From: an uncultured Actinomyces sp.
GTDB taxonomy: Bacteria; Actinomycetota; Actinomycetes; S36-B12
Direction: 5' to 3'
Assembly (NCBI GenBank): GCA_964537955.1
Contig: CAZICY010000005.1
Span: 1,818 to 65,817, forward strand
DNA length: 64,000 bases
Shown here: piece by piece, positions 1 to 64,000 of the stretch
Position numbering within the stretch: the first letter of the stretch is position 1
How the letters are laid out: the number at the start of each line of letters is the position of its first letter
The notes under the pieces: generated by a model
Told to the model about the DNA's origin: nothing
Databases searched by the model: none
Seen by the model: only the letters and a program-made list of their open reading frames with translations
Translations under genes and position numbers: made by a program

Positions 1-275
1 TCGCGGAGAACGCGGGCGAGCAGGGCTACGTCGTGGTGAGCAAGGTGGCCGAGCTGCCCGTCGGGCAGGGCCTCAATGCCGCCACGGGCGTCTACGAGGA
101 CCTCATTGCGGCCGGTGTCATCGACCCCGTCAAGGTCACCAAGTCGGCCCTGTCCAACGCGGCGTCCATCGCCGGCATGCTCCTCACCACCGAGGCGCTC
201 GTCGTGGACAAGCCCGAGGAGGAGGAGCCCGCGGCGCACAGCCACGGTCACGGGCACCACGGTCACAGTCACTAA
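1..275 (+). CDS. groEL: Chaperonin GroEL (GroEL1 type, His-rich tail), 3' partial
   Basis: [42 protein letters not shown] is the GroEL C-terminus; ends [12 protein letters not shown], typical of actinobacterial GroEL1. Confidence 0.97.
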
Positions 276-320
276 GCGACCTCGTCCGAGGGCGCGCCGC
301 ACAAGACGGACCCCGCACAC

Positions 321-357
321 CAAAAAGCCCCACCCGGATCGCGGGTGGGGCTTTTTG
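321..357. terminator. Bidirectional intrinsic terminator
   Basis: CAAAAAGCCCCACCCG-gatcg-CGGGTGGGGCTTTTTG hairpin with A/T tracts on both sides, between convergent groEL and whiB. Confidence 0.9.
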
Positions 358-365
358 AGCTCGGA

Positions 366-668
366 TCAGACGGCCGCGGCCAGTCGGCGGCGTCGCTGCT
401 GCTGATAGATGGCCTCGCGGTCGTCCTCGCTCATGCCGCCCCAGACGCCGTACGGCTCGCGCACGGCGAGGGCGTGGGCGGCGCACTGGGCCAGGACCGG
501 GCAGGTCGCGCACACAGCCTTGGCCGCCCGCTCGCGCGCCTCGCGGGCGGGGCCGCGCTCGCCCTCGGGGTGGAAGAACGTGTCGGGGTCCTCGCCGCGG
601 CAGGCGCCGCTGAGCTGCCAGTCCCAGATGTCCGCATTGGGCCCGGGGAGCCGGGAGATATCCGCCAT
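366..668 (-). CDS. whiB3: WhiB-family Fe-S transcriptional regulator (WhiB3/WhiD type)
   Basis: MADISRLPGP..WDWQLSGAC..FFHPEGERG..C-x2-C-x5-C..EPYGVWGG; AAGGAGG SD 8 nt upstream of ATG at 668; groEL1-adjacent position. Confidence 0.92.
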   Translation of the reverse strand: MADISRLPGPNADIWDWQLSGACRGEDPDTFFHPEGERGPAREARERAAKAVCATCPVLAQCAAHALAVREPYGVWGGMSEDDREAIYQQQRRRRLAAAV

Positions 669-809
669 GGTGTGTGCCTCCTTGCCCGTAGGGGGTTGTT
701 CTGACCCTAGCAACCGCGCCATAAGTTGGTCAAGAGCTTGGATTGAACAATTTCTGAACTGGTTCGGGGCTCAGGATGCGCCCTCGGCTATGGGGCGGAG
801 AATGGGGGC

Positions 810-1769
810 ATGTCCACGGGCCCCGGCGAGTCGACCGCCCCGGCCCCGCCTCACGAGCCGGGGCTGACGGTGGCTGCCGTGGCGCGCCGCCTGGGGGTCG
901 CCCCCGCCACCTTGCGCACCTGGGACCGGCGGTACGGCCTCGGCCCGAGCCAGCACGCCGCTGGGGCGCACCGGCGCTACTCGCCGGCCGACGTGGCACG
1001 GCTGGAGCGCATGCGCCGGCTGGTGCTCGCCGGATTTCCTCCGGGCGAGGCGGCGCGCGCCGCGCAGGCCGACGACGCGCTTGAAGGCGACGGAGCGACG
1101 GCGACGCCACTCGTCGACGTGACCGCTCGGCAGGGCGGCGGGCACGTCGTCGCCATTCCCGGCGGCACTCCCAATGCACGCGGTCTCGCGCGCGCGGCCA
1201 TCGCCCTCGATGCCGACTCCTGCCGCAGCATCGTCGGCGAGACTCTCGATCGTCGCGGTGTCGTGTGGGCGTGGGACCACCTCATCGTGCCGGTGCTCAT
1301 CGGCATCGGACAGAAGTGGGAGCAGTCCGGACGCGGCATCGATGTGGAGCACGTGCTGTCCGAGGCCATCCAGGCGGAGTTCAGTGAGCGCGTGAGCAAG
1401 GCGCCGGCAACGTCACCGGCGACGGTCCTGCTGGCCGCCGCGCCCGGAGAGTTGCACGTGCTCCCGATGTGGGCGCTCGCCGCCGGGCTGGCAGAGCGGC
1501 AGGTGGCGATGCGCATGATGGGCGCGCGTACGCCCGCCGATGCCCTTGGCCAGGCCATGCGCCGCACGGGCCCGGGTGCTGTGCTGGTGTGGTCGCAGAC
1601 CCGTGAGACGGGCGATCCCGATGCCCTCGCCGGACTGCCCGACCTGCGGCCCGAGCCGCTCATCCTCCTCGGCGGGCCCGGCTGGTGGCCGGTGGAGCCC
1701 CCACGGGGCGAGCGCGTCAGCGACCTGTCCGAGGCGATCACCATGCTCGCGCGCGCCGCCGGCGCCTGA
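810..1769 (+). CDS. MerR-family regulator with cobalamin-binding domain (CarH/LitR-like)
   Basis: MerR HTH with TLRTWDRRYG; W-x9-EH (WEQSGRGIDVEH); E-x-H (GELHVLP); GARTP; Rossmann-like B12 domain. Confidence 0.85.
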   Translation: MSTGPGESTAPAPPHEPGLTVAAVARRLGVAPATLRTWDRRYGLGPSQHAAGAHRRYSPADVARLERMRRLVLAGFPPGEAARAAQADDALEGDGATATPLVDVTARQGGGHVVAIPGGTPNARGLARAAIALDADSCRSIVGETLDRRGVVWAWDHLIVPVLIGIGQKWEQSGRGIDVEHVLSEAIQAEFSERVSKAPATSPATVLLAAAPGELHVLPMWALAAGLAERQVAMRMMGARTPADALGQAMRRTGPGAVLVWSQTRETGDPDALAGLPDLRPEPLILLGGPGWWPVEPPRGERVSDLSEAITMLARAAGA

Positions 1770-1771
1770 CC

Positions 1772-2518
1772 GTGCCCGCTGCCGACACCTGGCAGGCCGC
1801 GGTCGACCTCGGTGCTCGCGGCCGGTACGCCGAGGCCGAGGCCCTGGCCCGCTCGCTCGTCGCCGCACGCGACAGGTGGTCGTCACTGGCCCTGTCCCTG
1901 ATCGCCAGCCACCGTCGCCAGGTGGGCGAGCTGAACTCAGCAACCCGGTGCGACGCCGACGCCCTTGAGGCGGCTACGGACGCGCAGTCGAGAGCCGAGG
2001 CAATGGTGGGACTCGCTGCGGATGCGGTGGCGTCCGGGGACGCCGACGGTGCGGCCGTGCGACTCGAGGACGCGGCGAGCGAATGCGCCGCCGATTGGCG
2101 GACCCTCACACGCTGGCACTGGGTCTCGGCCGAGCACGCGCTCCTGTCGGGTGACCGGGTGCGCGCGGTCGATCATGCGCGAGATGCGCTCGCGGTGTGC
2201 GCGGGGCGGTCGGCGCGGCACGAGGCCAAGTCGCGCATCATCTGGGCCGCGGCGAGTGGTCAGGCGCGGGACCTGCCTGTCCTCAGTCCGATCCTGCGCG
2301 AGGGGGGATGGGTCACGCTCGAGTGGCCGCTGGCCCTCGTCGCCGCGGACCATCCCGATGGGCTGCCCCCCGCCTGGCGGGCGCAGGCGTGGGAGGCCGG
2401 CCGTGCAGCGACGTACGCGATCGAGGAGGGGCTCCCGGAGGGACTGCGTGGCGTGTGGCGTGACCAGCCCGGCGTCCTTCGCCTGCGGGAGCAGGGGGCT
2501 CCCCGCGGGGGCGAGTAG
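1772..2518 (+). CDS. Conserved helical hypothetical protein (resembles mycobacterial Rv3415c family)
   Basis: GTG 2 nt after previous stop; Ala-rich helical sequence with AMVGLAADA and RHEAKS; position between whiB3 and guaB. Confidence 0.6.
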   Translation: MPAADTWQAAVDLGARGRYAEAEALARSLVAARDRWSSLALSLIASHRRQVGELNSATRCDADALEAATDAQSRAEAMVGLAADAVASGDADGAAVRLEDAASECAADWRTLTRWHWVSAEHALLSGDRVRAVDHARDALAVCAGRSARHEAKSRIIWAAASGQARDLPVLSPILREGGWVTLEWPLALVAADHPDGLPPAWRAQAWEAGRAATYAIEEGLPEGLRGVWRDQPGVLRLREQGAPRGGE

Positions 2519-4027
<1,509 letters not shown>

Positions 4028-4034
4028 GACAGCC

Positions 4035-5150
4035 GTGGCAGAGATCGAGATCGGCCGCGGCAAGCGCGGCCGGGTGGCCTACTCCCTCGACGAGGTCGCT
4101 ATCGCGCCGAGTCGGCGCACCCGAGACGCCGACGAGGTGTCGACCGCGTGGCAGATCGACGCCTATCGCTTCGAGGCGCCCGTCATGGCGGCCCCCATGG
4201 ACTCCGTGGTCTCGCCCGGCAGCGCGATCGCCCTCGGTCGACTCGGCATCCCCGCGGCCCTCAACCTCGAGGGACTGTGGACCCGCTACGCCGACCCGAC
4301 CCCCCAGCTCGAGCAGATCCAGCGAGCGCCCGCGCACGAGGCGACCGCGCTGCTCCAGCGCGTCTACGGCGAGGCGAAGGTCGATGAGGGTCTCGTGGCC
4401 GAGCGCCTGCGCCAGATCCGCGACGCAGGGGTGACCGTGGCAGCAGGTGTCTCGCCGCAGGCGGCCGCGCGCCTGGCCCCCGTCGCGGTCGCCGCGGGGA
4501 TCGACCTTCTCGTCATCCGCGGCACCACGGTGTCCGCCGAGCACGTGTCCGCGGGTCATGCGCCGCTGAACCTCAAGACCTTCATCTACGACCTTGAGGT
4601 CCCCGTCATCGTCGGAGGCTGCGCGACCTACCAGGCGGCACTCCACCTCATGCGCACGGGCGCGGCCGGCGTGCTCGTCGGGTTCGGGGGTGGCGCGGCC
4701 CACACGACGTCGGACGTCCTCGGGATCCGCGTCCCGATGGCCAGTGCCATCGCCGACGTCGCTGCGGCGCGTCGCGACTACCTCGACGAGTCCGGTGGCC
4801 GCTACGTCCACGTCATCGCCGACGGATCGGTGGGATCCTCCGGGGCGCTGGTCAAGGCCATCGCGTGCGGGGCTGACGCGGCGATGGTGGGTTCGCTCCT
4901 CGCCCGCGCGAGCGATGCACCCGGGCGGGGTGTGCACTGGGGGGCAGAGGCCTGGCATGCGCACCTGCCGCGCGGGGAGCGCAAGGAGCTCGGGGTCGTC
5001 GGCACCCTCGAGCAGATCCTGCGCGGGCCGTCCACGCATGCCGACGGATCCGCCAACATCATCGGGGCGCTGCGCAAGGCGATGGCGACGACGGGCTACA
5101 GCGACCTCAAGGAGTTCCAGCGCATCGATGTCGTCCTCGACCCGGAGTGA
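4035..5150 (+). CDS. guaB3: GuaB3-family IMP dehydrogenase-related protein
   Basis: EIEIGRGKRGRVAYSLDE, LNLEGLWTRY, RRDYLDESGGRYVHVIADG; follows guaB. Confidence 0.93.
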   Translation: MAEIEIGRGKRGRVAYSLDEVAIAPSRRTRDADEVSTAWQIDAYRFEAPVMAAPMDSVVSPGSAIALGRLGIPAALNLEGLWTRYADPTPQLEQIQRAPAHEATALLQRVYGEAKVDEGLVAERLRQIRDAGVTVAAGVSPQAAARLAPVAVAAGIDLLVIRGTTVSAEHVSAGHAPLNLKTFIYDLEVPVIVGGCATYQAALHLMRTGAAGVLVGFGGGAAHTTSDVLGIRVPMASAIADVAAARRDYLDESGGRYVHVIADGSVGSSGALVKAIACGADAAMVGSLLARASDAPGRGVHWGAEAWHAHLPRGERKELGVVGTLEQILRGPSTHADGSANIIGALRKAMATTGYSDLKEFQRIDVVLDPE

Positions 5151-5192
5151 CCTGTCCACGACATGTCTGCGCACGGGGGGGAGAATGGTGCC

Positions 5193-6845
5193 GTGACCGG
5201 TGCCGATGACCGTCTCAGCCTTGCTTCGCGGGCTCGGTCGATCGCGTACCTGCGCGACCATGCCGTTGATGTCGCGGTGATCGGCGGCGGAGTCGTCGGG
5301 AGCGGCGCCGCACTCGACGCCGCTGCGCGCGGGCTCACCGTCGCCCTCATCGAGCAGAGCGATCTCGCGGCCGGCACCTCATCGCGCTCCTCACGTCTCG
5401 CGCACGGCGGTCTGCGCTACCTCGAGCAGCGGGAGTTCTCCCTCGTGCACGAGGCCCTCACCGAGCGCGGGCTGCTCCTGGACCGACTCGCACCCCACCT
5501 GGTCCGGCCCATCCCCTTCCTCTTCCCCGTGGGGCGCAAGTGGGAGCGCCCCTACGTCGCCTCCGGGGTCCGCCTCTACGACGCCCTGAGCCGCGTCGGC
5601 AGCTACGGCGGCACGATGCCCCGCCCCAAGAGCCTCAACGCCGACGAGGCCAAAGCGCTCGCACCCGACCTGGATGCTGGCGAGATCGCCGGAGCCGTCC
5701 GCTTCCACGATGCGCAGATCGACGATGCCCGTCACACCGTCGCCGTGGCGCGCACGGCGGCGTCGTACGGCGCGCACGTCCTCACGCGTGTTCGCGTGGA
5801 GGACCTGCTCAGGGATGGCGAGCGGGTGACCGGAGTCCGTGTCGAGGACGAGATCACCTGCGAGCGCCTGGACATCCGAGCCCGGGTGGTGATCGCGGCG
5901 GCCGGCATCTGGACCGACGACGTCCTGCGCATGGTCGATGCGCAGGCCCCCGAGCGCGTCCAGCAGAGCAAGGGAGTCCACCTCGTCGTGCGCGGTGAGG
6001 CGATCCGATCGACGACGGCGATCATCGCCCGCACCCCGGCGAGCGTGCTCTTCCTGCTCCCCTGGGGCGGCGACTGGATCGTGGGCACGACCGACACCGA
6101 GCGGGACCCCGATGAGGGCCTGGCCGACCCCGAGGCGACGGAGGAGGAGATCTCCTACCTGCTCGGACAGGCCAATCGCTGGCTGGCCCGGCCGCTGCGA
6201 CGCGAGGATGTCATCGGCACCTATGCCGGATACCGCCCGCTCGTCGCCGAGGAGTCCGCCGAGGCGACCACGCAGGTGTCCCGCGAGCACATGGTCTTCC
6301 ACCCAGTGCCGGGCCTCGTGGCGATCGCCGGGGGCAAGTACACGACGTACCGAGTCATGGCAGCCGATGCCGTCGACGCCGCGGTTGCGGATCTCGACGG
6401 CGACTCCGTGCCCGGGTCCTCCACGGCCGAGATCCCGCTGGTGGGTGCGGTGGGATTCGCCGACCTGTGGGCCGACCGGGCGAGCCTTGCGCAGAGGTGG
6501 GACCTGCCGGTCGAGACGGTCGAGCGTCTGCTGCGTCGCCATGGATCGCGTGTGAGCGAGGTCTTCGACGCGCTCGACGCGGATCCGACGCTGCGCGAGC
6601 CGCTCCCGCCCGAGGGCCGCCACCTCGCCGCCGAGGCGGTGATCGCGGTCACCCACCAGGGCGCCCTCGATCTCGAGGATGTCCTCGTCAGGCGCCTGCG
6701 CCTGACACCTGAGTCCACAGACCACGGGCGGGCCGCGGCCGCCGCCGTGGCTCCCCTCATCGCCCCGGCGCTGGGTTGGGACGAGGGCAGGGTGGCCGCG
6801 GAGATCGCGGCGTACTCCGACCGGCACCCCCTCGCCCGCGCGTAG
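5193..6845 (+). CDS. glpD: FAD-dependent glycerol-3-phosphate dehydrogenase/oxidase
   Basis: VIGGGVVG, GTSSRSSRLAHGGLRYL, SKGVHL, GGKYTTYR; GTG at 5193 chosen because GAGAAT lies 6 nt upstream (alternative ATG 5163). Confidence 0.9.
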   Translation: MTGADDRLSLASRARSIAYLRDHAVDVAVIGGGVVGSGAALDAAARGLTVALIEQSDLAAGTSSRSSRLAHGGLRYLEQREFSLVHEALTERGLLLDRLAPHLVRPIPFLFPVGRKWERPYVASGVRLYDALSRVGSYGGTMPRPKSLNADEAKALAPDLDAGEIAGAVRFHDAQIDDARHTVAVARTAASYGAHVLTRVRVEDLLRDGERVTGVRVEDEITCERLDIRARVVIAAAGIWTDDVLRMVDAQAPERVQQSKGVHLVVRGEAIRSTTAIIARTPASVLFLLPWGGDWIVGTTDTERDPDEGLADPEATEEEISYLLGQANRWLARPLRREDVIGTYAGYRPLVAEESAEATTQVSREHMVFHPVPGLVAIAGGKYTTYRVMAADAVDAAVADLDGDSVPGSSTAEIPLVGAVGFADLWADRASLAQRWDLPVETVERLLRRHGSRVSEVFDALDADPTLREPLPPEGRHLAAEAVIAVTHQGALDLEDVLVRRLRLTPESTDHGRAAAAAVAPLIAPALGWDEGRVAAEIAAYSDRHPLARA

Positions 6846-6854
6846 GCTGGCCGC

Positions 6855-8402
6855 ATGGCCATCCTCTCGGCGCCCCCCGCCTCCGCCTCCCTCGTCTCAC
6901 GTCTCGCCGTCGCGCCCGACGCGGACACCCGCGACGTGCGCGCCCCCTTCACCGGAGAGGTGCTCTATCGGTTGCCGCTCGCGACGGAGTACGACGTGGC
7001 CAGCGCTGCGGCGCGCGCGCGCTCGGTGCAAAGGGAATGGGCCGATCGCCCCGTGCGCGACCGCTTGCGCATCATGCGCCGCTTCCACGATCTGGTCATT
7101 GCCAAGAGAGACGAAGCCCTCGACCTCCTGCAGTGGGAGGTGGGCAAGGCGCGCGCCGATGCGCTCGAGGAAGTGCTCGATGTCGCCGTCGTGACCCAGT
7201 ACTACACGCGCACCGCCACCAAGCTGCTGCGCCCGCGTCGAGTGCGCGGAGCCCTGCCGCTTCTCGTAGGGGTGGAGGAGCTGCGCAAGCCGGTCGGGCT
7301 GGTGGGCATCATCGCGCCCTGGAACTACCCGCTCACCCTCGCCGCGAGCGACGCGGTGCCCGCGCTGCTCGCCGGCAACGGCGTCCTGCTGAAGCCGGAC
7401 CCGCAGACGACCCTGGTCGCCGCGTGGGTGCTCGAGCAGATGCTCCTCGCCGGCCTGCCCGATGGCCTCATGGCCATCATCCCGGGGGAGGGTCCGGTCG
7501 CCGGGCCGCTCGTCATCGACACGGTCGACCACGTGATGTTCACGGGCTCGACCGCCACGGGTCGCGTCGTGGCCGAGCGCTGCGCGAAGCGGCTTATCGA
7601 GTGCACCCTCGAGCTCGGTGGCAAGAACGCCATGATCGTGCGGGCGGACGTCGACCCGGCGAAGGCGGCCGAGACGGCTGTGCGCGCCTGCTTCGCCAAC
7701 GCCGGCCAACTGTGCATCTCCATGGAGCGCATCTACGTCCACGTCGACGTCTACGACGCCTTCCTCGCCCACTTCATCCCGCGCGTCCTGTCGATGCGGA
7801 TCGCCTCGGGCCCTGGCTGGGAGGGCGACATCGGCTGCCTCGTGTCGCCTGTGCACCTCGATCGCGTCACGGCCCATGTCGACGAGGCCGTCGGGATGGG
7901 TGCCACCGTCCTCGCCGGCGGCCGCGCTCGGCCGGACATCGGGCCGCTGGCCTTCGAGCCGACCGTGCTCGCCGACGTGACCGAGTCCATGACGCTGTGC
8001 CGCGAGGAGACCTTCGGTCCGGTGGCCGCCGTCTATCCCGTCCACGACGACGAGGAGGCGGTGCGCCGAGCCAACGACACGACGTACGGCCTAAACGCCT
8101 CGATCCTCACCCGTGACCTGCGCGAGGGACGGCGCCTGGCCCGGCGCCTGCGCACGGGGTCGGTCAACGTCAACGAGGGCTACGCCGCGTCGTGGGGGTC
8201 CACGGCAGCGGCCATGGGAGGCGTCGGCGACTCGGGCCTCGGCCACCGGCACGGGGAGGGGGGCCTGCTCAACTACACCGAGCCCCAGGCGATCGCGACC
8301 CAGCGACTTCTCGGCTTCGGCCCCCAGCTCGGCCTCGACGCGCAACGATGGGGCCAGTTCCTCGCCACGGCGGTGGGCACGATGGGCCGGCTTCGGCTCT
8401 AG
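6855..8402 (+). CDS. Aldehyde dehydrogenase (succinic semialdehyde dehydrogenase-like)
   Basis: PWNYP, FTGSTATG, LELGGKN, NAGQLC, EETFGP. Confidence 0.9.
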   Translation: MAILSAPPASASLVSRLAVAPDADTRDVRAPFTGEVLYRLPLATEYDVASAAARARSVQREWADRPVRDRLRIMRRFHDLVIAKRDEALDLLQWEVGKARADALEEVLDVAVVTQYYTRTATKLLRPRRVRGALPLLVGVEELRKPVGLVGIIAPWNYPLTLAASDAVPALLAGNGVLLKPDPQTTLVAAWVLEQMLLAGLPDGLMAIIPGEGPVAGPLVIDTVDHVMFTGSTATGRVVAERCAKRLIECTLELGGKNAMIVRADVDPAKAAETAVRACFANAGQLCISMERIYVHVDVYDAFLAHFIPRVLSMRIASGPGWEGDIGCLVSPVHLDRVTAHVDEAVGMGATVLAGGRARPDIGPLAFEPTVLADVTESMTLCREETFGPVAAVYPVHDDEEAVRRANDTTYGLNASILTRDLREGRRLARRLRTGSVNVNEGYAASWGSTAAAMGGVGDSGLGHRHGEGGLLNYTEPQAIATQRLLGFGPQLGLDAQRWGQFLATAVGTMGRLRL

Positions 8403-8451
8403 TTCTCGGTCACGCACGGCTCCGCACGGACCTCGGCACAGGGAGGCGCAC

Positions 8452-10146
8452 ATGGCTGGCTTCGACTACGACGTCCTCGTCGTGGGCTCCGGCTTCGGCG
8501 GCTCCGTGGCGGCGCTGCGCCTCACGGAGAAGGGCTACCGCGTCGGTGTCCTCGAGGCGGGTCGGCGCTTCACCGACGCCGACTTCCCCCAGACGTCATG
8601 GCGCCTGCGCCGCTTCCTGTGGGCTCCGGCCCTGGGGTGCACGGGGATCCAGCGCATCCATGTCCTCAAGGACGTCGTGGTCCTCGCCGGCGCCGGCGTC
8701 GGGGGCGGCTCCCTCGTCTACGCCAACACCCTCTACGTGCCGCCGAAGCGGTTCTTCGAGGACAAGCAGTGGGCGCACATCACCGACTGGGCCAGCGAGC
8801 TCGCCCCCTACTACGACCAGGCATCGCGCATGCTCGGCGTGGTCACCAACCCGACCATGACCCCCAGCGACGAGGTGATGAAGGCCGTCGCTGACGAGAT
8901 GGGCGTGGGGCACACCTTCCAGATGACCCCCGTCGGCGTCTACTTCGGCGATGGCCCCGGCGTGGTGAAGGCGGACCCGTTCTTCGGTGGGGTGGGACCG
9001 GAGCGCACGGGCTGCACGGAGTGCGGCGAGTGCATGACCGGGTGCCGTCATAACGCCAAGAACACCCTCCCCAAGAACTACCTCGGCCTCGCCGAGGCGG
9101 CCGGTGCCGTGGTCCATCCCCTCACGACGGTGACCTCCATCGAGCCGCGCGAGGGCGGCGGCTACACGATCACGACCAGGCGCACGGGCAGCCTGTCGCG
9201 GCGCGCACGCACCTTCACGGCCGAGCAGGTCGTGATGGCGGCGGGCACCTACAACACGCAGAAGCTCCTGCACCGCATGAAGGACGAGGGCAAGCTCCCG
9301 CGGCTCTCGCGCATGCTCGGGCGCCTGTCGCGCACGAACTCGGAGTCGATCCTCGGCGCCGTCGCGAGGTCGCCGAAGGCCGACTACACCCGCGGTGTGG
9401 CCATCACGTCCAGCTTCTTCCCCGACGATGTGGGCACGCATGTGGAGCCTTGCCGCTACGGCAAGGGCTCCAATTCGATGGGTCTGCTCCAGTCGGTCAT
9501 CACCGTCCCCCGTCCTGGTGAAGCCCGCTGGCGGACGTGGACCAAGGAGCTGTGGCGCCAGCGCGCCAATGCGGCGTACCTCGTCAATGTGCGCAAGTGG
9601 AGTGAGCGGGCCGTCATCTCCCTGGTCATGCAGCCGGTGGACAACTCCCTCACGCTCACCGGCAAGCGAGGCCGACTCGGCTGGCGCCTGGCGACCAACA
9701 AGGACGAGTCCAACCCCGCTCCGTCGTACATCCCGATCTCGGACGAGGTCGTGCACCGCATCGCCGACCAGATCGACGGTGTCGCCGGTTCGAATGCCTT
9801 CGACAACTTCGACGCGGTCATGACCGCGCACTTCGTCGGCGGATGCGTCATCGGGGCCGACGAGGAGACGGGCGTGGTGGACGCCTATCACCGCGCCTTC
9901 GGGCATCCCGGCCTCCACGTCGTGGACGGCGCCGCGATCACCGCCAACCTCGGCGTCAACCCTTCGCTCACCATCACCGCTCAGGCGGAGCGCGCCATGG
10001 CGATGTGGCCCAACAGGGGCGAGGACGACGTGAGGCCAGAGCTGGGCAGTGCCTACGTCGCCGTCCAGGCCGTCGCCCCGAAGAACCCCTTCGTGCCCGA
10101 GCACGCTCCCGGTGCTCTGCGGCTGCCGATCGTTGAGGTTCGCTGA
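8452..10146 (+). CDS. choD: GMC oxidoreductase / cholesterol oxidase ChoD-like
   Basis: DYDVLVVGSGFGGSVAALRLTEKGY, CTECGECMTGC, NLGVNPSLTITAQAERA; GGGAGG SD. Confidence 0.88.
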   Translation: MAGFDYDVLVVGSGFGGSVAALRLTEKGYRVGVLEAGRRFTDADFPQTSWRLRRFLWAPALGCTGIQRIHVLKDVVVLAGAGVGGGSLVYANTLYVPPKRFFEDKQWAHITDWASELAPYYDQASRMLGVVTNPTMTPSDEVMKAVADEMGVGHTFQMTPVGVYFGDGPGVVKADPFFGGVGPERTGCTECGECMTGCRHNAKNTLPKNYLGLAEAAGAVVHPLTTVTSIEPREGGGYTITTRRTGSLSRRARTFTAEQVVMAAGTYNTQKLLHRMKDEGKLPRLSRMLGRLSRTNSESILGAVARSPKADYTRGVAITSSFFPDDVGTHVEPCRYGKGSNSMGLLQSVITVPRPGEARWRTWTKELWRQRANAAYLVNVRKWSERAVISLVMQPVDNSLTLTGKRGRLGWRLATNKDESNPAPSYIPISDEVVHRIADQIDGVAGSNAFDNFDAVMTAHFVGGCVIGADEETGVVDAYHRAFGHPGLHVVDGAAITANLGVNPSLTITAQAERAMAMWPNRGEDDVRPELGSAYVAVQAVAPKNPFVPEHAPGALRLPIVEVR

Positions 10147-10150
10147 CGCT

Positions 10151-11401
10151 GTGAGTCAGCGCTCGTCGAGGCTCACTGTCCTCGACCAGTTGAAGGGCTC
10201 GCCCCGATTCGCGCTGCTCATGCTGATCAGTCTTCCGACGGCGATTGCCCTCGGCGCCAAGGAGATTGCCCGGCTCGAATACGTCACAGAGGTCTTCGGA
10301 AATGCTGGCGGCATCGGCACGGTGGGGGTTGTTGTCGCCGTATCGGTGGCCCTGGGAGGCGTCACCTCAGGACCGCTCTGCGACCGCATCAATCCGCGTG
10401 GCGTGCTCATCATCTCCATGGTGGGCGTTGCGACCTCCAACGTCCTCTCGTCCGCGTTGATCCTTCGCGGGGATCTCACGGTGCCGATCGTGATCCTCCT
10501 TGCGGCGATCGACGGTGGTGCCCTAGGCATCGGGGCGCCCGCGCTCCTGAAGATCCAGGCTGCGTTGGTCCCCTCGGATGCTCGCGGTTCGGCCGAGATC
10601 GTCAACATCTTCCGGTTGAGCCTCGGTGCCGTCGTCGGACTGGTCCTGGCCAGTCTCAGCCCATCTCCCGCCGACACCCTCCTGGTGGGCGGGGCAGTGA
10701 CCTTCGCCGTCGCTGCGGGCATCGCATGGGTGACCTCTGGAATGTCGGCACCTCGGGTGAGCCTCGCTTCGGCCAGCCATGCGGGGTTGTGGTCCACGCT
10801 GGTCGCGTTTCCTTCCCTGCGCTACGTGGTGATCGCCGACCTCGTGCTCACCTTCGCCATTCCGAGTCAGCTCTCCAATCTCCTCCTGGCCGAGGAGGGC
10901 GATGTCTTCCTCATCCTGCCGGTGCTCCTGGCCGGCGTCCTCGGCGTCTTGGTCGGGCGATTGACCCTCATCGCCACGGGATCGACCGGCAACGTGCGCA
11001 GGCAACTGCTCATCGCCTTCGGTGTCTTCATCGGCGTTGCGGGCCTTGCCGTTCCCTTGACCGTGTGGGGCTTCGTCTTGGACTCCGGACTCATTTCCGC
11101 AGGCTTCATCCTCGCCGGAAGTGCGTCGTCTTCCTACGTGCTGGGACTCCTCGCGGCGCTGGTGCAGCAGAAGGTGCCCGATGATGTGCGTGGCGCCCTT
11201 TCAGGATTCATGGCGGCCGCCCGCAGTCTGCTGATCGCTGGCGCAGCCGCGCTCATCACCGCCGTCATCGTGCCGCTGAGCAGCGCGGCGGTCCTCATCA
11301 CGGTCTTTGCACTGGCCGTCGTCGCGCTCGCCGTGGTGCGAGGTTTCGCGGGCGTGACGGCCGAAGACGCTGCACCGTCCAGGCCAGAGTCGGCACGCTG
11401 A
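10151..11401 (+). CDS. MFS transporter
   Basis: About 12 hydrophobic segments; GPLCDRINPR (motif A-like); LVPSDARG and QQKVPDDVRG repeats. Confidence 0.8.
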   Translation: MSQRSSRLTVLDQLKGSPRFALLMLISLPTAIALGAKEIARLEYVTEVFGNAGGIGTVGVVVAVSVALGGVTSGPLCDRINPRGVLIISMVGVATSNVLSSALILRGDLTVPIVILLAAIDGGALGIGAPALLKIQAALVPSDARGSAEIVNIFRLSLGAVVGLVLASLSPSPADTLLVGGAVTFAVAAGIAWVTSGMSAPRVSLASASHAGLWSTLVAFPSLRYVVIADLVLTFAIPSQLSNLLLAEEGDVFLILPVLLAGVLGVLVGRLTLIATGSTGNVRRQLLIAFGVFIGVAGLAVPLTVWGFVLDSGLISAGFILAGSASSSYVLGLLAALVQQKVPDDVRGALSGFMAAARSLLIAGAAALITAVIVPLSSAAVLITVFALAVVALAVVRGFAGVTAEDAAPSRPESAR

Positions 11402-11457
11402 GCGTCGGCGGCGGCCCGCTTCCACGGCGAGCCGGGCCGCGCGAGGCGCCACTCAAC

Positions 11458-11495
11458 GAACTGTGGGCCGGTCCCTGAGGACCGGCCCACAGTTC
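11458..11495. terminator. Strong hairpin between convergent genes (probable terminator)
   Basis: GAACTGTGGGCCGGTCC-ctga-GGACCGGCCCACAGTTC, perfect 17-bp stem. Confidence 0.75.
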
Positions 11496-11505
11496 AGAAG
11501 GGGTG

Positions 11506-12363
11506 CTAGACGCCCGCGGCGGTCGCCACGGCGCGCTTGGTGAGCACCTTCGCGAGGTGCTCGCGGAACTCCGCCGACGCGTGCAGGTCACTCGTCGGGC
11601 GCGTGCCATCGGCCGCATTCGCCGCGGCGGCGGCGATGGCGTCGGTGGTCGCCGCGGCTCCGGCAAGGGCGGCCTCCACGCTGCTGGCACGCACGGGGGA
11701 GGGCCCCATGTTCGTCAGCGCGACGCGAGCCTCGGCGATGGTGCCGTTCTGCCGCTTCACGGCGGCGGCGACACCGACCGTGGCCCACGCCTGGGCCGTG
11801 CGGTTGAACTTCTCGTAGTGGGTGCTCCAGCCGTCGCCGAGCTTGGGCACCTTGACGGCGACGAGGATCTCCTCGGGCTCCAGGGCACTGGTGAAGTAGT
11901 CGACGAAGAAGTCCTTCGCCGCGATCTCACGGGTGCCCTTCGGGCCCTTGGCGACCATGGTCGCGTCGAGTGCGAGCGCCACGGTCGGCAGGTCGCCGGC
12001 CGGATCGGCGTGCGCCAGCGATCCGCCGAAGGTGCCGCGATGGCGGATCGCCGGGTCGGCGACAGTGGCCGCCGCCTGGGCGAGCAGCGGGGCATGCTGC
12101 TTGACCATGGCGTCGTTCATCACCTCGTAGTGGGTCGTGTTGGCTCCGACGACGATGTGGTCGCCACCATCGCTCACGCCCTTCATCTCGGCGATGGAGC
12201 CGATGTCCACCAGTGTCGTCGGCGCGGCCATGCGCAGGCGCAGCACCGGCATGAGCGACTGCCCGCCGGAGATCACCTTGCCGTCCTCGCCAGCCGCTGC
12301 GAGGGCCGAGATGGCGTCGTCGACCGTGGTGGGCCTGACGTAGTCGAATGCGATGGGGATCAC
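11506..12363 (-). CDS. coxM: Molybdenum hydroxylase FAD subunit (CoxM-like)
   Basis: VIPIAFDYVRP, GGQSLMPVLRLR, IRHRGTFGGSLAHADPAGD; GTG start overlaps coxL stop. Confidence 0.88.
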   Translation of the reverse strand: MIPIAFDYVRPTTVDDAISALAAAGEDGKVISGGQSLMPVLRLRMAAPTTLVDIGSIAEMKGVSDGGDHIVVGANTTHYEVMNDAMVKQHAPLLAQAAATVADPAIRHRGTFGGSLAHADPAGDLPTVALALDATMVAKGPKGTREIAAKDFFVDYFTSALEPEEILVAVKVPKLGDGWSTHYEKFNRTAQAWATVGVAAAVKRQNGTIAEARVALTNMGPSPVRASSVEAALAGAAATTDAIAAAAANAADGTRPTSDLHASAEFREHLAKVLTKRAVATAAGV

Positions 12364-14768
12364 TGGGCACCTCCCTGTGCGGTCTGGATAGCCCGCCAGA
12401 CGTTCTCCGGCGTGGCCGGCATCTTGACGTCGGTGACACCCATCGGGCGGAGGGCATCGACGATGGCGTTGATGATCGCCGGAGGAGATGCGATGGCACC
12501 TGCCTCGCCTACGCCCTTGGTGCCCAGCGGGTTGGTCGACGACGGGGTCACCGTGCGGTCGGTCGTGAAGCTCGGCAGGTCTGCCGCGCTCGGGATGAGG
12601 TAGTCGGCAAAGCTCGCGGTGAGCAGGTTGCCGTCGGAGTCGTACTCCACGCCCTCGTAGAGCGCCTGACCGATGCCGCACGCGAGTCCGCCGTGCACCT
12701 GGCCCTCGACGATGAGCGGATTGACCTGGATGCCGACATCGTCGACCGCGACGTAGCTGCGGATCTTCGACTTGCCGGTCTCCGTGTCGACCTCGATCGC
12801 GCACAGGTGAGTCCCATGCGGGTAGGAGAAGTCATCCGGGTCCACCGTGGCCTCCGCCTGCAGGGTCGGCTCGACGCCGTCCGGCAGGTTGTGCGCGGAG
12901 AAGGCCTCGAACGCCACCGCCGCGAGCGGCTGCGACTTGGCCGGATCGCCCTTGACGCGGAAGGCGCCCTGGATGAACTCCAGGTCGTCCACCGAGCACT
13001 CGAGCTGATGCGCTGCGATGACCTTCGCCTTCTCCACCAGGCGCTCGGCCGCCTTCTTGATGGCCTGGCCGCCGACGGCCAGCGAGCGCGAGCCGTAGGT
13101 GTCCATGCCGTAGGGCGCGCGGCCGGTGTCGCCGTGGACCACCTCGATGTCATCGACGGGGACGCCGAGGATGCTCGAGGCGATCTGGCTCCAGGCGGTC
13201 TCGTGACCCTGGCCATGGGGCGAGGTGCCGGTGATGAGCTCGATCTTGCCCGTGGGCAGGGCGCGAATCGTGCAGTGCTCCCAGCCGCCTGCGACGTACT
13301 TCAGGGCGCCCAGGGTGCGCGAGGGGGCCAGGCCGCACATCTCGGTGAAGGTCGAGATACCGATGCCCAGCTGCACGGGATCGCCCGAGGCTCGGCGCTG
13401 CTCCTGCTCGGCGCGCAGGGCGTCGTAGCCGAAGAGCTCCATGGCCTTCGCCGTGGCGGCCTCGTAGTTGCCGGTGTCGTAGGTGAGCCCGGCGACAGTG
13501 GCGTAGGGGAACTCCTCGTGCGTGATCCAGTTCATCTCGCGGAGTTTCATCGGATCCATGTCCAGCTCGGCGGCGAGCTCGTCGATGATGCGCTCGATGG
13601 CGTACGTCGCCTCCGGTCGTCCGGCACCGCGGATGGCGTCGGTCGGCGTCGTGTTGGTGAAGACTCCCGTGCAGTCGAACTCGTACGTCGGCATCTTGTA
13701 GATCGCCGGGTACATGAACATGCCGAGGAGCGGGATGCCCGGAGTGATGATCTGAAGGTAGGCGCCCATGTTGGCGATGAGCTCGACCTTCATGCCCAGG
13801 AGCTTGCCGTCCTTGGTGGCGGCAATGGTGATGTCCTGGATCTGGTCACGGCCATGGTGCGAGGCGACCATGTCCTCGCTGCGCGTCTCGGTCCACTTGA
13901 CCGGACGGCCGAGATGGCGGGCGATCTGCACTGCGAGGACCTCCTCGCGGTAGAGCTGCAGCTTTCCGCCGAACCCGCCACCGACGTCGGGGGCGATCAC
14001 GCGGAGGGAGTTCTCCGGCAGGCCCGTGACGAGCGCGAGCAGCACGCGCAGGATGTGCGGGATCTGCGTGGCTGACCAGATGGTCATCTCGTTGCTCATG
14101 CCCATCGGCGAGGCGACCACGGCGCGAGGCTCCATGTAGCCGGCGATGATGCGCTGGTTGATGAAGCGCCGCTTGACGACGACGGCATCGTCGCCGGCCG
14201 CCTTGACAGCCGCGTCGAAGGCACCGTCGCCCTGAGGATGGAGCGGGAACGTGTAGCAGACGTTGGTGCCGTGGCTGCCGTCCGCAGCGTCATGAACCGC
14301 AGTCGAACCCTGCTTGAGTGCCGCCTCCATGTCGATGACGGCGGGCAGCGGCTCGTAGTCGACCTCGATCGCATCGAGTGCGTCGGCAGCGGCGTACTTG
14401 TCGGTCGCGAGCACGACTGCGACGCAGTCACCGACGTGGCGGACCTTGTCGACTGCCAGTGCAGGGAAGGCCGGCATCTGGATGTCGTCGGTCACCGGCC
14501 ACACGCAGGGGATCGAACCGTTGAGGTCGCCGAGGTCCTTGGCCGTGAAGGCCGCGACGACGTGGGGCCGCTTGAGCGCCGGGGTGACGTCGAGGTTGGT
14601 GATCTTGGCGTGGGCCATGGGGCTACGCAGGATCGCCATGTGCAGCGTGCCGGGCAGCTGGATGTTGTCGGTCCAGTTGGTCTGGCCGTGGAGCAGGCGC
14701 GCATCCTCCTTGCGGCGCAGCGGCCGGCCCATCGCATTGGCGTTGGTGTCGGGCAGTGTGTCGGTCAC
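12360..14768 (-). CDS. coxL: Molybdenum hydroxylase large subunit (form II CoxL-like / xanthine dehydrogenase family)
   Basis: RKED, PDVGGGFGGK, active-site loop AIRGAGRPEA, HGQGHET, GTYGSRS-like DTYGSRS, GQVHGG, KGVGEAG. Confidence 0.85.
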   Translation of the reverse strand: MTDTLPDTNANAMGRPLRRKEDARLLHGQTNWTDNIQLPGTLHMAILRSPMAHAKITNLDVTPALKRPHVVAAFTAKDLGDLNGSIPCVWPVTDDIQMPAFPALAVDKVRHVGDCVAVVLATDKYAAADALDAIEVDYEPLPAVIDMEAALKQGSTAVHDAADGSHGTNVCYTFPLHPQGDGAFDAAVKAAGDDAVVVKRRFINQRIIAGYMEPRAVVASPMGMSNEMTIWSATQIPHILRVLLALVTGLPENSLRVIAPDVGGGFGGKLQLYREEVLAVQIARHLGRPVKWTETRSEDMVASHHGRDQIQDITIAATKDGKLLGMKVELIANMGAYLQIITPGIPLLGMFMYPAIYKMPTYEFDCTGVFTNTTPTDAIRGAGRPEATYAIERIIDELAAELDMDPMKLREMNWITHEEFPYATVAGLTYDTGNYEAATAKAMELFGYDALRAEQEQRRASGDPVQLGIGISTFTEMCGLAPSRTLGALKYVAGGWEHCTIRALPTGKIELITGTSPHGQGHETAWSQIASSILGVPVDDIEVVHGDTGRAPYGMDTYGSRSLAVGGQAIKKAAERLVEKAKVIAAHQLECSVDDLEFIQGAFRVKGDPAKSQPLAAVAFEAFSAHNLPDGVEPTLQAEATVDPDDFSYPHGTHLCAIEVDTETGKSKIRSYVAVDDVGIQVNPLIVEGQVHGGLACGIGQALYEGVEYDSDGNLLTASFADYLIPSAADLPSFTTDRTVTPSSTNPLGTKGVGEAGAIASPPAIINAIVDALRPMGVTDVKMPATPENVWRAIQTAQGGAQ

Positions 14769-15247
14769 TTGGTGCCCCCCATGAGCTCAGCGGCGTACTC
14801 CACCGACTTGACGATGTTGTGGTAGCCCGTGCAGCGGCACAGGTTGCCCTCGAGTCCCTCGCGGATCTCCTCCTCGGAGGGGTTCGGGTTCTCCTGGAGC
14901 AGATCCACCGCCGCCATGACCATGCCGGGCGTGCAGTAGCCGCACTGCAGGCCGTGGCACTCCTTGAAGGCGGTCTGGACGGGATGCCACTTGTGCTCGC
15001 CTTCGGCGAGGCCCTGGACAGTGAGGACCTCGTGGCCATCGGCCTGGACGGCGAGCACGCTGCAGGACTTGACGCTCTTGCCGTCGAGCAGGACGGTGCA
15101 GGCGCCGCAATTGGAGGTGTCGCAGCCGATGACGGTGCCGACGCGGCCGACGTCCTCGCGAAGGAAGTGGACGAGCAGTCGTCGAGGCTCGACCTCGACG
15201 TCGTAGACCGTGCCATCCACGGTCACGCTGATGGGGATGTGGGTCAT
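14765..15247 (-). CDS. coxS: Molybdenum hydroxylase 2Fe-2S subunit (CoxS-like)
   Basis: [28 protein letters not shown]. Confidence 0.9.
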
Positions 15248-15437
15248 GATTCTCCCGGGTGAGCTCATGGGGCGATCCGAGGCACGCCACCCGCCCCGTC
15301 GGACGGGCAAGTCCGACGCTAGGCGCTAGGGCGACCCCGCGTGGCGGTTTCGCTGCGAATCCTTCCCCTGGGCCCAGGGCCGGGCTACGGTCGGCTCCGA
15401 GGCCGCCGAGAGTCGGCGCCCGAATCTCGGAGGACGC

Positions 15438-15809
15438 ATGTCGACGGTTCCGCCGCCCCCACCCCCGCCCCCGCCGCCGCCCCCCGGCCCTCCGGCCCCG
15501 CCGCCTCCGCCCGTCAGCCCGCAGCCCGGTGGCAGCGACGTCCCTCAGAACGGCATGGGCATCGCGGGGCTCGTGCTGGCGATCCTGGGCCTGGTCGGCT
15601 GCATTCCCTTCATCGGCAGCATCCTGGGAATCGTCTTCGGATGGATCGGCATGAAGAACGCCGCAGAGGGCCGCGCCAACAATGGGGGCGTAGCCAAGGC
15701 CGGCTTCATCATCGGCATCGTCTCGCTCATCCTGTGGACGGTCATCACGATCATCTATGTCGTGTTCATCGCCGCCATGGTTGCCAATGACCCCAAGATG
15801 ATGAACTAG
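15438..15809 (+). CDS. DUF4190-like membrane protein with Pro-rich N-terminus
   Basis: [40 protein letters not shown] two-helix pattern. Confidence 0.75.
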
Positions 15810-15850
15810 CCGGGGCGAGCACATCGGACGTGCCGCACGCGAGTGCGCAT

Positions 15851-15884
15851 GTGTGGGCGAGGACCGTACGGTCCTCGCCCACAC
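15851..15884. terminator. Perfect 34-bp palindrome, probable U-less terminator
   Basis: GTGTGGGCGAGGACCGT|ACGGTCCTCGCCCACAC. Confidence 0.6.
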
Positions 15885-15921
15885 GCATGTAGGGCACAGC
15901 ATGCGTCGCTAGGCTGCGCAC

Positions 15922-16299
15922 ATGGACGATGCATCGGACCCCGCCTCGGAGTCGGATGGTCCCAGCGAGTCCGTCGGTCCACCGGAGTCCGTCAGCGACG
16001 CGTCCGCTGCTGCCGCGGCTTCGCTACCTCCCGACTCGTCCGTCCTGCCTCGACCGAGCAACCTGGCCGTGTGGGCCTTCGTCCTGGCCCTCCTCGGGTC
16101 GGTCCCCCTGTTACCCATCATCGGCAGCGTGCTGGGCTTCGTGCTCGGGCGGGTGGCGATCCGGCAGGCCGACTCCCGCCGCGTGCGCGGGGGCCGCGGC
16201 CTCGCTATCGCCGCCGTGACCATCTCCGTCGTCACCCTCGTGGTCATCGCGCTCGCGGTCGCGGCGTACGCCCTCGCGGTCGCCTACCTCGACATCTGA
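15922..16299 (+). CDS. DUF4190-like membrane protein
   Basis: [40 protein letters not shown] -10 6 nt before ATG. Confidence 0.75.
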
Positions 16300-16312
16300 C
16301 TACGCTCCAGCC

Positions 16313-17887
16313 ATGGCTGCGCCTGCAACCCGACCCGTCCTCGTCGTCGACTTCGGGGCGCAGTACGCCCAGCTCATCGCCCGACGGGTCCGGGAGGCGC
16401 ACGTCTACTCCGAGATCGTGCCGCACACCATGAGCGTGGCCGACATGCTCGCCAAGCAGCCCGCGGCGATCGTGCTCTCGGGCGGCCCGAGCAGTGTCTA
16501 CGCCGAGGGTGCCCCGTCGGTCGACGCTGCGCTCTTCGACTCAGGCGTGCCCGTCTTCGGCATCTGCTACGGCTTCCAGGCCATGGCGCAGGCACTGGGG
16601 GGCACGGTGGAGCGCACCGGCCTCAGCGAGTTCGGCGGCACCCCGCTCGAGGTGACGCAGACGTCATCCGCGCTCTTCGCCGGCCTGCCGGACCGCCAGT
16701 CTGTGTGGATGTCGCATGGCGACAGCGTCACGGCGGCCCCCGAGGGATTTGCCGTCACAGCCACGAGCGCGGGAGCACCTGTCGCCGCCATGGAGGCGGT
16801 CGATCGACGACTGGCCGGGGTGCAGTTCCACCCCGAGGTCATGCACAGCGAGCACGGTCAGCGCGTCCTCGAGAGATTCCTTCACGGCATCGCCGGCCTG
16901 GAGCCGACCTGGACCACCGAGGGCGTCATCGACGACCAGGTCGAGCGCATCCGCGAGCAGGTGGGCGACGGGCTGGTGGTCTGCGGACTGTCCGGCGGGG
17001 TCGACTCCGCGGTTGCGGCGGCGCTTGTGCAGCGCGCCGTCGGGGATCAGCTCACCTGCGTCTTCGTGGACCATGGCCTGCTTCGGGCGGGCGAGGCCGA
17101 GCAGGTGGAGCGCGACTTCGTCGCCGCGACAGGCGTGCGCCTGGTCGTCGTGGACGCCCAGCAGCGCTTCCTGGATGCGCTCGCCGGCGTCACGGACCCG
17201 GAGCAGAAGCGCAAGATCATCGGACGCGAGTTCATCCGGGTGTTCGAGGACGCCGCGCGCGACGTCGTCGCCGAGGCGGGTGAGTCCGGTCGGACGGTCG
17301 ACTTCCTCGTGCAGGGCACGCTCTACCCCGACGTGGTGGAGTCGGGCGGGGGCACGGGCACGGCCAACATCAAGAGCCACCACAACGTCGGGGGATTGCC
17401 CGACGACCTTGCCTTCACTCTCGTGGAGCCCCTGCGCACCCTCTTCAAGGACGAGGTGCGCCAGGTGGGCCTGGAACTCGGCCTACCGCCGGAGATCGTC
17501 TGGCGCCACCCCTTCCCCGGGCCGGGACTTGCGATCCGGATCGTCGGAGCCGTGGACGCAGAGCGGCTGGAGATCCTGCGCGCCGCGGACGCGATCGCCC
17601 GAGCCGAGCTCACGGCGGCCGGACTCGACCGCGACGTGTGGCAGTTCCCCGTGGTGCTCCTCGCCGACGTCCGGTCGGTGGGCGTGCAGGGGGACGGCCG
17701 CACCTACGGCCACCCCATCGTCCTGCGGCCGGTCTCCAGCGAGGACGCCATGACGGCGGACTGGTCGCGCCTGCCGCACGACCTCATCGCCCGGATCTCG
17801 ACGCGGATCACCAACGAGGTGCGCGAGGTCAATCGGGTGGTGTTGGACGTGACGAGCAAGCCACCCGGCACCATCGAGTGGGAGTAG
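16313..17887 (+). CDS. guaA: GMP synthase (glutamine-hydrolysing)
   Basis: [41 protein letters not shown]. Confidence 0.98.
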
Positions 17888-17942
17888 CCGGGCGGAGCCC
17901 GGCTCGTCCCACTCTCGGCCGGTATCGAGTGGGAATAGCCGG
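17873..17942. repeat. Triplicated guaA 3'-end motif (two direct copies, one inverted)
   Basis: ATCGAGTGGGAGTAGCCGG 17873-17891; inverted CCGGCTCGTCCCACTC 17899-17914; ATCGAGTGGGAATAGCCGG 17924-17942. Confidence 0.85.
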
Positions 17943-17962
17943 CTCTCGGCTAGGGTGAAGAC

Positions 17963-18316
17963 GTGGAATTCGTCTACAACCTCCTCGTCGTCCTGCACTT
18001 CATCGGCCTCGCCAGCCTCCTGGGCGGCTTCCTCGTCCAGATGAAGTCCCCGGACAAGGGCGTGAATCCCGCGATGCTGCACGGCGCGCTCACCCAGCTC
18101 GTCACGGGCGTGGCCCTGGTGGGCATTGCCTCCGCCGGGCTGGTCCCCGGCGAGGAAGTGGACCACGCCAAGATCGCGGTGAAGCTGGTGATCGTCCTCG
18201 TCATCACCGCCCTGGCCTTCGTCGGCCGCAAGCGCACACCGCCGCAGGTGGGCCTGTGGGGTGCCATCGGCGCCCTCACGCTCGTCAACGTGGTGATCGC
18301 GGTCTTCTGGAACTGA
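17963..18316 (+). CDS. Small four-helix integral membrane protein
   Basis: Four hydrophobic helices with LHFIG, MLHGA..QLVTG, HAKIAVKL; TAGGGT -10 6 nt upstream. Confidence 0.8.
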   Translation: MEFVYNLLVVLHFIGLASLLGGFLVQMKSPDKGVNPAMLHGALTQLVTGVALVGIASAGLVPGEEVDHAKIAVKLVIVLVITALAFVGRKRTPPQVGLWGAIGALTLVNVVIAVFWN

Positions 18317-18452
18317 GCCAGAGGGAACGCGAGATTCGAGCCCACAAGGTCGCTTTTCGGCGTTCTCGGCTCGAGTGTCGCCGGGTTAAGCGTAAGTGCG
18401 GGCTTGCACGCGCGTCGCGTCGATGATGAGCCGCACCATCACCGCAGACCCC

Positions 18453-19181
18453 CTATGGGATCGTCACGCGCATGAAGGCTTCGGCCAGGCGCCCCTCGGG
18501 TAGGCCGCCGTGCTGAGCCGCCATGGTCATCCATCCGTGGATGCGCTCCTCCAGGTCGTCTATGTGCGCGGTCTGGCTTTCGTGTGCACGCAATGCAGCG
18601 ATCTTGAGGTCGACCCGGTCGGTGACATCGACGACATGGTTGGGCTCGGGTGCTCCCATCACCCAGACATCGTGCACCGTCCAGGCGTCGAGGCCCTCGT
18701 CGGCGAGAAGCGCGGGGTGTGCGAACGGATTGCGCGCGTCGGGATAGATCGCGAAGATCGCGGCCTCGCCGGCGGCCATGTGGTCGGGGTGGGAGGCCGG
18801 GATGCGCGCCCAGTTGCGCTCGGGCGACTGGATGAGCATGCGCTCGGGCCGAACCTGGCGGATGACCCGGCTGATGTCACGGCGCAGGCCCTGCGACACC
18901 TCGAGCTCGCCGTCGCGGTAGCCCAGGAAGCGCACATCCTCCACTCCCAGGACCCGACCGGCGGCGACCTGCTCCTCCCGCCTAATCCGGGGGATCTGCG
19001 AGCGGGGGACGTCCGGGTCGAAGCCACCCGCGTCGCCGTCCGTGACGACGCAGTAGGTGACCTGGGTCCCCTGGGCGACCCATGAGGCGACCGTGCCGCC
19101 CGCGCCGAAATCGACGTCGTCCGGATGCGCGGTGACCACCAGGGCCCGGGCGGGGGTCTCCTCGCTTGCGGCGGCGTTCAT
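18453..19181 (-). CDS. PIG-L/LmbE family deacetylase
   Basis: AHPDD, TDGDAG, RREEQ, HPDH, LRAHESQ. Confidence 0.9.
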   Translation of the reverse strand: MNAAASEETPARALVVTAHPDDVDFGAGGTVASWVAQGTQVTYCVVTDGDAGGFDPDVPRSQIPRIRREEQVAAGRVLGVEDVRFLGYRDGELEVSQGLRRDISRVIRQVRPERMLIQSPERNWARIPASHPDHMAAGEAAIFAIYPDARNPFAHPALLADEGLDAWTVHDVWVMGAPEPNHVVDVTDRVDLKIAALRAHESQTAHIDDLEERIHGWMTMAAQHGGLPEGRLAEAFMRVTIP

Positions 19182-19393
19182 CGGTCCTCGATTCGTTCTG
19201 GATTGGGGTGCTGACGTGGGGAAACGCTATGCTCCTGGCCCGTCCAGAGGCCGGGCCGATGGTGAAGATCTGGAGACTTTCCGGGGAAACGCGCGTGACG
19301 AACGGGGCTCCCGAGCCGCCAGGGGCTACCTTGGACGGCGTGCGTGCCCATGGCGGTCCCTCGGGGCCAGATCCTAGGGGTCCGGTCACCCGC

Positions 19394-21331
19394 GTGCGGG
19401 CGACGGTCCTGGGCGCTTGCGTGGCCCTCGTGGCCGGCTTCCTGCTGATCGCCCAGCCCGCGGCTTCCTCGCCCATCGGCGAGGCCGACCACGTGCCCGA
19501 CCCGGCGGCCATCGAGGGAGAGTCCGGCGCACCCGTCCGCGGCGATGCCGGCCGGGCGGCCCAGGAGAAGGCTGACGCCAAGAGGGACGACAAGGACGGC
19601 AAGAAGGAGGAGGTGCCGCTCCCGCCGCCGCCGGCCGTGCCCGCCGGCCTGCCGGCACAGGTCGACCCGCTGCCGTCGTACCAGGGCCAGTACATCTGCG
19701 ATCCCGCGGCCAAGCCCGGCACCCAGCGTGTCGCCGACCTCATCCGCGCGACGTACCCCGACTCACGCAGCATCTGGGTTCCGCGCGACTGCAGCGTGGG
19801 TGGGCGCAGCGAGCACAAGGAGGGCCGTGCCCTCGACTGGATGATCAACTCCAAGATCCCCGCGCAGAACGCCCAGGCCGAGTCCTTCCTCCAGTGGTTG
19901 CTCGCCACGGACGAGAACGGCAACGAGTTCGCCATGGCCCGTCGCCTCGGAGTGATGTACATCGGCTGGGGCGATGAGATCTGGGAGTCCTACACCAAGC
20001 GATGGACTGAGCTTAAGGGCTGCTACAGCACTCAGCAGAGCAGCTACGACACCTACTGTCATCGCGATCACATCCACATCTCCTTCTCCTGGGACGGCGC
20101 AGCCGGCCAGACCAGCTTCTGGGGCGGCAGCCCGACACCCGCGCCCTTCTGCACTGCTTCACGCACCCCCGCGACCAGCCCGGCCGATCCCGGGGCGGGT
20201 CTCGACTTCGTTCCCGTCGCCCCTCAGCGCGTTCTCGACACGCGCAGCGGCCAGGGCAACGGCGGTCAGCCCTGCCGCCTGGCCGCACGATCCAGCGGGG
20301 GCGCCGGCGCGCCACTCGTGATCGACATCTCCGGTCGCAAGGGATCACCGGGCACGCGCATCAAGGCCGTGGCCGTGCGCGTCACCACGCTCGCATCGAA
20401 CTCCCCGGCCACGCTTCGCTCCGCGGCCAACGGAGTGCTCTCGAGCATCACCGTGAACGGCAAGCGCGAGCTCGTGTCGATCCTGCCGGTCGCGTCTGAC
20501 GGGACGATCGCGCTGACGACAGACTCGGGCGCAACACACGTCACCGTGGACTTGCTCGGCTACTTCGTGACGCCGGGTGGCACGGACCCGGGCGAGGGCC
20601 GCCTCCTGGCGCACGCCAACCAGGTCGTCTACGACACCCGCGTCCTCAACGAGCCCCTGCAGCCGGGCGAGAAGCGCGTCGTCGACGTCGCGGTGGGAGC
20701 GACGACCGACGGCCCTCCTGCAGGCGCCCTGCTCACCGTTGGCATCTCCGGCGCCGAGAAGACCGGCCGCCTGCTGCTGCGGCGCACCGGCGACAAGCAC
20801 TCCCCAGCCGCACCCAACATCGCCTACCGGCGTGGCGCGACCATGTCGGTGCCCGCGATCGCCGCCCTCGACCCTGAGGGACGCATCACGCTCGTCAACA
20901 CCGGCAAGGGCAAGGTCGACGTCGCGATCGCCGTCCAGGCATCAGCGGTGCGCACCCCCGAACTCGGTGCCCTGCTCGTGCCCGTGCAGCCGGTCGAGGT
21001 GCGTCGCGCCCAGGCCACGCTCGCCCGTCTCCTCCCCGCGCCTGGTGCGGGTCCGAGCGAGGGCGTGACGGCGGACACCCTGACGCAGCGGTCCCAGAGC
21101 AGCGCGGCGGGAGCCACGGCAGCGGTCCTGCGGGTCTCTGCGTCGGGCACCAAGGGCGGAGAGGTGACGTTCTACTCCCTCGCCAAGCCCGAGGTTCCCT
21201 CGCTCATCGTCCCCCGCCAGACCAAGGTCTCGGGCCTGATCGTCGTCCCGCTCGACAGCAGGGGCACGCTGCGGCGGGATGTCGTCGGCGGAGTCGACGT
21301 CACCGCGCACGTGGTCGCCTACTTGCGCTAG
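19394..21331 (+). CDS. Secreted protein with LAS/M15-like Zn-peptidase domain and beta-rich C-terminal repeats (start uncertain)
   Basis: Signal-like VLGACVALVAGFLLIAQPAAS; SEHKEGRALD (H-x6-D) and HRDHIHISF; PQRVLDTR and QVVYDTR repeats. Confidence 0.65.
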   Translation: MRATVLGACVALVAGFLLIAQPAASSPIGEADHVPDPAAIEGESGAPVRGDAGRAAQEKADAKRDDKDGKKEEVPLPPPPAVPAGLPAQVDPLPSYQGQYICDPAAKPGTQRVADLIRATYPDSRSIWVPRDCSVGGRSEHKEGRALDWMINSKIPAQNAQAESFLQWLLATDENGNEFAMARRLGVMYIGWGDEIWESYTKRWTELKGCYSTQQSSYDTYCHRDHIHISFSWDGAAGQTSFWGGSPTPAPFCTASRTPATSPADPGAGLDFVPVAPQRVLDTRSGQGNGGQPCRLAARSSGGAGAPLVIDISGRKGSPGTRIKAVAVRVTTLASNSPATLRSAANGVLSSITVNGKRELVSILPVASDGTIALTTDSGATHVTVDLLGYFVTPGGTDPGEGRLLAHANQVVYDTRVLNEPLQPGEKRVVDVAVGATTDGPPAGALLTVGISGAEKTGRLLLRRTGDKHSPAAPNIAYRRGATMSVPAIAALDPEGRITLVNTGKGKVDVAIAVQASAVRTPELGALLVPVQPVEVRRAQATLARLLPAPGAGPSEGVTADTLTQRSQSSAAGATAAVLRVSASGTKGGEVTFYSLAKPEVPSLIVPRQTKVSGLIVVPLDSRGTLRRDVVGGVDVTAHVVAYLR

Positions 21332-21368
21332 CAGCGGCGTTGTCGCTGGCACGACGTACGATCGGCGA

Positions 21369-23579
21369 GTGCCTGATCTCAATCCCGCCCAGCTGGAGGC
21401 GGTGACCCACCGCGGCAGCCCGCTGCTCATCGTGGCGGGTGCGGGATCGGGCAAGACCCGCGTCCTTACCCAGCGCATCGCGCACCTCATCCGGGACGAG
21501 GGCGTGCGCCCCTCCGAAATCCTCGCGATCACGTTCACCAACAAGGCCGCTCGCGAGATGCAAGAGCGTGTCGCAGCCCTCGTCGGGCCCGCATCGCGCG
21601 CGATGTGGGTGATGACGTTCCACTCCGCGTGCGTGCGCATCCTGCGCCGCGAGGCCGCGCGGCTCGGCGTGTCCACGAACTTCTCGATCTACGACGCCGC
21701 CGACTCGCAGCGGCTCATGTCCATGGTCGTCAAGGACCTCGACATCGACCCAAAGAGGCACCCCCCGCGGGGCCTCTCGGCCCGGGTGTCCCACCTCAAG
21801 AACGAGCTCATCGACGAGGAGACCTTCGCCCGCCGAGCCGAGACGCCCCAGGACCGGGTGCTCGCCGAGGCCTACGCGGAGTACCAGCGCCGTCTGCGCC
21901 GGGCCAACGCCTTCGATTTCGACGACCTCATCGGATCGACCGTGGCCCTGCTGCAGCTCTTTCCTGACGTGGCCGAGCACTACCGCAGGAGGTTCCGCCA
22001 CATCCTGGTCGACGAGTACCAGGACACCAACCACGCCCAGTACGCCCTCGTCCGCGAGCTCGTCGGCGATGGCGGCGACGGGGTGCCCCCGGCTGAGCTC
22101 TGCGTGGTCGGGGACGCCGACCAGTCCATCTACGCCTTCCGCGGGGCCACGATCCGCAACATCGAGGAGTTCGAGCGCGACTACCCCGACGCCAAGACTG
22201 TCCTGCTCGAGCAGAACTACCGATCGACGCAGACCATTCTCGATGCGGCAAATCGCGTGATCGCTCGCAACGGCGGCCGTCGCCCCAAGAGACTGTGGAC
22301 GGATGCCGGAGCGGGGGCGCCCATCGTGACCTACGTCGCCGATGACGAGCATGATGAGGCTCGCTTCGTCGCTGATGAGATCGATGCGCTCGTGGACGAT
22401 GCCGGAGTGCGCCCGGCTGACGTGGCTGTCTTCTACCGCACCAACGCCCAGTCGCGGTCCCTGGAGGAGATCTTCGTCCGCGTGGGACTGCCCTACACCG
22501 TCGTCGGCAGCGTGCGCTTCTACGAGCGCCGCGAGATTCGCGATGCGATCGCCTACCTGCGGGCGATCGCGAACCCGGATGACGACGTCTCCGTCAGGCG
22601 CATTCTCAATGTCCCCAAGCGCGGCATCGGCGATCGAGCCGAGGAGGCCATCGAGTCCTTCGCCCAGCGCGAACGCCTCTCCTTCGGGGCCGCCCTCGAC
22701 CGTGCCGCCGAGATCCCCGGCCTCGCGACGCGATCGCAGGCGCAGGTGGTCGCCTTCGCGCAGTTGCTCGCCGACCTGCGCACGCTCGTCGAGTCCGGCG
22801 CCGGTCCCGCCACCGTCTTGCAGGCGGTCCTGGAGCAGACCGGCTATCTCGCGGAGTTGCAGGCCTCCCATGACCCGCAGGACGAGACGCGGCTGGAGAA
22901 CCTCGCTGAGCTCGAGTCGGTTGCCGCGGAGTACGAGCGCGACTCGGACGAGACGTCCTTGGCCGGCTTCCTCGAGCGGGTCTCCCTGGTCGCGGATGCC
23001 GACGAGATCCCCGACGACGATGACGGCGTCGTCACGCTCATGACGCTCCACACCGCTAAGGGGCTCGAGTTCCCCGTCGTCTTCCTCACCGGGATGGAGG
23101 ACGGCATCTTCCCGCACATCAGGTCGCTCGGCTCGGAGACAGAGCTCGAGGAGGAGCGACGACTCGCCTACGTCGGTCTCACTCGCGCGCGCGAGCGCCT
23201 CTACCTCAGCCGCGCCGTGTCGCGGTCAGCATGGGGATCGCCCATGCACAACCCCGCCTCGCGCTTCCTTGACGAGATCCCGCCGGAGCTCGTCGAGAGC
23301 CGACGCGATGAGCCCGTGCTCACATGGTCGGGCACGTCTTCTGCGTCCGCGCCCCGTCCCGTCTCGGCTGCCGGGGCGATTGCGCGCCCCGAGCCCACGG
23401 CCGGCACGCGACCGGTCGTCGCCCTGGCTGTGGGGGACCGCGTGCTCCACAAGACCTTCGGGATGGGCACCGTCACCGGCACCTCGGGCGTGGGCGACAA
23501 GGCGGAGGCGACCATCGACTTCGGCGGGGTAGGGACCAAGCGACTGCTGCTGCGCTACGCCCCGGTCGACAAACTCTAG
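21369..23579 (+). CDS. pcrA: ATP-dependent DNA helicase PcrA/UvrD
   Basis: AGAGSGKT, ITFTNKAA, VDEYQD, QNYRS, HTAKGLEF, EEERRLAYV, C-terminal Tudor-like domain; TACGAT 6 nt upstream of GTG. Confidence 0.97.
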   Translation: MPDLNPAQLEAVTHRGSPLLIVAGAGSGKTRVLTQRIAHLIRDEGVRPSEILAITFTNKAAREMQERVAALVGPASRAMWVMTFHSACVRILRREAARLGVSTNFSIYDAADSQRLMSMVVKDLDIDPKRHPPRGLSARVSHLKNELIDEETFARRAETPQDRVLAEAYAEYQRRLRRANAFDFDDLIGSTVALLQLFPDVAEHYRRRFRHILVDEYQDTNHAQYALVRELVGDGGDGVPPAELCVVGDADQSIYAFRGATIRNIEEFERDYPDAKTVLLEQNYRSTQTILDAANRVIARNGGRRPKRLWTDAGAGAPIVTYVADDEHDEARFVADEIDALVDDAGVRPADVAVFYRTNAQSRSLEEIFVRVGLPYTVVGSVRFYERREIRDAIAYLRAIANPDDDVSVRRILNVPKRGIGDRAEEAIESFAQRERLSFGAALDRAAEIPGLATRSQAQVVAFAQLLADLRTLVESGAGPATVLQAVLEQTGYLAELQASHDPQDETRLENLAELESVAAEYERDSDETSLAGFLERVSLVADADEIPDDDDGVVTLMTLHTAKGLEFPVVFLTGMEDGIFPHIRSLGSETELEEERRLAYVGLTRARERLYLSRAVSRSAWGSPMHNPASRFLDEIPPELVESRRDEPVLTWSGTSSASAPRPVSAAGAIARPEPTAGTRPVVALAVGDRVLHKTFGMGTVTGTSGVGDKAEATIDFGGVGTKRLLLRYAPVDKL

Positions 23580-23592
23580 GACAGGGTCAGAG

Positions 23593-24345
23593 TCAGCAGC
23601 CGAAGTTCCGGCACGCCCAGGAGGGCGGCTTGGCCGGGATCCCCGGGCGCGAGCCCGTCCACAGGCCCGCCGGGTTCGTGGGCGTGAGTGCCTCGCCCAC
23701 GCGCACCTCGAAGTGCAGGTGCGAGCCCGTCGAATGACCGGTGTTGCCCATCGTCCCGATGAAGTCCCCGGCGCGCACGCGCTCTCCCTTGCGCACCTTG
23801 ATCTTGTCGAGGTGCGCGTAGCGCGTCTGGACTCCGTCTGCTCGCATGATCATGACGAGGTTTCCGTAACCGCCGTAGTTGAACTCGGCGTACTGGACGC
23901 GACCGTCTGTCGCTGCGTAGATCGGATCCCCGGTCTCGCCGTTGAAGTCGATCCCGGCGTGTCCACGCGGCCACCAAGAGCTGACCTCGCCGAACTCCCC
24001 GCTGATGGGGGTCCCCCACGTGACGGGATAGCTGTAGGCCGGGCCTTCGCGCTTGGCGCTGCGCTCGGTCGTATCCGCGGGCTCCGACTGGGCCTTCGAG
24101 GCGGTGACCCGGGCTGCGGTGACCGAGGCAAGGTGCGCGATGCCGGCCGAGCCGTCCAGGCGCTCCGAGGTGGTGAGGTCCACGCTGGCACCTGAGCCGA
24201 GGACATCTCCGGACCCGCCGGCTCCTGCCACCGGGCCGCTCGACCGCGAGTCCGCGAGCGAGGGTGCGCCCGCTGCGACCACGATCGCCCCCTGGGCCAG
24301 CACGAGGGCCGCGCCCACGAGGAGCGGCACGACGAGACGGCGCAT
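23593..24345 (-). CDS. Secreted M23-family metallopeptidase
   Basis: Signal peptide; HAGID, YGN, YAHL, GNTGHSTGSHLHFEVR. Confidence 0.92.
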   Translation of the reverse strand: MRRLVVPLLVGAALVLAQGAIVVAAGAPSLADSRSSGPVAGAGGSGDVLGSGASVDLTTSERLDGSAGIAHLASVTAARVTASKAQSEPADTTERSAKREGPAYSYPVTWGTPISGEFGEVSSWWPRGHAGIDFNGETGDPIYAATDGRVQYAEFNYGGYGNLVMIMRADGVQTRYAHLDKIKVRKGERVRAGDFIGTMGNTGHSTGSHLHFEVRVGEALTPTNPAGLWTGSRPGIPAKPPSWACRNFGC

Positions 24346-24387
24346 GGGATCGGTCTACCAGCCCCCACGGTCAGCCGACCAGTCCGT

Positions 24388-24435
24388 TGTTACTGATGTG
24401 ACTGATGTGGCACTTGATGTGACCTGTGTCACATC
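24388..24435. promoter_or_regulatory. CRP/GlxR-type palindrome plus GTCACA-like direct repeats upstream of the M23 peptidase
   Basis: TGTGA-cctgtg-TCACA at 24418-24433; minus strand reads GTCACA..GCCACA-tca-GTCACA-tca-GTAACA. Confidence 0.6.
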
Positions 24436-25289
24436 TGTCCCGCCGCCGAGGGCCCAGGGGTCGGCGCGGGTTCATCGAGCAGGGCCAGGGTCGTGGCGAT
24501 CTCGCGCACGACCCTGCCGTCGACGGGCAGGGACAGGTGCCCCACCCCGCGGACCAGCACATTGCGCGCCTTGAGGTCGGGGTGCTCCACGCGGGCGTGG
24601 GACTGCGGGATGACCAGCTGATCGATATCGGACCAGAAGGCAAGCAGGCGCGTGCGGCAGCCCGGTGCGGGCTCTGCGAGCTCGGTGATGAGATCGCTGC
24701 CGATCCGCATCTGCCGGGCCGTTTCGAGCGGCACGATGCGTGCCGGCAGCGTGCCCGCGTGGGGGGTCCCGAGGGTGACGAGGGTGTGCACGCGCTCATC
24801 CCCGCCGAGGCGCTGCACGAGGTATCGCCCGATGAGGCCTCCGAGCGAGTGTCCGATGACGTGGACGCGCTCGTGCCCCGTCTCCGCGCACACCTGCTCG
24901 ATCAGCGCGCCCAGTCTCTGCGCGACGGAGCGGATGTCGTCAGTGAGGGCGGAGTAGTTCAAGGCGTACGTCGATCCGAAGCCGCGACGGTGCAGTCCCC
25001 GGCGCAGCAGGGTGAAGATGGACCGGTTGTCGAAGATCCCGTGCACGAGCACGATCGGCGTCCCTGCCGCCTCGACGTCGCCGACGAGCAGGCCGCGCTG
25101 CGCCGGCGGCAAGCCCTCCAGGGAGTGACGCTCCTGCTGGAGTCGCAGCTGCTCCTCGACCAGGCCGAGGGGATACATGGCCAGGTGCGCCGTGACCCAG
25201 GCGGCTTCGACAGCGACACCGCGCGCGGTCGAAGCCGTCAGCAGCGTGCGCGCCGGCGCCGGCACCGTGGGCATCGGGATCCAGGGCAC
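24429..25289 (-). CDS. Alpha/beta hydrolase (lipase/esterase)
   Basis: LVHGIFDN, GHSLGG, TLGTPHAGT, GVGHLSL; TAGCGT -10 6 nt upstream of GTG. Confidence 0.88.
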   Translation of the reverse strand: MPWIPMPTVPAPARTLLTASTARGVAVEAAWVTAHLAMYPLGLVEEQLRLQQERHSLEGLPPAQRGLLVGDVEAAGTPIVLVHGIFDNRSIFTLLRRGLHRRGFGSTYALNYSALTDDIRSVAQRLGALIEQVCAETGHERVHVIGHSLGGLIGRYLVQRLGGDERVHTLVTLGTPHAGTLPARIVPLETARQMRIGSDLITELAEPAPGCRTRLLAFWSDIDQLVIPQSHARVEHPDLKARNVLVRGVGHLSLPVDGRVVREIATTLALLDEPAPTPGPSAAGQM

Positions 25290-25420
25290 TCGGCGACGCT
25301 AGTCCGAGACGGTCCTGTCTGTCCTGACGACGCTCCGATGCCGGAGCGACGCCCCGGTATCGTGGCGCCCGGCGCTCAGCCCATGATGCTCAGCGCGACC
25401 GTCGTGCCCGAGGAGGCCCC

Positions 25421-25816
25421 ATGCCGGCGAGGATCGTCGTGGCCAAGCCCGGCCTGGACGGGCATGACCGGGGGGCCAAGGTCGTCGCCCGGGCGCTGCG
25501 CGACGCGGGCTTCGAGGTCATCTACACCGGTCTGCACCAGACCCCCGCCCAGATCGTGGAGACGGCCATCCAGGAGGACGCCGATGCCATCGGGGTGTCG
25601 GTCCTGTCCGGCGCTCACCTGGTGCTCTTCGACGAGCTCATGGACGACCTCCGGGCGCGCGAGGCTGCGGACATCGTCGTCTTCGGGGGCGGGATCATCC
25701 CCGACGCCGACATCCCCGTCCTGGCCGAGATGGGGGTCGCCCAGGTCTTCGGCCCGGGCACGACGATGCAAGACATCGTCGACTGGGTGAGGACCCACGT
25801 GGGCGCACCCGCCTGA
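25421..25816 (+). CDS. Acyl-CoA mutase small subunit (stand-alone cobalamin-binding domain)
   Basis: KPGLDGHDRGAK (D-x-H-x-x-G), SVLSGAH, GGII. Confidence 0.93.
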   Translation: MPARIVVAKPGLDGHDRGAKVVARALRDAGFEVIYTGLHQTPAQIVETAIQEDADAIGVSVLSGAHLVLFDELMDDLRAREAADIVVFGGGIIPDADIPVLAEMGVAQVFGPGTTMQDIVDWVRTHVGAPA

Positions 25817-25921
25817 CACGCCTCGTCCACCCGCGCCTGGGCCGGTGTCTCGCCCTCGCGGACGTCGCTCTGCTAGCGTCGTCAGACGGCGTCCTTTATC
25901 TGCTACCCGGGGAGGGTTCTC

Positions 25922-26521
25922 ATGCGCCTTATGGGCAAAGTGACCGCTGTTGTCGCAAGTGCTGCGCTGGTGTCGGCGGGCGTGTTGGCTGCCTCCGGGC
26001 CAGCTCAGGCAGCCAAGGCGACGGGTGCGATCACGATGACGCTGAAGTCGGACCTGGCCTACCTGATCACGGAGGATCACTGGGTGGCTGTCAAGCCGGC
26101 CCGCGCGGGCATCGAGCCCGCCGGCTCGCCCTTCCCGGGACCGACCGTGGCCTTCCCGGTGTCCTTCGAGGATGGGTTCTTCAAGATCCGTGGGAAGGGT
26201 GAGCTCGCCCTGGGCCCGGGGAGCATCCGCGCGCAGAAGCCCCTCGTCAGCGCCACTCCCGAGCAGCTCGCCAAGGGCAAGGCTCGCGTGTCGTTCCTCG
26301 TGGGCAACGGCAACACGCTCATGACCCCCTTCCACGTGCGGAACTTCGAGAAGGTGGGCACGGACACCGAGGGCTTCGTCATGTGGTCCGGCACCCTGCA
26401 CGCCACGACGAACAAGAAGACCCTCAGGGACTTCAACGGTTTCTCCGGCCTCACCGGCAGCAAGGCCCTGAAGCCGGGCCAGGTGCTCGGCACCATCAGG
26501 ACCGAGGTCAAGGCCTCCTAG
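25922..26521 (+). CDS. Secreted hypothetical protein
   Basis: GGGAGG SD; signal peptide ending AQA; strong GC3 codon bias; no family recognised. Confidence 0.7.
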   Translation: MRLMGKVTAVVASAALVSAGVLAASGPAQAAKATGAITMTLKSDLAYLITEDHWVAVKPARAGIEPAGSPFPGPTVAFPVSFEDGFFKIRGKGELALGPGSIRAQKPLVSATPEQLAKGKARVSFLVGNGNTLMTPFHVRNFEKVGTDTEGFVMWSGTLHATTNKKTLRDFNGFSGLTGSKALKPGQVLGTIRTEVKAS

Positions 26522-26594
26522 ACCCTCGGCAGGATCCACGGGCAGGAATCAGTAGGCTCGCGAACGCCCCTGAGACCTCGCGAAGGAACTGCCC

Positions 26595-27773
26595 GTGGAT
26601 CTGTACGAGTACCAGGCCAAGAACCTCTTCGACTCGCACGGAGTGCCGGTGACCGCCGGCGAGGTGTGCGTTACTCCCGATGCTGCTCATGAGGCTGCTC
26701 GCAAGATCGGCTCGGCGGTCGTCGTCAAGGCCCAGGTAAAGACGGGTGGCCGTGGCAAGGCCGGCGGCGTCAAGCTCGCTCCGACGCCCGAGGACGCGCA
26801 GGCTCGCGCGGAGGACATCCTCGGGCTCGACATCAAGGGCCACGTCGTACGCCGCGTCCTCGTGACCGAGGCCACGGACATTGCCGAGGAGTACTACGTC
26901 TCCTTCCTGCTCGATCGCGCCAATCGCGCTTTCCTCGCCATGGCGAGTGTCGAGGGTGGCGTGGATATCGAGGAGGTCGCGGCGCATCGGCCCGAGGCGC
27001 TCGCACTCATCCGGGTCGATGCGATCGATGGTGTCGACGCCGCAGTCGCCGCGGGTATCGTCGAGCAGGCGGGCTTCCCCGCGCACATCCGCGACCAGGT
27101 GACCGAGGTGCTGGTGCGCCTTTGGCAGGTCATGGTCAAGGAGGACGCGACCCTCGTCGAGGTCAACCCGCTGGTCCTTTCTGCCGACGGGCGCGTCCTC
27201 GCACTGGACGGCAAGGTGACCCTCGATGACAACGCCCACTACCGCCACGCCGAGCATGCCGACCTGGTCGACAGGGATTCCACTGACCCCATCGAGCTGC
27301 GGGCCAAGGAGTTCGACCTCAACTACGTCAAGCTCGACGGCGAGGTCGGCATCATCGGCAACGGCGCAGGCCTGGTGATGAGCACCCTGGACGTCGTCGC
27401 CTACGCCGGCGAGGAGTTCGGTGGAGTGCGGCCGGCCAACTTCCTCGATATCGGGGGAGGGGCGAGTGCCGAGGTGATGTCCAACGGCCTCGACATCGTG
27501 CTGGGCGATCCTGATGTGCGTGCGGTCTTCGTCAATGTCTTCGGTGGCATCACCTCGTGCGACGCCGTTGCCAACGGCATCGTGCAGGCAGTCGGCGCCC
27601 TCGCCGAGCGCGGCACCCCGGTGACCAAGCCCATCGTGTGCCGCATCGACGGCAACAACGCCGTGGAAGGCCGGCGGATCCTCATGGAGTTCGGCCACCC
27701 GCTCGTCGAGATGGTGGAGACGATGGACGACGCGGCCCGTCGCGTCGCGCAGTTGGCCGGAGGTGCCGCATGA
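26595..27773 (+). CDS. sucC: Succinyl-CoA synthetase beta subunit
   Basis: [39 protein letters not shown]. Confidence 0.98.
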
Positions 27774-28639
27774 CCATCTGGCTCGATGCAGACAGCCGCA
27801 TCCTCGTGCAGGGCATGACCGGCTCCGAGGGCACCAAGCACACGCGCCGGATGGTGGCGAGCGGCGCCCAGGTCGTCGCTGGCGTCACGCCAGGCAAGGG
27901 CGGCCAGGAGGTCGACGGCATCCCTGTGTTCGCCGATGTCCGCGAGGCGATGAGTGCGACCGGTGCCAACGTGAGCGTGGTCTTCGTGCCGCCGCGCTTC
28001 GCGAAGGCGGCCGTGGAGGAGGCGGTGGACGCCGAGATCCCCCTCTGTGTCGTCATCACCGAGGGCATCCCGGTGCACGACACCGCGCAGTTCTTCCAGT
28101 ACGCCGTCAACGCGGGCACGACGCGCATCATCGGACCCAACTGCCCGGGCATCATCTCGCCCGGCGTCTCCAACGCGGGGATCATCCCGGCGGACATCAC
28201 GGGCCCGGGCCCGATCGGACTGGTGTCGAAGTCGGGGACCCTGACCTATCAGATGATGTACGAGCTCAACGACATCGGCTTCTCCACGTGCGTGGGCATC
28301 GGGGGCGACCCGATCATCGGCACGACTCACATCGATTGCCTGGCGGCCTTCGAGGCGGACCCGGCGACCGAGGCCATCGTGATGATCGGCGAGATCGGCG
28401 GCGACGCCGAGGAGCGCGCGGCTGCCTTCATCGCCGACAACGTCACCAAGCCGGTCGTCGGCTACGTCGCGGGGTTCACCGCTCCGGAGGGCAAGACGAT
28501 GGGGCATGCGGGTGCCATCGTCTCCGGCTCCTCCGGGACCGCGGCAGCCAAGAAGGACGCTCTCGAGGCCGTGGGCGTCCGCGTGGGGCAGACCCCCAGC
28601 GAGGCCGCCCGCATCATGCGCAGCCTCCTGCGAGGCTGA
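27770..28639 (+). CDS. sucD: Succinyl-CoA synthetase alpha subunit
   Basis: [32 protein letters not shown] overlap with sucC. Confidence 0.98.
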
Positions 28640-28744
28640 CAGTCGGCTGACGGGCCTCCTTGCGTGACGGGTGGTGCAGTCGTGACCGTCGTTGCCCGCG
28701 TGCCGTTACGTGGGCGAGCCCCCCTCGGCTGACAGTCTTGTCCG

Positions 28745-29905
28745 GTGAGCCTCACCGCGCGTTCTGGCGCCCCCGCGGGGCAGGCGCCTGCTGCGCCGCT
28801 GCCCCTCGTGTTGGCCGGAGCAGTGGCCGGCGCGGCCGCGGCGGTGTTCAGCTATCTCGCGCTCGCCGTGGTGGCCCTGGCGGCGTGGATGCTGGATCCC
28901 TCGGGCTCGCAGGAGTGGACCCAGATGCTCGAGGTGGCGTCGGGTGCGTGGCTGTCGGGCCTTGGCCTGTCTCCCACCGTGGGCACCGTCACCCTCACGC
29001 TGCTCCCCCTGGGATTCGCCGTGTTGCCCGTGCTCGCGCTGATCGGGGCCTCGCGCTGGGCGGCCGACGCATCGGCCGTGGGCCGACGCGGCGAGGCCTG
29101 GGCGGTCGCGCTCGCTGCGGGAGCGGGCTTCGCGGTCGTCGCCGCGATCATCGCCTCGCTCAGTCGCAGCCTCGCCATCTCTCCTGTGCGTGCTGCCATC
29201 GTCGGCGCCGTCGTGGCCGGCTGCGTGACCGGCATCGTCGTGCTGCGCCGGTCCGGTCTCCTGACAGTGGACCGGCTGCCCACTGAGGTCCGCGCGGTCA
29301 TCGTCGCCACCACAACCGCCTCGCTCAGCCTCGTCGCTGCCGCCGGACTCCTGCTGGTCGTTGCTGTCGTCGGCAGTTTCGATGAGATGACCGCCCTGCT
29401 CGTCGAGCTCGATCCCGGACTCTCCGGACTGCTCCTCCTGGCCGCGCTCACGATCGGATACCTCCCCGTCGCACTCGTGTGGACGGTGGCCTACCTCCTC
29501 GGTCCCGGCGTCACGGTCTCCGTCGGGACCGTCGTCTCGCCGTACGTCGACACTGCGACCGCAGCCCTCCCCGGTTTCCCCCTCCTGGCGGTGCTTCCCG
29601 ATTCCGCTCCCGCGCCTGCGGTCCTGCTCCCGCTCCTGGGAGTGGCGTCCGGTGCACTTGCGGGAGCCGTGCTGCGCCGCCGCGGCTTCCGCGGACTGCG
29701 TGGCTGCGCCCTGTCCGCCGCCGCCGCCGTCACGACCGGTCTGGTGCTGGCGATCGCCGCCTGGCTCGCATCCGGCTCCCTGGGCGACACGACGCTCCAG
29801 GGCCTGGGGCCCAGCCCGGCGGCCGTGGGGCTTGCGGGGGCACTCAGCATCATCCTGGGCGCACTGGCCGTCACCGCCTGGCCGTCGAGGCGCGCCGATG
29901 GCTAG
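28745..29905 (+). CDS. Polytopic membrane protein (DUF6350/PerM-like)
   Basis: Multiple TM helices with TLTLLPLG, YLLGPG, LPGFPLLAVLP, SGSLG; conserved sucD-purN position. Confidence 0.75.
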   Translation: MSLTARSGAPAGQAPAAPLPLVLAGAVAGAAAAVFSYLALAVVALAAWMLDPSGSQEWTQMLEVASGAWLSGLGLSPTVGTVTLTLLPLGFAVLPVLALIGASRWAADASAVGRRGEAWAVALAAGAGFAVVAAIIASLSRSLAISPVRAAIVGAVVAGCVTGIVVLRRSGLLTVDRLPTEVRAVIVATTTASLSLVAAAGLLLVVAVVGSFDEMTALLVELDPGLSGLLLLAALTIGYLPVALVWTVAYLLGPGVTVSVGTVVSPYVDTATAALPGFPLLAVLPDSAPAPAVLLPLLGVASGALAGAVLRRRGFRGLRGCALSAAAAVTTGLVLAIAAWLASGSLGDTTLQGLGPSPAAVGLAGALSIILGALAVTAWPSRRADG

Positions 29906-30482
29906 CACTGTCCGGGCCCCGCGGCGGACCGACGCGCAGCACGCCCGGCCTGCCTTCACCCTCGCGCCCATGCCACGCCGCGTCGCGGGGGCGGCCATCG
30001 ACATGGCGCTCCTCGTCGTCGCCGCCGGCGTGATGTCCTCCGCCCTGGAGGGCCTCACCGCGGGAGTCACCCGGGTGCGCATCGACGCCGAGTCCGGCCA
30101 GCGCGTCGTCGATGCCTCGATCACCCTGCCGACCTGGCTTCCCCTCGCGCTGCTCGTGGGTGTGAGCGCGCTCTACACCGTCCCGCTCATGGCCGTCTGG
30201 GGCCGGACTCTCGGCGGCTGGGCCATGGGCATCCGCTGCGTGCGTGCCGATACCGGATCGCGCCCGGGCTGGCCTCTGTCGATACGACGCTGGTTCGCTC
30301 TCTACGGCGCTGCGGGACTGCTGGCCTTCGTGCCCGTCGTCGGACCCCTGGCTTGGCTCGCGACACTGGTGATCGGGCTGTCACCCCTGTGGGACGGCAC
30401 CCGACTGCTGCGCGGCTACGCCGACTACTTCGGCGGCGATGTCGTCGTCATGGCACGCCCGGGGCCCTCGCAGCGACGATAG
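29898..30482 (+). CDS. RDD family membrane protein
   Basis: RRVAGAAID, GRTLGGWAMGIRCV, RGYADYFGGDVVV. Confidence 0.8.
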   Translation: MASTVRAPRRTDAQHARPAFTLAPMPRRVAGAAIDMALLVVAAGVMSSALEGLTAGVTRVRIDAESGQRVVDASITLPTWLPLALLVGVSALYTVPLMAVWGRTLGGWAMGIRCVRADTGSRPGWPLSIRRWFALYGAAGLLAFVPVVGPLAWLATLVIGLSPLWDGTRLLRGYADYFGGDVVVMARPGPSQRR

Positions 30483-30491
30483 GGTCGCGTC

Positions 30492-31088
30492 GTGCGCGCG
30501 CGACTGGTGGTCCTCATCTCCGGGGGCGGCACCAATCTCCAGGCGCTCCTCGACGCGCGGCAGGATGCCTATGAAATCGTCGCTGTCGTCGCCGATCGCC
30601 CCGATGCCGGAGGCCTTGCGCGTGCGACTGCAGCCGGCATCCCCACGCTGGTCGTGGATCCCGCAGAGCACCCTGACCGCGGGGCATGGGATCGCGCCCT
30701 GGCGGCGACGATCACGTCCTGCGATCCCGAGTGGATCGTCTGCGCTGGCTTCATGCGCATCCTCGGACCGGCCGTCCTCGCGGCATTCCCTACGCGCGTG
30801 GTCAACACCCATCCTGCGCTCCTGCCCGCCTTCCCCGGGGCGCACGGGGTCCGCGATGCACTCGACTACGGCGTCCGGGTGACCGGCTGCACGGTGCACC
30901 TCGTGGATGCCGGCGTCGACACCGGACCGATCCTGGCTCAGCGGGCGATCGAGATCCGCGACGGAGAGGATGAGGCGGCGCTGCACGAGCGCATCAAGGT
31001 GGTGGAGCGCGACCTCCTCGTGGATATCGTGACCCGACTGTGCGCGCAGGGCTGCACGGTCGAGGGCAGGAAGGTGACGATCCCGTGA
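30492..31088 (+). CDS. purN: Phosphoribosylglycinamide formyltransferase
   Basis: [34 protein letters not shown]. Confidence 0.97.
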
Positions 31089-32653
31089 GCGCAGAACCCG
31101 GCCGCCGCGCCATCCGCAGGGCCCTGGTGTCGGTTTACGACAAGGCCGGCCTGTCCGAACTCGTGACCGCGCTGCACGCGGCCGGGGTCGAGATCGTCTC
31201 GACGGGATCGACGGCGGCGCGCATCGAGGAGACCGGCGTCCCCGTGACCGCCGTGTCGGATCTCACCGGCTTCCCCGAGTGCCTCGACGGACGTGTCAAG
31301 ACACTCCATCCGCGCGTGCACGCTGGTCTGCTCGCCGACATGCGCCTGCCGGATCATGTCGCACAGATCGACGCGCTCGGCATCGCTCCCTTCGACCTGG
31401 TCGTGGTGAACCTCTATCCCTTCGCGAGCACCGTCGCGTCGGGTGCGTCGCCCGACGAGTGCGTCGAGCAGATCGACATCGGCGGCCCGGCCATGGTCCG
31501 CGCCTCCGCCAAGAACCACCCGAGTGTGGCCGTGGTGGTCGATCCGGCGCGCTACGACGACGTGATCGCCGCAGTCGAAGCGGGCGGGTTCACCCTGGAG
31601 GAGCGCCGCCGCCTGGCGGCCGAGGCGTTCGCGCACACCGCCTCATACGACGTGGCCGTCGCGACGTGGATGGCCAATGTGGTCGCACCTGACGGCACCG
31701 GCTTCCCCGCCTGGCTGGGCCAGGCCTGGCAGCGGCAGTCCGTCCTCCGCTACGGCGAGAATCCCCACCAGGCCGCGGCGGTGTACGCCGCGGACTTCTC
31801 GCGACCGGGCCTCGCGCGTGCGGAGCAGCTCCACGGCAAGGAGATGTCCTACAACAACTACGTCGATGCCGACGCCGCATGGCGCGCGGCGTACGACCAC
31901 GGCGACCCAGCCGTCGCGATCATCAAGCACGCCAACCCGTGCGGCATCGCCGTGGGCGCGGACATCGCCAGCGCCTATGACAAGTCCTTCGCCACCGACC
32001 CGGTGTCGGCCTTCGGGGGTGTCGTCGCCGCTAACCGCCCGGTGACCGAGGCGATGGCCGAGGCCATGGCGGATGTCTTCACCGAGGTGGTCGTGGCACC
32101 GGACTACGACGAGGCCGCGCTCGCCCTCCTGCGTGAGCGCAAGGGCCTGCGCATCCTGCGCGCAGAGCCGCGGCCCGAGCGCGGCTGGGTGGACCTGCGC
32201 CCCATCTCCGGAGGGATCCTGCTGCAGGGCGCCGATGACCTGCGTGCCGACGGCGACGACCCTGCCACCTGGCGACTTGTCGCGGGGGAGCCCGTCGACG
32301 CCGCGACGATGGAGGACCTCGCCTTCGCCTGGCGGGCAGTGCGGGCGCCGAAGTCCAATGCGATCCTCCTCGCCCGGGGCGGCGCCGCGGTCGGCATCGG
32401 CATGGGGCAGGTCAACCGCGTGGATGCCGCCCGTCTCGCGGTGACGCGCGCGGGCGAGGAGCGCGCGCGGGGCTCCGTGGCGGCGTCCGACGCGTTCTTC
32501 CCCTTCCCCGACGGCCTCGACGTGCTCCTCGCCGCGGGGGTGCGCGCCATCGTCCAGCCCGGAGGCTCCGTGCGCGACGAGGACGTCATCGCGGCGGCCG
32601 ACGCGGCAGGGGCCAGCATGTACCTCACCGGCACCCGCCACTTCTTCCACTGA
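31085..32653 (+). CDS. purH: Bifunctional AICAR transformylase / IMP cyclohydrolase
   Basis: [51 protein letters not shown]. Confidence 0.98.
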
Positions 32654-32701
32654 GCCGATGGAGCCCCTGCCGGAAGCGGTGTCCGCGGCGGGAGTCCGCG
32701 A

Positions 32702-33679
32702 ATGACCGGACTCCGTCGGCGCGCTGCCCTCGTCGCAGGAATCACGGCCTTCGTCGTAGGGGCGCTCACGGCCCTGCAGTCCCGCGTCAACGGCGAACTG
32801 GCCAGCGTGACCCAAAGTGGCCTCCAGGCCGCCATCGTCAGCTTCGGCACGGGCTGGATCCTGCTCACGGTCATCCTGTGCGCCAGCCCCGGCGTGCGCC
32901 GCGGCCTGGGGTCCGTGGCGGCTGGCCTGCGCTCGGGGGCCCTGCGCTGGTGGCAGGTCATCGGCGGCCTGCTCGGGGGGTTCTTCGTCGCGGTGCAGAG
33001 CGCGACGGTGCCCGTCGTCGGCGTGGCGATCTTCACTGTCGCGGTCGTCGCGGGCCAGGTGTCCAACAGCATCGTGGTGGACCGCCTCGGCCTGGGACCA
33101 GCGGGTCGTCAGGCGGTGACCCCGACCCGGGTCATCTCTGCGGTCCTCGCGATCGCCGCGGTGGCCGTCGCCGTGTCCGACCGCCTGGGCGCAGGGCCGG
33201 CGGGATCCACCCTCGCCGTAGCGGCTGCGCTCATCGCCGGGCTTGCCATCGCGGTGCAGCAGGCGATCAACGGCCGCGTCGGGGCGGCGGCGCGCAACGC
33301 GTGGACGGCAGCGTGGGTCAACTTCACCCTCGGGACGCTCATGCTCGGCACCGCACTGGGCCTGGCCTGGGCCCTCACCGAGTTCGATCCTGGCCAGTTG
33401 CCCGTGGGCCCCTGGTGGCTCTACATCGGCGGCACCATTGGCGTCTTGTTCATCGCGGCCGCGGCCTGGGTGGTGCAGCGCCTCGGCGTCCTGCTCTTCG
33501 CCCTCCTCACCATCACGGGCCAGCTCTCCGGGGCCCTCGTGCTCGACTGGCTGGCCCCTGCCGATGGCGTCTCCTTCCACCTCACCCTGGTCGCCGGAGT
33601 GCTGATGGCCGCCGTCGCGGTCGCCGTGGGGAGTCTGTCCACGTGGGCCCCCCGGATGCGGCGCGCTGCCGGTCACTAG
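32702..33679 (+). CDS. DMT superfamily transporter (duplicated YdcZ-like)
   Basis: Two homologous halves (LQSRVNGEL..WWQVIGGLLG and VQQAINGRV..WWLYIGGTIG). Confidence 0.85.
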   Translation: MTGLRRRAALVAGITAFVVGALTALQSRVNGELASVTQSGLQAAIVSFGTGWILLTVILCASPGVRRGLGSVAAGLRSGALRWWQVIGGLLGGFFVAVQSATVPVVGVAIFTVAVVAGQVSNSIVVDRLGLGPAGRQAVTPTRVISAVLAIAAVAVAVSDRLGAGPAGSTLAVAAALIAGLAIAVQQAINGRVGAAARNAWTAAWVNFTLGTLMLGTALGLAWALTEFDPGQLPVGPWWLYIGGTIGVLFIAAAAWVVQRLGVLLFALLTITGQLSGALVLDWLAPADGVSFHLTLVAGVLMAAVAVAVGSLSTWAPRMRRAAGH

Positions 33680-33688
33680 GTTGCCGTC

Positions 33689-34534
33689 ATGACTGCAACG
33701 ATCCTGGATGGCAAGGCGACGGCTGCCGCGGTGAAGGCCGACCTGGCGACGCGCGTCGCGGCGCTGCGCGAGCGTGGCGTCACCCCGGGGCTGGCGACCG
33801 TGCTGGTCGGCGACGACCCGGGCAGCCATGCCTATGTCGGAGGCAAGCACAAGGACTGTGCCGAGGTGGGCATCGCCTCGATTCGCGTGGACATGCCCGC
33901 GACCGCCACGCAGGCAGAGGTCGAGGAGCAGGTGCGCAAGCTCAACGACGACCCTGCCGTGACCGGCTACATCGTCCAGCTGCCTTTGCCGAAGGGCCTC
34001 GATAGCAATCGCGTGCTCGAGATCATGGACCCCGGCAAGGACGCTGACGGCCTGCATCCGATGAACCTCGGGCGACTCGTGCTCGGCATCGAAGCTCCCC
34101 TTCCGTGCACCCCGCGTGGAATCGTCGAGCTGCTCCGCGCGTACGACGTGCCGATCGCGGGGGCCGAGGTGTGCATCGTTGGCCGGGGCATCACCGTGGG
34201 CAGGCCGCTGGGACTCCTGCTCACGCGGCGCCAGGAGAACGCGACCGTGACGCTGTGCCACACCGGCACGAAGGACATGGCCACGCACGTGGCTCAGGCG
34301 GACATCGTGATCGCGGCTGCCGGCGTGCCCGGGGTGATCACGGCCGGCATCGTGAAGCCGGGTGCCGCTCTCGTCGACGTCGGCATCACCCGCACGGATG
34401 CCGGTCTGGTCGGCGACATCGATCCCGCCTGCGCCGAGGTCGCGGGCTGGATCGCGCCCATGCCGGGCGGCACCGGACCGATGACGCGGGCGATGCTCCT
34501 CGCCAACGTGGTCGAGGCAGCCGAACGGTCGTAG
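33689..34534 (+). CDS. folD: Methylenetetrahydrofolate dehydrogenase/cyclohydrolase
   Basis: [31 protein letters not shown]. Confidence 0.97.
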
Positions 34535-34543
34535 GGTGCCCTC

Positions 34544-34849
34544 GTGAGCGGCATGGCAGAGGTCCGTCAGCTCCGGCCGCGCCGACGCCGCTGGTGGGCC
34601 CAATGGCCCATCGCCCTGGTCCTCGTCGGCGTCGTCGCTTCCTTGGCCGTCGTTGCGCTCGATCGCTTCCGCCTGGGCTCCCTCATGCTTGCCGCGAGCC
34701 TGGTGCTCGCCTTCGTGCTGCGGCTCGTCCTGCCCGACGACCGGGCCGGGATGCTCGCCGTGCGTTCCAAGAGGGTGGATCTGGTCGTGCTCGGCACGCT
34801 TGCCGCTGCGCTGGTCGTCTTCGCCTTGTGGGTCCCTCCCCCTGCGTGA
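34544..34849 (+). CDS. DUF3017-like membrane protein
   Basis: QWPIALVL, LRLVLP..AGMLAVRSKRVD; folD-adjacent. Confidence 0.8.
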   Translation: MSGMAEVRQLRPRRRRWWAQWPIALVLVGVVASLAVVALDRFRLGSLMLAASLVLAFVLRLVLPDDRAGMLAVRSKRVDLVVLGTLAAALVVFALWVPPPA

Positions 34850-34893
34850 GGCCTCGTGACCGCGGGGACTAGCGTGGGGCGCGTTGCCGTTGA

Positions 34894-35916
<1,023 letters not shown>

Positions 35917-35953
35917 CCCGCACCGCACATCACTTCAACGAAAGAGCGTCATC

Positions 35954-37168
35954 GTGGCAAAGATCAAGGTGGTCAATCCTGTCGTCGAACTCGACGGTGA
36001 CGAGATGACCCGCATCATCTGGCAGTTCATCAAGGACCAGCTGATCCTGCCCTACCTCGACGTCGACCTGAGGTACTACGACCTCGGGATCGAGCATCGG
36101 GATGCGACCGATGACCAGGTCACCATCGACGCTGCCCACGCAATCCTCGAGTACGGCGTGGGCGTCAAGTGCGCGACGATCACGCCGGATGAGGCGCGCG
36201 TCGAGGAGTTCGGACTCAAGAAGATGTGGAAGTCGCCTAACGGGACCATCCGCAACATCCTCGGCGGCGTGATCTTCCGCGAGCCCATCATCATGTCGAA
36301 CATCCCGCGCCTGGTGCCCACCTGGACCAAGCCGATCATCGTGGGTCGTCACGCCTTCGGCGACCAGTACCGCGCCACGGACTTCAAGGTGCCGGGCCCG
36401 GGCATGCTCACGATGACCTTCACTCCTGCCGATGGCTCGGAGCCGATGGAGTTCCAGGTGTTCAACTTCCCGGAGGCCGGGGTCGCCATGGGGATGTACA
36501 ACCTGGACGACTCCATCCGCGACTTCGCTCGCGCGTCGTTCCGCTACGGCCTGGCGCGGCAGTACCCGGTCTACATGTCGACGAAGAACACCATCCTCAA
36601 GGCCTACGACGGACGCTTCAAGGACATCTTCGCCGAGGTGTTCGACGCGGAGTTCAAGGAGCAGTTCGAGGCGGCGGGCCTCACCTACGAGCACCGGCTC
36701 ATCGACGACATGGTCGCCAGCGCCCTCAAGTGGGAGGGGGGCTACGTCTGGGCCTGCAAGAACTACGACGGCGACGTGCAGTCCGACACCGTCGCGCAGG
36801 GCTTCGGGTCGCTCGGGCTCATGACGAGCGTGCTCATGACACCCGATGGCCGCACCGTGGAGGCCGAGGCTGCTCACGGCACGGTGACGAGGCACTACCG
36901 GCAGCATCAGCGCGGGGAGGCCACGTCGACCAATCCGGTGGCATCGATCTTCGCCTGGACCCGGGGCCTGGAGCACCGTGGCAAGCTCGATGGCACGCCC
37001 GACGTCTCCGCCTTCGCCCAGACCCTCGAGCGCGTCTGCATCGAGACGGTCGAGGCCGGACAGATGACCAAGGATCTCGCGCTCCTCGTCGGGCCCGACC
37101 AGCCGTGGCTCACCACTCAGGACTTCCTGGGCGCCATCGACGCCAATCTCCAGAAGGCGATGGCCTGA
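35954..37168 (+). CDS. icd: NADP-dependent isocitrate dehydrogenase (homodimeric)
   Basis: [45 protein letters not shown]. Confidence 0.98.
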
Positions 37169-37171
37169 CGC

Positions 37172-38020
37172 TTGGCGCGCGCCAGAGGTGTCGCCCTTGT
37201 CGCGATCACGGCAAACGTCAATGGGATCCGTGCGGCCGCCCGTCGCGGTGGTCTCGCGTGGCTGGCCCAGGCGAAGGCCGACGTCATCTGCCTGCAGGAG
37301 GTGCGGGCGACCCATGAGCAACTCCACGAGCAGATCGCAGAGAGCGCTCTGGCGGGCATGCACGTGTCGCACAGCGCCTCCGAGAGCCTGGGGCGCAACG
37401 GCGTAGCGGTGCTGAGCCGGGCGCAGCCCGCTGCCGTGCGCGAGGGCCTGGGCGTGCCTGAGTTCGCGCGGCAGGGCCGCTGGATCGAGGTGGACCTCGT
37501 CACGTCCCTGGGGCCGCTCACGGTGGTCTCGGCGTACGTGCACACCGGAGAGGCGCAGACGCCCAAGCAGGACGAGAAGTTCCGCTTCCTTGACGCGATG
37601 GATCGCAGGCTCGCAGCCCTGCGCCGGCGTGCGTCCCGTCGGAAAGGGCACGTCCTGGTGACGGGGGACTTCAATGTCGCGCACGCCGAGGTCGACATCA
37701 AGAACTGGAAGGGCAATCGCGATAAAGCGGGATTCCTTCCCGAAGAGCGCGCCTATCTCGACAGGTGGCTCGGACCTCCCGACGGTCCGCCCGGACCGTG
37801 GCGCGACCTCGGCCGCGCGCTCGGCGGCCCCGGGCCCGGGCCCTACACCTGGTGGTCCTGGCGAGGGCGCGGCTTCGACACCGATGGCGGGTGGCGCATC
37901 GACTACCAGATCGCGACGCCCGACCTTGCGGCTCGCGCTCGTGAGGCGGTCGTCGGCAAAGCGCCCGCCTATGCGCAGCGCTGGAGCGACCACGCACCGC
38001 TCACTGTCACCTTCGGCTGA
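37172..38020 (+). CDS. xth: Exodeoxyribonuclease III / AP endonuclease
   Basis: NVNGIRA, LQEV, GDFN, YTWWS, GWRIDY, SDHAP; TTG start uncertain. Confidence 0.92.
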   Translation: MARARGVALVAITANVNGIRAAARRGGLAWLAQAKADVICLQEVRATHEQLHEQIAESALAGMHVSHSASESLGRNGVAVLSRAQPAAVREGLGVPEFARQGRWIEVDLVTSLGPLTVVSAYVHTGEAQTPKQDEKFRFLDAMDRRLAALRRRASRRKGHVLVTGDFNVAHAEVDIKNWKGNRDKAGFLPEERAYLDRWLGPPDGPPGPWRDLGRALGGPGPGPYTWWSWRGRGFDTDGGWRIDYQIATPDLAARAREAVVGKAPAYAQRWSDHAPLTVTFG

Positions 38021-38041
38021 GCACCCCGTATCCTCTAGCGG

Positions 38042-40876
<2,835 letters not shown>

Positions 40877-40918
40877 GCGCAGGCCAGCCCGACAGAGGCG
40901 ACTGGGCCGACTCGCCGG

Positions 40919-42154
40919 TCAACTGCGCGCGTAGTCGCGCTCGACCTCGTCCTCGTCCTGCTGCTCCAGGCGCGCTCGGCGTCCGCCGCTGCGCGGAGCG
41001 GGGCCGCGCAGGCTGCGCAGGCCGAGCACGATGAGCACCAGCCCCACCACCATGGCTCCGACGAGGGTCCACACCCATCCCCAGTTCGTCCCCGTCGACT
41101 CGGCTGCGGGCGTGGCCTCGGCCGCCTCTGCCGCAGCGGCTGTCGCGGCGTCCTCGGCGACCGACCCTCCCGCACTTTGCGCTGCGTTGTCGCCTGCGCT
41201 CGGCTCGGTCACGTCGACGGGATCCACCAGGTAGCCGACGGGCTCCACGGCGTCGATGTTGGCGAAGCCCCAGTCGAGCAGGGCCGACGCGGACGGGTAG
41301 ATCTCGCCCTCGATGTTGAGCAGGGTGACCACCAGGCTCGTCCCGCCGCGCTCGGCCGCTCCGACGAAGGTGCGCCCAGCCTCGGTGGTCCAGCCGGTCT
41401 TGACCCCGATGGCGCCCTCATAGCCTTGGATGAAGAGGGGGTTCTGGGTGGCGATCGGCATGGTGGGGCGCGGATCACCCGGCTGTTCGGGCATGTAGCC
41501 GGGGAAGTCCTCGACCACCCGGGTGGTGACGTACTCGAAGAAGTCCGGTCGTGCAAGGCCCTCGCGTGCGATGAGAGCCAGGTCGTACGCCGAGCTCAGC
41601 TGTCCCTCGGCCGGGAGTCCGCTCGGGTTCTTGGCAACCGTGTCGTAGGCCTGGAGTCGCTGCGCTTCCTCGTTCATCTGCGCGACGGTGAGCTCGAGGC
41701 CGCCGTTGGCGCGGGCGAGGGCGGAAGCGCAGTCATTGCCGCTTTGCATGATGAGACACAGGAAGAGCTCGCGGACGGTGTAGGTCGCCTCCTCGACGAG
41801 GCCCACGCGGCTGCCCTCCACGGCGACGTCGTCGTAAACGGTGGTGTAGACGAGGTCGGGGTCCATGCGCTGGGCGAGCGCGAGCACGGTGAGGGCCTTC
41901 AGGACCGACGCGGGCGGGCGCTGCACGTGAGGGCCCTTCGCGGCCAGGATGGCGCCGCTGTCGAGGTCGGCCAGGACCCAGGCGGTCACGGGCACGTCCG
42001 GCAGGGGATCCGCCGCAGGGCCGGGGTCGACGATCACGTCGCTGCCGGTGAGGAGGGGACCCCCGATGGGCTCCGCGTGCGCGCTGGGGGCCGCGAGGAG
42101 GACCGCGCCCGCGGCCAGGGCGGCGGCGAGGGCCGGGGCGAGGAAGCGGCGCAT
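40919..42154 (-). CDS. D-alanyl-D-alanine carboxypeptidase (peptidase S11)
   Basis: Signal peptide; S-x-x-K (ASVLK), SGN, KTG; C-terminal TM anchor. Confidence 0.92.
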   Translation of the reverse strand: MRRFLAPALAAALAAGAVLLAAPSAHAEPIGGPLLTGSDVIVDPGPAADPLPDVPVTAWVLADLDSGAILAAKGPHVQRPPASVLKALTVLALAQRMDPDLVYTTVYDDVAVEGSRVGLVEEATYTVRELFLCLIMQSGNDCASALARANGGLELTVAQMNEEAQRLQAYDTVAKNPSGLPAEGQLSSAYDLALIAREGLARPDFFEYVTTRVVEDFPGYMPEQPGDPRPTMPIATQNPLFIQGYEGAIGVKTGWTTEAGRTFVGAAERGGTSLVVTLLNIEGEIYPSASALLDWGFANIDAVEPVGYLVDPVDVTEPSAGDNAAQSAGGSVAEDAATAAAAEAAEATPAAESTGTNWGWVWTLVGAMVVGLVLIVLGLRSLRGPAPRSGGRRARLEQQDEDEVERDYARS

Positions 42155-42218
42155 GGTGCGACCAGACTAACGAGCCGGGGCGCCGGGACGCCCGATCAGC
42201 GCGGCGTGGCGCCCGGGG

Positions 42219-42967
42219 TCAGACGCGACGGAAGATCAGGGCCCGCTTGACCTGCTGGATCGCCTTGGTGACCTCGATCCCGCGAGGGCAGGCGTCGGTG
42301 CAGTTGAAGGTCGTCCGGCACCGCCAGACGCCCTCCTTCTCGTTGAGGATCTCCAGGCGCGTTTCGGTGCCGGCATCACGCGAGTCGAAGATGAAGCGGT
42401 GGGCCGCGACGATCGCGGCGGGGCCGAAGTACTGCTCATCTGTCCAGAAGACGGGGCACGAGGTGGTGCACGCGGCGCACAGGATGCACTTGGTCGTGTC
42501 GTCGAAGACGGCCCGGTCCTCGGCCGACTGCAGGCGCTCCCTGGTGGGCTCATGACCGTCGGTGATGAGGAAGGGCTTCACCGACCGGTAGGCGGCGAAG
42601 AACGGCTCCATGTCGACGACGAGGTCCTTCTCCAGCGGCAGGCCCTTGATGGCCTCGACGGTGATGTCTCCCGTGCCGAGGTCCTTGATGAGCGTCTTGC
42701 AGGCGAGACGATTGCGGCCGTTGATGCGCATGGCGTCAGAGCCGCAGATGCCATGGCCGCACGAGCGACGGAAGGTGAGGGTGCCGTCCTGCTCGCCCTT
42801 GATCTTCATGAGCGCGTCGAGGACACGGTCGGTGGGGTACGCCGAGACGACGAACTCCTCCCAGTGCGGCTCGTCATCGACCTCGGGGATGAAGCGCCGG
42901 ATCTTGAAGGTGACGTCGCGAGGCTCGATGCGTGCGGGAGCCTCGGCAGTCTCGAGGGTGGCAGTCA

Positions 42968-42968
<1 letters not shown>
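42219..42968 (-). CDS. sdhB: Succinate dehydrogenase iron-sulfur subunit
   Basis: RRSCGHGICGSD, CILCAACTTSCP, CRTTFNCTDACP. Confidence 0.97.
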
Positions 42969-44722
<1,754 letters not shown>

Positions 44723-44730
44723 GGGTGCTC

Positions 44731-45138
44731 CTAGCCGATGGTCGGGTCGAAGGTGAAGATGACGAGCGTCCCGAGGAGGATGATGAAGGCCGAGGAGACG
44801 TAGAGGAGCATCTTGAGCCAGAAGCGGGTCTGGTTGCGCTCCGCGTAGTCATTGATGATCGTGCGCAGTCCGTTGGTGCCGTGCAGCATGGCGAGCCAGA
44901 GCATGGCGAGGTCCCAGACCTGCCAGAAGGGGCTGGCCCACCGGCCTGCTACGAACGCGAAGTTGATGCGCTGCACGCCGCCGTCGAGGATGTTCATGAT
45001 GAACAGGTGGCCCAGGACCAGGAAGACGAGCACGACGCCCGACACGCGCATGAAGAGCCAGGCATAGAGCTCGAAGTTGCTCCGCTGGCGGTTGCGCGCG
45101 CCGGTGGAGAGGGCCATCGAGCGGTCTGCGAGGCTCAT
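44731..45138 (-). CDS. sdhD: Succinate dehydrogenase hydrophobic anchor subunit
   Basis: WLFMRVSG, LGHL, LHGTNGLRTIINDY. Confidence 0.92.
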   Translation of the reverse strand: MSLADRSMALSTGARNRQRSNFELYAWLFMRVSGVVLVFLVLGHLFIMNILDGGVQRINFAFVAGRWASPFWQVWDLAMLWLAMLHGTNGLRTIINDYAERNQTRFWLKMLLYVSSAFIILLGTLVIFTFDPTIG

Positions 45139-45530
45139 GGCGTCGCCCCGAACATCGCCTCGACCGTGTGGCGCATCATGTAGAAGGTGCCGGGGATCAT
45201 CACGACCACCCAGACGCCCACGACGCCCCAGAGCATCTGCTTCTGGTAGCGGGGTCCCCGCGCCCAGAAGTCCACGGCGATGACCCGCAGGCCGTTGAGC
45301 GCGTGGTAGAGCACCGCTCCGACCAGTCCCACCTCGAGGAGGTTGACGATCGGGGTCTTGTACGTCGCGATGACGATGTCGTAGGCCTCAGGCGAGACGC
45401 GGACGAGGGCTGTGTCGACGACGTGCACGTAGAGGAAGAAGAAGACCGCGATGCCCGTGATGCGCTGGGCCACCCACGACCACATGCCCTGGCCGCCCCG
45501 ATAGAGGGTGCCCACGGGCGCGATGGCCAT
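45135..45530 (-). CDS. sdhC: Succinate dehydrogenase cytochrome b subunit
   Basis: GTLYRG..GMWSWVAQRITG, HVVDT, YHALNGLR; AGGAG SD. Confidence 0.92.
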   Translation of the reverse strand: MAIAPVGTLYRGGQGMWSWVAQRITGIAVFFFLYVHVVDTALVRVSPEAYDIVIATYKTPIVNLLEVGLVGAVLYHALNGLRVIAVDFWARGPRYQKQMLWGVVGVWVVVMIPGTFYMMRHTVEAMFGATP

Positions 45531-45667
45531 GGTGACTCCTCTCGCGAGATGCGGTGACGGCACGGCTGCCGCGGTCCTTGCCATCGTAGTGCGGGAAGGG
45601 GTTCCCGGCAGGGCGGGGTGAGCCGGGTCACAGGCCTCCCGGACGGGGGGCGTCCTAGTCTGACCGC

Positions 45668-47242
45668 ATGACGACGGAGTCCGGATTGCCCTTCGCCCCG
45701 GTCTACGGGCCGGCGGACCTGGCGGGGTGGGACCCCGCCGAGGAGTTGGGCGATCCCGGTGCCTTCCCCTACACCCGGGGCGTCTACCCCACGATGTACA
45801 CCGGGCGCCCCTGGACGATGCGCCAGTACGCCGGATTCGGGACCGCGGCGGAGTCCAACGAGCGCTACCGCCAGCTCCTCGCGGCGGGCACGACGGGCCT
45901 GTCGGTGGCCTTCGACCTGCCCACCCAGATGGGCTACGACTCCGACGCACCCATCGCCCGAGGCGAGGTCGGCAAGGTCGGAGTCGCCATCGACACCATC
46001 GACGACATGCGCCTGCTCTTCGACGGCATCCCGCTGGACAAGGTCTCGACGTCGATGACGATCAACTCCCCGGCGGCGATCCTGCTCCTGCTCTACCAGC
46101 TCGTCGCCGAGGAGCAGGGGGTCCCAGGATCGGCGCTCAACGGCACCATCCAGAACGACGTGCTCAAGGAGTACATCGCGCGAGGCACCTATATCTACCC
46201 GCCCGCACAGTCGCTCAGGCTCATCACCGACATCTTCTCCTACTGCCGCGAGGAGATCCCGCGATGGAACACCATCTCCATCTCGGGTTATCACATGGCG
46301 GAGGCCGGGGCCACTCCCGTGCAGGAGATCGCTTTCACCCTCGCCGACGGCATCGAGTACGTCCGGGCTGCTCTCGCGTCCGGCCAGGACATCGATGAGT
46401 TCGCGCCTCGGCTCGCCTTCTTCTTCGTCGCTCGCACCACCCTGCTGGAGGAGATCGCGAAATTCCGAGCTGCCCGGCGCATCTGGGCGCGGATCATGCG
46501 CGACGAGTTCGGGGCGAAGGACCCCAAGTCCTTGATGCTGCGCTTCCACACCCAGACGGCTGGAGTCCAGCTCACGGCCCAGCAGCCCGAGGTCAATCTC
46601 GTCCGCGTCGCGATCCAGGCGCTCGGCGCGGTCCTCGGCGGCACGCAGTCACTGCACACCAATTCCTTTGACGAGGCCATCGCCCTGCCCACGGAGAAGG
46701 CTGCCCGCCTCGCCCTGCGCACGCAGCAGGTCCTCGCCTACGAGTCGGACGTCACGCAGACGGTCGACCCCTTCGCCGGCTCGTACGCCATCGAGTCGCT
46801 CACCGACGAGATGGAGTCGGCGGTCCTGGCGCTCATGGCTCAGGTGGAGGAGCTCGGGGGAGCCGTGGCAGCCATCGAGAAGGGCTTCCAGAAGGCGGAG
46901 ATCGAGAGGTCCGCCTACGCCTTCGCGCAGGAGATCGACGCGGGCGAGCGCGTGGTCGTCGGCGTCAATCGCTTCACGGTGCAGGAGGAGGAGCCCTACG
47001 AGCCGCTGCGCGTGGATCCCACCATCGAGGCGGAGCAGCGTGCTCGGCTCGAGCGTGTCCGCGCCGAGCGTGATCAGGCCGCCGTCGATGCCGCGCTCGA
47101 GCGCGTGCGGTCGGCGGCCGCGGGCACCGACAATCTCCTCTACCCCATGCGCGAGGCCCTGCGGGCGCGAGCGACCGTGGGCGAGGTCAGCGATGCCCTC
47201 CGCGATGTCTGGGGCATCTACACGCCGACGGATGCCTTCTGA
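45668..47242 (+). CDS. Methylmalonyl-CoA mutase large (substrate-binding) subunit lacking B12 domain
   Basis: [46 protein letters not shown] -10 6 nt upstream. Confidence 0.9.
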
Positions 47243-47244
47243 TC

Positions 47245-48282
47245 GTGAGCGCCGAGATCCAGGCCATCCGCTGGCAGGACGATGCGATCGTCCTCATCGA
47301 CCAGACGCGCCTTCCTGCCGAGGAGCTGTACGTCTCCTGCCCCGATGTCGACTCCCTCGTGGATGCGGTGCAGCGGCTCGTCGTACGCGGCGCCCCCGCC
47401 CTCGGTGCTGTCGGTGGATACGGCGTAGCGGTGGCCATGCTCCAGGGGGAGCGCGAGGGCTGGCCGGCCGATCGGCTCGAGGCCGAGGTCGACCGCGTCC
47501 GCGATGCCCGTCCCACGGCCGTCAACCTCGCGTGGGGGGTCGATCGCGTGCGGCCTCTCATGGCCCGGGGAGTCGACGCGGTGCTCGCCGAGGCCCATCG
47601 CATCGTGGCTGAGGACACCGCCGCCAATCGCGCCCTATCGCGGCACGGTGCCGACTGGGTCCTCGCACACTGCGCACGCCGCCCCTTGCGGGTCGTGACG
47701 CACTGCAACACGGGAGCGCTCGCCACGACCGGCTGGGGCACGGCCTTCGGCATCATCCGCGAACTGGCGGAGCGGGGTGAGATCGAGCTCGTCTACGTCG
47801 ATGAGACCCGACCCCTGCTGCAGGGGGCGCGGCTGACGGCCTGGGAGTGCGACCAGCACGGCATCCCCTACGTCGTCCAGGCCGACGGCGCAGCGGCATC
47901 GACGATCCTGCGCGGCCTCGCCGACTTCGCCGTCATCGGCGCCGATCGCATCGCGCGCAACGGCGACACGGCCAACAAGATCGGATCCGTCGGCGTCGCG
48001 CTCGCCTGTGCGGCTGCGGGCATCCCCTTCGTCGTCGCGGCTCCCTCATCGACGGTGGACCTGGCCACCGCCACGGGCGAAGGCATCGAGATCGAGCTGC
48101 GTGCGGGCGATGAGGTCACCGCCTGGTCGGGGGTGAACGCGGCTCCCGCAGGAGCGCAGGGCTTCAATCCGGCATTCGACGTCACCCCCGCGGCGTACAT
48201 CTCCGCGGTGGTGACCGAGGTGGGTGTGGTCGAGCCGGGCCCGGGAGTCGCCGTGGACGCGATCGCGGGCGGGGCATCGTGA
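47245..48282 (+). CDS. mtnA: S-methyl-5-thioribose-1-phosphate isomerase
   Basis: IDQTRLP, VRGAPALG, RPTAVNL, THCNTGALAT, DETRPLLQGARLTAWE, GDTANKIG, NPAFDVTP. Confidence 0.95.
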   Translation: MSAEIQAIRWQDDAIVLIDQTRLPAEELYVSCPDVDSLVDAVQRLVVRGAPALGAVGGYGVAVAMLQGEREGWPADRLEAEVDRVRDARPTAVNLAWGVDRVRPLMARGVDAVLAEAHRIVAEDTAANRALSRHGADWVLAHCARRPLRVVTHCNTGALATTGWGTAFGIIRELAERGEIELVYVDETRPLLQGARLTAWECDQHGIPYVVQADGAAASTILRGLADFAVIGADRIARNGDTANKIGSVGVALACAAAGIPFVVAAPSSTVDLATATGEGIEIELRAGDEVTAWSGVNAAPAGAQGFNPAFDVTPAAYISAVVTEVGVVEPGPGVAVDAIAGGAS

Positions 48283-50252
48283 CCACGCCCCTGGAGCAGC
48301 TCGTCGCGCGATCCAACGAGATCGGCGCGGATCCCTCGCTCGTCGTCTACGGAGGCGGCAACACCTCTGCCAAGGGCATCGTCGTCGACCACCTCGGCCG
48401 CGAACAGCGCGTGATGTGGGTCAAGGGATCCGGTGCCGACATGCGGGGCTCGCACGCCTCCGACTACCCGGCCCTGCGGCTGGACGAGTTGCTCCCGCTG
48501 CTGGACCGCGACCAGATGTCCGACGAGGAGATGACCGACCTCGTCGCACGGGCACTCGTGGACCCCGGCGCGCGCAGACCCTCGATCGAGACGCTGCTCC
48601 ACGCCTTCCTGCCGTACACGCACATCGACCATGTCCACGCGGACGCCATCTGCGCCCTCACCAATCACGCGGAGGGCCCCCGGATCGTGGCGGAGGCCCT
48701 CGGCGAGGGCTTCGCCTACGTCGACTGGATGCGCCCGGGCTTCACGCTGAGCAAGGTGGTCGCCGACCTCGGCGCTCGCGACGGCGTCGTCCTTGCCCAC
48801 CACGGCCTCATCACCTGGGGCGAGTCGAGCGATGAGTGCTACCGGCGCACCGAGGCGGCGGTCGATCAGGCGCGCGCCTATCTCGAGGGTCTGCCGATCC
48901 GGGCAGCGGCTCCCACTGCCGTGCCGGACATGCCCGACGACGAGGTGGAGCGGCTCCTCCTGCGCCTGCGCGGAGCCATGGCGCGGACGGGAAGGCGCGT
49001 CCTGAGGGTCGACCGCCGTCTGCGCGCGGTCGCCGATCACCCCCTGCTCCCCGAGATCGTTGCGGGAGGTGTGAGCAGTGCTGACCACATGCTGCGCATC
49101 AAGCCGCGCTCCGCGGTGTCCACCTCGTCGTACACGGCCACCGAGGATGTCGGTGCCTATGCCGCCGACTACGCGGCGTACGTCGAGCGGAATGGCGATG
49201 CGATGCCCGAGGGCTTCGGGATGCACGACCCCATGCCGCGCGTCGTGCTCGTGCCCGGACTCGGTGCGGTGACGACGGGCGCCACGCTGCGCGACGCCGA
49301 GGTTGCCGCCGACATCGCGGTGCATACCCATGGCGTCGCGGCGACGGTGGCCGAGCGCATCGGGACGCCGCTCGGCCTGGACGAGCGGGAGACCTTCCGT
49401 TTCGACTACTGGCCGATGGAGCTCTACAAGCTGACGCTTCGACCGCCGTCCCCCGACCTCGCCGGATTCATCGCGATCGTCACGGGATCCGCGTCGGGCA
49501 TCGGTCGCGGCATCGCGCTCGAACTCGCGACCCGGGGCGCTTCCGTCGTGCTGGCCGACCTCGACGGTGACGGCCTTGAGGAAACCGCTGAGCGCATGCG
49601 CGAGGCGGGCGTCACGGCCCCCGTGCTCGTGGCCGGCGACCAGTCGGACGAGGCCGTGGTGGACGAGACGGTGCGCGCGGCCGTGCGCACCTTCGGCGGC
49701 CTCGATGGCGCCGTCATCAACGCGGGCATCGGCGTCACGGGCACGCTCGAGGAACTCACGCTCGGGCAGTGGGATGCCGCCATGCGCATCAACCTGGCCA
49801 GTGGCTTCCTCATCACGCGGGCCGCGATGCGAGCGATGCGCGCGCAGGGCTCAGGGGGCTCGCTCGTCTACGTCGCGAGCAAGAACGCCTTCGGCCCGGG
49901 AGCTGGCTTCGGTGCTTACTCGGTGTCGAAGGCAGGCATGGTGCAGCTCATGCGCATCGCTGCGCTGGAGGGCGGTGCCGCGGGCATCCGAGCCAACGCC
50001 ATCAACCCCGATGCGGTCTTCGACGACTCGCGGCTGTGGGACGGCGGGCTGCGCGAGGAGCGGGCGGCGGCCCATGGCATCGCGCCCGAGGAGCTCGAGG
50101 ACTTCTACGCCGCCCGCAACATCCTCAAGCGGCGCGTGACCACGGCTGATGTCGCGCGCACCGCGGCCTTCCTGCTCTCCGACGCATCGTCGAGGACGAC
50201 CGGCGCGGTCATCCCCGTCGACGGCGGTGTCGCGGGCGCGTTCCCTCGCTGA
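48279..50252 (+). CDS. Bifunctional class II aldolase / short-chain dehydrogenase (RhaEW/YuxG-like architecture)
   Basis: GGGNTSAK, PSIETLLH, DHVHAD, HHGLITWG; C-terminal TGSASGIG, NAG, YSVSK, NPDAVF; GTGA overlap with mtnA. Confidence 0.9.
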   Translation: MTTPLEQLVARSNEIGADPSLVVYGGGNTSAKGIVVDHLGREQRVMWVKGSGADMRGSHASDYPALRLDELLPLLDRDQMSDEEMTDLVARALVDPGARRPSIETLLHAFLPYTHIDHVHADAICALTNHAEGPRIVAEALGEGFAYVDWMRPGFTLSKVVADLGARDGVVLAHHGLITWGESSDECYRRTEAAVDQARAYLEGLPIRAAAPTAVPDMPDDEVERLLLRLRGAMARTGRRVLRVDRRLRAVADHPLLPEIVAGGVSSADHMLRIKPRSAVSTSSYTATEDVGAYAADYAAYVERNGDAMPEGFGMHDPMPRVVLVPGLGAVTTGATLRDAEVAADIAVHTHGVAATVAERIGTPLGLDERETFRFDYWPMELYKLTLRPPSPDLAGFIAIVTGSASGIGRGIALELATRGASVVLADLDGDGLEETAERMREAGVTAPVLVAGDQSDEAVVDETVRAAVRTFGGLDGAVINAGIGVTGTLEELTLGQWDAAMRINLASGFLITRAAMRAMRAQGSGGSLVYVASKNAFGPGAGFGAYSVSKAGMVQLMRIAALEGGAAGIRANAINPDAVFDDSRLWDGGLREERAAAHGIAPEELEDFYAARNILKRRVTTADVARTAAFLLSDASSRTTGAVIPVDGGVAGAFPR

Positions 50253-50255
50253 GGG

Positions 50256-50981
50256 TCACGCGAGTCGGATCTCGGTCATCTGCGCGACCTCGGGGTACGT
50301 CGAGTCGTCGATGGCGTGCGGCTCGCCGGGTCGGCGGACCCGCACGACCTGCCACCCGGCTTCGCTGGCCGCATCGAGCTCCGCGACGACGTCGGAGCAG
50401 AAGAGCAGGTCGCTGGGGTCCGCGCCGATCGCCGCGGCGATGGCGCGGTAGGACGATGCCTCTCGCTTGGGCCCGGCATTGGACGTGTCGTAGTGACCGT
50501 CGATCCACCCGGTGAGATCCCCCTCCGGGGAGTGGGCGTACCAGTTGCGCTGGGCGAGCACCGACCCGGACGAGTAGACGGAGATAGGTAGGCCGGCGTC
50601 GTGCCACTGGCGCAGGGCGACGAGCGCGTCGGGGAAAAAGTCCGAGACAAGTGCGCCGCTCGCGAAACCCTCCTCCCATACGAGGCCCTGGAGGTCCTTG
50701 AGAGGAGTGGCCTTGCGGTCCTCCCGGACCCAGCCGCGCAAGGTCGCGACGATCTCGTCGGCGGACGGGTCGCTGAGACCGGCCTCCCGCGCGACCTCAG
50801 CCACGATGCGGTCCGTCTCGGCCTCGCCTGCATGCTGCTCGAGCCAGGCGGGGAAGCGCTCGGAGGCATAGGGAAAGAGGACGTCGTAGACGAAGGCGGA
50901 GGCACTGGTCGTACCCTCGATGTCCACGACCACGTGCTGCACGTCGCTGAACTCGACCGGACCCGCGAGCTCGGAATTCAC
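50256..50981 (-). CDS. mtnC: Enolase-phosphatase E1 (acireductone synthase)
   Basis: DIEGTT, FVYDVLFPYA, DRKATPLKDLQG, YSSGSV, GPKRE, LFCSD. Confidence 0.93.
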   Translation of the reverse strand: MNSELAGPVEFSDVQHVVVDIEGTTSASAFVYDVLFPYASERFPAWLEQHAGEAETDRIVAEVAREAGLSDPSADEIVATLRGWVREDRKATPLKDLQGLVWEEGFASGALVSDFFPDALVALRQWHDAGLPISVYSSGSVLAQRNWYAHSPEGDLTGWIDGHYDTSNAGPKREASSYRAIAAAIGADPSDLLFCSDVVAELDAASEAGWQVVRVRRPGEPHAIDDSTYPEVAQMTEIRLA

Positions 50982-50996
50982 AAGCAGGGAGGCTAC

Positions 50997-51587
50997 ATGT
51001 CCACGGCCGATGACCTGGCTCGCGCGTCTCGCCGGCTCTACGCACTCGGCTGGATGCGGGGTACGTCGGGCAACGTCTCGGTGCGCGACGGCGACGACAT
51101 CCTCGTGACCGCATCGGGCATCGACAAGTCGGCAGTGGAGCCCGAGGACGCCGTCCTCATCGACGCGCGCGGCGCGGCACTGCCCGGTCAGGAGCGCCGC
51201 CCCAGCGCCGAGGCGCCCATCCACGCCGCGGTGATCGCCGAGGCCGGAGCCGGGGCGGTGGTCCACGTGCACTCCTTGGCCGCGGTCGAGGCCGCCGCGC
51301 GCTGGCCCGAGGGCGTGCCGCTCGTCGATGTCGAGCAGCTCAAGGGCATCGGCCGGGGCGCCCACGGCGACGCCGTCGTCGTCCCGGTGGTGGCCAACTC
51401 CCAGGACATGGCCGACCTGTCGGCCCGGCTCCTGGAGGCCCGCGATCCGGGAGTCCCGGGCGTCGTCGTCGCCGAGCACGGGCTCTACGCATGGGGCTCC
51501 TCGCTGGGCGAGGCCATCGACCGTACGGAGAGCTTCGACTGGCTGTTCGACCACGCCCTGCGGCTGGATCGACTCGGCAGGGGCTAG
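50997..51587 (+). CDS. mtnB: Methylthioribulose-1-phosphate dehydratase
   Basis: GWMRGTSGNVS, TASGIDK, PSAEAPIH, HVHS, EQLKG, HGLYAWG; AGGGAGG SD. Confidence 0.9.
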   Translation: MSTADDLARASRRLYALGWMRGTSGNVSVRDGDDILVTASGIDKSAVEPEDAVLIDARGAALPGQERRPSAEAPIHAAVIAEAGAGAVVHVHSLAAVEAAARWPEGVPLVDVEQLKGIGRGAHGDAVVVPVVANSQDMADLSARLLEARDPGVPGVVVAEHGLYAWGSSLGEAIDRTESFDWLFDHALRLDRLGRG

Positions 51588-51621
51588 TGCGCGGCGCGGC
51601 GCGGCGCGGCACAATGCCCGC

Positions 51622-52218
51622 ATGACGATGCTGACCGTGTGGGCCGACGACCGGCCCGAGACGCCGATCCTGCGCACCCGTGACCACTCCGAGATCGCCG
51701 AGGCGCTCACGCCCATCGGGGTCGTCTACGAGCACGTCCCCGTGGGTGATCGCCTCGCCGACACCGCGACCCAGGACGAGGTCCTCGAGGCCCATCGAAC
51801 GCTGGTCGACCGCCTCATCGCGGAGCACGGCTATCGGCTGGTCGACGTCGCCCAGTTGCACCCGGTCGACTCCGACGAGTGGCGCGCGACGGCCGAGGCC
51901 GCTCGCAACAAGTTCCTCAACGAGCACACCCACGACGAAGAGGAGATCCGCTATTTCGTCGCAGGCTCGGGCGTGTTCTACCTCCACGTCGACGGTCGCG
52001 TGCACGCCATGCTGTGCACCCCGGGCGATCTGCTCAGTGTTCCGGCTCTGACCACGCACTGGTTCGACATGGGCACGGCCCCCGACTTCACCGCCATCCG
52101 CTTCTTCCATGACGACGACGGATGGGTCGGCACCTTCACCGGCAGTGATATCTCCACGCACTTCCCCACCTTCGACGAGCTCACTGCAGCGGCTGCGCTG
52201 GCCGACGCCACCGCATGA
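51622..52218 (+). CDS. mtnD: Acireductone dioxygenase
   Basis: KFLNEHTHDEEEIRYFVAGSG, VPALTTHWFDMG, AIRFF. Confidence 0.95.
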   Translation: MTMLTVWADDRPETPILRTRDHSEIAEALTPIGVVYEHVPVGDRLADTATQDEVLEAHRTLVDRLIAEHGYRLVDVAQLHPVDSDEWRATAEAARNKFLNEHTHDEEEIRYFVAGSGVFYLHVDGRVHAMLCTPGDLLSVPALTTHWFDMGTAPDFTAIRFFHDDDGWVGTFTGSDISTHFPTFDELTAAAALADATA

Positions 52219-52616
52219 CCGACGTCGAATGGGACGCCCTCCGGGCAGCAGCGCGGGAGGCTCGCGACCACGCCTACGCGCCCTACAGCCGGCATCCGGT
52301 CGGAGCCGCGGCCCTGACGACCGCCGGGCGCATCGTGACCGGGTGCAACGTCGAGAACGCCTCGCTGGGCGTCACCCTCTGCGCGGAGTGCGGCCTGGTG
52401 AGCGATCTCGTGCGCACGAGCCCGGCCGGCGAGCGCGAGCGCCTCGTCGCCTTCGCGTGCGTCGGCCCCGCCCCCGGCCCGCTCCTGCCCTGCGGTCGCT
52501 GCCGACAGCTCCTCCATGAGCACGGGGGAGCGGCGATCCTCGTCGATCGCGAGGGCGGACCCGTGACGCTGGGGACCTTGATTCCCGACGCCTTCGGTCC
52601 CGAGGCGATTCCGTGA
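52215..52616 (+). CDS. cdd: Cytidine deaminase
   Basis: AYAPYS, GCNVENAS, CAE, PCGRCRQ. Confidence 0.93.
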   Translation: MTDVEWDALRAAAREARDHAYAPYSRHPVGAAALTTAGRIVTGCNVENASLGVTLCAECGLVSDLVRTSPAGERERLVAFACVGPAPGPLLPCGRCRQLLHEHGGAAILVDREGGPVTLGTLIPDAFGPEAIP

Positions 52617-53371
52617 CTGACCCGGGGCGGGGAGCGCTCGGGGTCATCGCCGGCACGGGCTTCTACGCACTCGACGCGCTCAAGGACGCCGCGGACATCG
52701 TCGTCGACACCTCATACGGTGCCGTCCGCATGCGATCGGGCATGCTGCACGACCGCCAGACGTTCTTCGTCTCCCGTCACGGTGTCGACCACTCCGTGCC
52801 CCCGCACATGGTCAACTACCGCGCGATCATCCAGGCACTGGTCGATGTCGGTGTCACGGAGATCCTCGCGGTCAATGTCGTCGGCGGCATCGGCCATGAC
52901 GCCGGCGAGCTCGTCGTCATCGACGACTTCATCGACTTCACCCACCAACGTCCCCTGACGTTCTTCGACGGGTCCACACCCGAGGGCGTGGTGCACGTCG
53001 ACATGGGCCAGCCCTACGACGGCCGGCTTCGTGCCGCATGGCTGCGCGCCGCGGCGGACGCGGGAGTCGACGTCACCCCCTCCGGGGTGTACGGGGCCTT
53101 CGAAGGCCCGCGATTCGAGACGAAGGCGGAGATCCGCATGGCGCGAGCCGCGGGCGTCACGGTCGTGGGCATGACCGGCGTACCCGAGGTGGTCCTCGCC
53201 GCCGAGCGGGGCATCCCCTACGCGAGCCTGTGCCTTGTCGCCAATCCCGCAGCGGGACTGAGCGATGTCCCCATCAAGGTGGAGGACGTCACCGCCGTCG
53301 TCGCCCAGGGTGCGGCGACCGTGACGGGCATCCTCGAGCGGGCCGCCGGCATCCTGGCGGTGCCCTCGTGA
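52613..53371 (+). CDS. MTAP-family purine nucleoside phosphorylase, probably methylthioinosine phosphorylase
   Basis: GVIAGTG, SRHG..HSVPPH.VNYRA, DFIDFT, EGPRFETKAE, VGMT, LVANPAAG (Asn in place of the MTAP D-x-D). Confidence 0.85.
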   Translation: MTDPGRGALGVIAGTGFYALDALKDAADIVVDTSYGAVRMRSGMLHDRQTFFVSRHGVDHSVPPHMVNYRAIIQALVDVGVTEILAVNVVGGIGHDAGELVVIDDFIDFTHQRPLTFFDGSTPEGVVHVDMGQPYDGRLRAAWLRAAADAGVDVTPSGVYGAFEGPRFETKAEIRMARAAGVTVVGMTGVPEVVLAAERGIPYASLCLVANPAAGLSDVPIKVEDVTAVVAQGAATVTGILERAAGILAVPS

Positions 53372-54663
53372 GCGTCGACCTCGTCATCCGCGGGGCGCGC
53401 TACGTGCTCATGAGCGACGCTTCGGGAGGCGTCGTCGAGCGTGCCGACATCGCCATCGATGACGGTCGGATCGTGAGCGTGGGCGAGCCCGTCGCCGAGG
53501 CGGACACCGTCATCGACGGCGAGGGCCTGCTCGTCATGCCCGGGCTCGTCAACCTCCACACCCATCTCGCCATGACTCTCCTGCGGGGCATCGCGGAGGA
53601 GGTGGACCTGCAGGGCTTCCTCGAGCGCGTCTGGGCGGAGGAGGCGAGGATCATGGACTCAGCCGGCGTCTACGCGGGCACGCGACTGGGTGCTCTCGAG
53701 GCGATTCTCGGTGGCACCACGACGGCGCTGGACATGTACTTCCATCCGGCCGATGCCCACCGCGGGGCGGTGGAGGTCGGACTGCGCCACGTCACCGGAC
53801 CCGTCTTCTTCTCCTTCCCCGGCCCGGACCACCTCGAGTGGCATGAGCGGATGGCGCTCGCCCGCGCGTGGCCCCAGGCCCTGGAGTCGCTCGGCGGACC
53901 GCATGTGCCACCGGCGCTCATGCCGCACGCGGCCTTCACCGTCGGTCTGGAGCACCTCGCTGAGATCGCCGACCTTGCTCGCGAGCAGGGGGCTCTCGTG
54001 CATACGCATGCCTCGGAGAACGACCGGGAGAACGACGACACCGTCAAGGCCACCGGCATGCGGCCGGTGCCCACACTGGAGGCATCGGGAGTCCTCGCCC
54101 TCGCGCCTGTCCTGGGACACGGCGTCCGCCTCGACGAGCATGACCGTGAGCGCGTCGCCGCGACCGGGACGGCGGTAGCTCACTGCCCCGGTTCCAACCT
54201 CAAGCTCGCCAGCGGCGCCGCCGACATCGTGGGCTATCGAGACCAGGGCATCCGAGTGGGCATCGGCACCGACGGGTGCTCGTCGAGCAACGACCTCGAC
54301 ATGTTCGCCGCGATGCGCCTGGCGGCCAATCTCGCCCGGCTGGTGCGCGAGGATCCGGCGGCCCTGTCGGCTCGCGACGTCGTGCAGGCCGCCACGATCG
54401 ACGGCGCCCGCGCACTGGGCCTGGGCGAGCGCATCGGCACCGTCGAGGTCGGCAAGGAGGCTGATCTCATCGCGCTGGACCTGCGCGCGCCCCACCTCGT
54501 GCCGGTCCACGATCCCTACACCTCCGTGGTCTTCAGCGCGGGTCGATCCGACGTACGACACGTCCTCGTCGCCGGCGCCCCCGTCGTGCTCGACCGACAG
54601 CCGACCCGTGTCGATGTCGATGACGTCATGGCTGCGGCGCTTCGTGTCGTGGAGGGGACATGA
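53368..54663 (+). CDS. mtaD: Amidohydrolase, MTA/SAH/5'-deoxyadenosine deaminase family
   Basis: PGLVNLHTHLAMTLLRG, GTTTALDMYF, HTHASE, HCPGSNLKLASG, GTDG..NDLDMF. Confidence 0.8.
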   Translation: MSVDLVIRGARYVLMSDASGGVVERADIAIDDGRIVSVGEPVAEADTVIDGEGLLVMPGLVNLHTHLAMTLLRGIAEEVDLQGFLERVWAEEARIMDSAGVYAGTRLGALEAILGGTTTALDMYFHPADAHRGAVEVGLRHVTGPVFFSFPGPDHLEWHERMALARAWPQALESLGGPHVPPALMPHAAFTVGLEHLAEIADLAREQGALVHTHASENDRENDDTVKATGMRPVPTLEASGVLALAPVLGHGVRLDEHDRERVAATGTAVAHCPGSNLKLASGAADIVGYRDQGIRVGIGTDGCSSSNDLDMFAAMRLAANLARLVREDPAALSARDVVQAATIDGARALGLGERIGTVEVGKEADLIALDLRAPHLVPVHDPYTSVVFSAGRSDVRHVLVAGAPVVLDRQPTRVDVDDVMAAALRVVEGT

Positions 54664-55130
54664 GCCAACTCGATGACATGAGCGCCGCCGAGGTCATCTC
54701 CGCGCTGAATCTGGAGTATTTGGAGGGAGAGGGTGTCTGGATCTCCCTGCTGTGGCGCACCGACCACGGCAACGCGATCTACGGCCTGCTCACACCGAAG
54801 GACTTCAGCGCCCTGCACATGCTGGATGAAGACGAGATGTGGGTGCATGTCGCTGGAGCGCCGGTGGAGATGCTCGTCCTGCACTCGGACGGCAGCCACT
54901 CCGATCATGTGCTGGGCACCGATCTCGCCCTGGGCCACGAGCCGGCCGTGCGCGTGCCCGCCCGGGCCTGGCAGGGGTCGCGCACCCAGGGCGAGTGGAG
55001 CCTCGTGGTGTGCTCGCTCGCCCCACCCTTCAGCGGGTTCACGCTGGCCGGCGACGACATCGACCTGCAGGCGTGGCCCTCTGCTGCTGCGCAGGCGCGC
55101 ACGCTCATCCGCAGTGGGATGCCCGCGTGA
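54660..55130 (+). CDS. Cupin_5 / DUF985 family protein
   Basis: AIYGLL..FSALH..DEMW..AG.P, LGTDL, VPARAWQG, WSLVVCSLAPPF. Confidence 0.78.
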   Translation: MSQLDDMSAAEVISALNLEYLEGEGVWISLLWRTDHGNAIYGLLTPKDFSALHMLDEDEMWVHVAGAPVEMLVLHSDGSHSDHVLGTDLALGHEPAVRVPARAWQGSRTQGEWSLVVCSLAPPFSGFTLAGDDIDLQAWPSAAAQARTLIRSGMPA

Positions 55131-55825
55131 GCGGGCGCGTGGCGCTTGTCACCGGAGCGCGCGGGGTGGTGGGTCGTGCCCTGATCGCGCGGCTCACCGG
55201 TGAAGGGTTCGACGTCATCGCGCACAGTCGCGGGGAGATCGGCGAGCCGCCCGCGGGTGCGCTGCTCCTCACAGGCGACCTGTCCGACCCGGCCGAGGCT
55301 CGGCGCGTGCGCGATGCGGTGGACCGCGTCGACCTCCTGGTCAACAACGCCGCGAGCCAGGTGGTGGGGGGCCTCGACACGCTCGCGCCCACCGACTGGA
55401 CGGACATGCTGGGCTCCACCCTGCTCAGCGCCGTGCAGCTGTCGACAGTGCTGCGGCCGGTCATGCCACCCGGCTCGAGCATCGTCAACGTGACCTCGAT
55501 CGAGGCCGGCGCGGCGTTCCCCGGTCACGCGCACTACGCCGCGGCCAAGGCCGCGCTCGAGTCCTTCACGCGGTCGGCTGCCCTGGAGTGGGCCGCTGAC
55601 GGGATCCGCGTCAATGCCGTTGCCCCCGGCCTCATCGACCGTCCCGGCCTGGCGCAGGAATGGCCCGAGGGCGTGGAGTGGTGGGCGCGCACCTGTCCCC
55701 TGGGCAGGACGATCGAGCCGCGCGAGGTGGCCGACGCGGTCGCCCTGCTCGCATCGTCGACCGGGGTGTCCGGGATCGTGCTGCCGGTCGACGGCGGCTG
55801 GAGCGCGAGCGCACGCCTCGCCTGA
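55127..55825 (+). CDS. Short-chain dehydrogenase/reductase
   Basis: ALVTGARGVVG, LVNNA, YAAAK, IRVNAVAPG, VDGG. Confidence 0.9.
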   Translation: MSGRVALVTGARGVVGRALIARLTGEGFDVIAHSRGEIGEPPAGALLLTGDLSDPAEARRVRDAVDRVDLLVNNAASQVVGGLDTLAPTDWTDMLGSTLLSAVQLSTVLRPVMPPGSSIVNVTSIEAGAAFPGHAHYAAAKAALESFTRSAALEWAADGIRVNAVAPGLIDRPGLAQEWPEGVEWWARTCPLGRTIEPREVADAVALLASSTGVSGIVLPVDGGWSASARLA

Positions 55826-56023
55826 CGACAGCAGGACGAATCGCCACTCGTGTCACATGCGTCTCGTCTGCGACGCGCGCGGGTCACGGGAGGGTTACGA
55901 CGACGAGCCACCCTCGGAGTTGCACTCGGTGACGACTAGGGTTCAGGGAACGCTCGATACCCATCGTGAGCGGCGTAGCCCAGCTACGTGCGGATGGGAT
56001 GACCACGACGAAAGGGCATGTGC

Positions 56024-57097
56024 ATGCATCGCAAGTGGGGTTTGGCAGCCGCGGCTGCCGCCGCTGCACTCGTGCTGGCCGCCTGTGGCGGTGGCGGAGG
56101 AAGCAGTGCGTCGTCCAGCAGCAGTAGCAGCGCGGGTGGCGGAGGAGAGGGCGACTGCCCTGGTGCTGATGCGTTCTGCATCGGCCTCGTCACCGACACG
56201 GGCAAGGTGGACGACAAGTCGTTCAACCAGTCCGCATGGGAGGGCGCCCTTGAGGCTGCCCAGGCCTCAGGTGGCTACGCAAAGTACATCGAGACCGTTG
56301 ATCCCAAGGACTACGAGACCAACATCGGCCAGTTCGTGACCGCCGGCTACGACGTCATCGTCACCGTCGGCTTCCTCATGGGCGAGGCGACTGTGGCTGC
56401 GGCCAAGGCCAACACCGGCACGCAGTTCATCGGCGTTGACCAGTTCCAGGCCGAGGTGATCCCCAACCTCACTGGGCTCGTCTTCCCCGAGGACAAGGCC
56501 GGCTACGCCGCGGGCTACCTCGCGGGCCTGATGACCAAGACCAACAAGGTCGGTGCGGTCCTCGGCACCGACACGGTCCCGCCGGTCAAGCTCTTCGGCG
56601 AGGGCTACAAGGCCGGCGCTCTTGCGGCCAACCCGTCGGTCGAGGTGACGCTGGTCTACCACGAGCCGGCCAACGCATTCACCGATCCTGAGTGGGGCGC
56701 AGCGGAGGCCAAGAAGCAGCTTGAGCAGGGCAACGACATCATCTTCGGCGCCGGTGGACTCACCGGCAATGGCGCCCTGATCGAAATCGCCAAGGCTCCC
56801 GGAGCTGGCGAGACGATCTTCTGCATCGGCGTCGACACCGACCAGTTCTTCACCGTGCCGGAGGCGGCCAAGTGCCTGCTCACCTCGGCGGAGAAGAAGC
56901 TGACCCTGGGCACCAAGGACCTCGTCCTGCTGGCCAAGGACGGCAAGGCCCCCGGTGGCAACTACGTCGGCCTCACCGGCCTGGCGCCGTACCACGACAC
57001 CGAGGCTGCGGTTCCCGAGGAGGTCAAGGCCAAGGTGGCGGAGGTCATCGCCGGTCTCGACGCCGGGACGATCGCAACCAACGTGACGCTCGGCTGA
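56024..57097 (+). CDS. BMP-family nucleoside ABC transporter substrate-binding lipoprotein
   Basis: Lipobox LAAC; DDKSFNQSAWEG, VGF, IGVDTDQ, LLTSAEK; GAAAGGG SD. Confidence 0.92.
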   Translation: MHRKWGLAAAAAAAALVLAACGGGGGSSASSSSSSSAGGGGEGDCPGADAFCIGLVTDTGKVDDKSFNQSAWEGALEAAQASGGYAKYIETVDPKDYETNIGQFVTAGYDVIVTVGFLMGEATVAAAKANTGTQFIGVDQFQAEVIPNLTGLVFPEDKAGYAAGYLAGLMTKTNKVGAVLGTDTVPPVKLFGEGYKAGALAANPSVEVTLVYHEPANAFTDPEWGAAEAKKQLEQGNDIIFGAGGLTGNGALIEIAKAPGAGETIFCIGVDTDQFFTVPEAAKCLLTSAEKKLTLGTKDLVLLAKDGKAPGGNYVGLTGLAPYHDTEAAVPEEVKAKVAEVIAGLDAGTIATNVTLG

Positions 57098-57122
57098 TCA
57101 GCCCAGCGCACTGAACGGCCCC

Positions 57123-57157
57123 GGAAGGGGGGTGGCGGATTGCGCCACCCCCCTTCC
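57123..57157 (+). terminator. Intercistronic hairpin after the binding-protein gene (partial terminator or mRNA stabiliser)
   Basis: GGAAGGGGGGTGGCG-gattg-CGCCACCCCCCTTCC followed by CCTTT. Confidence 0.7.
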
Positions 57158-57183
57158 CCTTTATGTGCTTGGATCGACGGGCC

Positions 57184-58299
57184 ATGTCGACGATAGATCC
57201 CGCCCAGACGGACCTCGGGTACACGGATCCGGACCCGCGTCGGTCCGGACCGCTGGACCGCGTGCCGGCCATCGTCATCCCGGTCGTGTCCGTCCTGCTC
57301 GCCTTCGCCATCGGCGGCATCCTCATCTGGCTCCAGGGGGTCAACCCGTTCTTCGCCTACCAGGTGCTCTTCCGCGACGCCCTCGGCTCCGTCGAGGGCC
57401 TGGAGCGCACGATGGAGAAGTCCACCCCCCTGATCCTCACCGGCCTGGCGGTCGTGGTGGGCCTGCGCGCGGGCCTGTTCAACATCGGAGCCCAGGGTCA
57501 GTTGCTCATGGGCGCGGTCGGAGCGGCCTGGGCTGGCTACAACTTCCAGCTCCCGCCGATCGTCCACCTGCCCTTCTGCCTAATCTTCGGCATCCTCTGC
57601 GGCGCGGCCTGGGGCTCCATCGCGGGAGCCCTGCGTGCCTACCGCAGCGTGTCCGAGGTCATCACGACGATCATGCTCAACAGCATCGCGATCGCTCTCG
57701 TGGACTACCTCGCAAGCCGTCCCCTCAAGGAGCCGGATCAGCCCCTGTCACGCACACCTCTCATCGCCGAGTCAGCTGCGTTGCCCTACATCGGGCCGAT
57801 TCCGTCGGGATTCATCCTCGCCCTGCTCGTGGCGGTGTTCTTCGGCTGGTTCCTCGTCCGCACCACCCAGGGCTTCCGCTTCAACACGGTCGGGATGAAC
57901 CCGGGTGCAGCCCGCTACGCCGGTATCTCCGTCAAGGGCACCATCTTGCTGGCCATGGCCGTGAGCGGAGGCCTCGCCGGACTCGGCGGTGCCGTCGAGA
58001 CCCTCGGAATCACCGGGCGGTTCGAGCCGGCGTTCAACATCGGCCTCGGCTTCGACGGCATCACCATCGCCCTCCTTGCGCGCGCCAACCCCCTTGCGAC
58101 GATCCCGGCCGCCCTGCTGGTGGGGACCCTGCGCGCCGGCTCGTCCTCGCTCCAGTTCCAGACCGGCATCGAGCCCGAGGTCGTGAGCGTCATCCTCGCG
58201 CTCACGCTGCTCTTCGTCTCCGCGCCGATCGTGGCCAAGCTGCTCTTCCGCAATCGGTCGATCAAGCAGACCACCGTGACCAAGGGGTGGGGCTCGTGA
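57184..58299 (+). CDS. Nucleoside ABC transporter permease
   Basis: TPLILTGLAV..RAGLFNIGAQGQ, EVITTIMLN, GFDGITIALL. Confidence 0.92.
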   Translation: MSTIDPAQTDLGYTDPDPRRSGPLDRVPAIVIPVVSVLLAFAIGGILIWLQGVNPFFAYQVLFRDALGSVEGLERTMEKSTPLILTGLAVVVGLRAGLFNIGAQGQLLMGAVGAAWAGYNFQLPPIVHLPFCLIFGILCGAAWGSIAGALRAYRSVSEVITTIMLNSIAIALVDYLASRPLKEPDQPLSRTPLIAESAALPYIGPIPSGFILALLVAVFFGWFLVRTTQGFRFNTVGMNPGAARYAGISVKGTILLAMAVSGGLAGLGGAVETLGITGRFEPAFNIGLGFDGITIALLARANPLATIPAALLVGTLRAGSSSLQFQTGIEPEVVSVILALTLLFVSAPIVAKLLFRNRSIKQTTVTKGWGS

Positions 58300-59270
58300 G
58301 CGCCAAGTGGGCCTACGCGCTGGCCATCCTCATCTCGGTGACGATCGTCATCTTCTACGTGATGGATCCCACCAAGACCACCTCGGTCGTCTCCTTCTCC
58401 CTTCGCTACGCCGTGCCCCTGATCCTGGCGGCGATGGTGGGCATCATGTGCGAGCGCTCCGGCGTCATCAACATCGGCATCGAGGGCCAGATGCTCATGA
58501 GCGCCTTCGCGGGATTCTTCGGCGCGGCCCTCACCGGCAGCCTTCTCCTGGGCACGATGATCGGCGTCGGCACCGGCATGATCATGGGCGCGATGCTGGC
58601 GACCGGCGCCGTGACCTGGAAGATGGACCAGATCATCGCGGGCACCATCATCAACATCCTCGCCGCGGGGCTCACGAGCTTCTTCTACGCGCAGGGATAC
58701 ACCCTTCCCGGCATCACCCCGACGCTGCGCATCCCGGTACTGGCGGACATCCCCCTCGTGGGGCCCGTCTTCTTCGATAACGGCCTGTTCACCTATGCCG
58801 CGATCGTGAGTGCGCTGCTGCTATGGGTGCTCCTGTTCAAGACCGTGTGGGGCCTGCGCACCCGGTCGGTCGGCGAGAAGCCCAGCGCATCGGAGACCTC
58901 GGGCATCGGCGTGCAGACGACGCGCTTTTGGAATGTCACGATCGCCGGTGGTCTCGCCGGACTTGCCGGCGCCTACCTCGCCCTGGAGGCGGCCGGGACC
59001 TTCGAGCGCGGCCTCACAGCGGGTCGGGGCTTCACGGCACTGGCCATCATGATCTTCGGCGCGTGGAATCCCATCGGGGCTCTGGCCGCCGCCATCTTCT
59101 TCGGGCTCACCCAGGGCGTCGCGAGCCAATTGCAGGCCGATGCCGTGGTGGATATCCCGCCGCAGTTCGTGAACATGCTGCCCTACATCCTCACGATCGT
59201 GCTGCTGGCGATCGTGTCCGGGCGCATCAAGCCACCAGCCGCCGTTGGCCGACCATATGAGAAGGACTAG
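58296..59270 (+). CDS. Nucleoside ABC transporter permease
   Basis: ERSGVINIGIEG, GLRTRSVGE.P, GRGFTALA, MLPYILT. Confidence 0.92.
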   Translation: MSAKWAYALAILISVTIVIFYVMDPTKTTSVVSFSLRYAVPLILAAMVGIMCERSGVINIGIEGQMLMSAFAGFFGAALTGSLLLGTMIGVGTGMIMGAMLATGAVTWKMDQIIAGTIINILAAGLTSFFYAQGYTLPGITPTLRIPVLADIPLVGPVFFDNGLFTYAAIVSALLLWVLLFKTVWGLRTRSVGEKPSASETSGIGVQTTRFWNVTIAGGLAGLAGAYLALEAAGTFERGLTAGRGFTALAIMIFGAWNPIGALAAAIFFGLTQGVASQLQADAVVDIPPQFVNMLPYILTIVLLAIVSGRIKPPAAVGRPYEKD

Positions 59271-59273
59271 GCC

Positions 59274-60799
<1,526 letters not shown>

Positions 60800-60803
<4 letters not shown>

Positions 60804-62101
60804 CCGGGGCGGAGCCCTTCACCGCGGTCGACCTGATCCGCATCAAGCGCGATGGCGGGGTGCTCGCCGACGCGCAGATCGACTGGCTCATCGACTCCTA
60901 CACCCGTGGACACGTGCAGGACGAGCAGATGTCAGCCATGGCCATGGCGATCTACTTCCAGGGCCTGAGCGAGCCTGAGCTCGTCAGGTGGACCCAGGCC
61001 ATGATCCGCTCCGGCGAGCGCATGGACTTCTCCTCGCTCGCGCGGCCCACGGTCGACAAGCACTCCACCGGCGGGGTGGGCGACAAGATCACCCTGCCTC
61101 TCGTGCCGATCGTCGCGGCATGCGGCGCTGCCGTGCCGCAGCTCTCCGGGCGTGGACTCGGGCACACGGGAGGCACGCTCGACAAGCTCGAGTCCATCCC
61201 CGGTTGGCGGGCCCACCTGTCGAATGCCGAGATGCTCGCGGTGCTTGCCGATGTGGGCGGAGTGATTTGCGCTGCAGGATCGGGTCTGGCTCCTGCGGAT
61301 CGCAAGCTCTACGCCCTGCGCGATGTCACGTCGACCGTCGACATCATCCCGCTCATCGCCTCCTCGATCATGAGCAAGAAGATCGCTGAGGGCACCTCAG
61401 CGCTCGTGCTCGACGTCAAGACGGGCTCCGGGGCATTCATGTCCGGCACCGCTCGCGCGGTCGAGCTGGCGCGCACCATGGTCGCGCTGGGCCGTGATGA
61501 GGACGTGCGCACCCGTGCCCTGGTCACGGCGATGGACGTGCCCCTCGGCGTGGCAGCGGGCAACGCGCTCGAGGTCGCCGAGTCGGTCGAGGTGCTGGCT
61601 GGCGGAGGCCCCGCGGACGTTGTCGAGCTCACGCTGCTCCTGGCCGGGCACATGCTCGAGCTCGTCGGCATCGACGCCGACCCGGCCGAAGCCATCGCCA
61701 GCGGGCGCGCGATGGACCACTGGCGCCGCATGATCCGGGCCCAGGGCGGAGATCCGGATGCCCCCCTGCCCCGGGCACCGATCGTCGAGACGCTCACCGC
61801 CGACCGGGACGGGGTCGTCACGCGCTGCGATGCCCTCGCGATCGGCCGGGCCGCGTGGCGGCTCGGTGCGGGCCGGGCAGCCAAGGACGACCCGGTGTCG
61901 GCGTCCGCCGGCATCGAGGTCCTCGCCAAGCCCGGCGACCAGGTCCGGGCCGGAGACCCGCTCCTGCGACTCCACGCGGAGGACGCCGCACGCCTCGACG
62001 CCGCGCTGCCCCTGCTCGCGGGACCCGAGCCCGCGGTGGTCGTCTCGCCGCCGGGGACCGGGTACTCACGCCTGCCCCTCGTGGTCGACGTCATCGACTA
62101 G
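60800..62101 (+). CDS. deoA: Thymidine/pyrimidine-nucleoside phosphorylase
   Basis: DKHSTGGVGDK, SGRGLGHTGGTLDKLESIPG, LIASSIMSKK, LGAGR. Confidence 0.96.
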
Positions 62102-62292
62102 CGCGGGATCGCGCATCTCAGGTGATCGATTGCGCGTGTCGCGCGGCCCAATCCCCTCACGGATCGCGTGCGTGGGCTAACGCTCACGTGCGGTGCGCGT
62201 TGTCGCCTGGTCGGCAACCGATCGCGTTCCTACCTTCGTCATTGCATGCAGTTGCTGTCCTTTGGCAGCACTTGCCGGAGGAGGGAGCGCAC

Positions 62293-63534
62293 GTGGCGAC
62301 GTCAACGCAGGACATCATCGAGGCCGATGTGCGGGAGGCCGTGCGCCGGACCGGCCTGGATCCACTGAGGGATCGCGCAGCGGTGGAGGAACTGGTGCGC
62401 GCGGCAGTGCACCGTGTGGTGGCGCAGGGAGAGGCGCCGCATGCTGGCGAGGGGGACCTCGCTGCCGTGTCGCGCCGCGTGCTGGACGACGTCGCGGGCT
62501 TCGGTCCGCTCCAGCGTTTCTTCGACGACCCCGAGGTCGAGGAGGTGTGGATCAATGAGCCGGGCCGAGTCTTCGTCGCGTGCGGCGGGCGCAGCGAACT
62601 GACGACGGCGGTCCTCACGGACGCTCAGGTGCGCAGCCTCGTCGAGCGCATGCTGCAGTGGTCGGGCCGGCGTATCGACCTCAGCACGCCCTTCGTCGAT
62701 GCCATGCTCCCCGACGGCAGTCGCCTGCACGTCGCCATCCCGGACATCACGCGCGCCCACTGGGCAGTCAACATCCGCCGGTTCGTTCGTCGCCCCGTCG
62801 ACGTCCACGAGCTGGTCCCGGCAGGGACGCTGTCGCACGAGGCCGCAGAGTTCCTCGATGCCTGCATGGTGAGCGGACTCAATGTGGTCGTCGCCGGTGG
62901 CACACAGGCAGGCAAGACCACCCTCCTCAACGCGCTCCTCGGGTGCGTCCCATCGAGCGAGCGCATCGTCAGTTGCGAGGAGGTGTTCGAGATCCATCTG
63001 CCCCACCATCCCGACTGGGTGCCCATGCAGACGCGGGATGCAAGCCTCGAGGGGACGGGCGAGATCCCGCTGCGCCGGCTCGTCAAGGAGGCCCTGCGCA
63101 TGAGGCCCTCGCGACTCATAGTCGGAGAGGTGCGCCAGGCCGAGGCATTGGACCTGCTCATTGCGATGAACAGCGGGCTCCCGGCCGCGGCCACCCTCCA
63201 CGCCAACTCGGCCCGGGAGGCGGTCACCAAGCTGTGCACGCTGCCGCTTCTCGCTGGGCAGAACATCGCCGCCGACTTCGTGATTCCCACCGTGGCCGGT
63301 TGCGTGGACATCGTCGTCCACACGGCGACCGGACGAGACGGTCAGCGTCGCGTCCGCGAGATCGCCGCGCTCCCCGGCCGTGTGGAGGCCGGCGTGGTCG
63401 AGATCGCCGACATCTTCACTCGCAGGGGACCTCACCTCGTGCGCGGCACGGGATTCCCTCCCCACGAGGAGCGCTTCGAGGCGGCGGGCTATGACCTCGC
63501 GCACCTCCTGCGTCCCGCGAGGGCCGTCGCATGA
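62293..63534 (+). CDS. tadA: Tad pilus assembly ATPase (CpaF/TadA)
   Basis: GFGPLQ..DPEVEE, FVDAMLPDGSR, GGTQAGKTT, ALRMRPSRLIVGEVR; strong SD. Confidence 0.9.
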   Translation: MATSTQDIIEADVREAVRRTGLDPLRDRAAVEELVRAAVHRVVAQGEAPHAGEGDLAAVSRRVLDDVAGFGPLQRFFDDPEVEEVWINEPGRVFVACGGRSELTTAVLTDAQVRSLVERMLQWSGRRIDLSTPFVDAMLPDGSRLHVAIPDITRAHWAVNIRRFVRRPVDVHELVPAGTLSHEAAEFLDACMVSGLNVVVAGGTQAGKTTLLNALLGCVPSSERIVSCEEVFEIHLPHHPDWVPMQTRDASLEGTGEIPLRRLVKEALRMRPSRLIVGEVRQAEALDLLIAMNSGLPAAATLHANSAREAVTKLCTLPLLAGQNIAADFVIPTVAGCVDIVVHTATGRDGQRRVREIAALPGRVEAGVVEIADIFTRRGPHLVRGTGFPPHEERFEAAGYDLAHLLRPARAVA

Positions 63535-64000
63535 CCGGCGCACTCGTCGGACTCGGCGTCGGGCTGGGTGCACTGCTGGTGCTGCTGGGTGCGACCTCGA
63601 CCCGGAGCGATCGCGAGGCGCGGGTGTCGCGCCTTCGCCGACTGATCGACCGCGCCGGGCTCGAGCGGGTCGGGCCCAGCGGGGTCATCGGCGCCTGCGT
63701 GGGACTGGCGATCGTGGCCGGCCTGCTGGTGCTGGCCATCTCCGGCGTCGCCGTCGTCGGGGCCCTTGCGGCCGTCGTGGCGGGCTACCTTCCCCTGGCG
63801 GTGCTGCGACGCAGGGCGCGATCGCGCAGCGTGGCGCTGCGTTCGGCCTGGCCCGACGCGGTCGACATGCTCGGCTCCGCCGTACGCGCGGGGATGTCCC
63901 TTCCCGAAGCAGTCATCGATATGGGAATCCGCGGGCCGGAGGCGCTGCGCCCGGCCTTCACGGCGTTTGCCGCGGACTATCGCGCGTCCGGCTCGTTCGC
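63531..64000 (+). CDS. tadB: Tad pilus inner-membrane protein (TadB-like, T2SS F family), 5' part only
   Basis: ATGA overlap with tadA; TM helices then WPDAVDMLGSAVRAGMSLPEA; runs off the window end. Confidence 0.85.
   Translation, partial: MTGALVGLGVGLGALLVLLGATSTRSDREARVSRLRRLIDRAGLERVGPSGVIGACVGLAIVAGLLVLAISGVAVVGALAAVVAGYLPLAVLRRRARSRSVALRSAWPDAVDMLGSAVRAGMSLPEAVIDMGIRGPEALRPAFTAFAADYRASGSF

Follow-up and report, generated by a model that had tools for sequence, protein, structure and literature searches.

The 657-aa open reading frame at positions 48279..50252 (+ strand) of the 64,000-nt stretch of DNA that was analysed (the window) encodes a fusion of a class II aldolase-like domain, a middle domain and an SDR. 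Phylogenetic and gene neighbourhood comparisons support that this fusion forms a branch apart from the rhamnose enzymes, tied to mtnA, and that its gene stands in the position otherwise taken by the DHAP-shunt aldolase. The separate branch, the overlap with mtnA and the alternation with a salvage aldolase point to a likely conversion of 5-deoxyribulose-1-P to DHAP and acetate. For the exact net reaction predicted from sequence, 5-deoxyribulose-1-P + NAD+ -> DHAP + acetate by either order of steps, we see even chances.

The fusion gene starts with a GTG codon that overlaps the TGA stop codon of mtnA by 4 nt (GTGA at 48279-48282), as had been noted in a preliminary description of this DNA. Pfam assigned Aldolase_II to residues 12-202 and adh_short_C2 to residues 403-651, and an AF2 model of the protein reached a pLDDT of 87 and a pTM of 0.87. 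The N-terminal domain (aa 1-203; 48279..48887, + strand) has a metal (Zn/Mn-type) class II aldolase fold with N28, E104, H118, H120 and H175, all of which are kept in 80/80 clade members. Its closest solved structure is PDB 3M4R, a class II aldolase domain of Thermoplasma acidophilum without assigned function (38% identity; Z 31; rmsd 1.6 Å over 201 residues), which covers the N-terminal domain alone. Both D117-H118-x-H120 and H174-H175-G176 are present, in line with the earlier statement that the ligand motifs DHVH and HHG are intact. Alignment with E. coli FucA indicates H118, H120 and H175 as the metal ligands. E104 aligns with the catalytic Glu, a role taken from DrdA, and the Asp of DHVH is therefore not a ligand, contrary to that statement. 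The middle alpha/beta domain (aa about 215-390; 48921..49448, + strand) is confident in the AF2 model and carries invariant D269-H270, Y377 and E381. It gave no PDB match by sequence, and hhalign did not detect it as a repeat of the first domain (probability 0.2). The C-terminal part is a classical SDR domain (aa 391-657; 49449..50252, + strand) with TGxxxGxG at 402-409, S534, Y547-x3-K551, the last as first described, and D427, which by the usual SDR rule presumably confers NAD preference. K535, R595 and R613 are invariant apart from single exceptions; among 86 family members they are conserved in 85, 86 and 85, respectively. Sequence inspection thus found intact catalytic residues in the aldolase as well as in the SDR domain.

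The fusion lies in a cassette of mtn genes. The upstream mtnA (47245..48282, + strand; TIGR00512, 387 > 279), coding for the methylthioribose/5-deoxyribose-1-P isomerase, is the only mtnA in the genome. The enolase-phosphatase gene mtnC (50256..50981, - strand; TIGR01691, 222.8 > 128.1), whose start is uncertain, is convergent with the fusion. It is followed on the + strand by mtnB for methylthioribulose-1-P dehydratase (50997..51587; TIGR03328, 159.5 > 137.05), which agrees with the separate bona fide mtnB postulated before, and by mtnD for acireductone dioxygenase (51622..52218; Pfam ARD, E 4e-26). Further genes on this strand encode a cytidine deaminase (52215..52616; PRK05578, 154.5 > 74) and, 2.4 kb downstream of the fusion, S-methyl-5'-thioinosine phosphorylase (MTIP; 52613..53371), which passes PRK09136 (241.6 > 223) and scores under the MTAP cut-off. 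An amidohydrolase gene (53368..54663) comes after MTIP, as it does in relatives. Its best models were TRZ/ATZ and 5'-deoxyadenosine deaminase, all under cut-off, and its product is likely an MTA/5'-deoxyadenosine deaminase. A DUF985 cupin (54660..55130; PF06172) and a stand-alone SDR (55127..55825; domain match), whose residues do not include the Ser-Lys motif seen in the fusion, are followed by a BMP-type nucleoside ABC transporter and thymidine/pyrimidine phosphorylase (56018..62101; profile and Pfam matches). A search of 45000-56100 for sigma-70 promoters and terminators gave no match, a result that is uninformative at this GC content. One freshwater metatranscriptome contains 0.35 of the sampled words, which we did not count as evidence of expression.

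The JGI name for the fusion is rhamnulose-1-P aldolase/alcohol dehydrogenase. The three-part architecture, the metal ligands, the SDR triad and K535/R595/R613 are common to the fusion and RhaEW/YuxG (TIGR02632; L-rhamnulose-1-P aldolase plus L-lactaldehyde dehydrogenase; PMC3870299), and a class II aldolase with three His ligands and an acidic residue precedes a C-terminal SDR as in RhaEW. The predicted net chemistry, ketose-1-P + NAD+ -> DHAP + acid, would also be alike. The two are 36-40% identical. In contrast, the partner of the fusion is mtnA and not rhaI or rhaK, whereas the accessible text of PMC3870299 states encoding in a rhamnose locus as universal for RhaEW. The fusion scored 536.9 on TIGR02632, below the cut-off of 567.75, and stayed under the cut-offs of all eleven PRK08324/TIGR02632 models; rha-type copies in the same order score 961-1029 on TIGR02632. 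The MtnB family TIGR03328 was not among its best 25 families. IQ-TREE on 30 rows placed mtnA-linked fusions and rha-linked proteins on separate branches (100/100 and 100/99), and FastTree on 86 rows gave the same split with SH 100, so that the question raised earlier, whether mtnA-linked fusions form a clade of their own, can be answered with yes. Two genomes hold both an mtnA-type fusion and a RhaEW-type paralogue, with 35% identity. One sequence (L116) considered as rha-type was rejected as such, its wider context being mtnK-mtnA-transketolase-RLP without rha matches, and was assigned to a 'lineage B'.

RhaD substrates have 3R,4S stereochemistry, and that of the DrdA substrate is 3R,4R. The predicted substrate of the fusion belongs to this C4-epimeric, ribulose-type series, so a change of specificity relative to rhamnulose-1-P would be required. 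C4 specificity could not be read from the clade-diagnostic columns. Glu instead of Asp at position 104 was rejected as diagnostic, since the Deinococcus RhaEW has Glu as well.

In the host MAG, which is 86% complete so that rha genes are not found rather than proven absent, neither rhaA nor rhaM was detected, and matches to rhaI, at 62.5 and 31.7 bits, stayed far under the cut-off of 531. Among four full FGGY kinases no rhamnose kinase was recognized: the best matches of three were GlpK, GlpK-like and XylB, and the fourth was unmatched at E 1e-20. The search thus extended to the whole genome the earlier observation that the window holds no rhamnose isomerase, kinase or mutarotase; no rha gene was found in either. 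Only two class II aldolase domains occur genome-wide, MtnB and the fusion, and a stand-alone FucA-like aldolase (TIGR01086) was not matched at E 1e-12.

The clade was followed in 80 fusion loci and in samples of the order and the phylum. Gene neighbourhoods were compared in the 80 loci, 69 of which were informative in having 400 nt or more of sequence before the fusion. In 68/69 of these mtnA is the adjoining gene; L055 has no mtnA upstream. The start codon lies at the same 4-nt overlap in 55/68, a count favoured by the script, which took the in-frame start nearest to -4. MTIP is near the fusion in 20/80 loci and MtnK beside it in 19/80, and two clusters (L069, L073) contain an extra class II aldolase. 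None of the 80 loci has rhaI, rhaK or rhaM beside the fusion. RhaEW-type loci behaved the other way round, with rhaI or rhaK adjoining in 29/30 and mtnA in 0/30 (flanks of 1.5 kb). It is therefore very improbable in our view that the fusion is a RhaEW-like enzyme acting on rhamnulose-1-P, fuculose-1-P or some other imported deoxy sugar phosphate, whose gene sits by mtnA as a matter of regulation or history, even though the fusion has 37-40% identity to rha-linked RhaEW, common active-site residues and the JGI annotation, and some copies are near a sugar ABC transporter (15/80) or a FucU/RbsD mutarotase (8/80). Published drd clusters also hold transporters and a fucose-mutarotase homologue. Moreover, the profile scores are under cut-off, rhaI was found in 0/19 other fusion genomes, and the either-or pattern with the FucA-like aldolase follows mtnA and not sugar genes.

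This either-or pattern emerged from 151 genomes of the order. mtnA is present in 23 and the mtnA-type fusion in 20, 19 of them with mtnA; in the remaining one (G098), a fragmented genome, no mtnA was found. A FucA-like aldolase (148-158 bits; next best 92.6) occurs in exactly the four mtnA genomes that lack the fusion, and a FucA/Ald2-like aldolase in 0/147 remaining genomes. Two of the four (G082 and G143) have the order mtnA-aldolase-MTIP-deaminase with the aldolase overlapping the mtnA stop, which puts the stand-alone aldolase in the slot of the fusion. As the four genomes represent two genera, only about two independent displacement events are implied. Kinship among genomes inflates all counts, and the Fisher p values of 3e-19 and 1e-4 are overstated for this reason.

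The slot after mtnA and the upstream enzymes are common to the fusion and the DHAP shunt for 5-deoxyribose disposal (MtnP or MtnK/DrdK, MtnA/DrdI, Ald2/DrdA; PMC6079011, PMC10986504), and the predicted substrate and the product DHAP would be the same. The known aldolases Ald2/DrdA are stand-alone, as stated in the preliminary description; these FucA-like proteins, some 215 aa in length, release the free aldehyde, whereas the 657-aa fusion has a built-in dehydrogenase and an aldolase domain only about 17-22% identical to them. The pathway of the fusion also differs in being entered via deaminase and MTIP and in the co-occurrence of MtnB or RLP. The term single-polypeptide DHAP shunt was an overstatement, since the route also depends on MtnA and on a phosphorylase or kinase. 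In the accessible literature we met neither an mtnA-linked fusion nor a link to LsrF, and such fusions may be listed in the supplements of PMC3870299, PMC6079011 and North 2020.

5'-Deoxyadenosine is a toxic by-product of radical SAM enzymes, for which the host genome has eight domain matches as a source. According to our proposal, 5'-deoxyadenosine and MTA would be deaminated and then phosphorolysed by deaminase and MTIP, and MtnA would isomerise both sugar-1-phosphates. The methylthio product would mainly enter MtnB-C-D, saving the sulfur, or in relatives RLP and a split transketolase. The sulfur-free product would go to the fusion as the last step of 5'-deoxyadenosine salvage. Deaminase, MTIP and MtnA handle 5'-deoxyadenosine in M. 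jannaschii (accessible text of PMC6302742). Cleavage of 5-deoxyribulose-1-P is also within the reach of MtnB-type dehydratases (DEP1), which means that cells could in principle do without a dedicated enzyme.

Among the 20 fusion genomes, MtnB was found in 4, a RuBisCO-like protein (RLP) orthologue in 15 and both in none. Because 19/20 thus carry MtnB or RLP, 5-deoxyribulose-1-P is likelier to be the main substrate than methylthioribulose-1-P; the four stand-alone-aldolase genomes have neither. The earlier suggestion of either compound as substrate therefore holds as to the DHAP-shunt slot of a non-rhamnose enzyme, with 5-deoxyribulose-1-P the better main candidate. A true aldolase plus aldehyde oxidoreductase working mainly on methylthioribulose-1-P, or equally on both, would recover carbon in parallel to MtnB/RLP as DHAP and (methylthio)acetate or the alcohol. 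Known DHAP-shunt aldolases accept both substrates, the class II aldolase residues are all kept, MtnK adjoins a number of fusions, and two aerobic routes for MTA are reported from R. palustris-type organisms (PMC5893883). Besides the MtnB/RLP distribution, an oxidised methylthio aldehyde would strand sulfur, and RhaEW showed no reductase activity according to the accessible text of PMC3870299, all of which makes this alternative unlikely.

The same locus holds the nucleoside ABC transporter, cdd and thymidine phosphorylase, which could instead indicate catabolism of nucleoside ribose, in which MtnA would convert ribose-1-P to ribulose-1-P and the fusion would yield DHAP and glycolate. No phosphopentomutase-type gene was found in the 86%-complete MAG; however, relatives have extra genes of the PGM family (540-615 aa), among which the missing mutase may lie. 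The nucleoside genes are absent from most fusion loci and occur on contig C59 without mtnA-fusion or mtn cassette, and the kinase partner is MtnK; DrdK, such a kinase, is inactive on ribose. An FMN alpha-hydroxy-acid dehydrogenase is near the fusion in 9/80 loci, and the RhaEW product is likewise an alpha-hydroxy acid, but this neighbour also flanks RhaEW-type genes and was dropped as support for glycolate. Haloarchaeal ribulose-1-P aldolase was the best NCBIfam match of two of three tested stand-alone replacements, all under cut-off, and in the cultured Rhizobium sp. BG4 (NZ_CP044126.1) the fusion of the sister lineage has a glyoxylate carboligase cluster after it. On balance, we regard ribulose-1-P as quite an unlikely substrate.

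For 5-deoxyribulose-1-P, two orders of steps are conceivable. Direct conversion of the aldehyde to acid or alcohol had been proposed. The acid is likelier because C. aurantiacus RhaEW showed no activity with NADH (accessible text of PMC3870299), and even in RhaEW aldol-first is not an established order. The evidence is accommodated no less well by oxidation of the sugar phosphate first than by aldol cleavage followed by aldehyde oxidation, and we lean slightly towards the former. The SDR would oxidise the C4 hydroxyl to 3-hydroxy-2,4-pentanedione-5-phosphate, the known LsrF substrate, and the metal domain would cut the C3-C4 bond of the hydrated C4 ketone by a retro-aldol/retro-Claisen reaction into acetate and DHAP, so that free acetaldehyde would never be released. 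Three observations favour C4 oxidation before cleavage: the basic SDR residues, the LsrF neighbours and the NAD+ requirement of RhaEW. Without NAD+, RhaEW formed neither DHAP nor lactate, and no free-lactaldehyde assay is reported in the assay section (accessible text of PMC3870299). In the GC-MS data given there, DHAP peaks at 9.27/9.37 min and rhamnose at 9.28/9.39 min, and this near co-elution weakens the control without NAD+.

A Lys after the catalytic Ser was seen in 0/14 other SDRs of the host genome and in E. coli sorbitol-6-P dehydrogenase (SrlD). Together with the conserved basic residues this suggests a phosphate-bearing substrate, the Lys perhaps contacting the phosphate; alternatively, these residues could bind the carboxylate product or line the domain interface. 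A close relationship of the SDR to SrlD was not borne out, as SrlD was absent from the 60 best PDB matches of the SDR profile. Thiolases of the LsrF family are neighbours of the fusion in 5/80 loci; three sister-lineage loci also have one alongside. In AI-2 catabolism, LsrF (3-hydroxy-5-phosphonooxypentane-2,4-dione thiolase, PRK08227), whose substrate by its NCBIfam name is C4-oxidised 5-deoxyribulose-1-P, yields DHAP and acetyl-CoA. Cleavage by the fusion would instead be hydrolytic, in a class II aldolase fold, and give acetate. Against oxidation first, LsrF is not near 75/80 fusions, and the aldolase residues are intact in LsrF-linked copies. In the host genome the best LsrF match had 96.7 bits against a cut-off of 297. 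LsrF exceeded the cut-off in 0/24 genomes of the order including the host, a search that had no true-LsrF control genome, although the L077 and L197 proteins pass.

It is a tentative, rather doubtful extension that the whole RhaEW family combines a ketose-1-phosphate C4-dehydrogenase with a metal-dependent beta-diketone hydrolase and releases no aldehyde. The mtnA branch would then be an oxidative DHAP shunt via the LsrF substrate, and rhamnose use would be one of at least three lineages, two of them serving salvage of SAM by-products. If oxidation comes first, the RhaEW mechanism would have to be revised, and salvage of SAM waste would be linked to the chemistry of AI-2 breakdown. If the predicted function is true, a widespread and mis-annotated family in aquatic actinobacteria and some Chloroflexota would move from rhamnose catabolism to 5'-deoxyadenosine disposal. 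This would fill a gap in DHAP-shunt surveys restricted to FucA-like aldolases, and false predictions of rhamnose use would drop out of metabolic models of these lineages.

The GTG start of the fusion gene (48279-50252, plus strand; 657 aa) overlaps the stop codon of mtnA. The gene is a real feature, and its product contains a class II aldolase domain (residues 12-202) and an SDR domain (403-651) by Pfam. An AlphaFold model calculated from a 25-sequence alignment was confident (pLDDT 87, pTM 0.87); residues 1-203 matched 3M4R, an uncharacterised domain from Thermoplasma (Z 31, rmsd 1.6 Å), and residues 391-650 superposed on classical SDRs. The preliminary description had considered the metal-ligand and SDR catalytic residues intact, and clade-wide conservation bears this out: N28, E104, H118, H120 and H175 are present in 80/80 full-length members, and S534, Y547 and K551 in 79/80. 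The overlap with mtnA and a separate mtnB close by, also described there, were confirmed.

The salvage genes neighbouring the fusion are mtnA, mtnC (on the opposite strand), mtnB, mtnD and a gene for methylthioinosine phosphorylase (MTIP), which scores above its own-family cut-off and below that of MTAP. Further neighbours are cdd, a DUF985 cupin, a second SDR, a BMP nucleoside ABC transporter and thymidine phosphorylase. An amidohydrolase in the window resembles MTA/5'-deoxyadenosine deaminases and scores below the cut-offs. Close relatives of the fusion come from MAGs titled mostly Nanopelagicales or Actinomycetota. The cupin and second SDR (54660-55825) accompany MTIP and deaminase in most mtnB-type loci. 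A methylmalonyl-CoA mutase N-terminal subunit gene (45668-47242) ends 2 nt 5' of mtnA, likewise in close relatives, so that mtnA and the fusion could share a transcript with it; at other loci its place is taken by a divergently oriented GntR regulator gene. Seven loci (L001, L007, L008, L013, L040, L042, L046) carry between fusion and mtnC an ORF of ~380 aa, without Pfam or NCBIfam match, that is missing from the window. Contigs C59 (8.6 kb), C158 and C162 of the source genome hold second copies of mcm (93%), deaminase (70%), ABC, cdd and deoA (91-95%) genes and of the C-terminal part of the fusion with mtnC (94%, 83%), likely from a co-binned related population. On C59, mcm runs directly into the deaminase gene, and mtnA, fusion, mtnCBD and MTIP are all missing; the cassette of mtn genes thus looks like an insertion or a loss at this site.

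The fusion scored 536.9 on the RhaEW model TIGR02632 (cut-off 567.75) and likewise stayed below every PRK08324 model. The preliminary description saw no rhamnose isomerase or mutarotase in the window; in the 86%-complete genome, too, rhaA and rhaM were not found and rhaI gave weak matches only. The FGGY kinases of this genome were assigned to GlpK, a GlpK-like group and XylB, with one left unassigned. At E 1e-80, TIGR02632 matched 26 of 151 genomes of the order in two groups, one RhaEW-type (8 genomes, 961-1029 bits) and one fusion-type (20 genomes; 17 full-length, 508-562 bits, and 3 partial). G062 and G122 hold both types as paralogues with 35% identity. As rhaI exceeded its cut-off in only 3 of the 8 high-scoring genomes, some high scorers may serve something other than rhamnose. 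Five loci (L088, L090, L092-L094; genomes G023, G094, G122, G048, G062) encode proteins that exceed the RhaEW cut-off, and searches of their genomes did not find rhaI; these genes are flanked by an FMN alpha-hydroxy-acid dehydrogenase gene and, in three, a rhamnulokinase-like gene, and their substrate may not be rhamnose. In two further genomes (L193, L194), a FucA-like stand-alone aldolase gene lies immediately 3' of RhaEW and rhaI.

Trees addressed the proposed question whether mtnA-linked fusions form a clade apart from rha-linked ones. The mtnA-type formed its own branch (SH 85 with 51 rows, SH 100 with 86 rows; 100/100 in IQ-TREE with 30 chosen rows). Clade members were gathered by similarity to the query, so part of their grouping is built in; what carries information is that gene context tracks the clade. 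In an even phylum sample of 401 genomes, 48 matched TIGR02632 and 41 passed the cut-off; the loci fetched from it contained no additional clade member, indicating a patchy distribution.

Among the best 80 of 89 related loci, which include many kin and many short ones, mtnA lies directly upstream in 68 of the 69 with at least 400 nt upstream (exception L055), and rhaI, rhaK and rhaM had no match at the thresholds used. RhaEW-type loci had rhaI or rhaK within 1.5 kb in 29/30 cases and mtnA in 0/30. The mtnA-fusion pair is present in Nanopelagicales, Microbacteriaceae, Acidimicrobiia and Chloroflexota MAGs. It occurs with mtnBCD (20 of the 80 loci), with a RuBisCO-like protein (RLP) and a split transketolase (35), or with MtnK and a sugar ABC transporter (19 and 15 loci, respectively); mtnB and RLP were together in none. 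The second setting, found for example in L015, L016, L021-L023, L026 and L028, and also in L201 (3310-8737), has an RLP scoring below the MtnW cut-offs and is a candidate for an undescribed methylthioribulose-1-P route, possibly releasing methanethiol. Elsewhere in the source genome (L082, contig C21, 25682-29770), a split transketolase, a xylose-isomerase-like gene and a GlpK-like FGGY kinase are consecutive, an arrangement presumably resembling a D-apiose catabolic cluster.

Within the order, 23 of 151 genomes carry mtnA, 19 of them together with the fusion. The remaining four (G082, G143, G079, G087) are exactly those with a FucA-like stand-alone aldolase (148-158 bits on TIGR01086, which matches 29 genomes with a next best score of 92.6). 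G082 and G143 show the gene order mtnA, aldolase, MTIP, deaminase, and, like the fusion gene in the window, their aldolase gene overlaps the stop codon of mtnA; its product best matches E. coli FucA in the PDB and also matches DrdA (6BTD). In G079 and G087 it is located away from mtnA. G140, a congener of G082 and G143, carries the fusion. The four genomes represent two genera, suggesting about two independent swaps. Of all the evidence, this alternation speaks most strongly for the fusion performing the job of the DHAP-shunt aldolases Ald2/DrdA, a role proposed from sequence comparison. Two Aquiluna MAG loci (L069, L073) depart from this alternation: their cluster with fusion, RLP and MtnK also contains, upstream of mtnA, a DeoR/SorC regulator and one more stand-alone class II aldolase.

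According to PMC10986504 and PMC6079011, Ald2/DrdA cover both MtnA products. The four stand-alone-aldolase genomes had neither RLP nor MtnB, so their enzyme appears to cover both as well. Among the 20 fusion genomes, MtnB was found in 4 and an RLP orthologue in 15, with neither in the fragmented G098 only. Since a second, sulfur-saving route accompanies the fusion in 19/20 genomes, we infer 5-deoxyribulose-1-P as its niche, although enzymes of the MtnB type can also take on the aldolase role. The source genome has eight radical-SAM domain matches, and in M. jannaschii 5'-deoxyadenosine is processed by deaminase, MTIP and MtnA (as reviewed in PMC6302742). Ribulose-1-P derived from ordinary nucleosides is another possible substrate: searches of the MAG found no phosphopentomutase-type gene, but relatives have extra PGM-family genes, and C59 bears the nucleoside genes while lacking the mtn cassette.

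The net reaction does not depend on whether cleavage or oxidation comes first. The RhaEW assays considered here were coupled ones, started from rhamnose only and gave lactate and DHAP with NAD+, none without NAD+ and no activity with NADH (PMC3870299). A free-standing aldolase domain should yield some DHAP without NAD+; this control is weakened by DHAP peaks that nearly co-elute with rhamnose (PMC3870299). Under oxidation first, the SDR would convert C4 of 5-deoxyribulose-1-P to give 3-hydroxy-2,4-pentanedione-5-phosphate, the named substrate of the AI-2-route thiolase LsrF, whose described products are DHAP and acetyl-CoA (PMC7828210, PMC8016206). No LsrF was found in this genome, so the metal domain would have to make the cut, cleaving the hydrated C4 ketone by aldolase-like metal-enediolate chemistry with direct release of acetate. 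The needed change in C4 specificity would then fall to the SDR; the rhamnulose and ribulose series differ at C4. In the SDR pocket, K535, R595 and R613 are conserved in 85, 86 and 85 of 86 family members; the Lys that follows the catalytic Ser is shared with E. coli sorbitol-6-P dehydrogenase and occurs in 0/14 other SDRs of the genome. Genes of the LsrF family are close to the fusion in 5/80 loci and close to three sister-lineage fusions (G299, G180, Shinella sp. H4-D48), in G299 in the order mtnK, mtnA, ABC, GntR, fusion, lsrF. We lean slightly towards oxidation preceding cleavage. Beside the fusion cluster of L065 (7580-9063), lsrF adjoins a ribulose-phosphate 3-epimerase-like gene, which we take to be reminiscent of the Salmonella lsr-operon epimerase LsrE.

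A third lineage (PRK08324.1-6 and.2-4) was also found among salvage genes. Plasmid pRPC1 of Rhizobium sp. BG4, a cultured organism suitable for testing this lineage, carries RLP, split transketolase, mtnA, mtnK, ABC transporter, fusion and DeoR regulator; other members lie in polyol-type clusters without mtnA. Sister-lineage fusions on Rhizobium leguminosarum and Sinorhizobium meliloti plasmids (L202, L204) and in Shinella (L203) are in polyol-type clusters with GlpD-like dehydrogenases and ABC transporters, to which Shinella adds an FGGY kinase and lsrF; their annotated stretches contain neither rha nor mtn genes. The literature searched, main texts with few subscription papers among them, contained no link of a RhaEW-type fusion to mtnA and no oxidation-first proposal for one. 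The statement in PMC3870299 that RhaEW orthologues always lie in rha loci does not extend to the mtnA-type and third-lineage branches, and comparative genomics points to the fusion as part of a novel form of the DHAP shunt.
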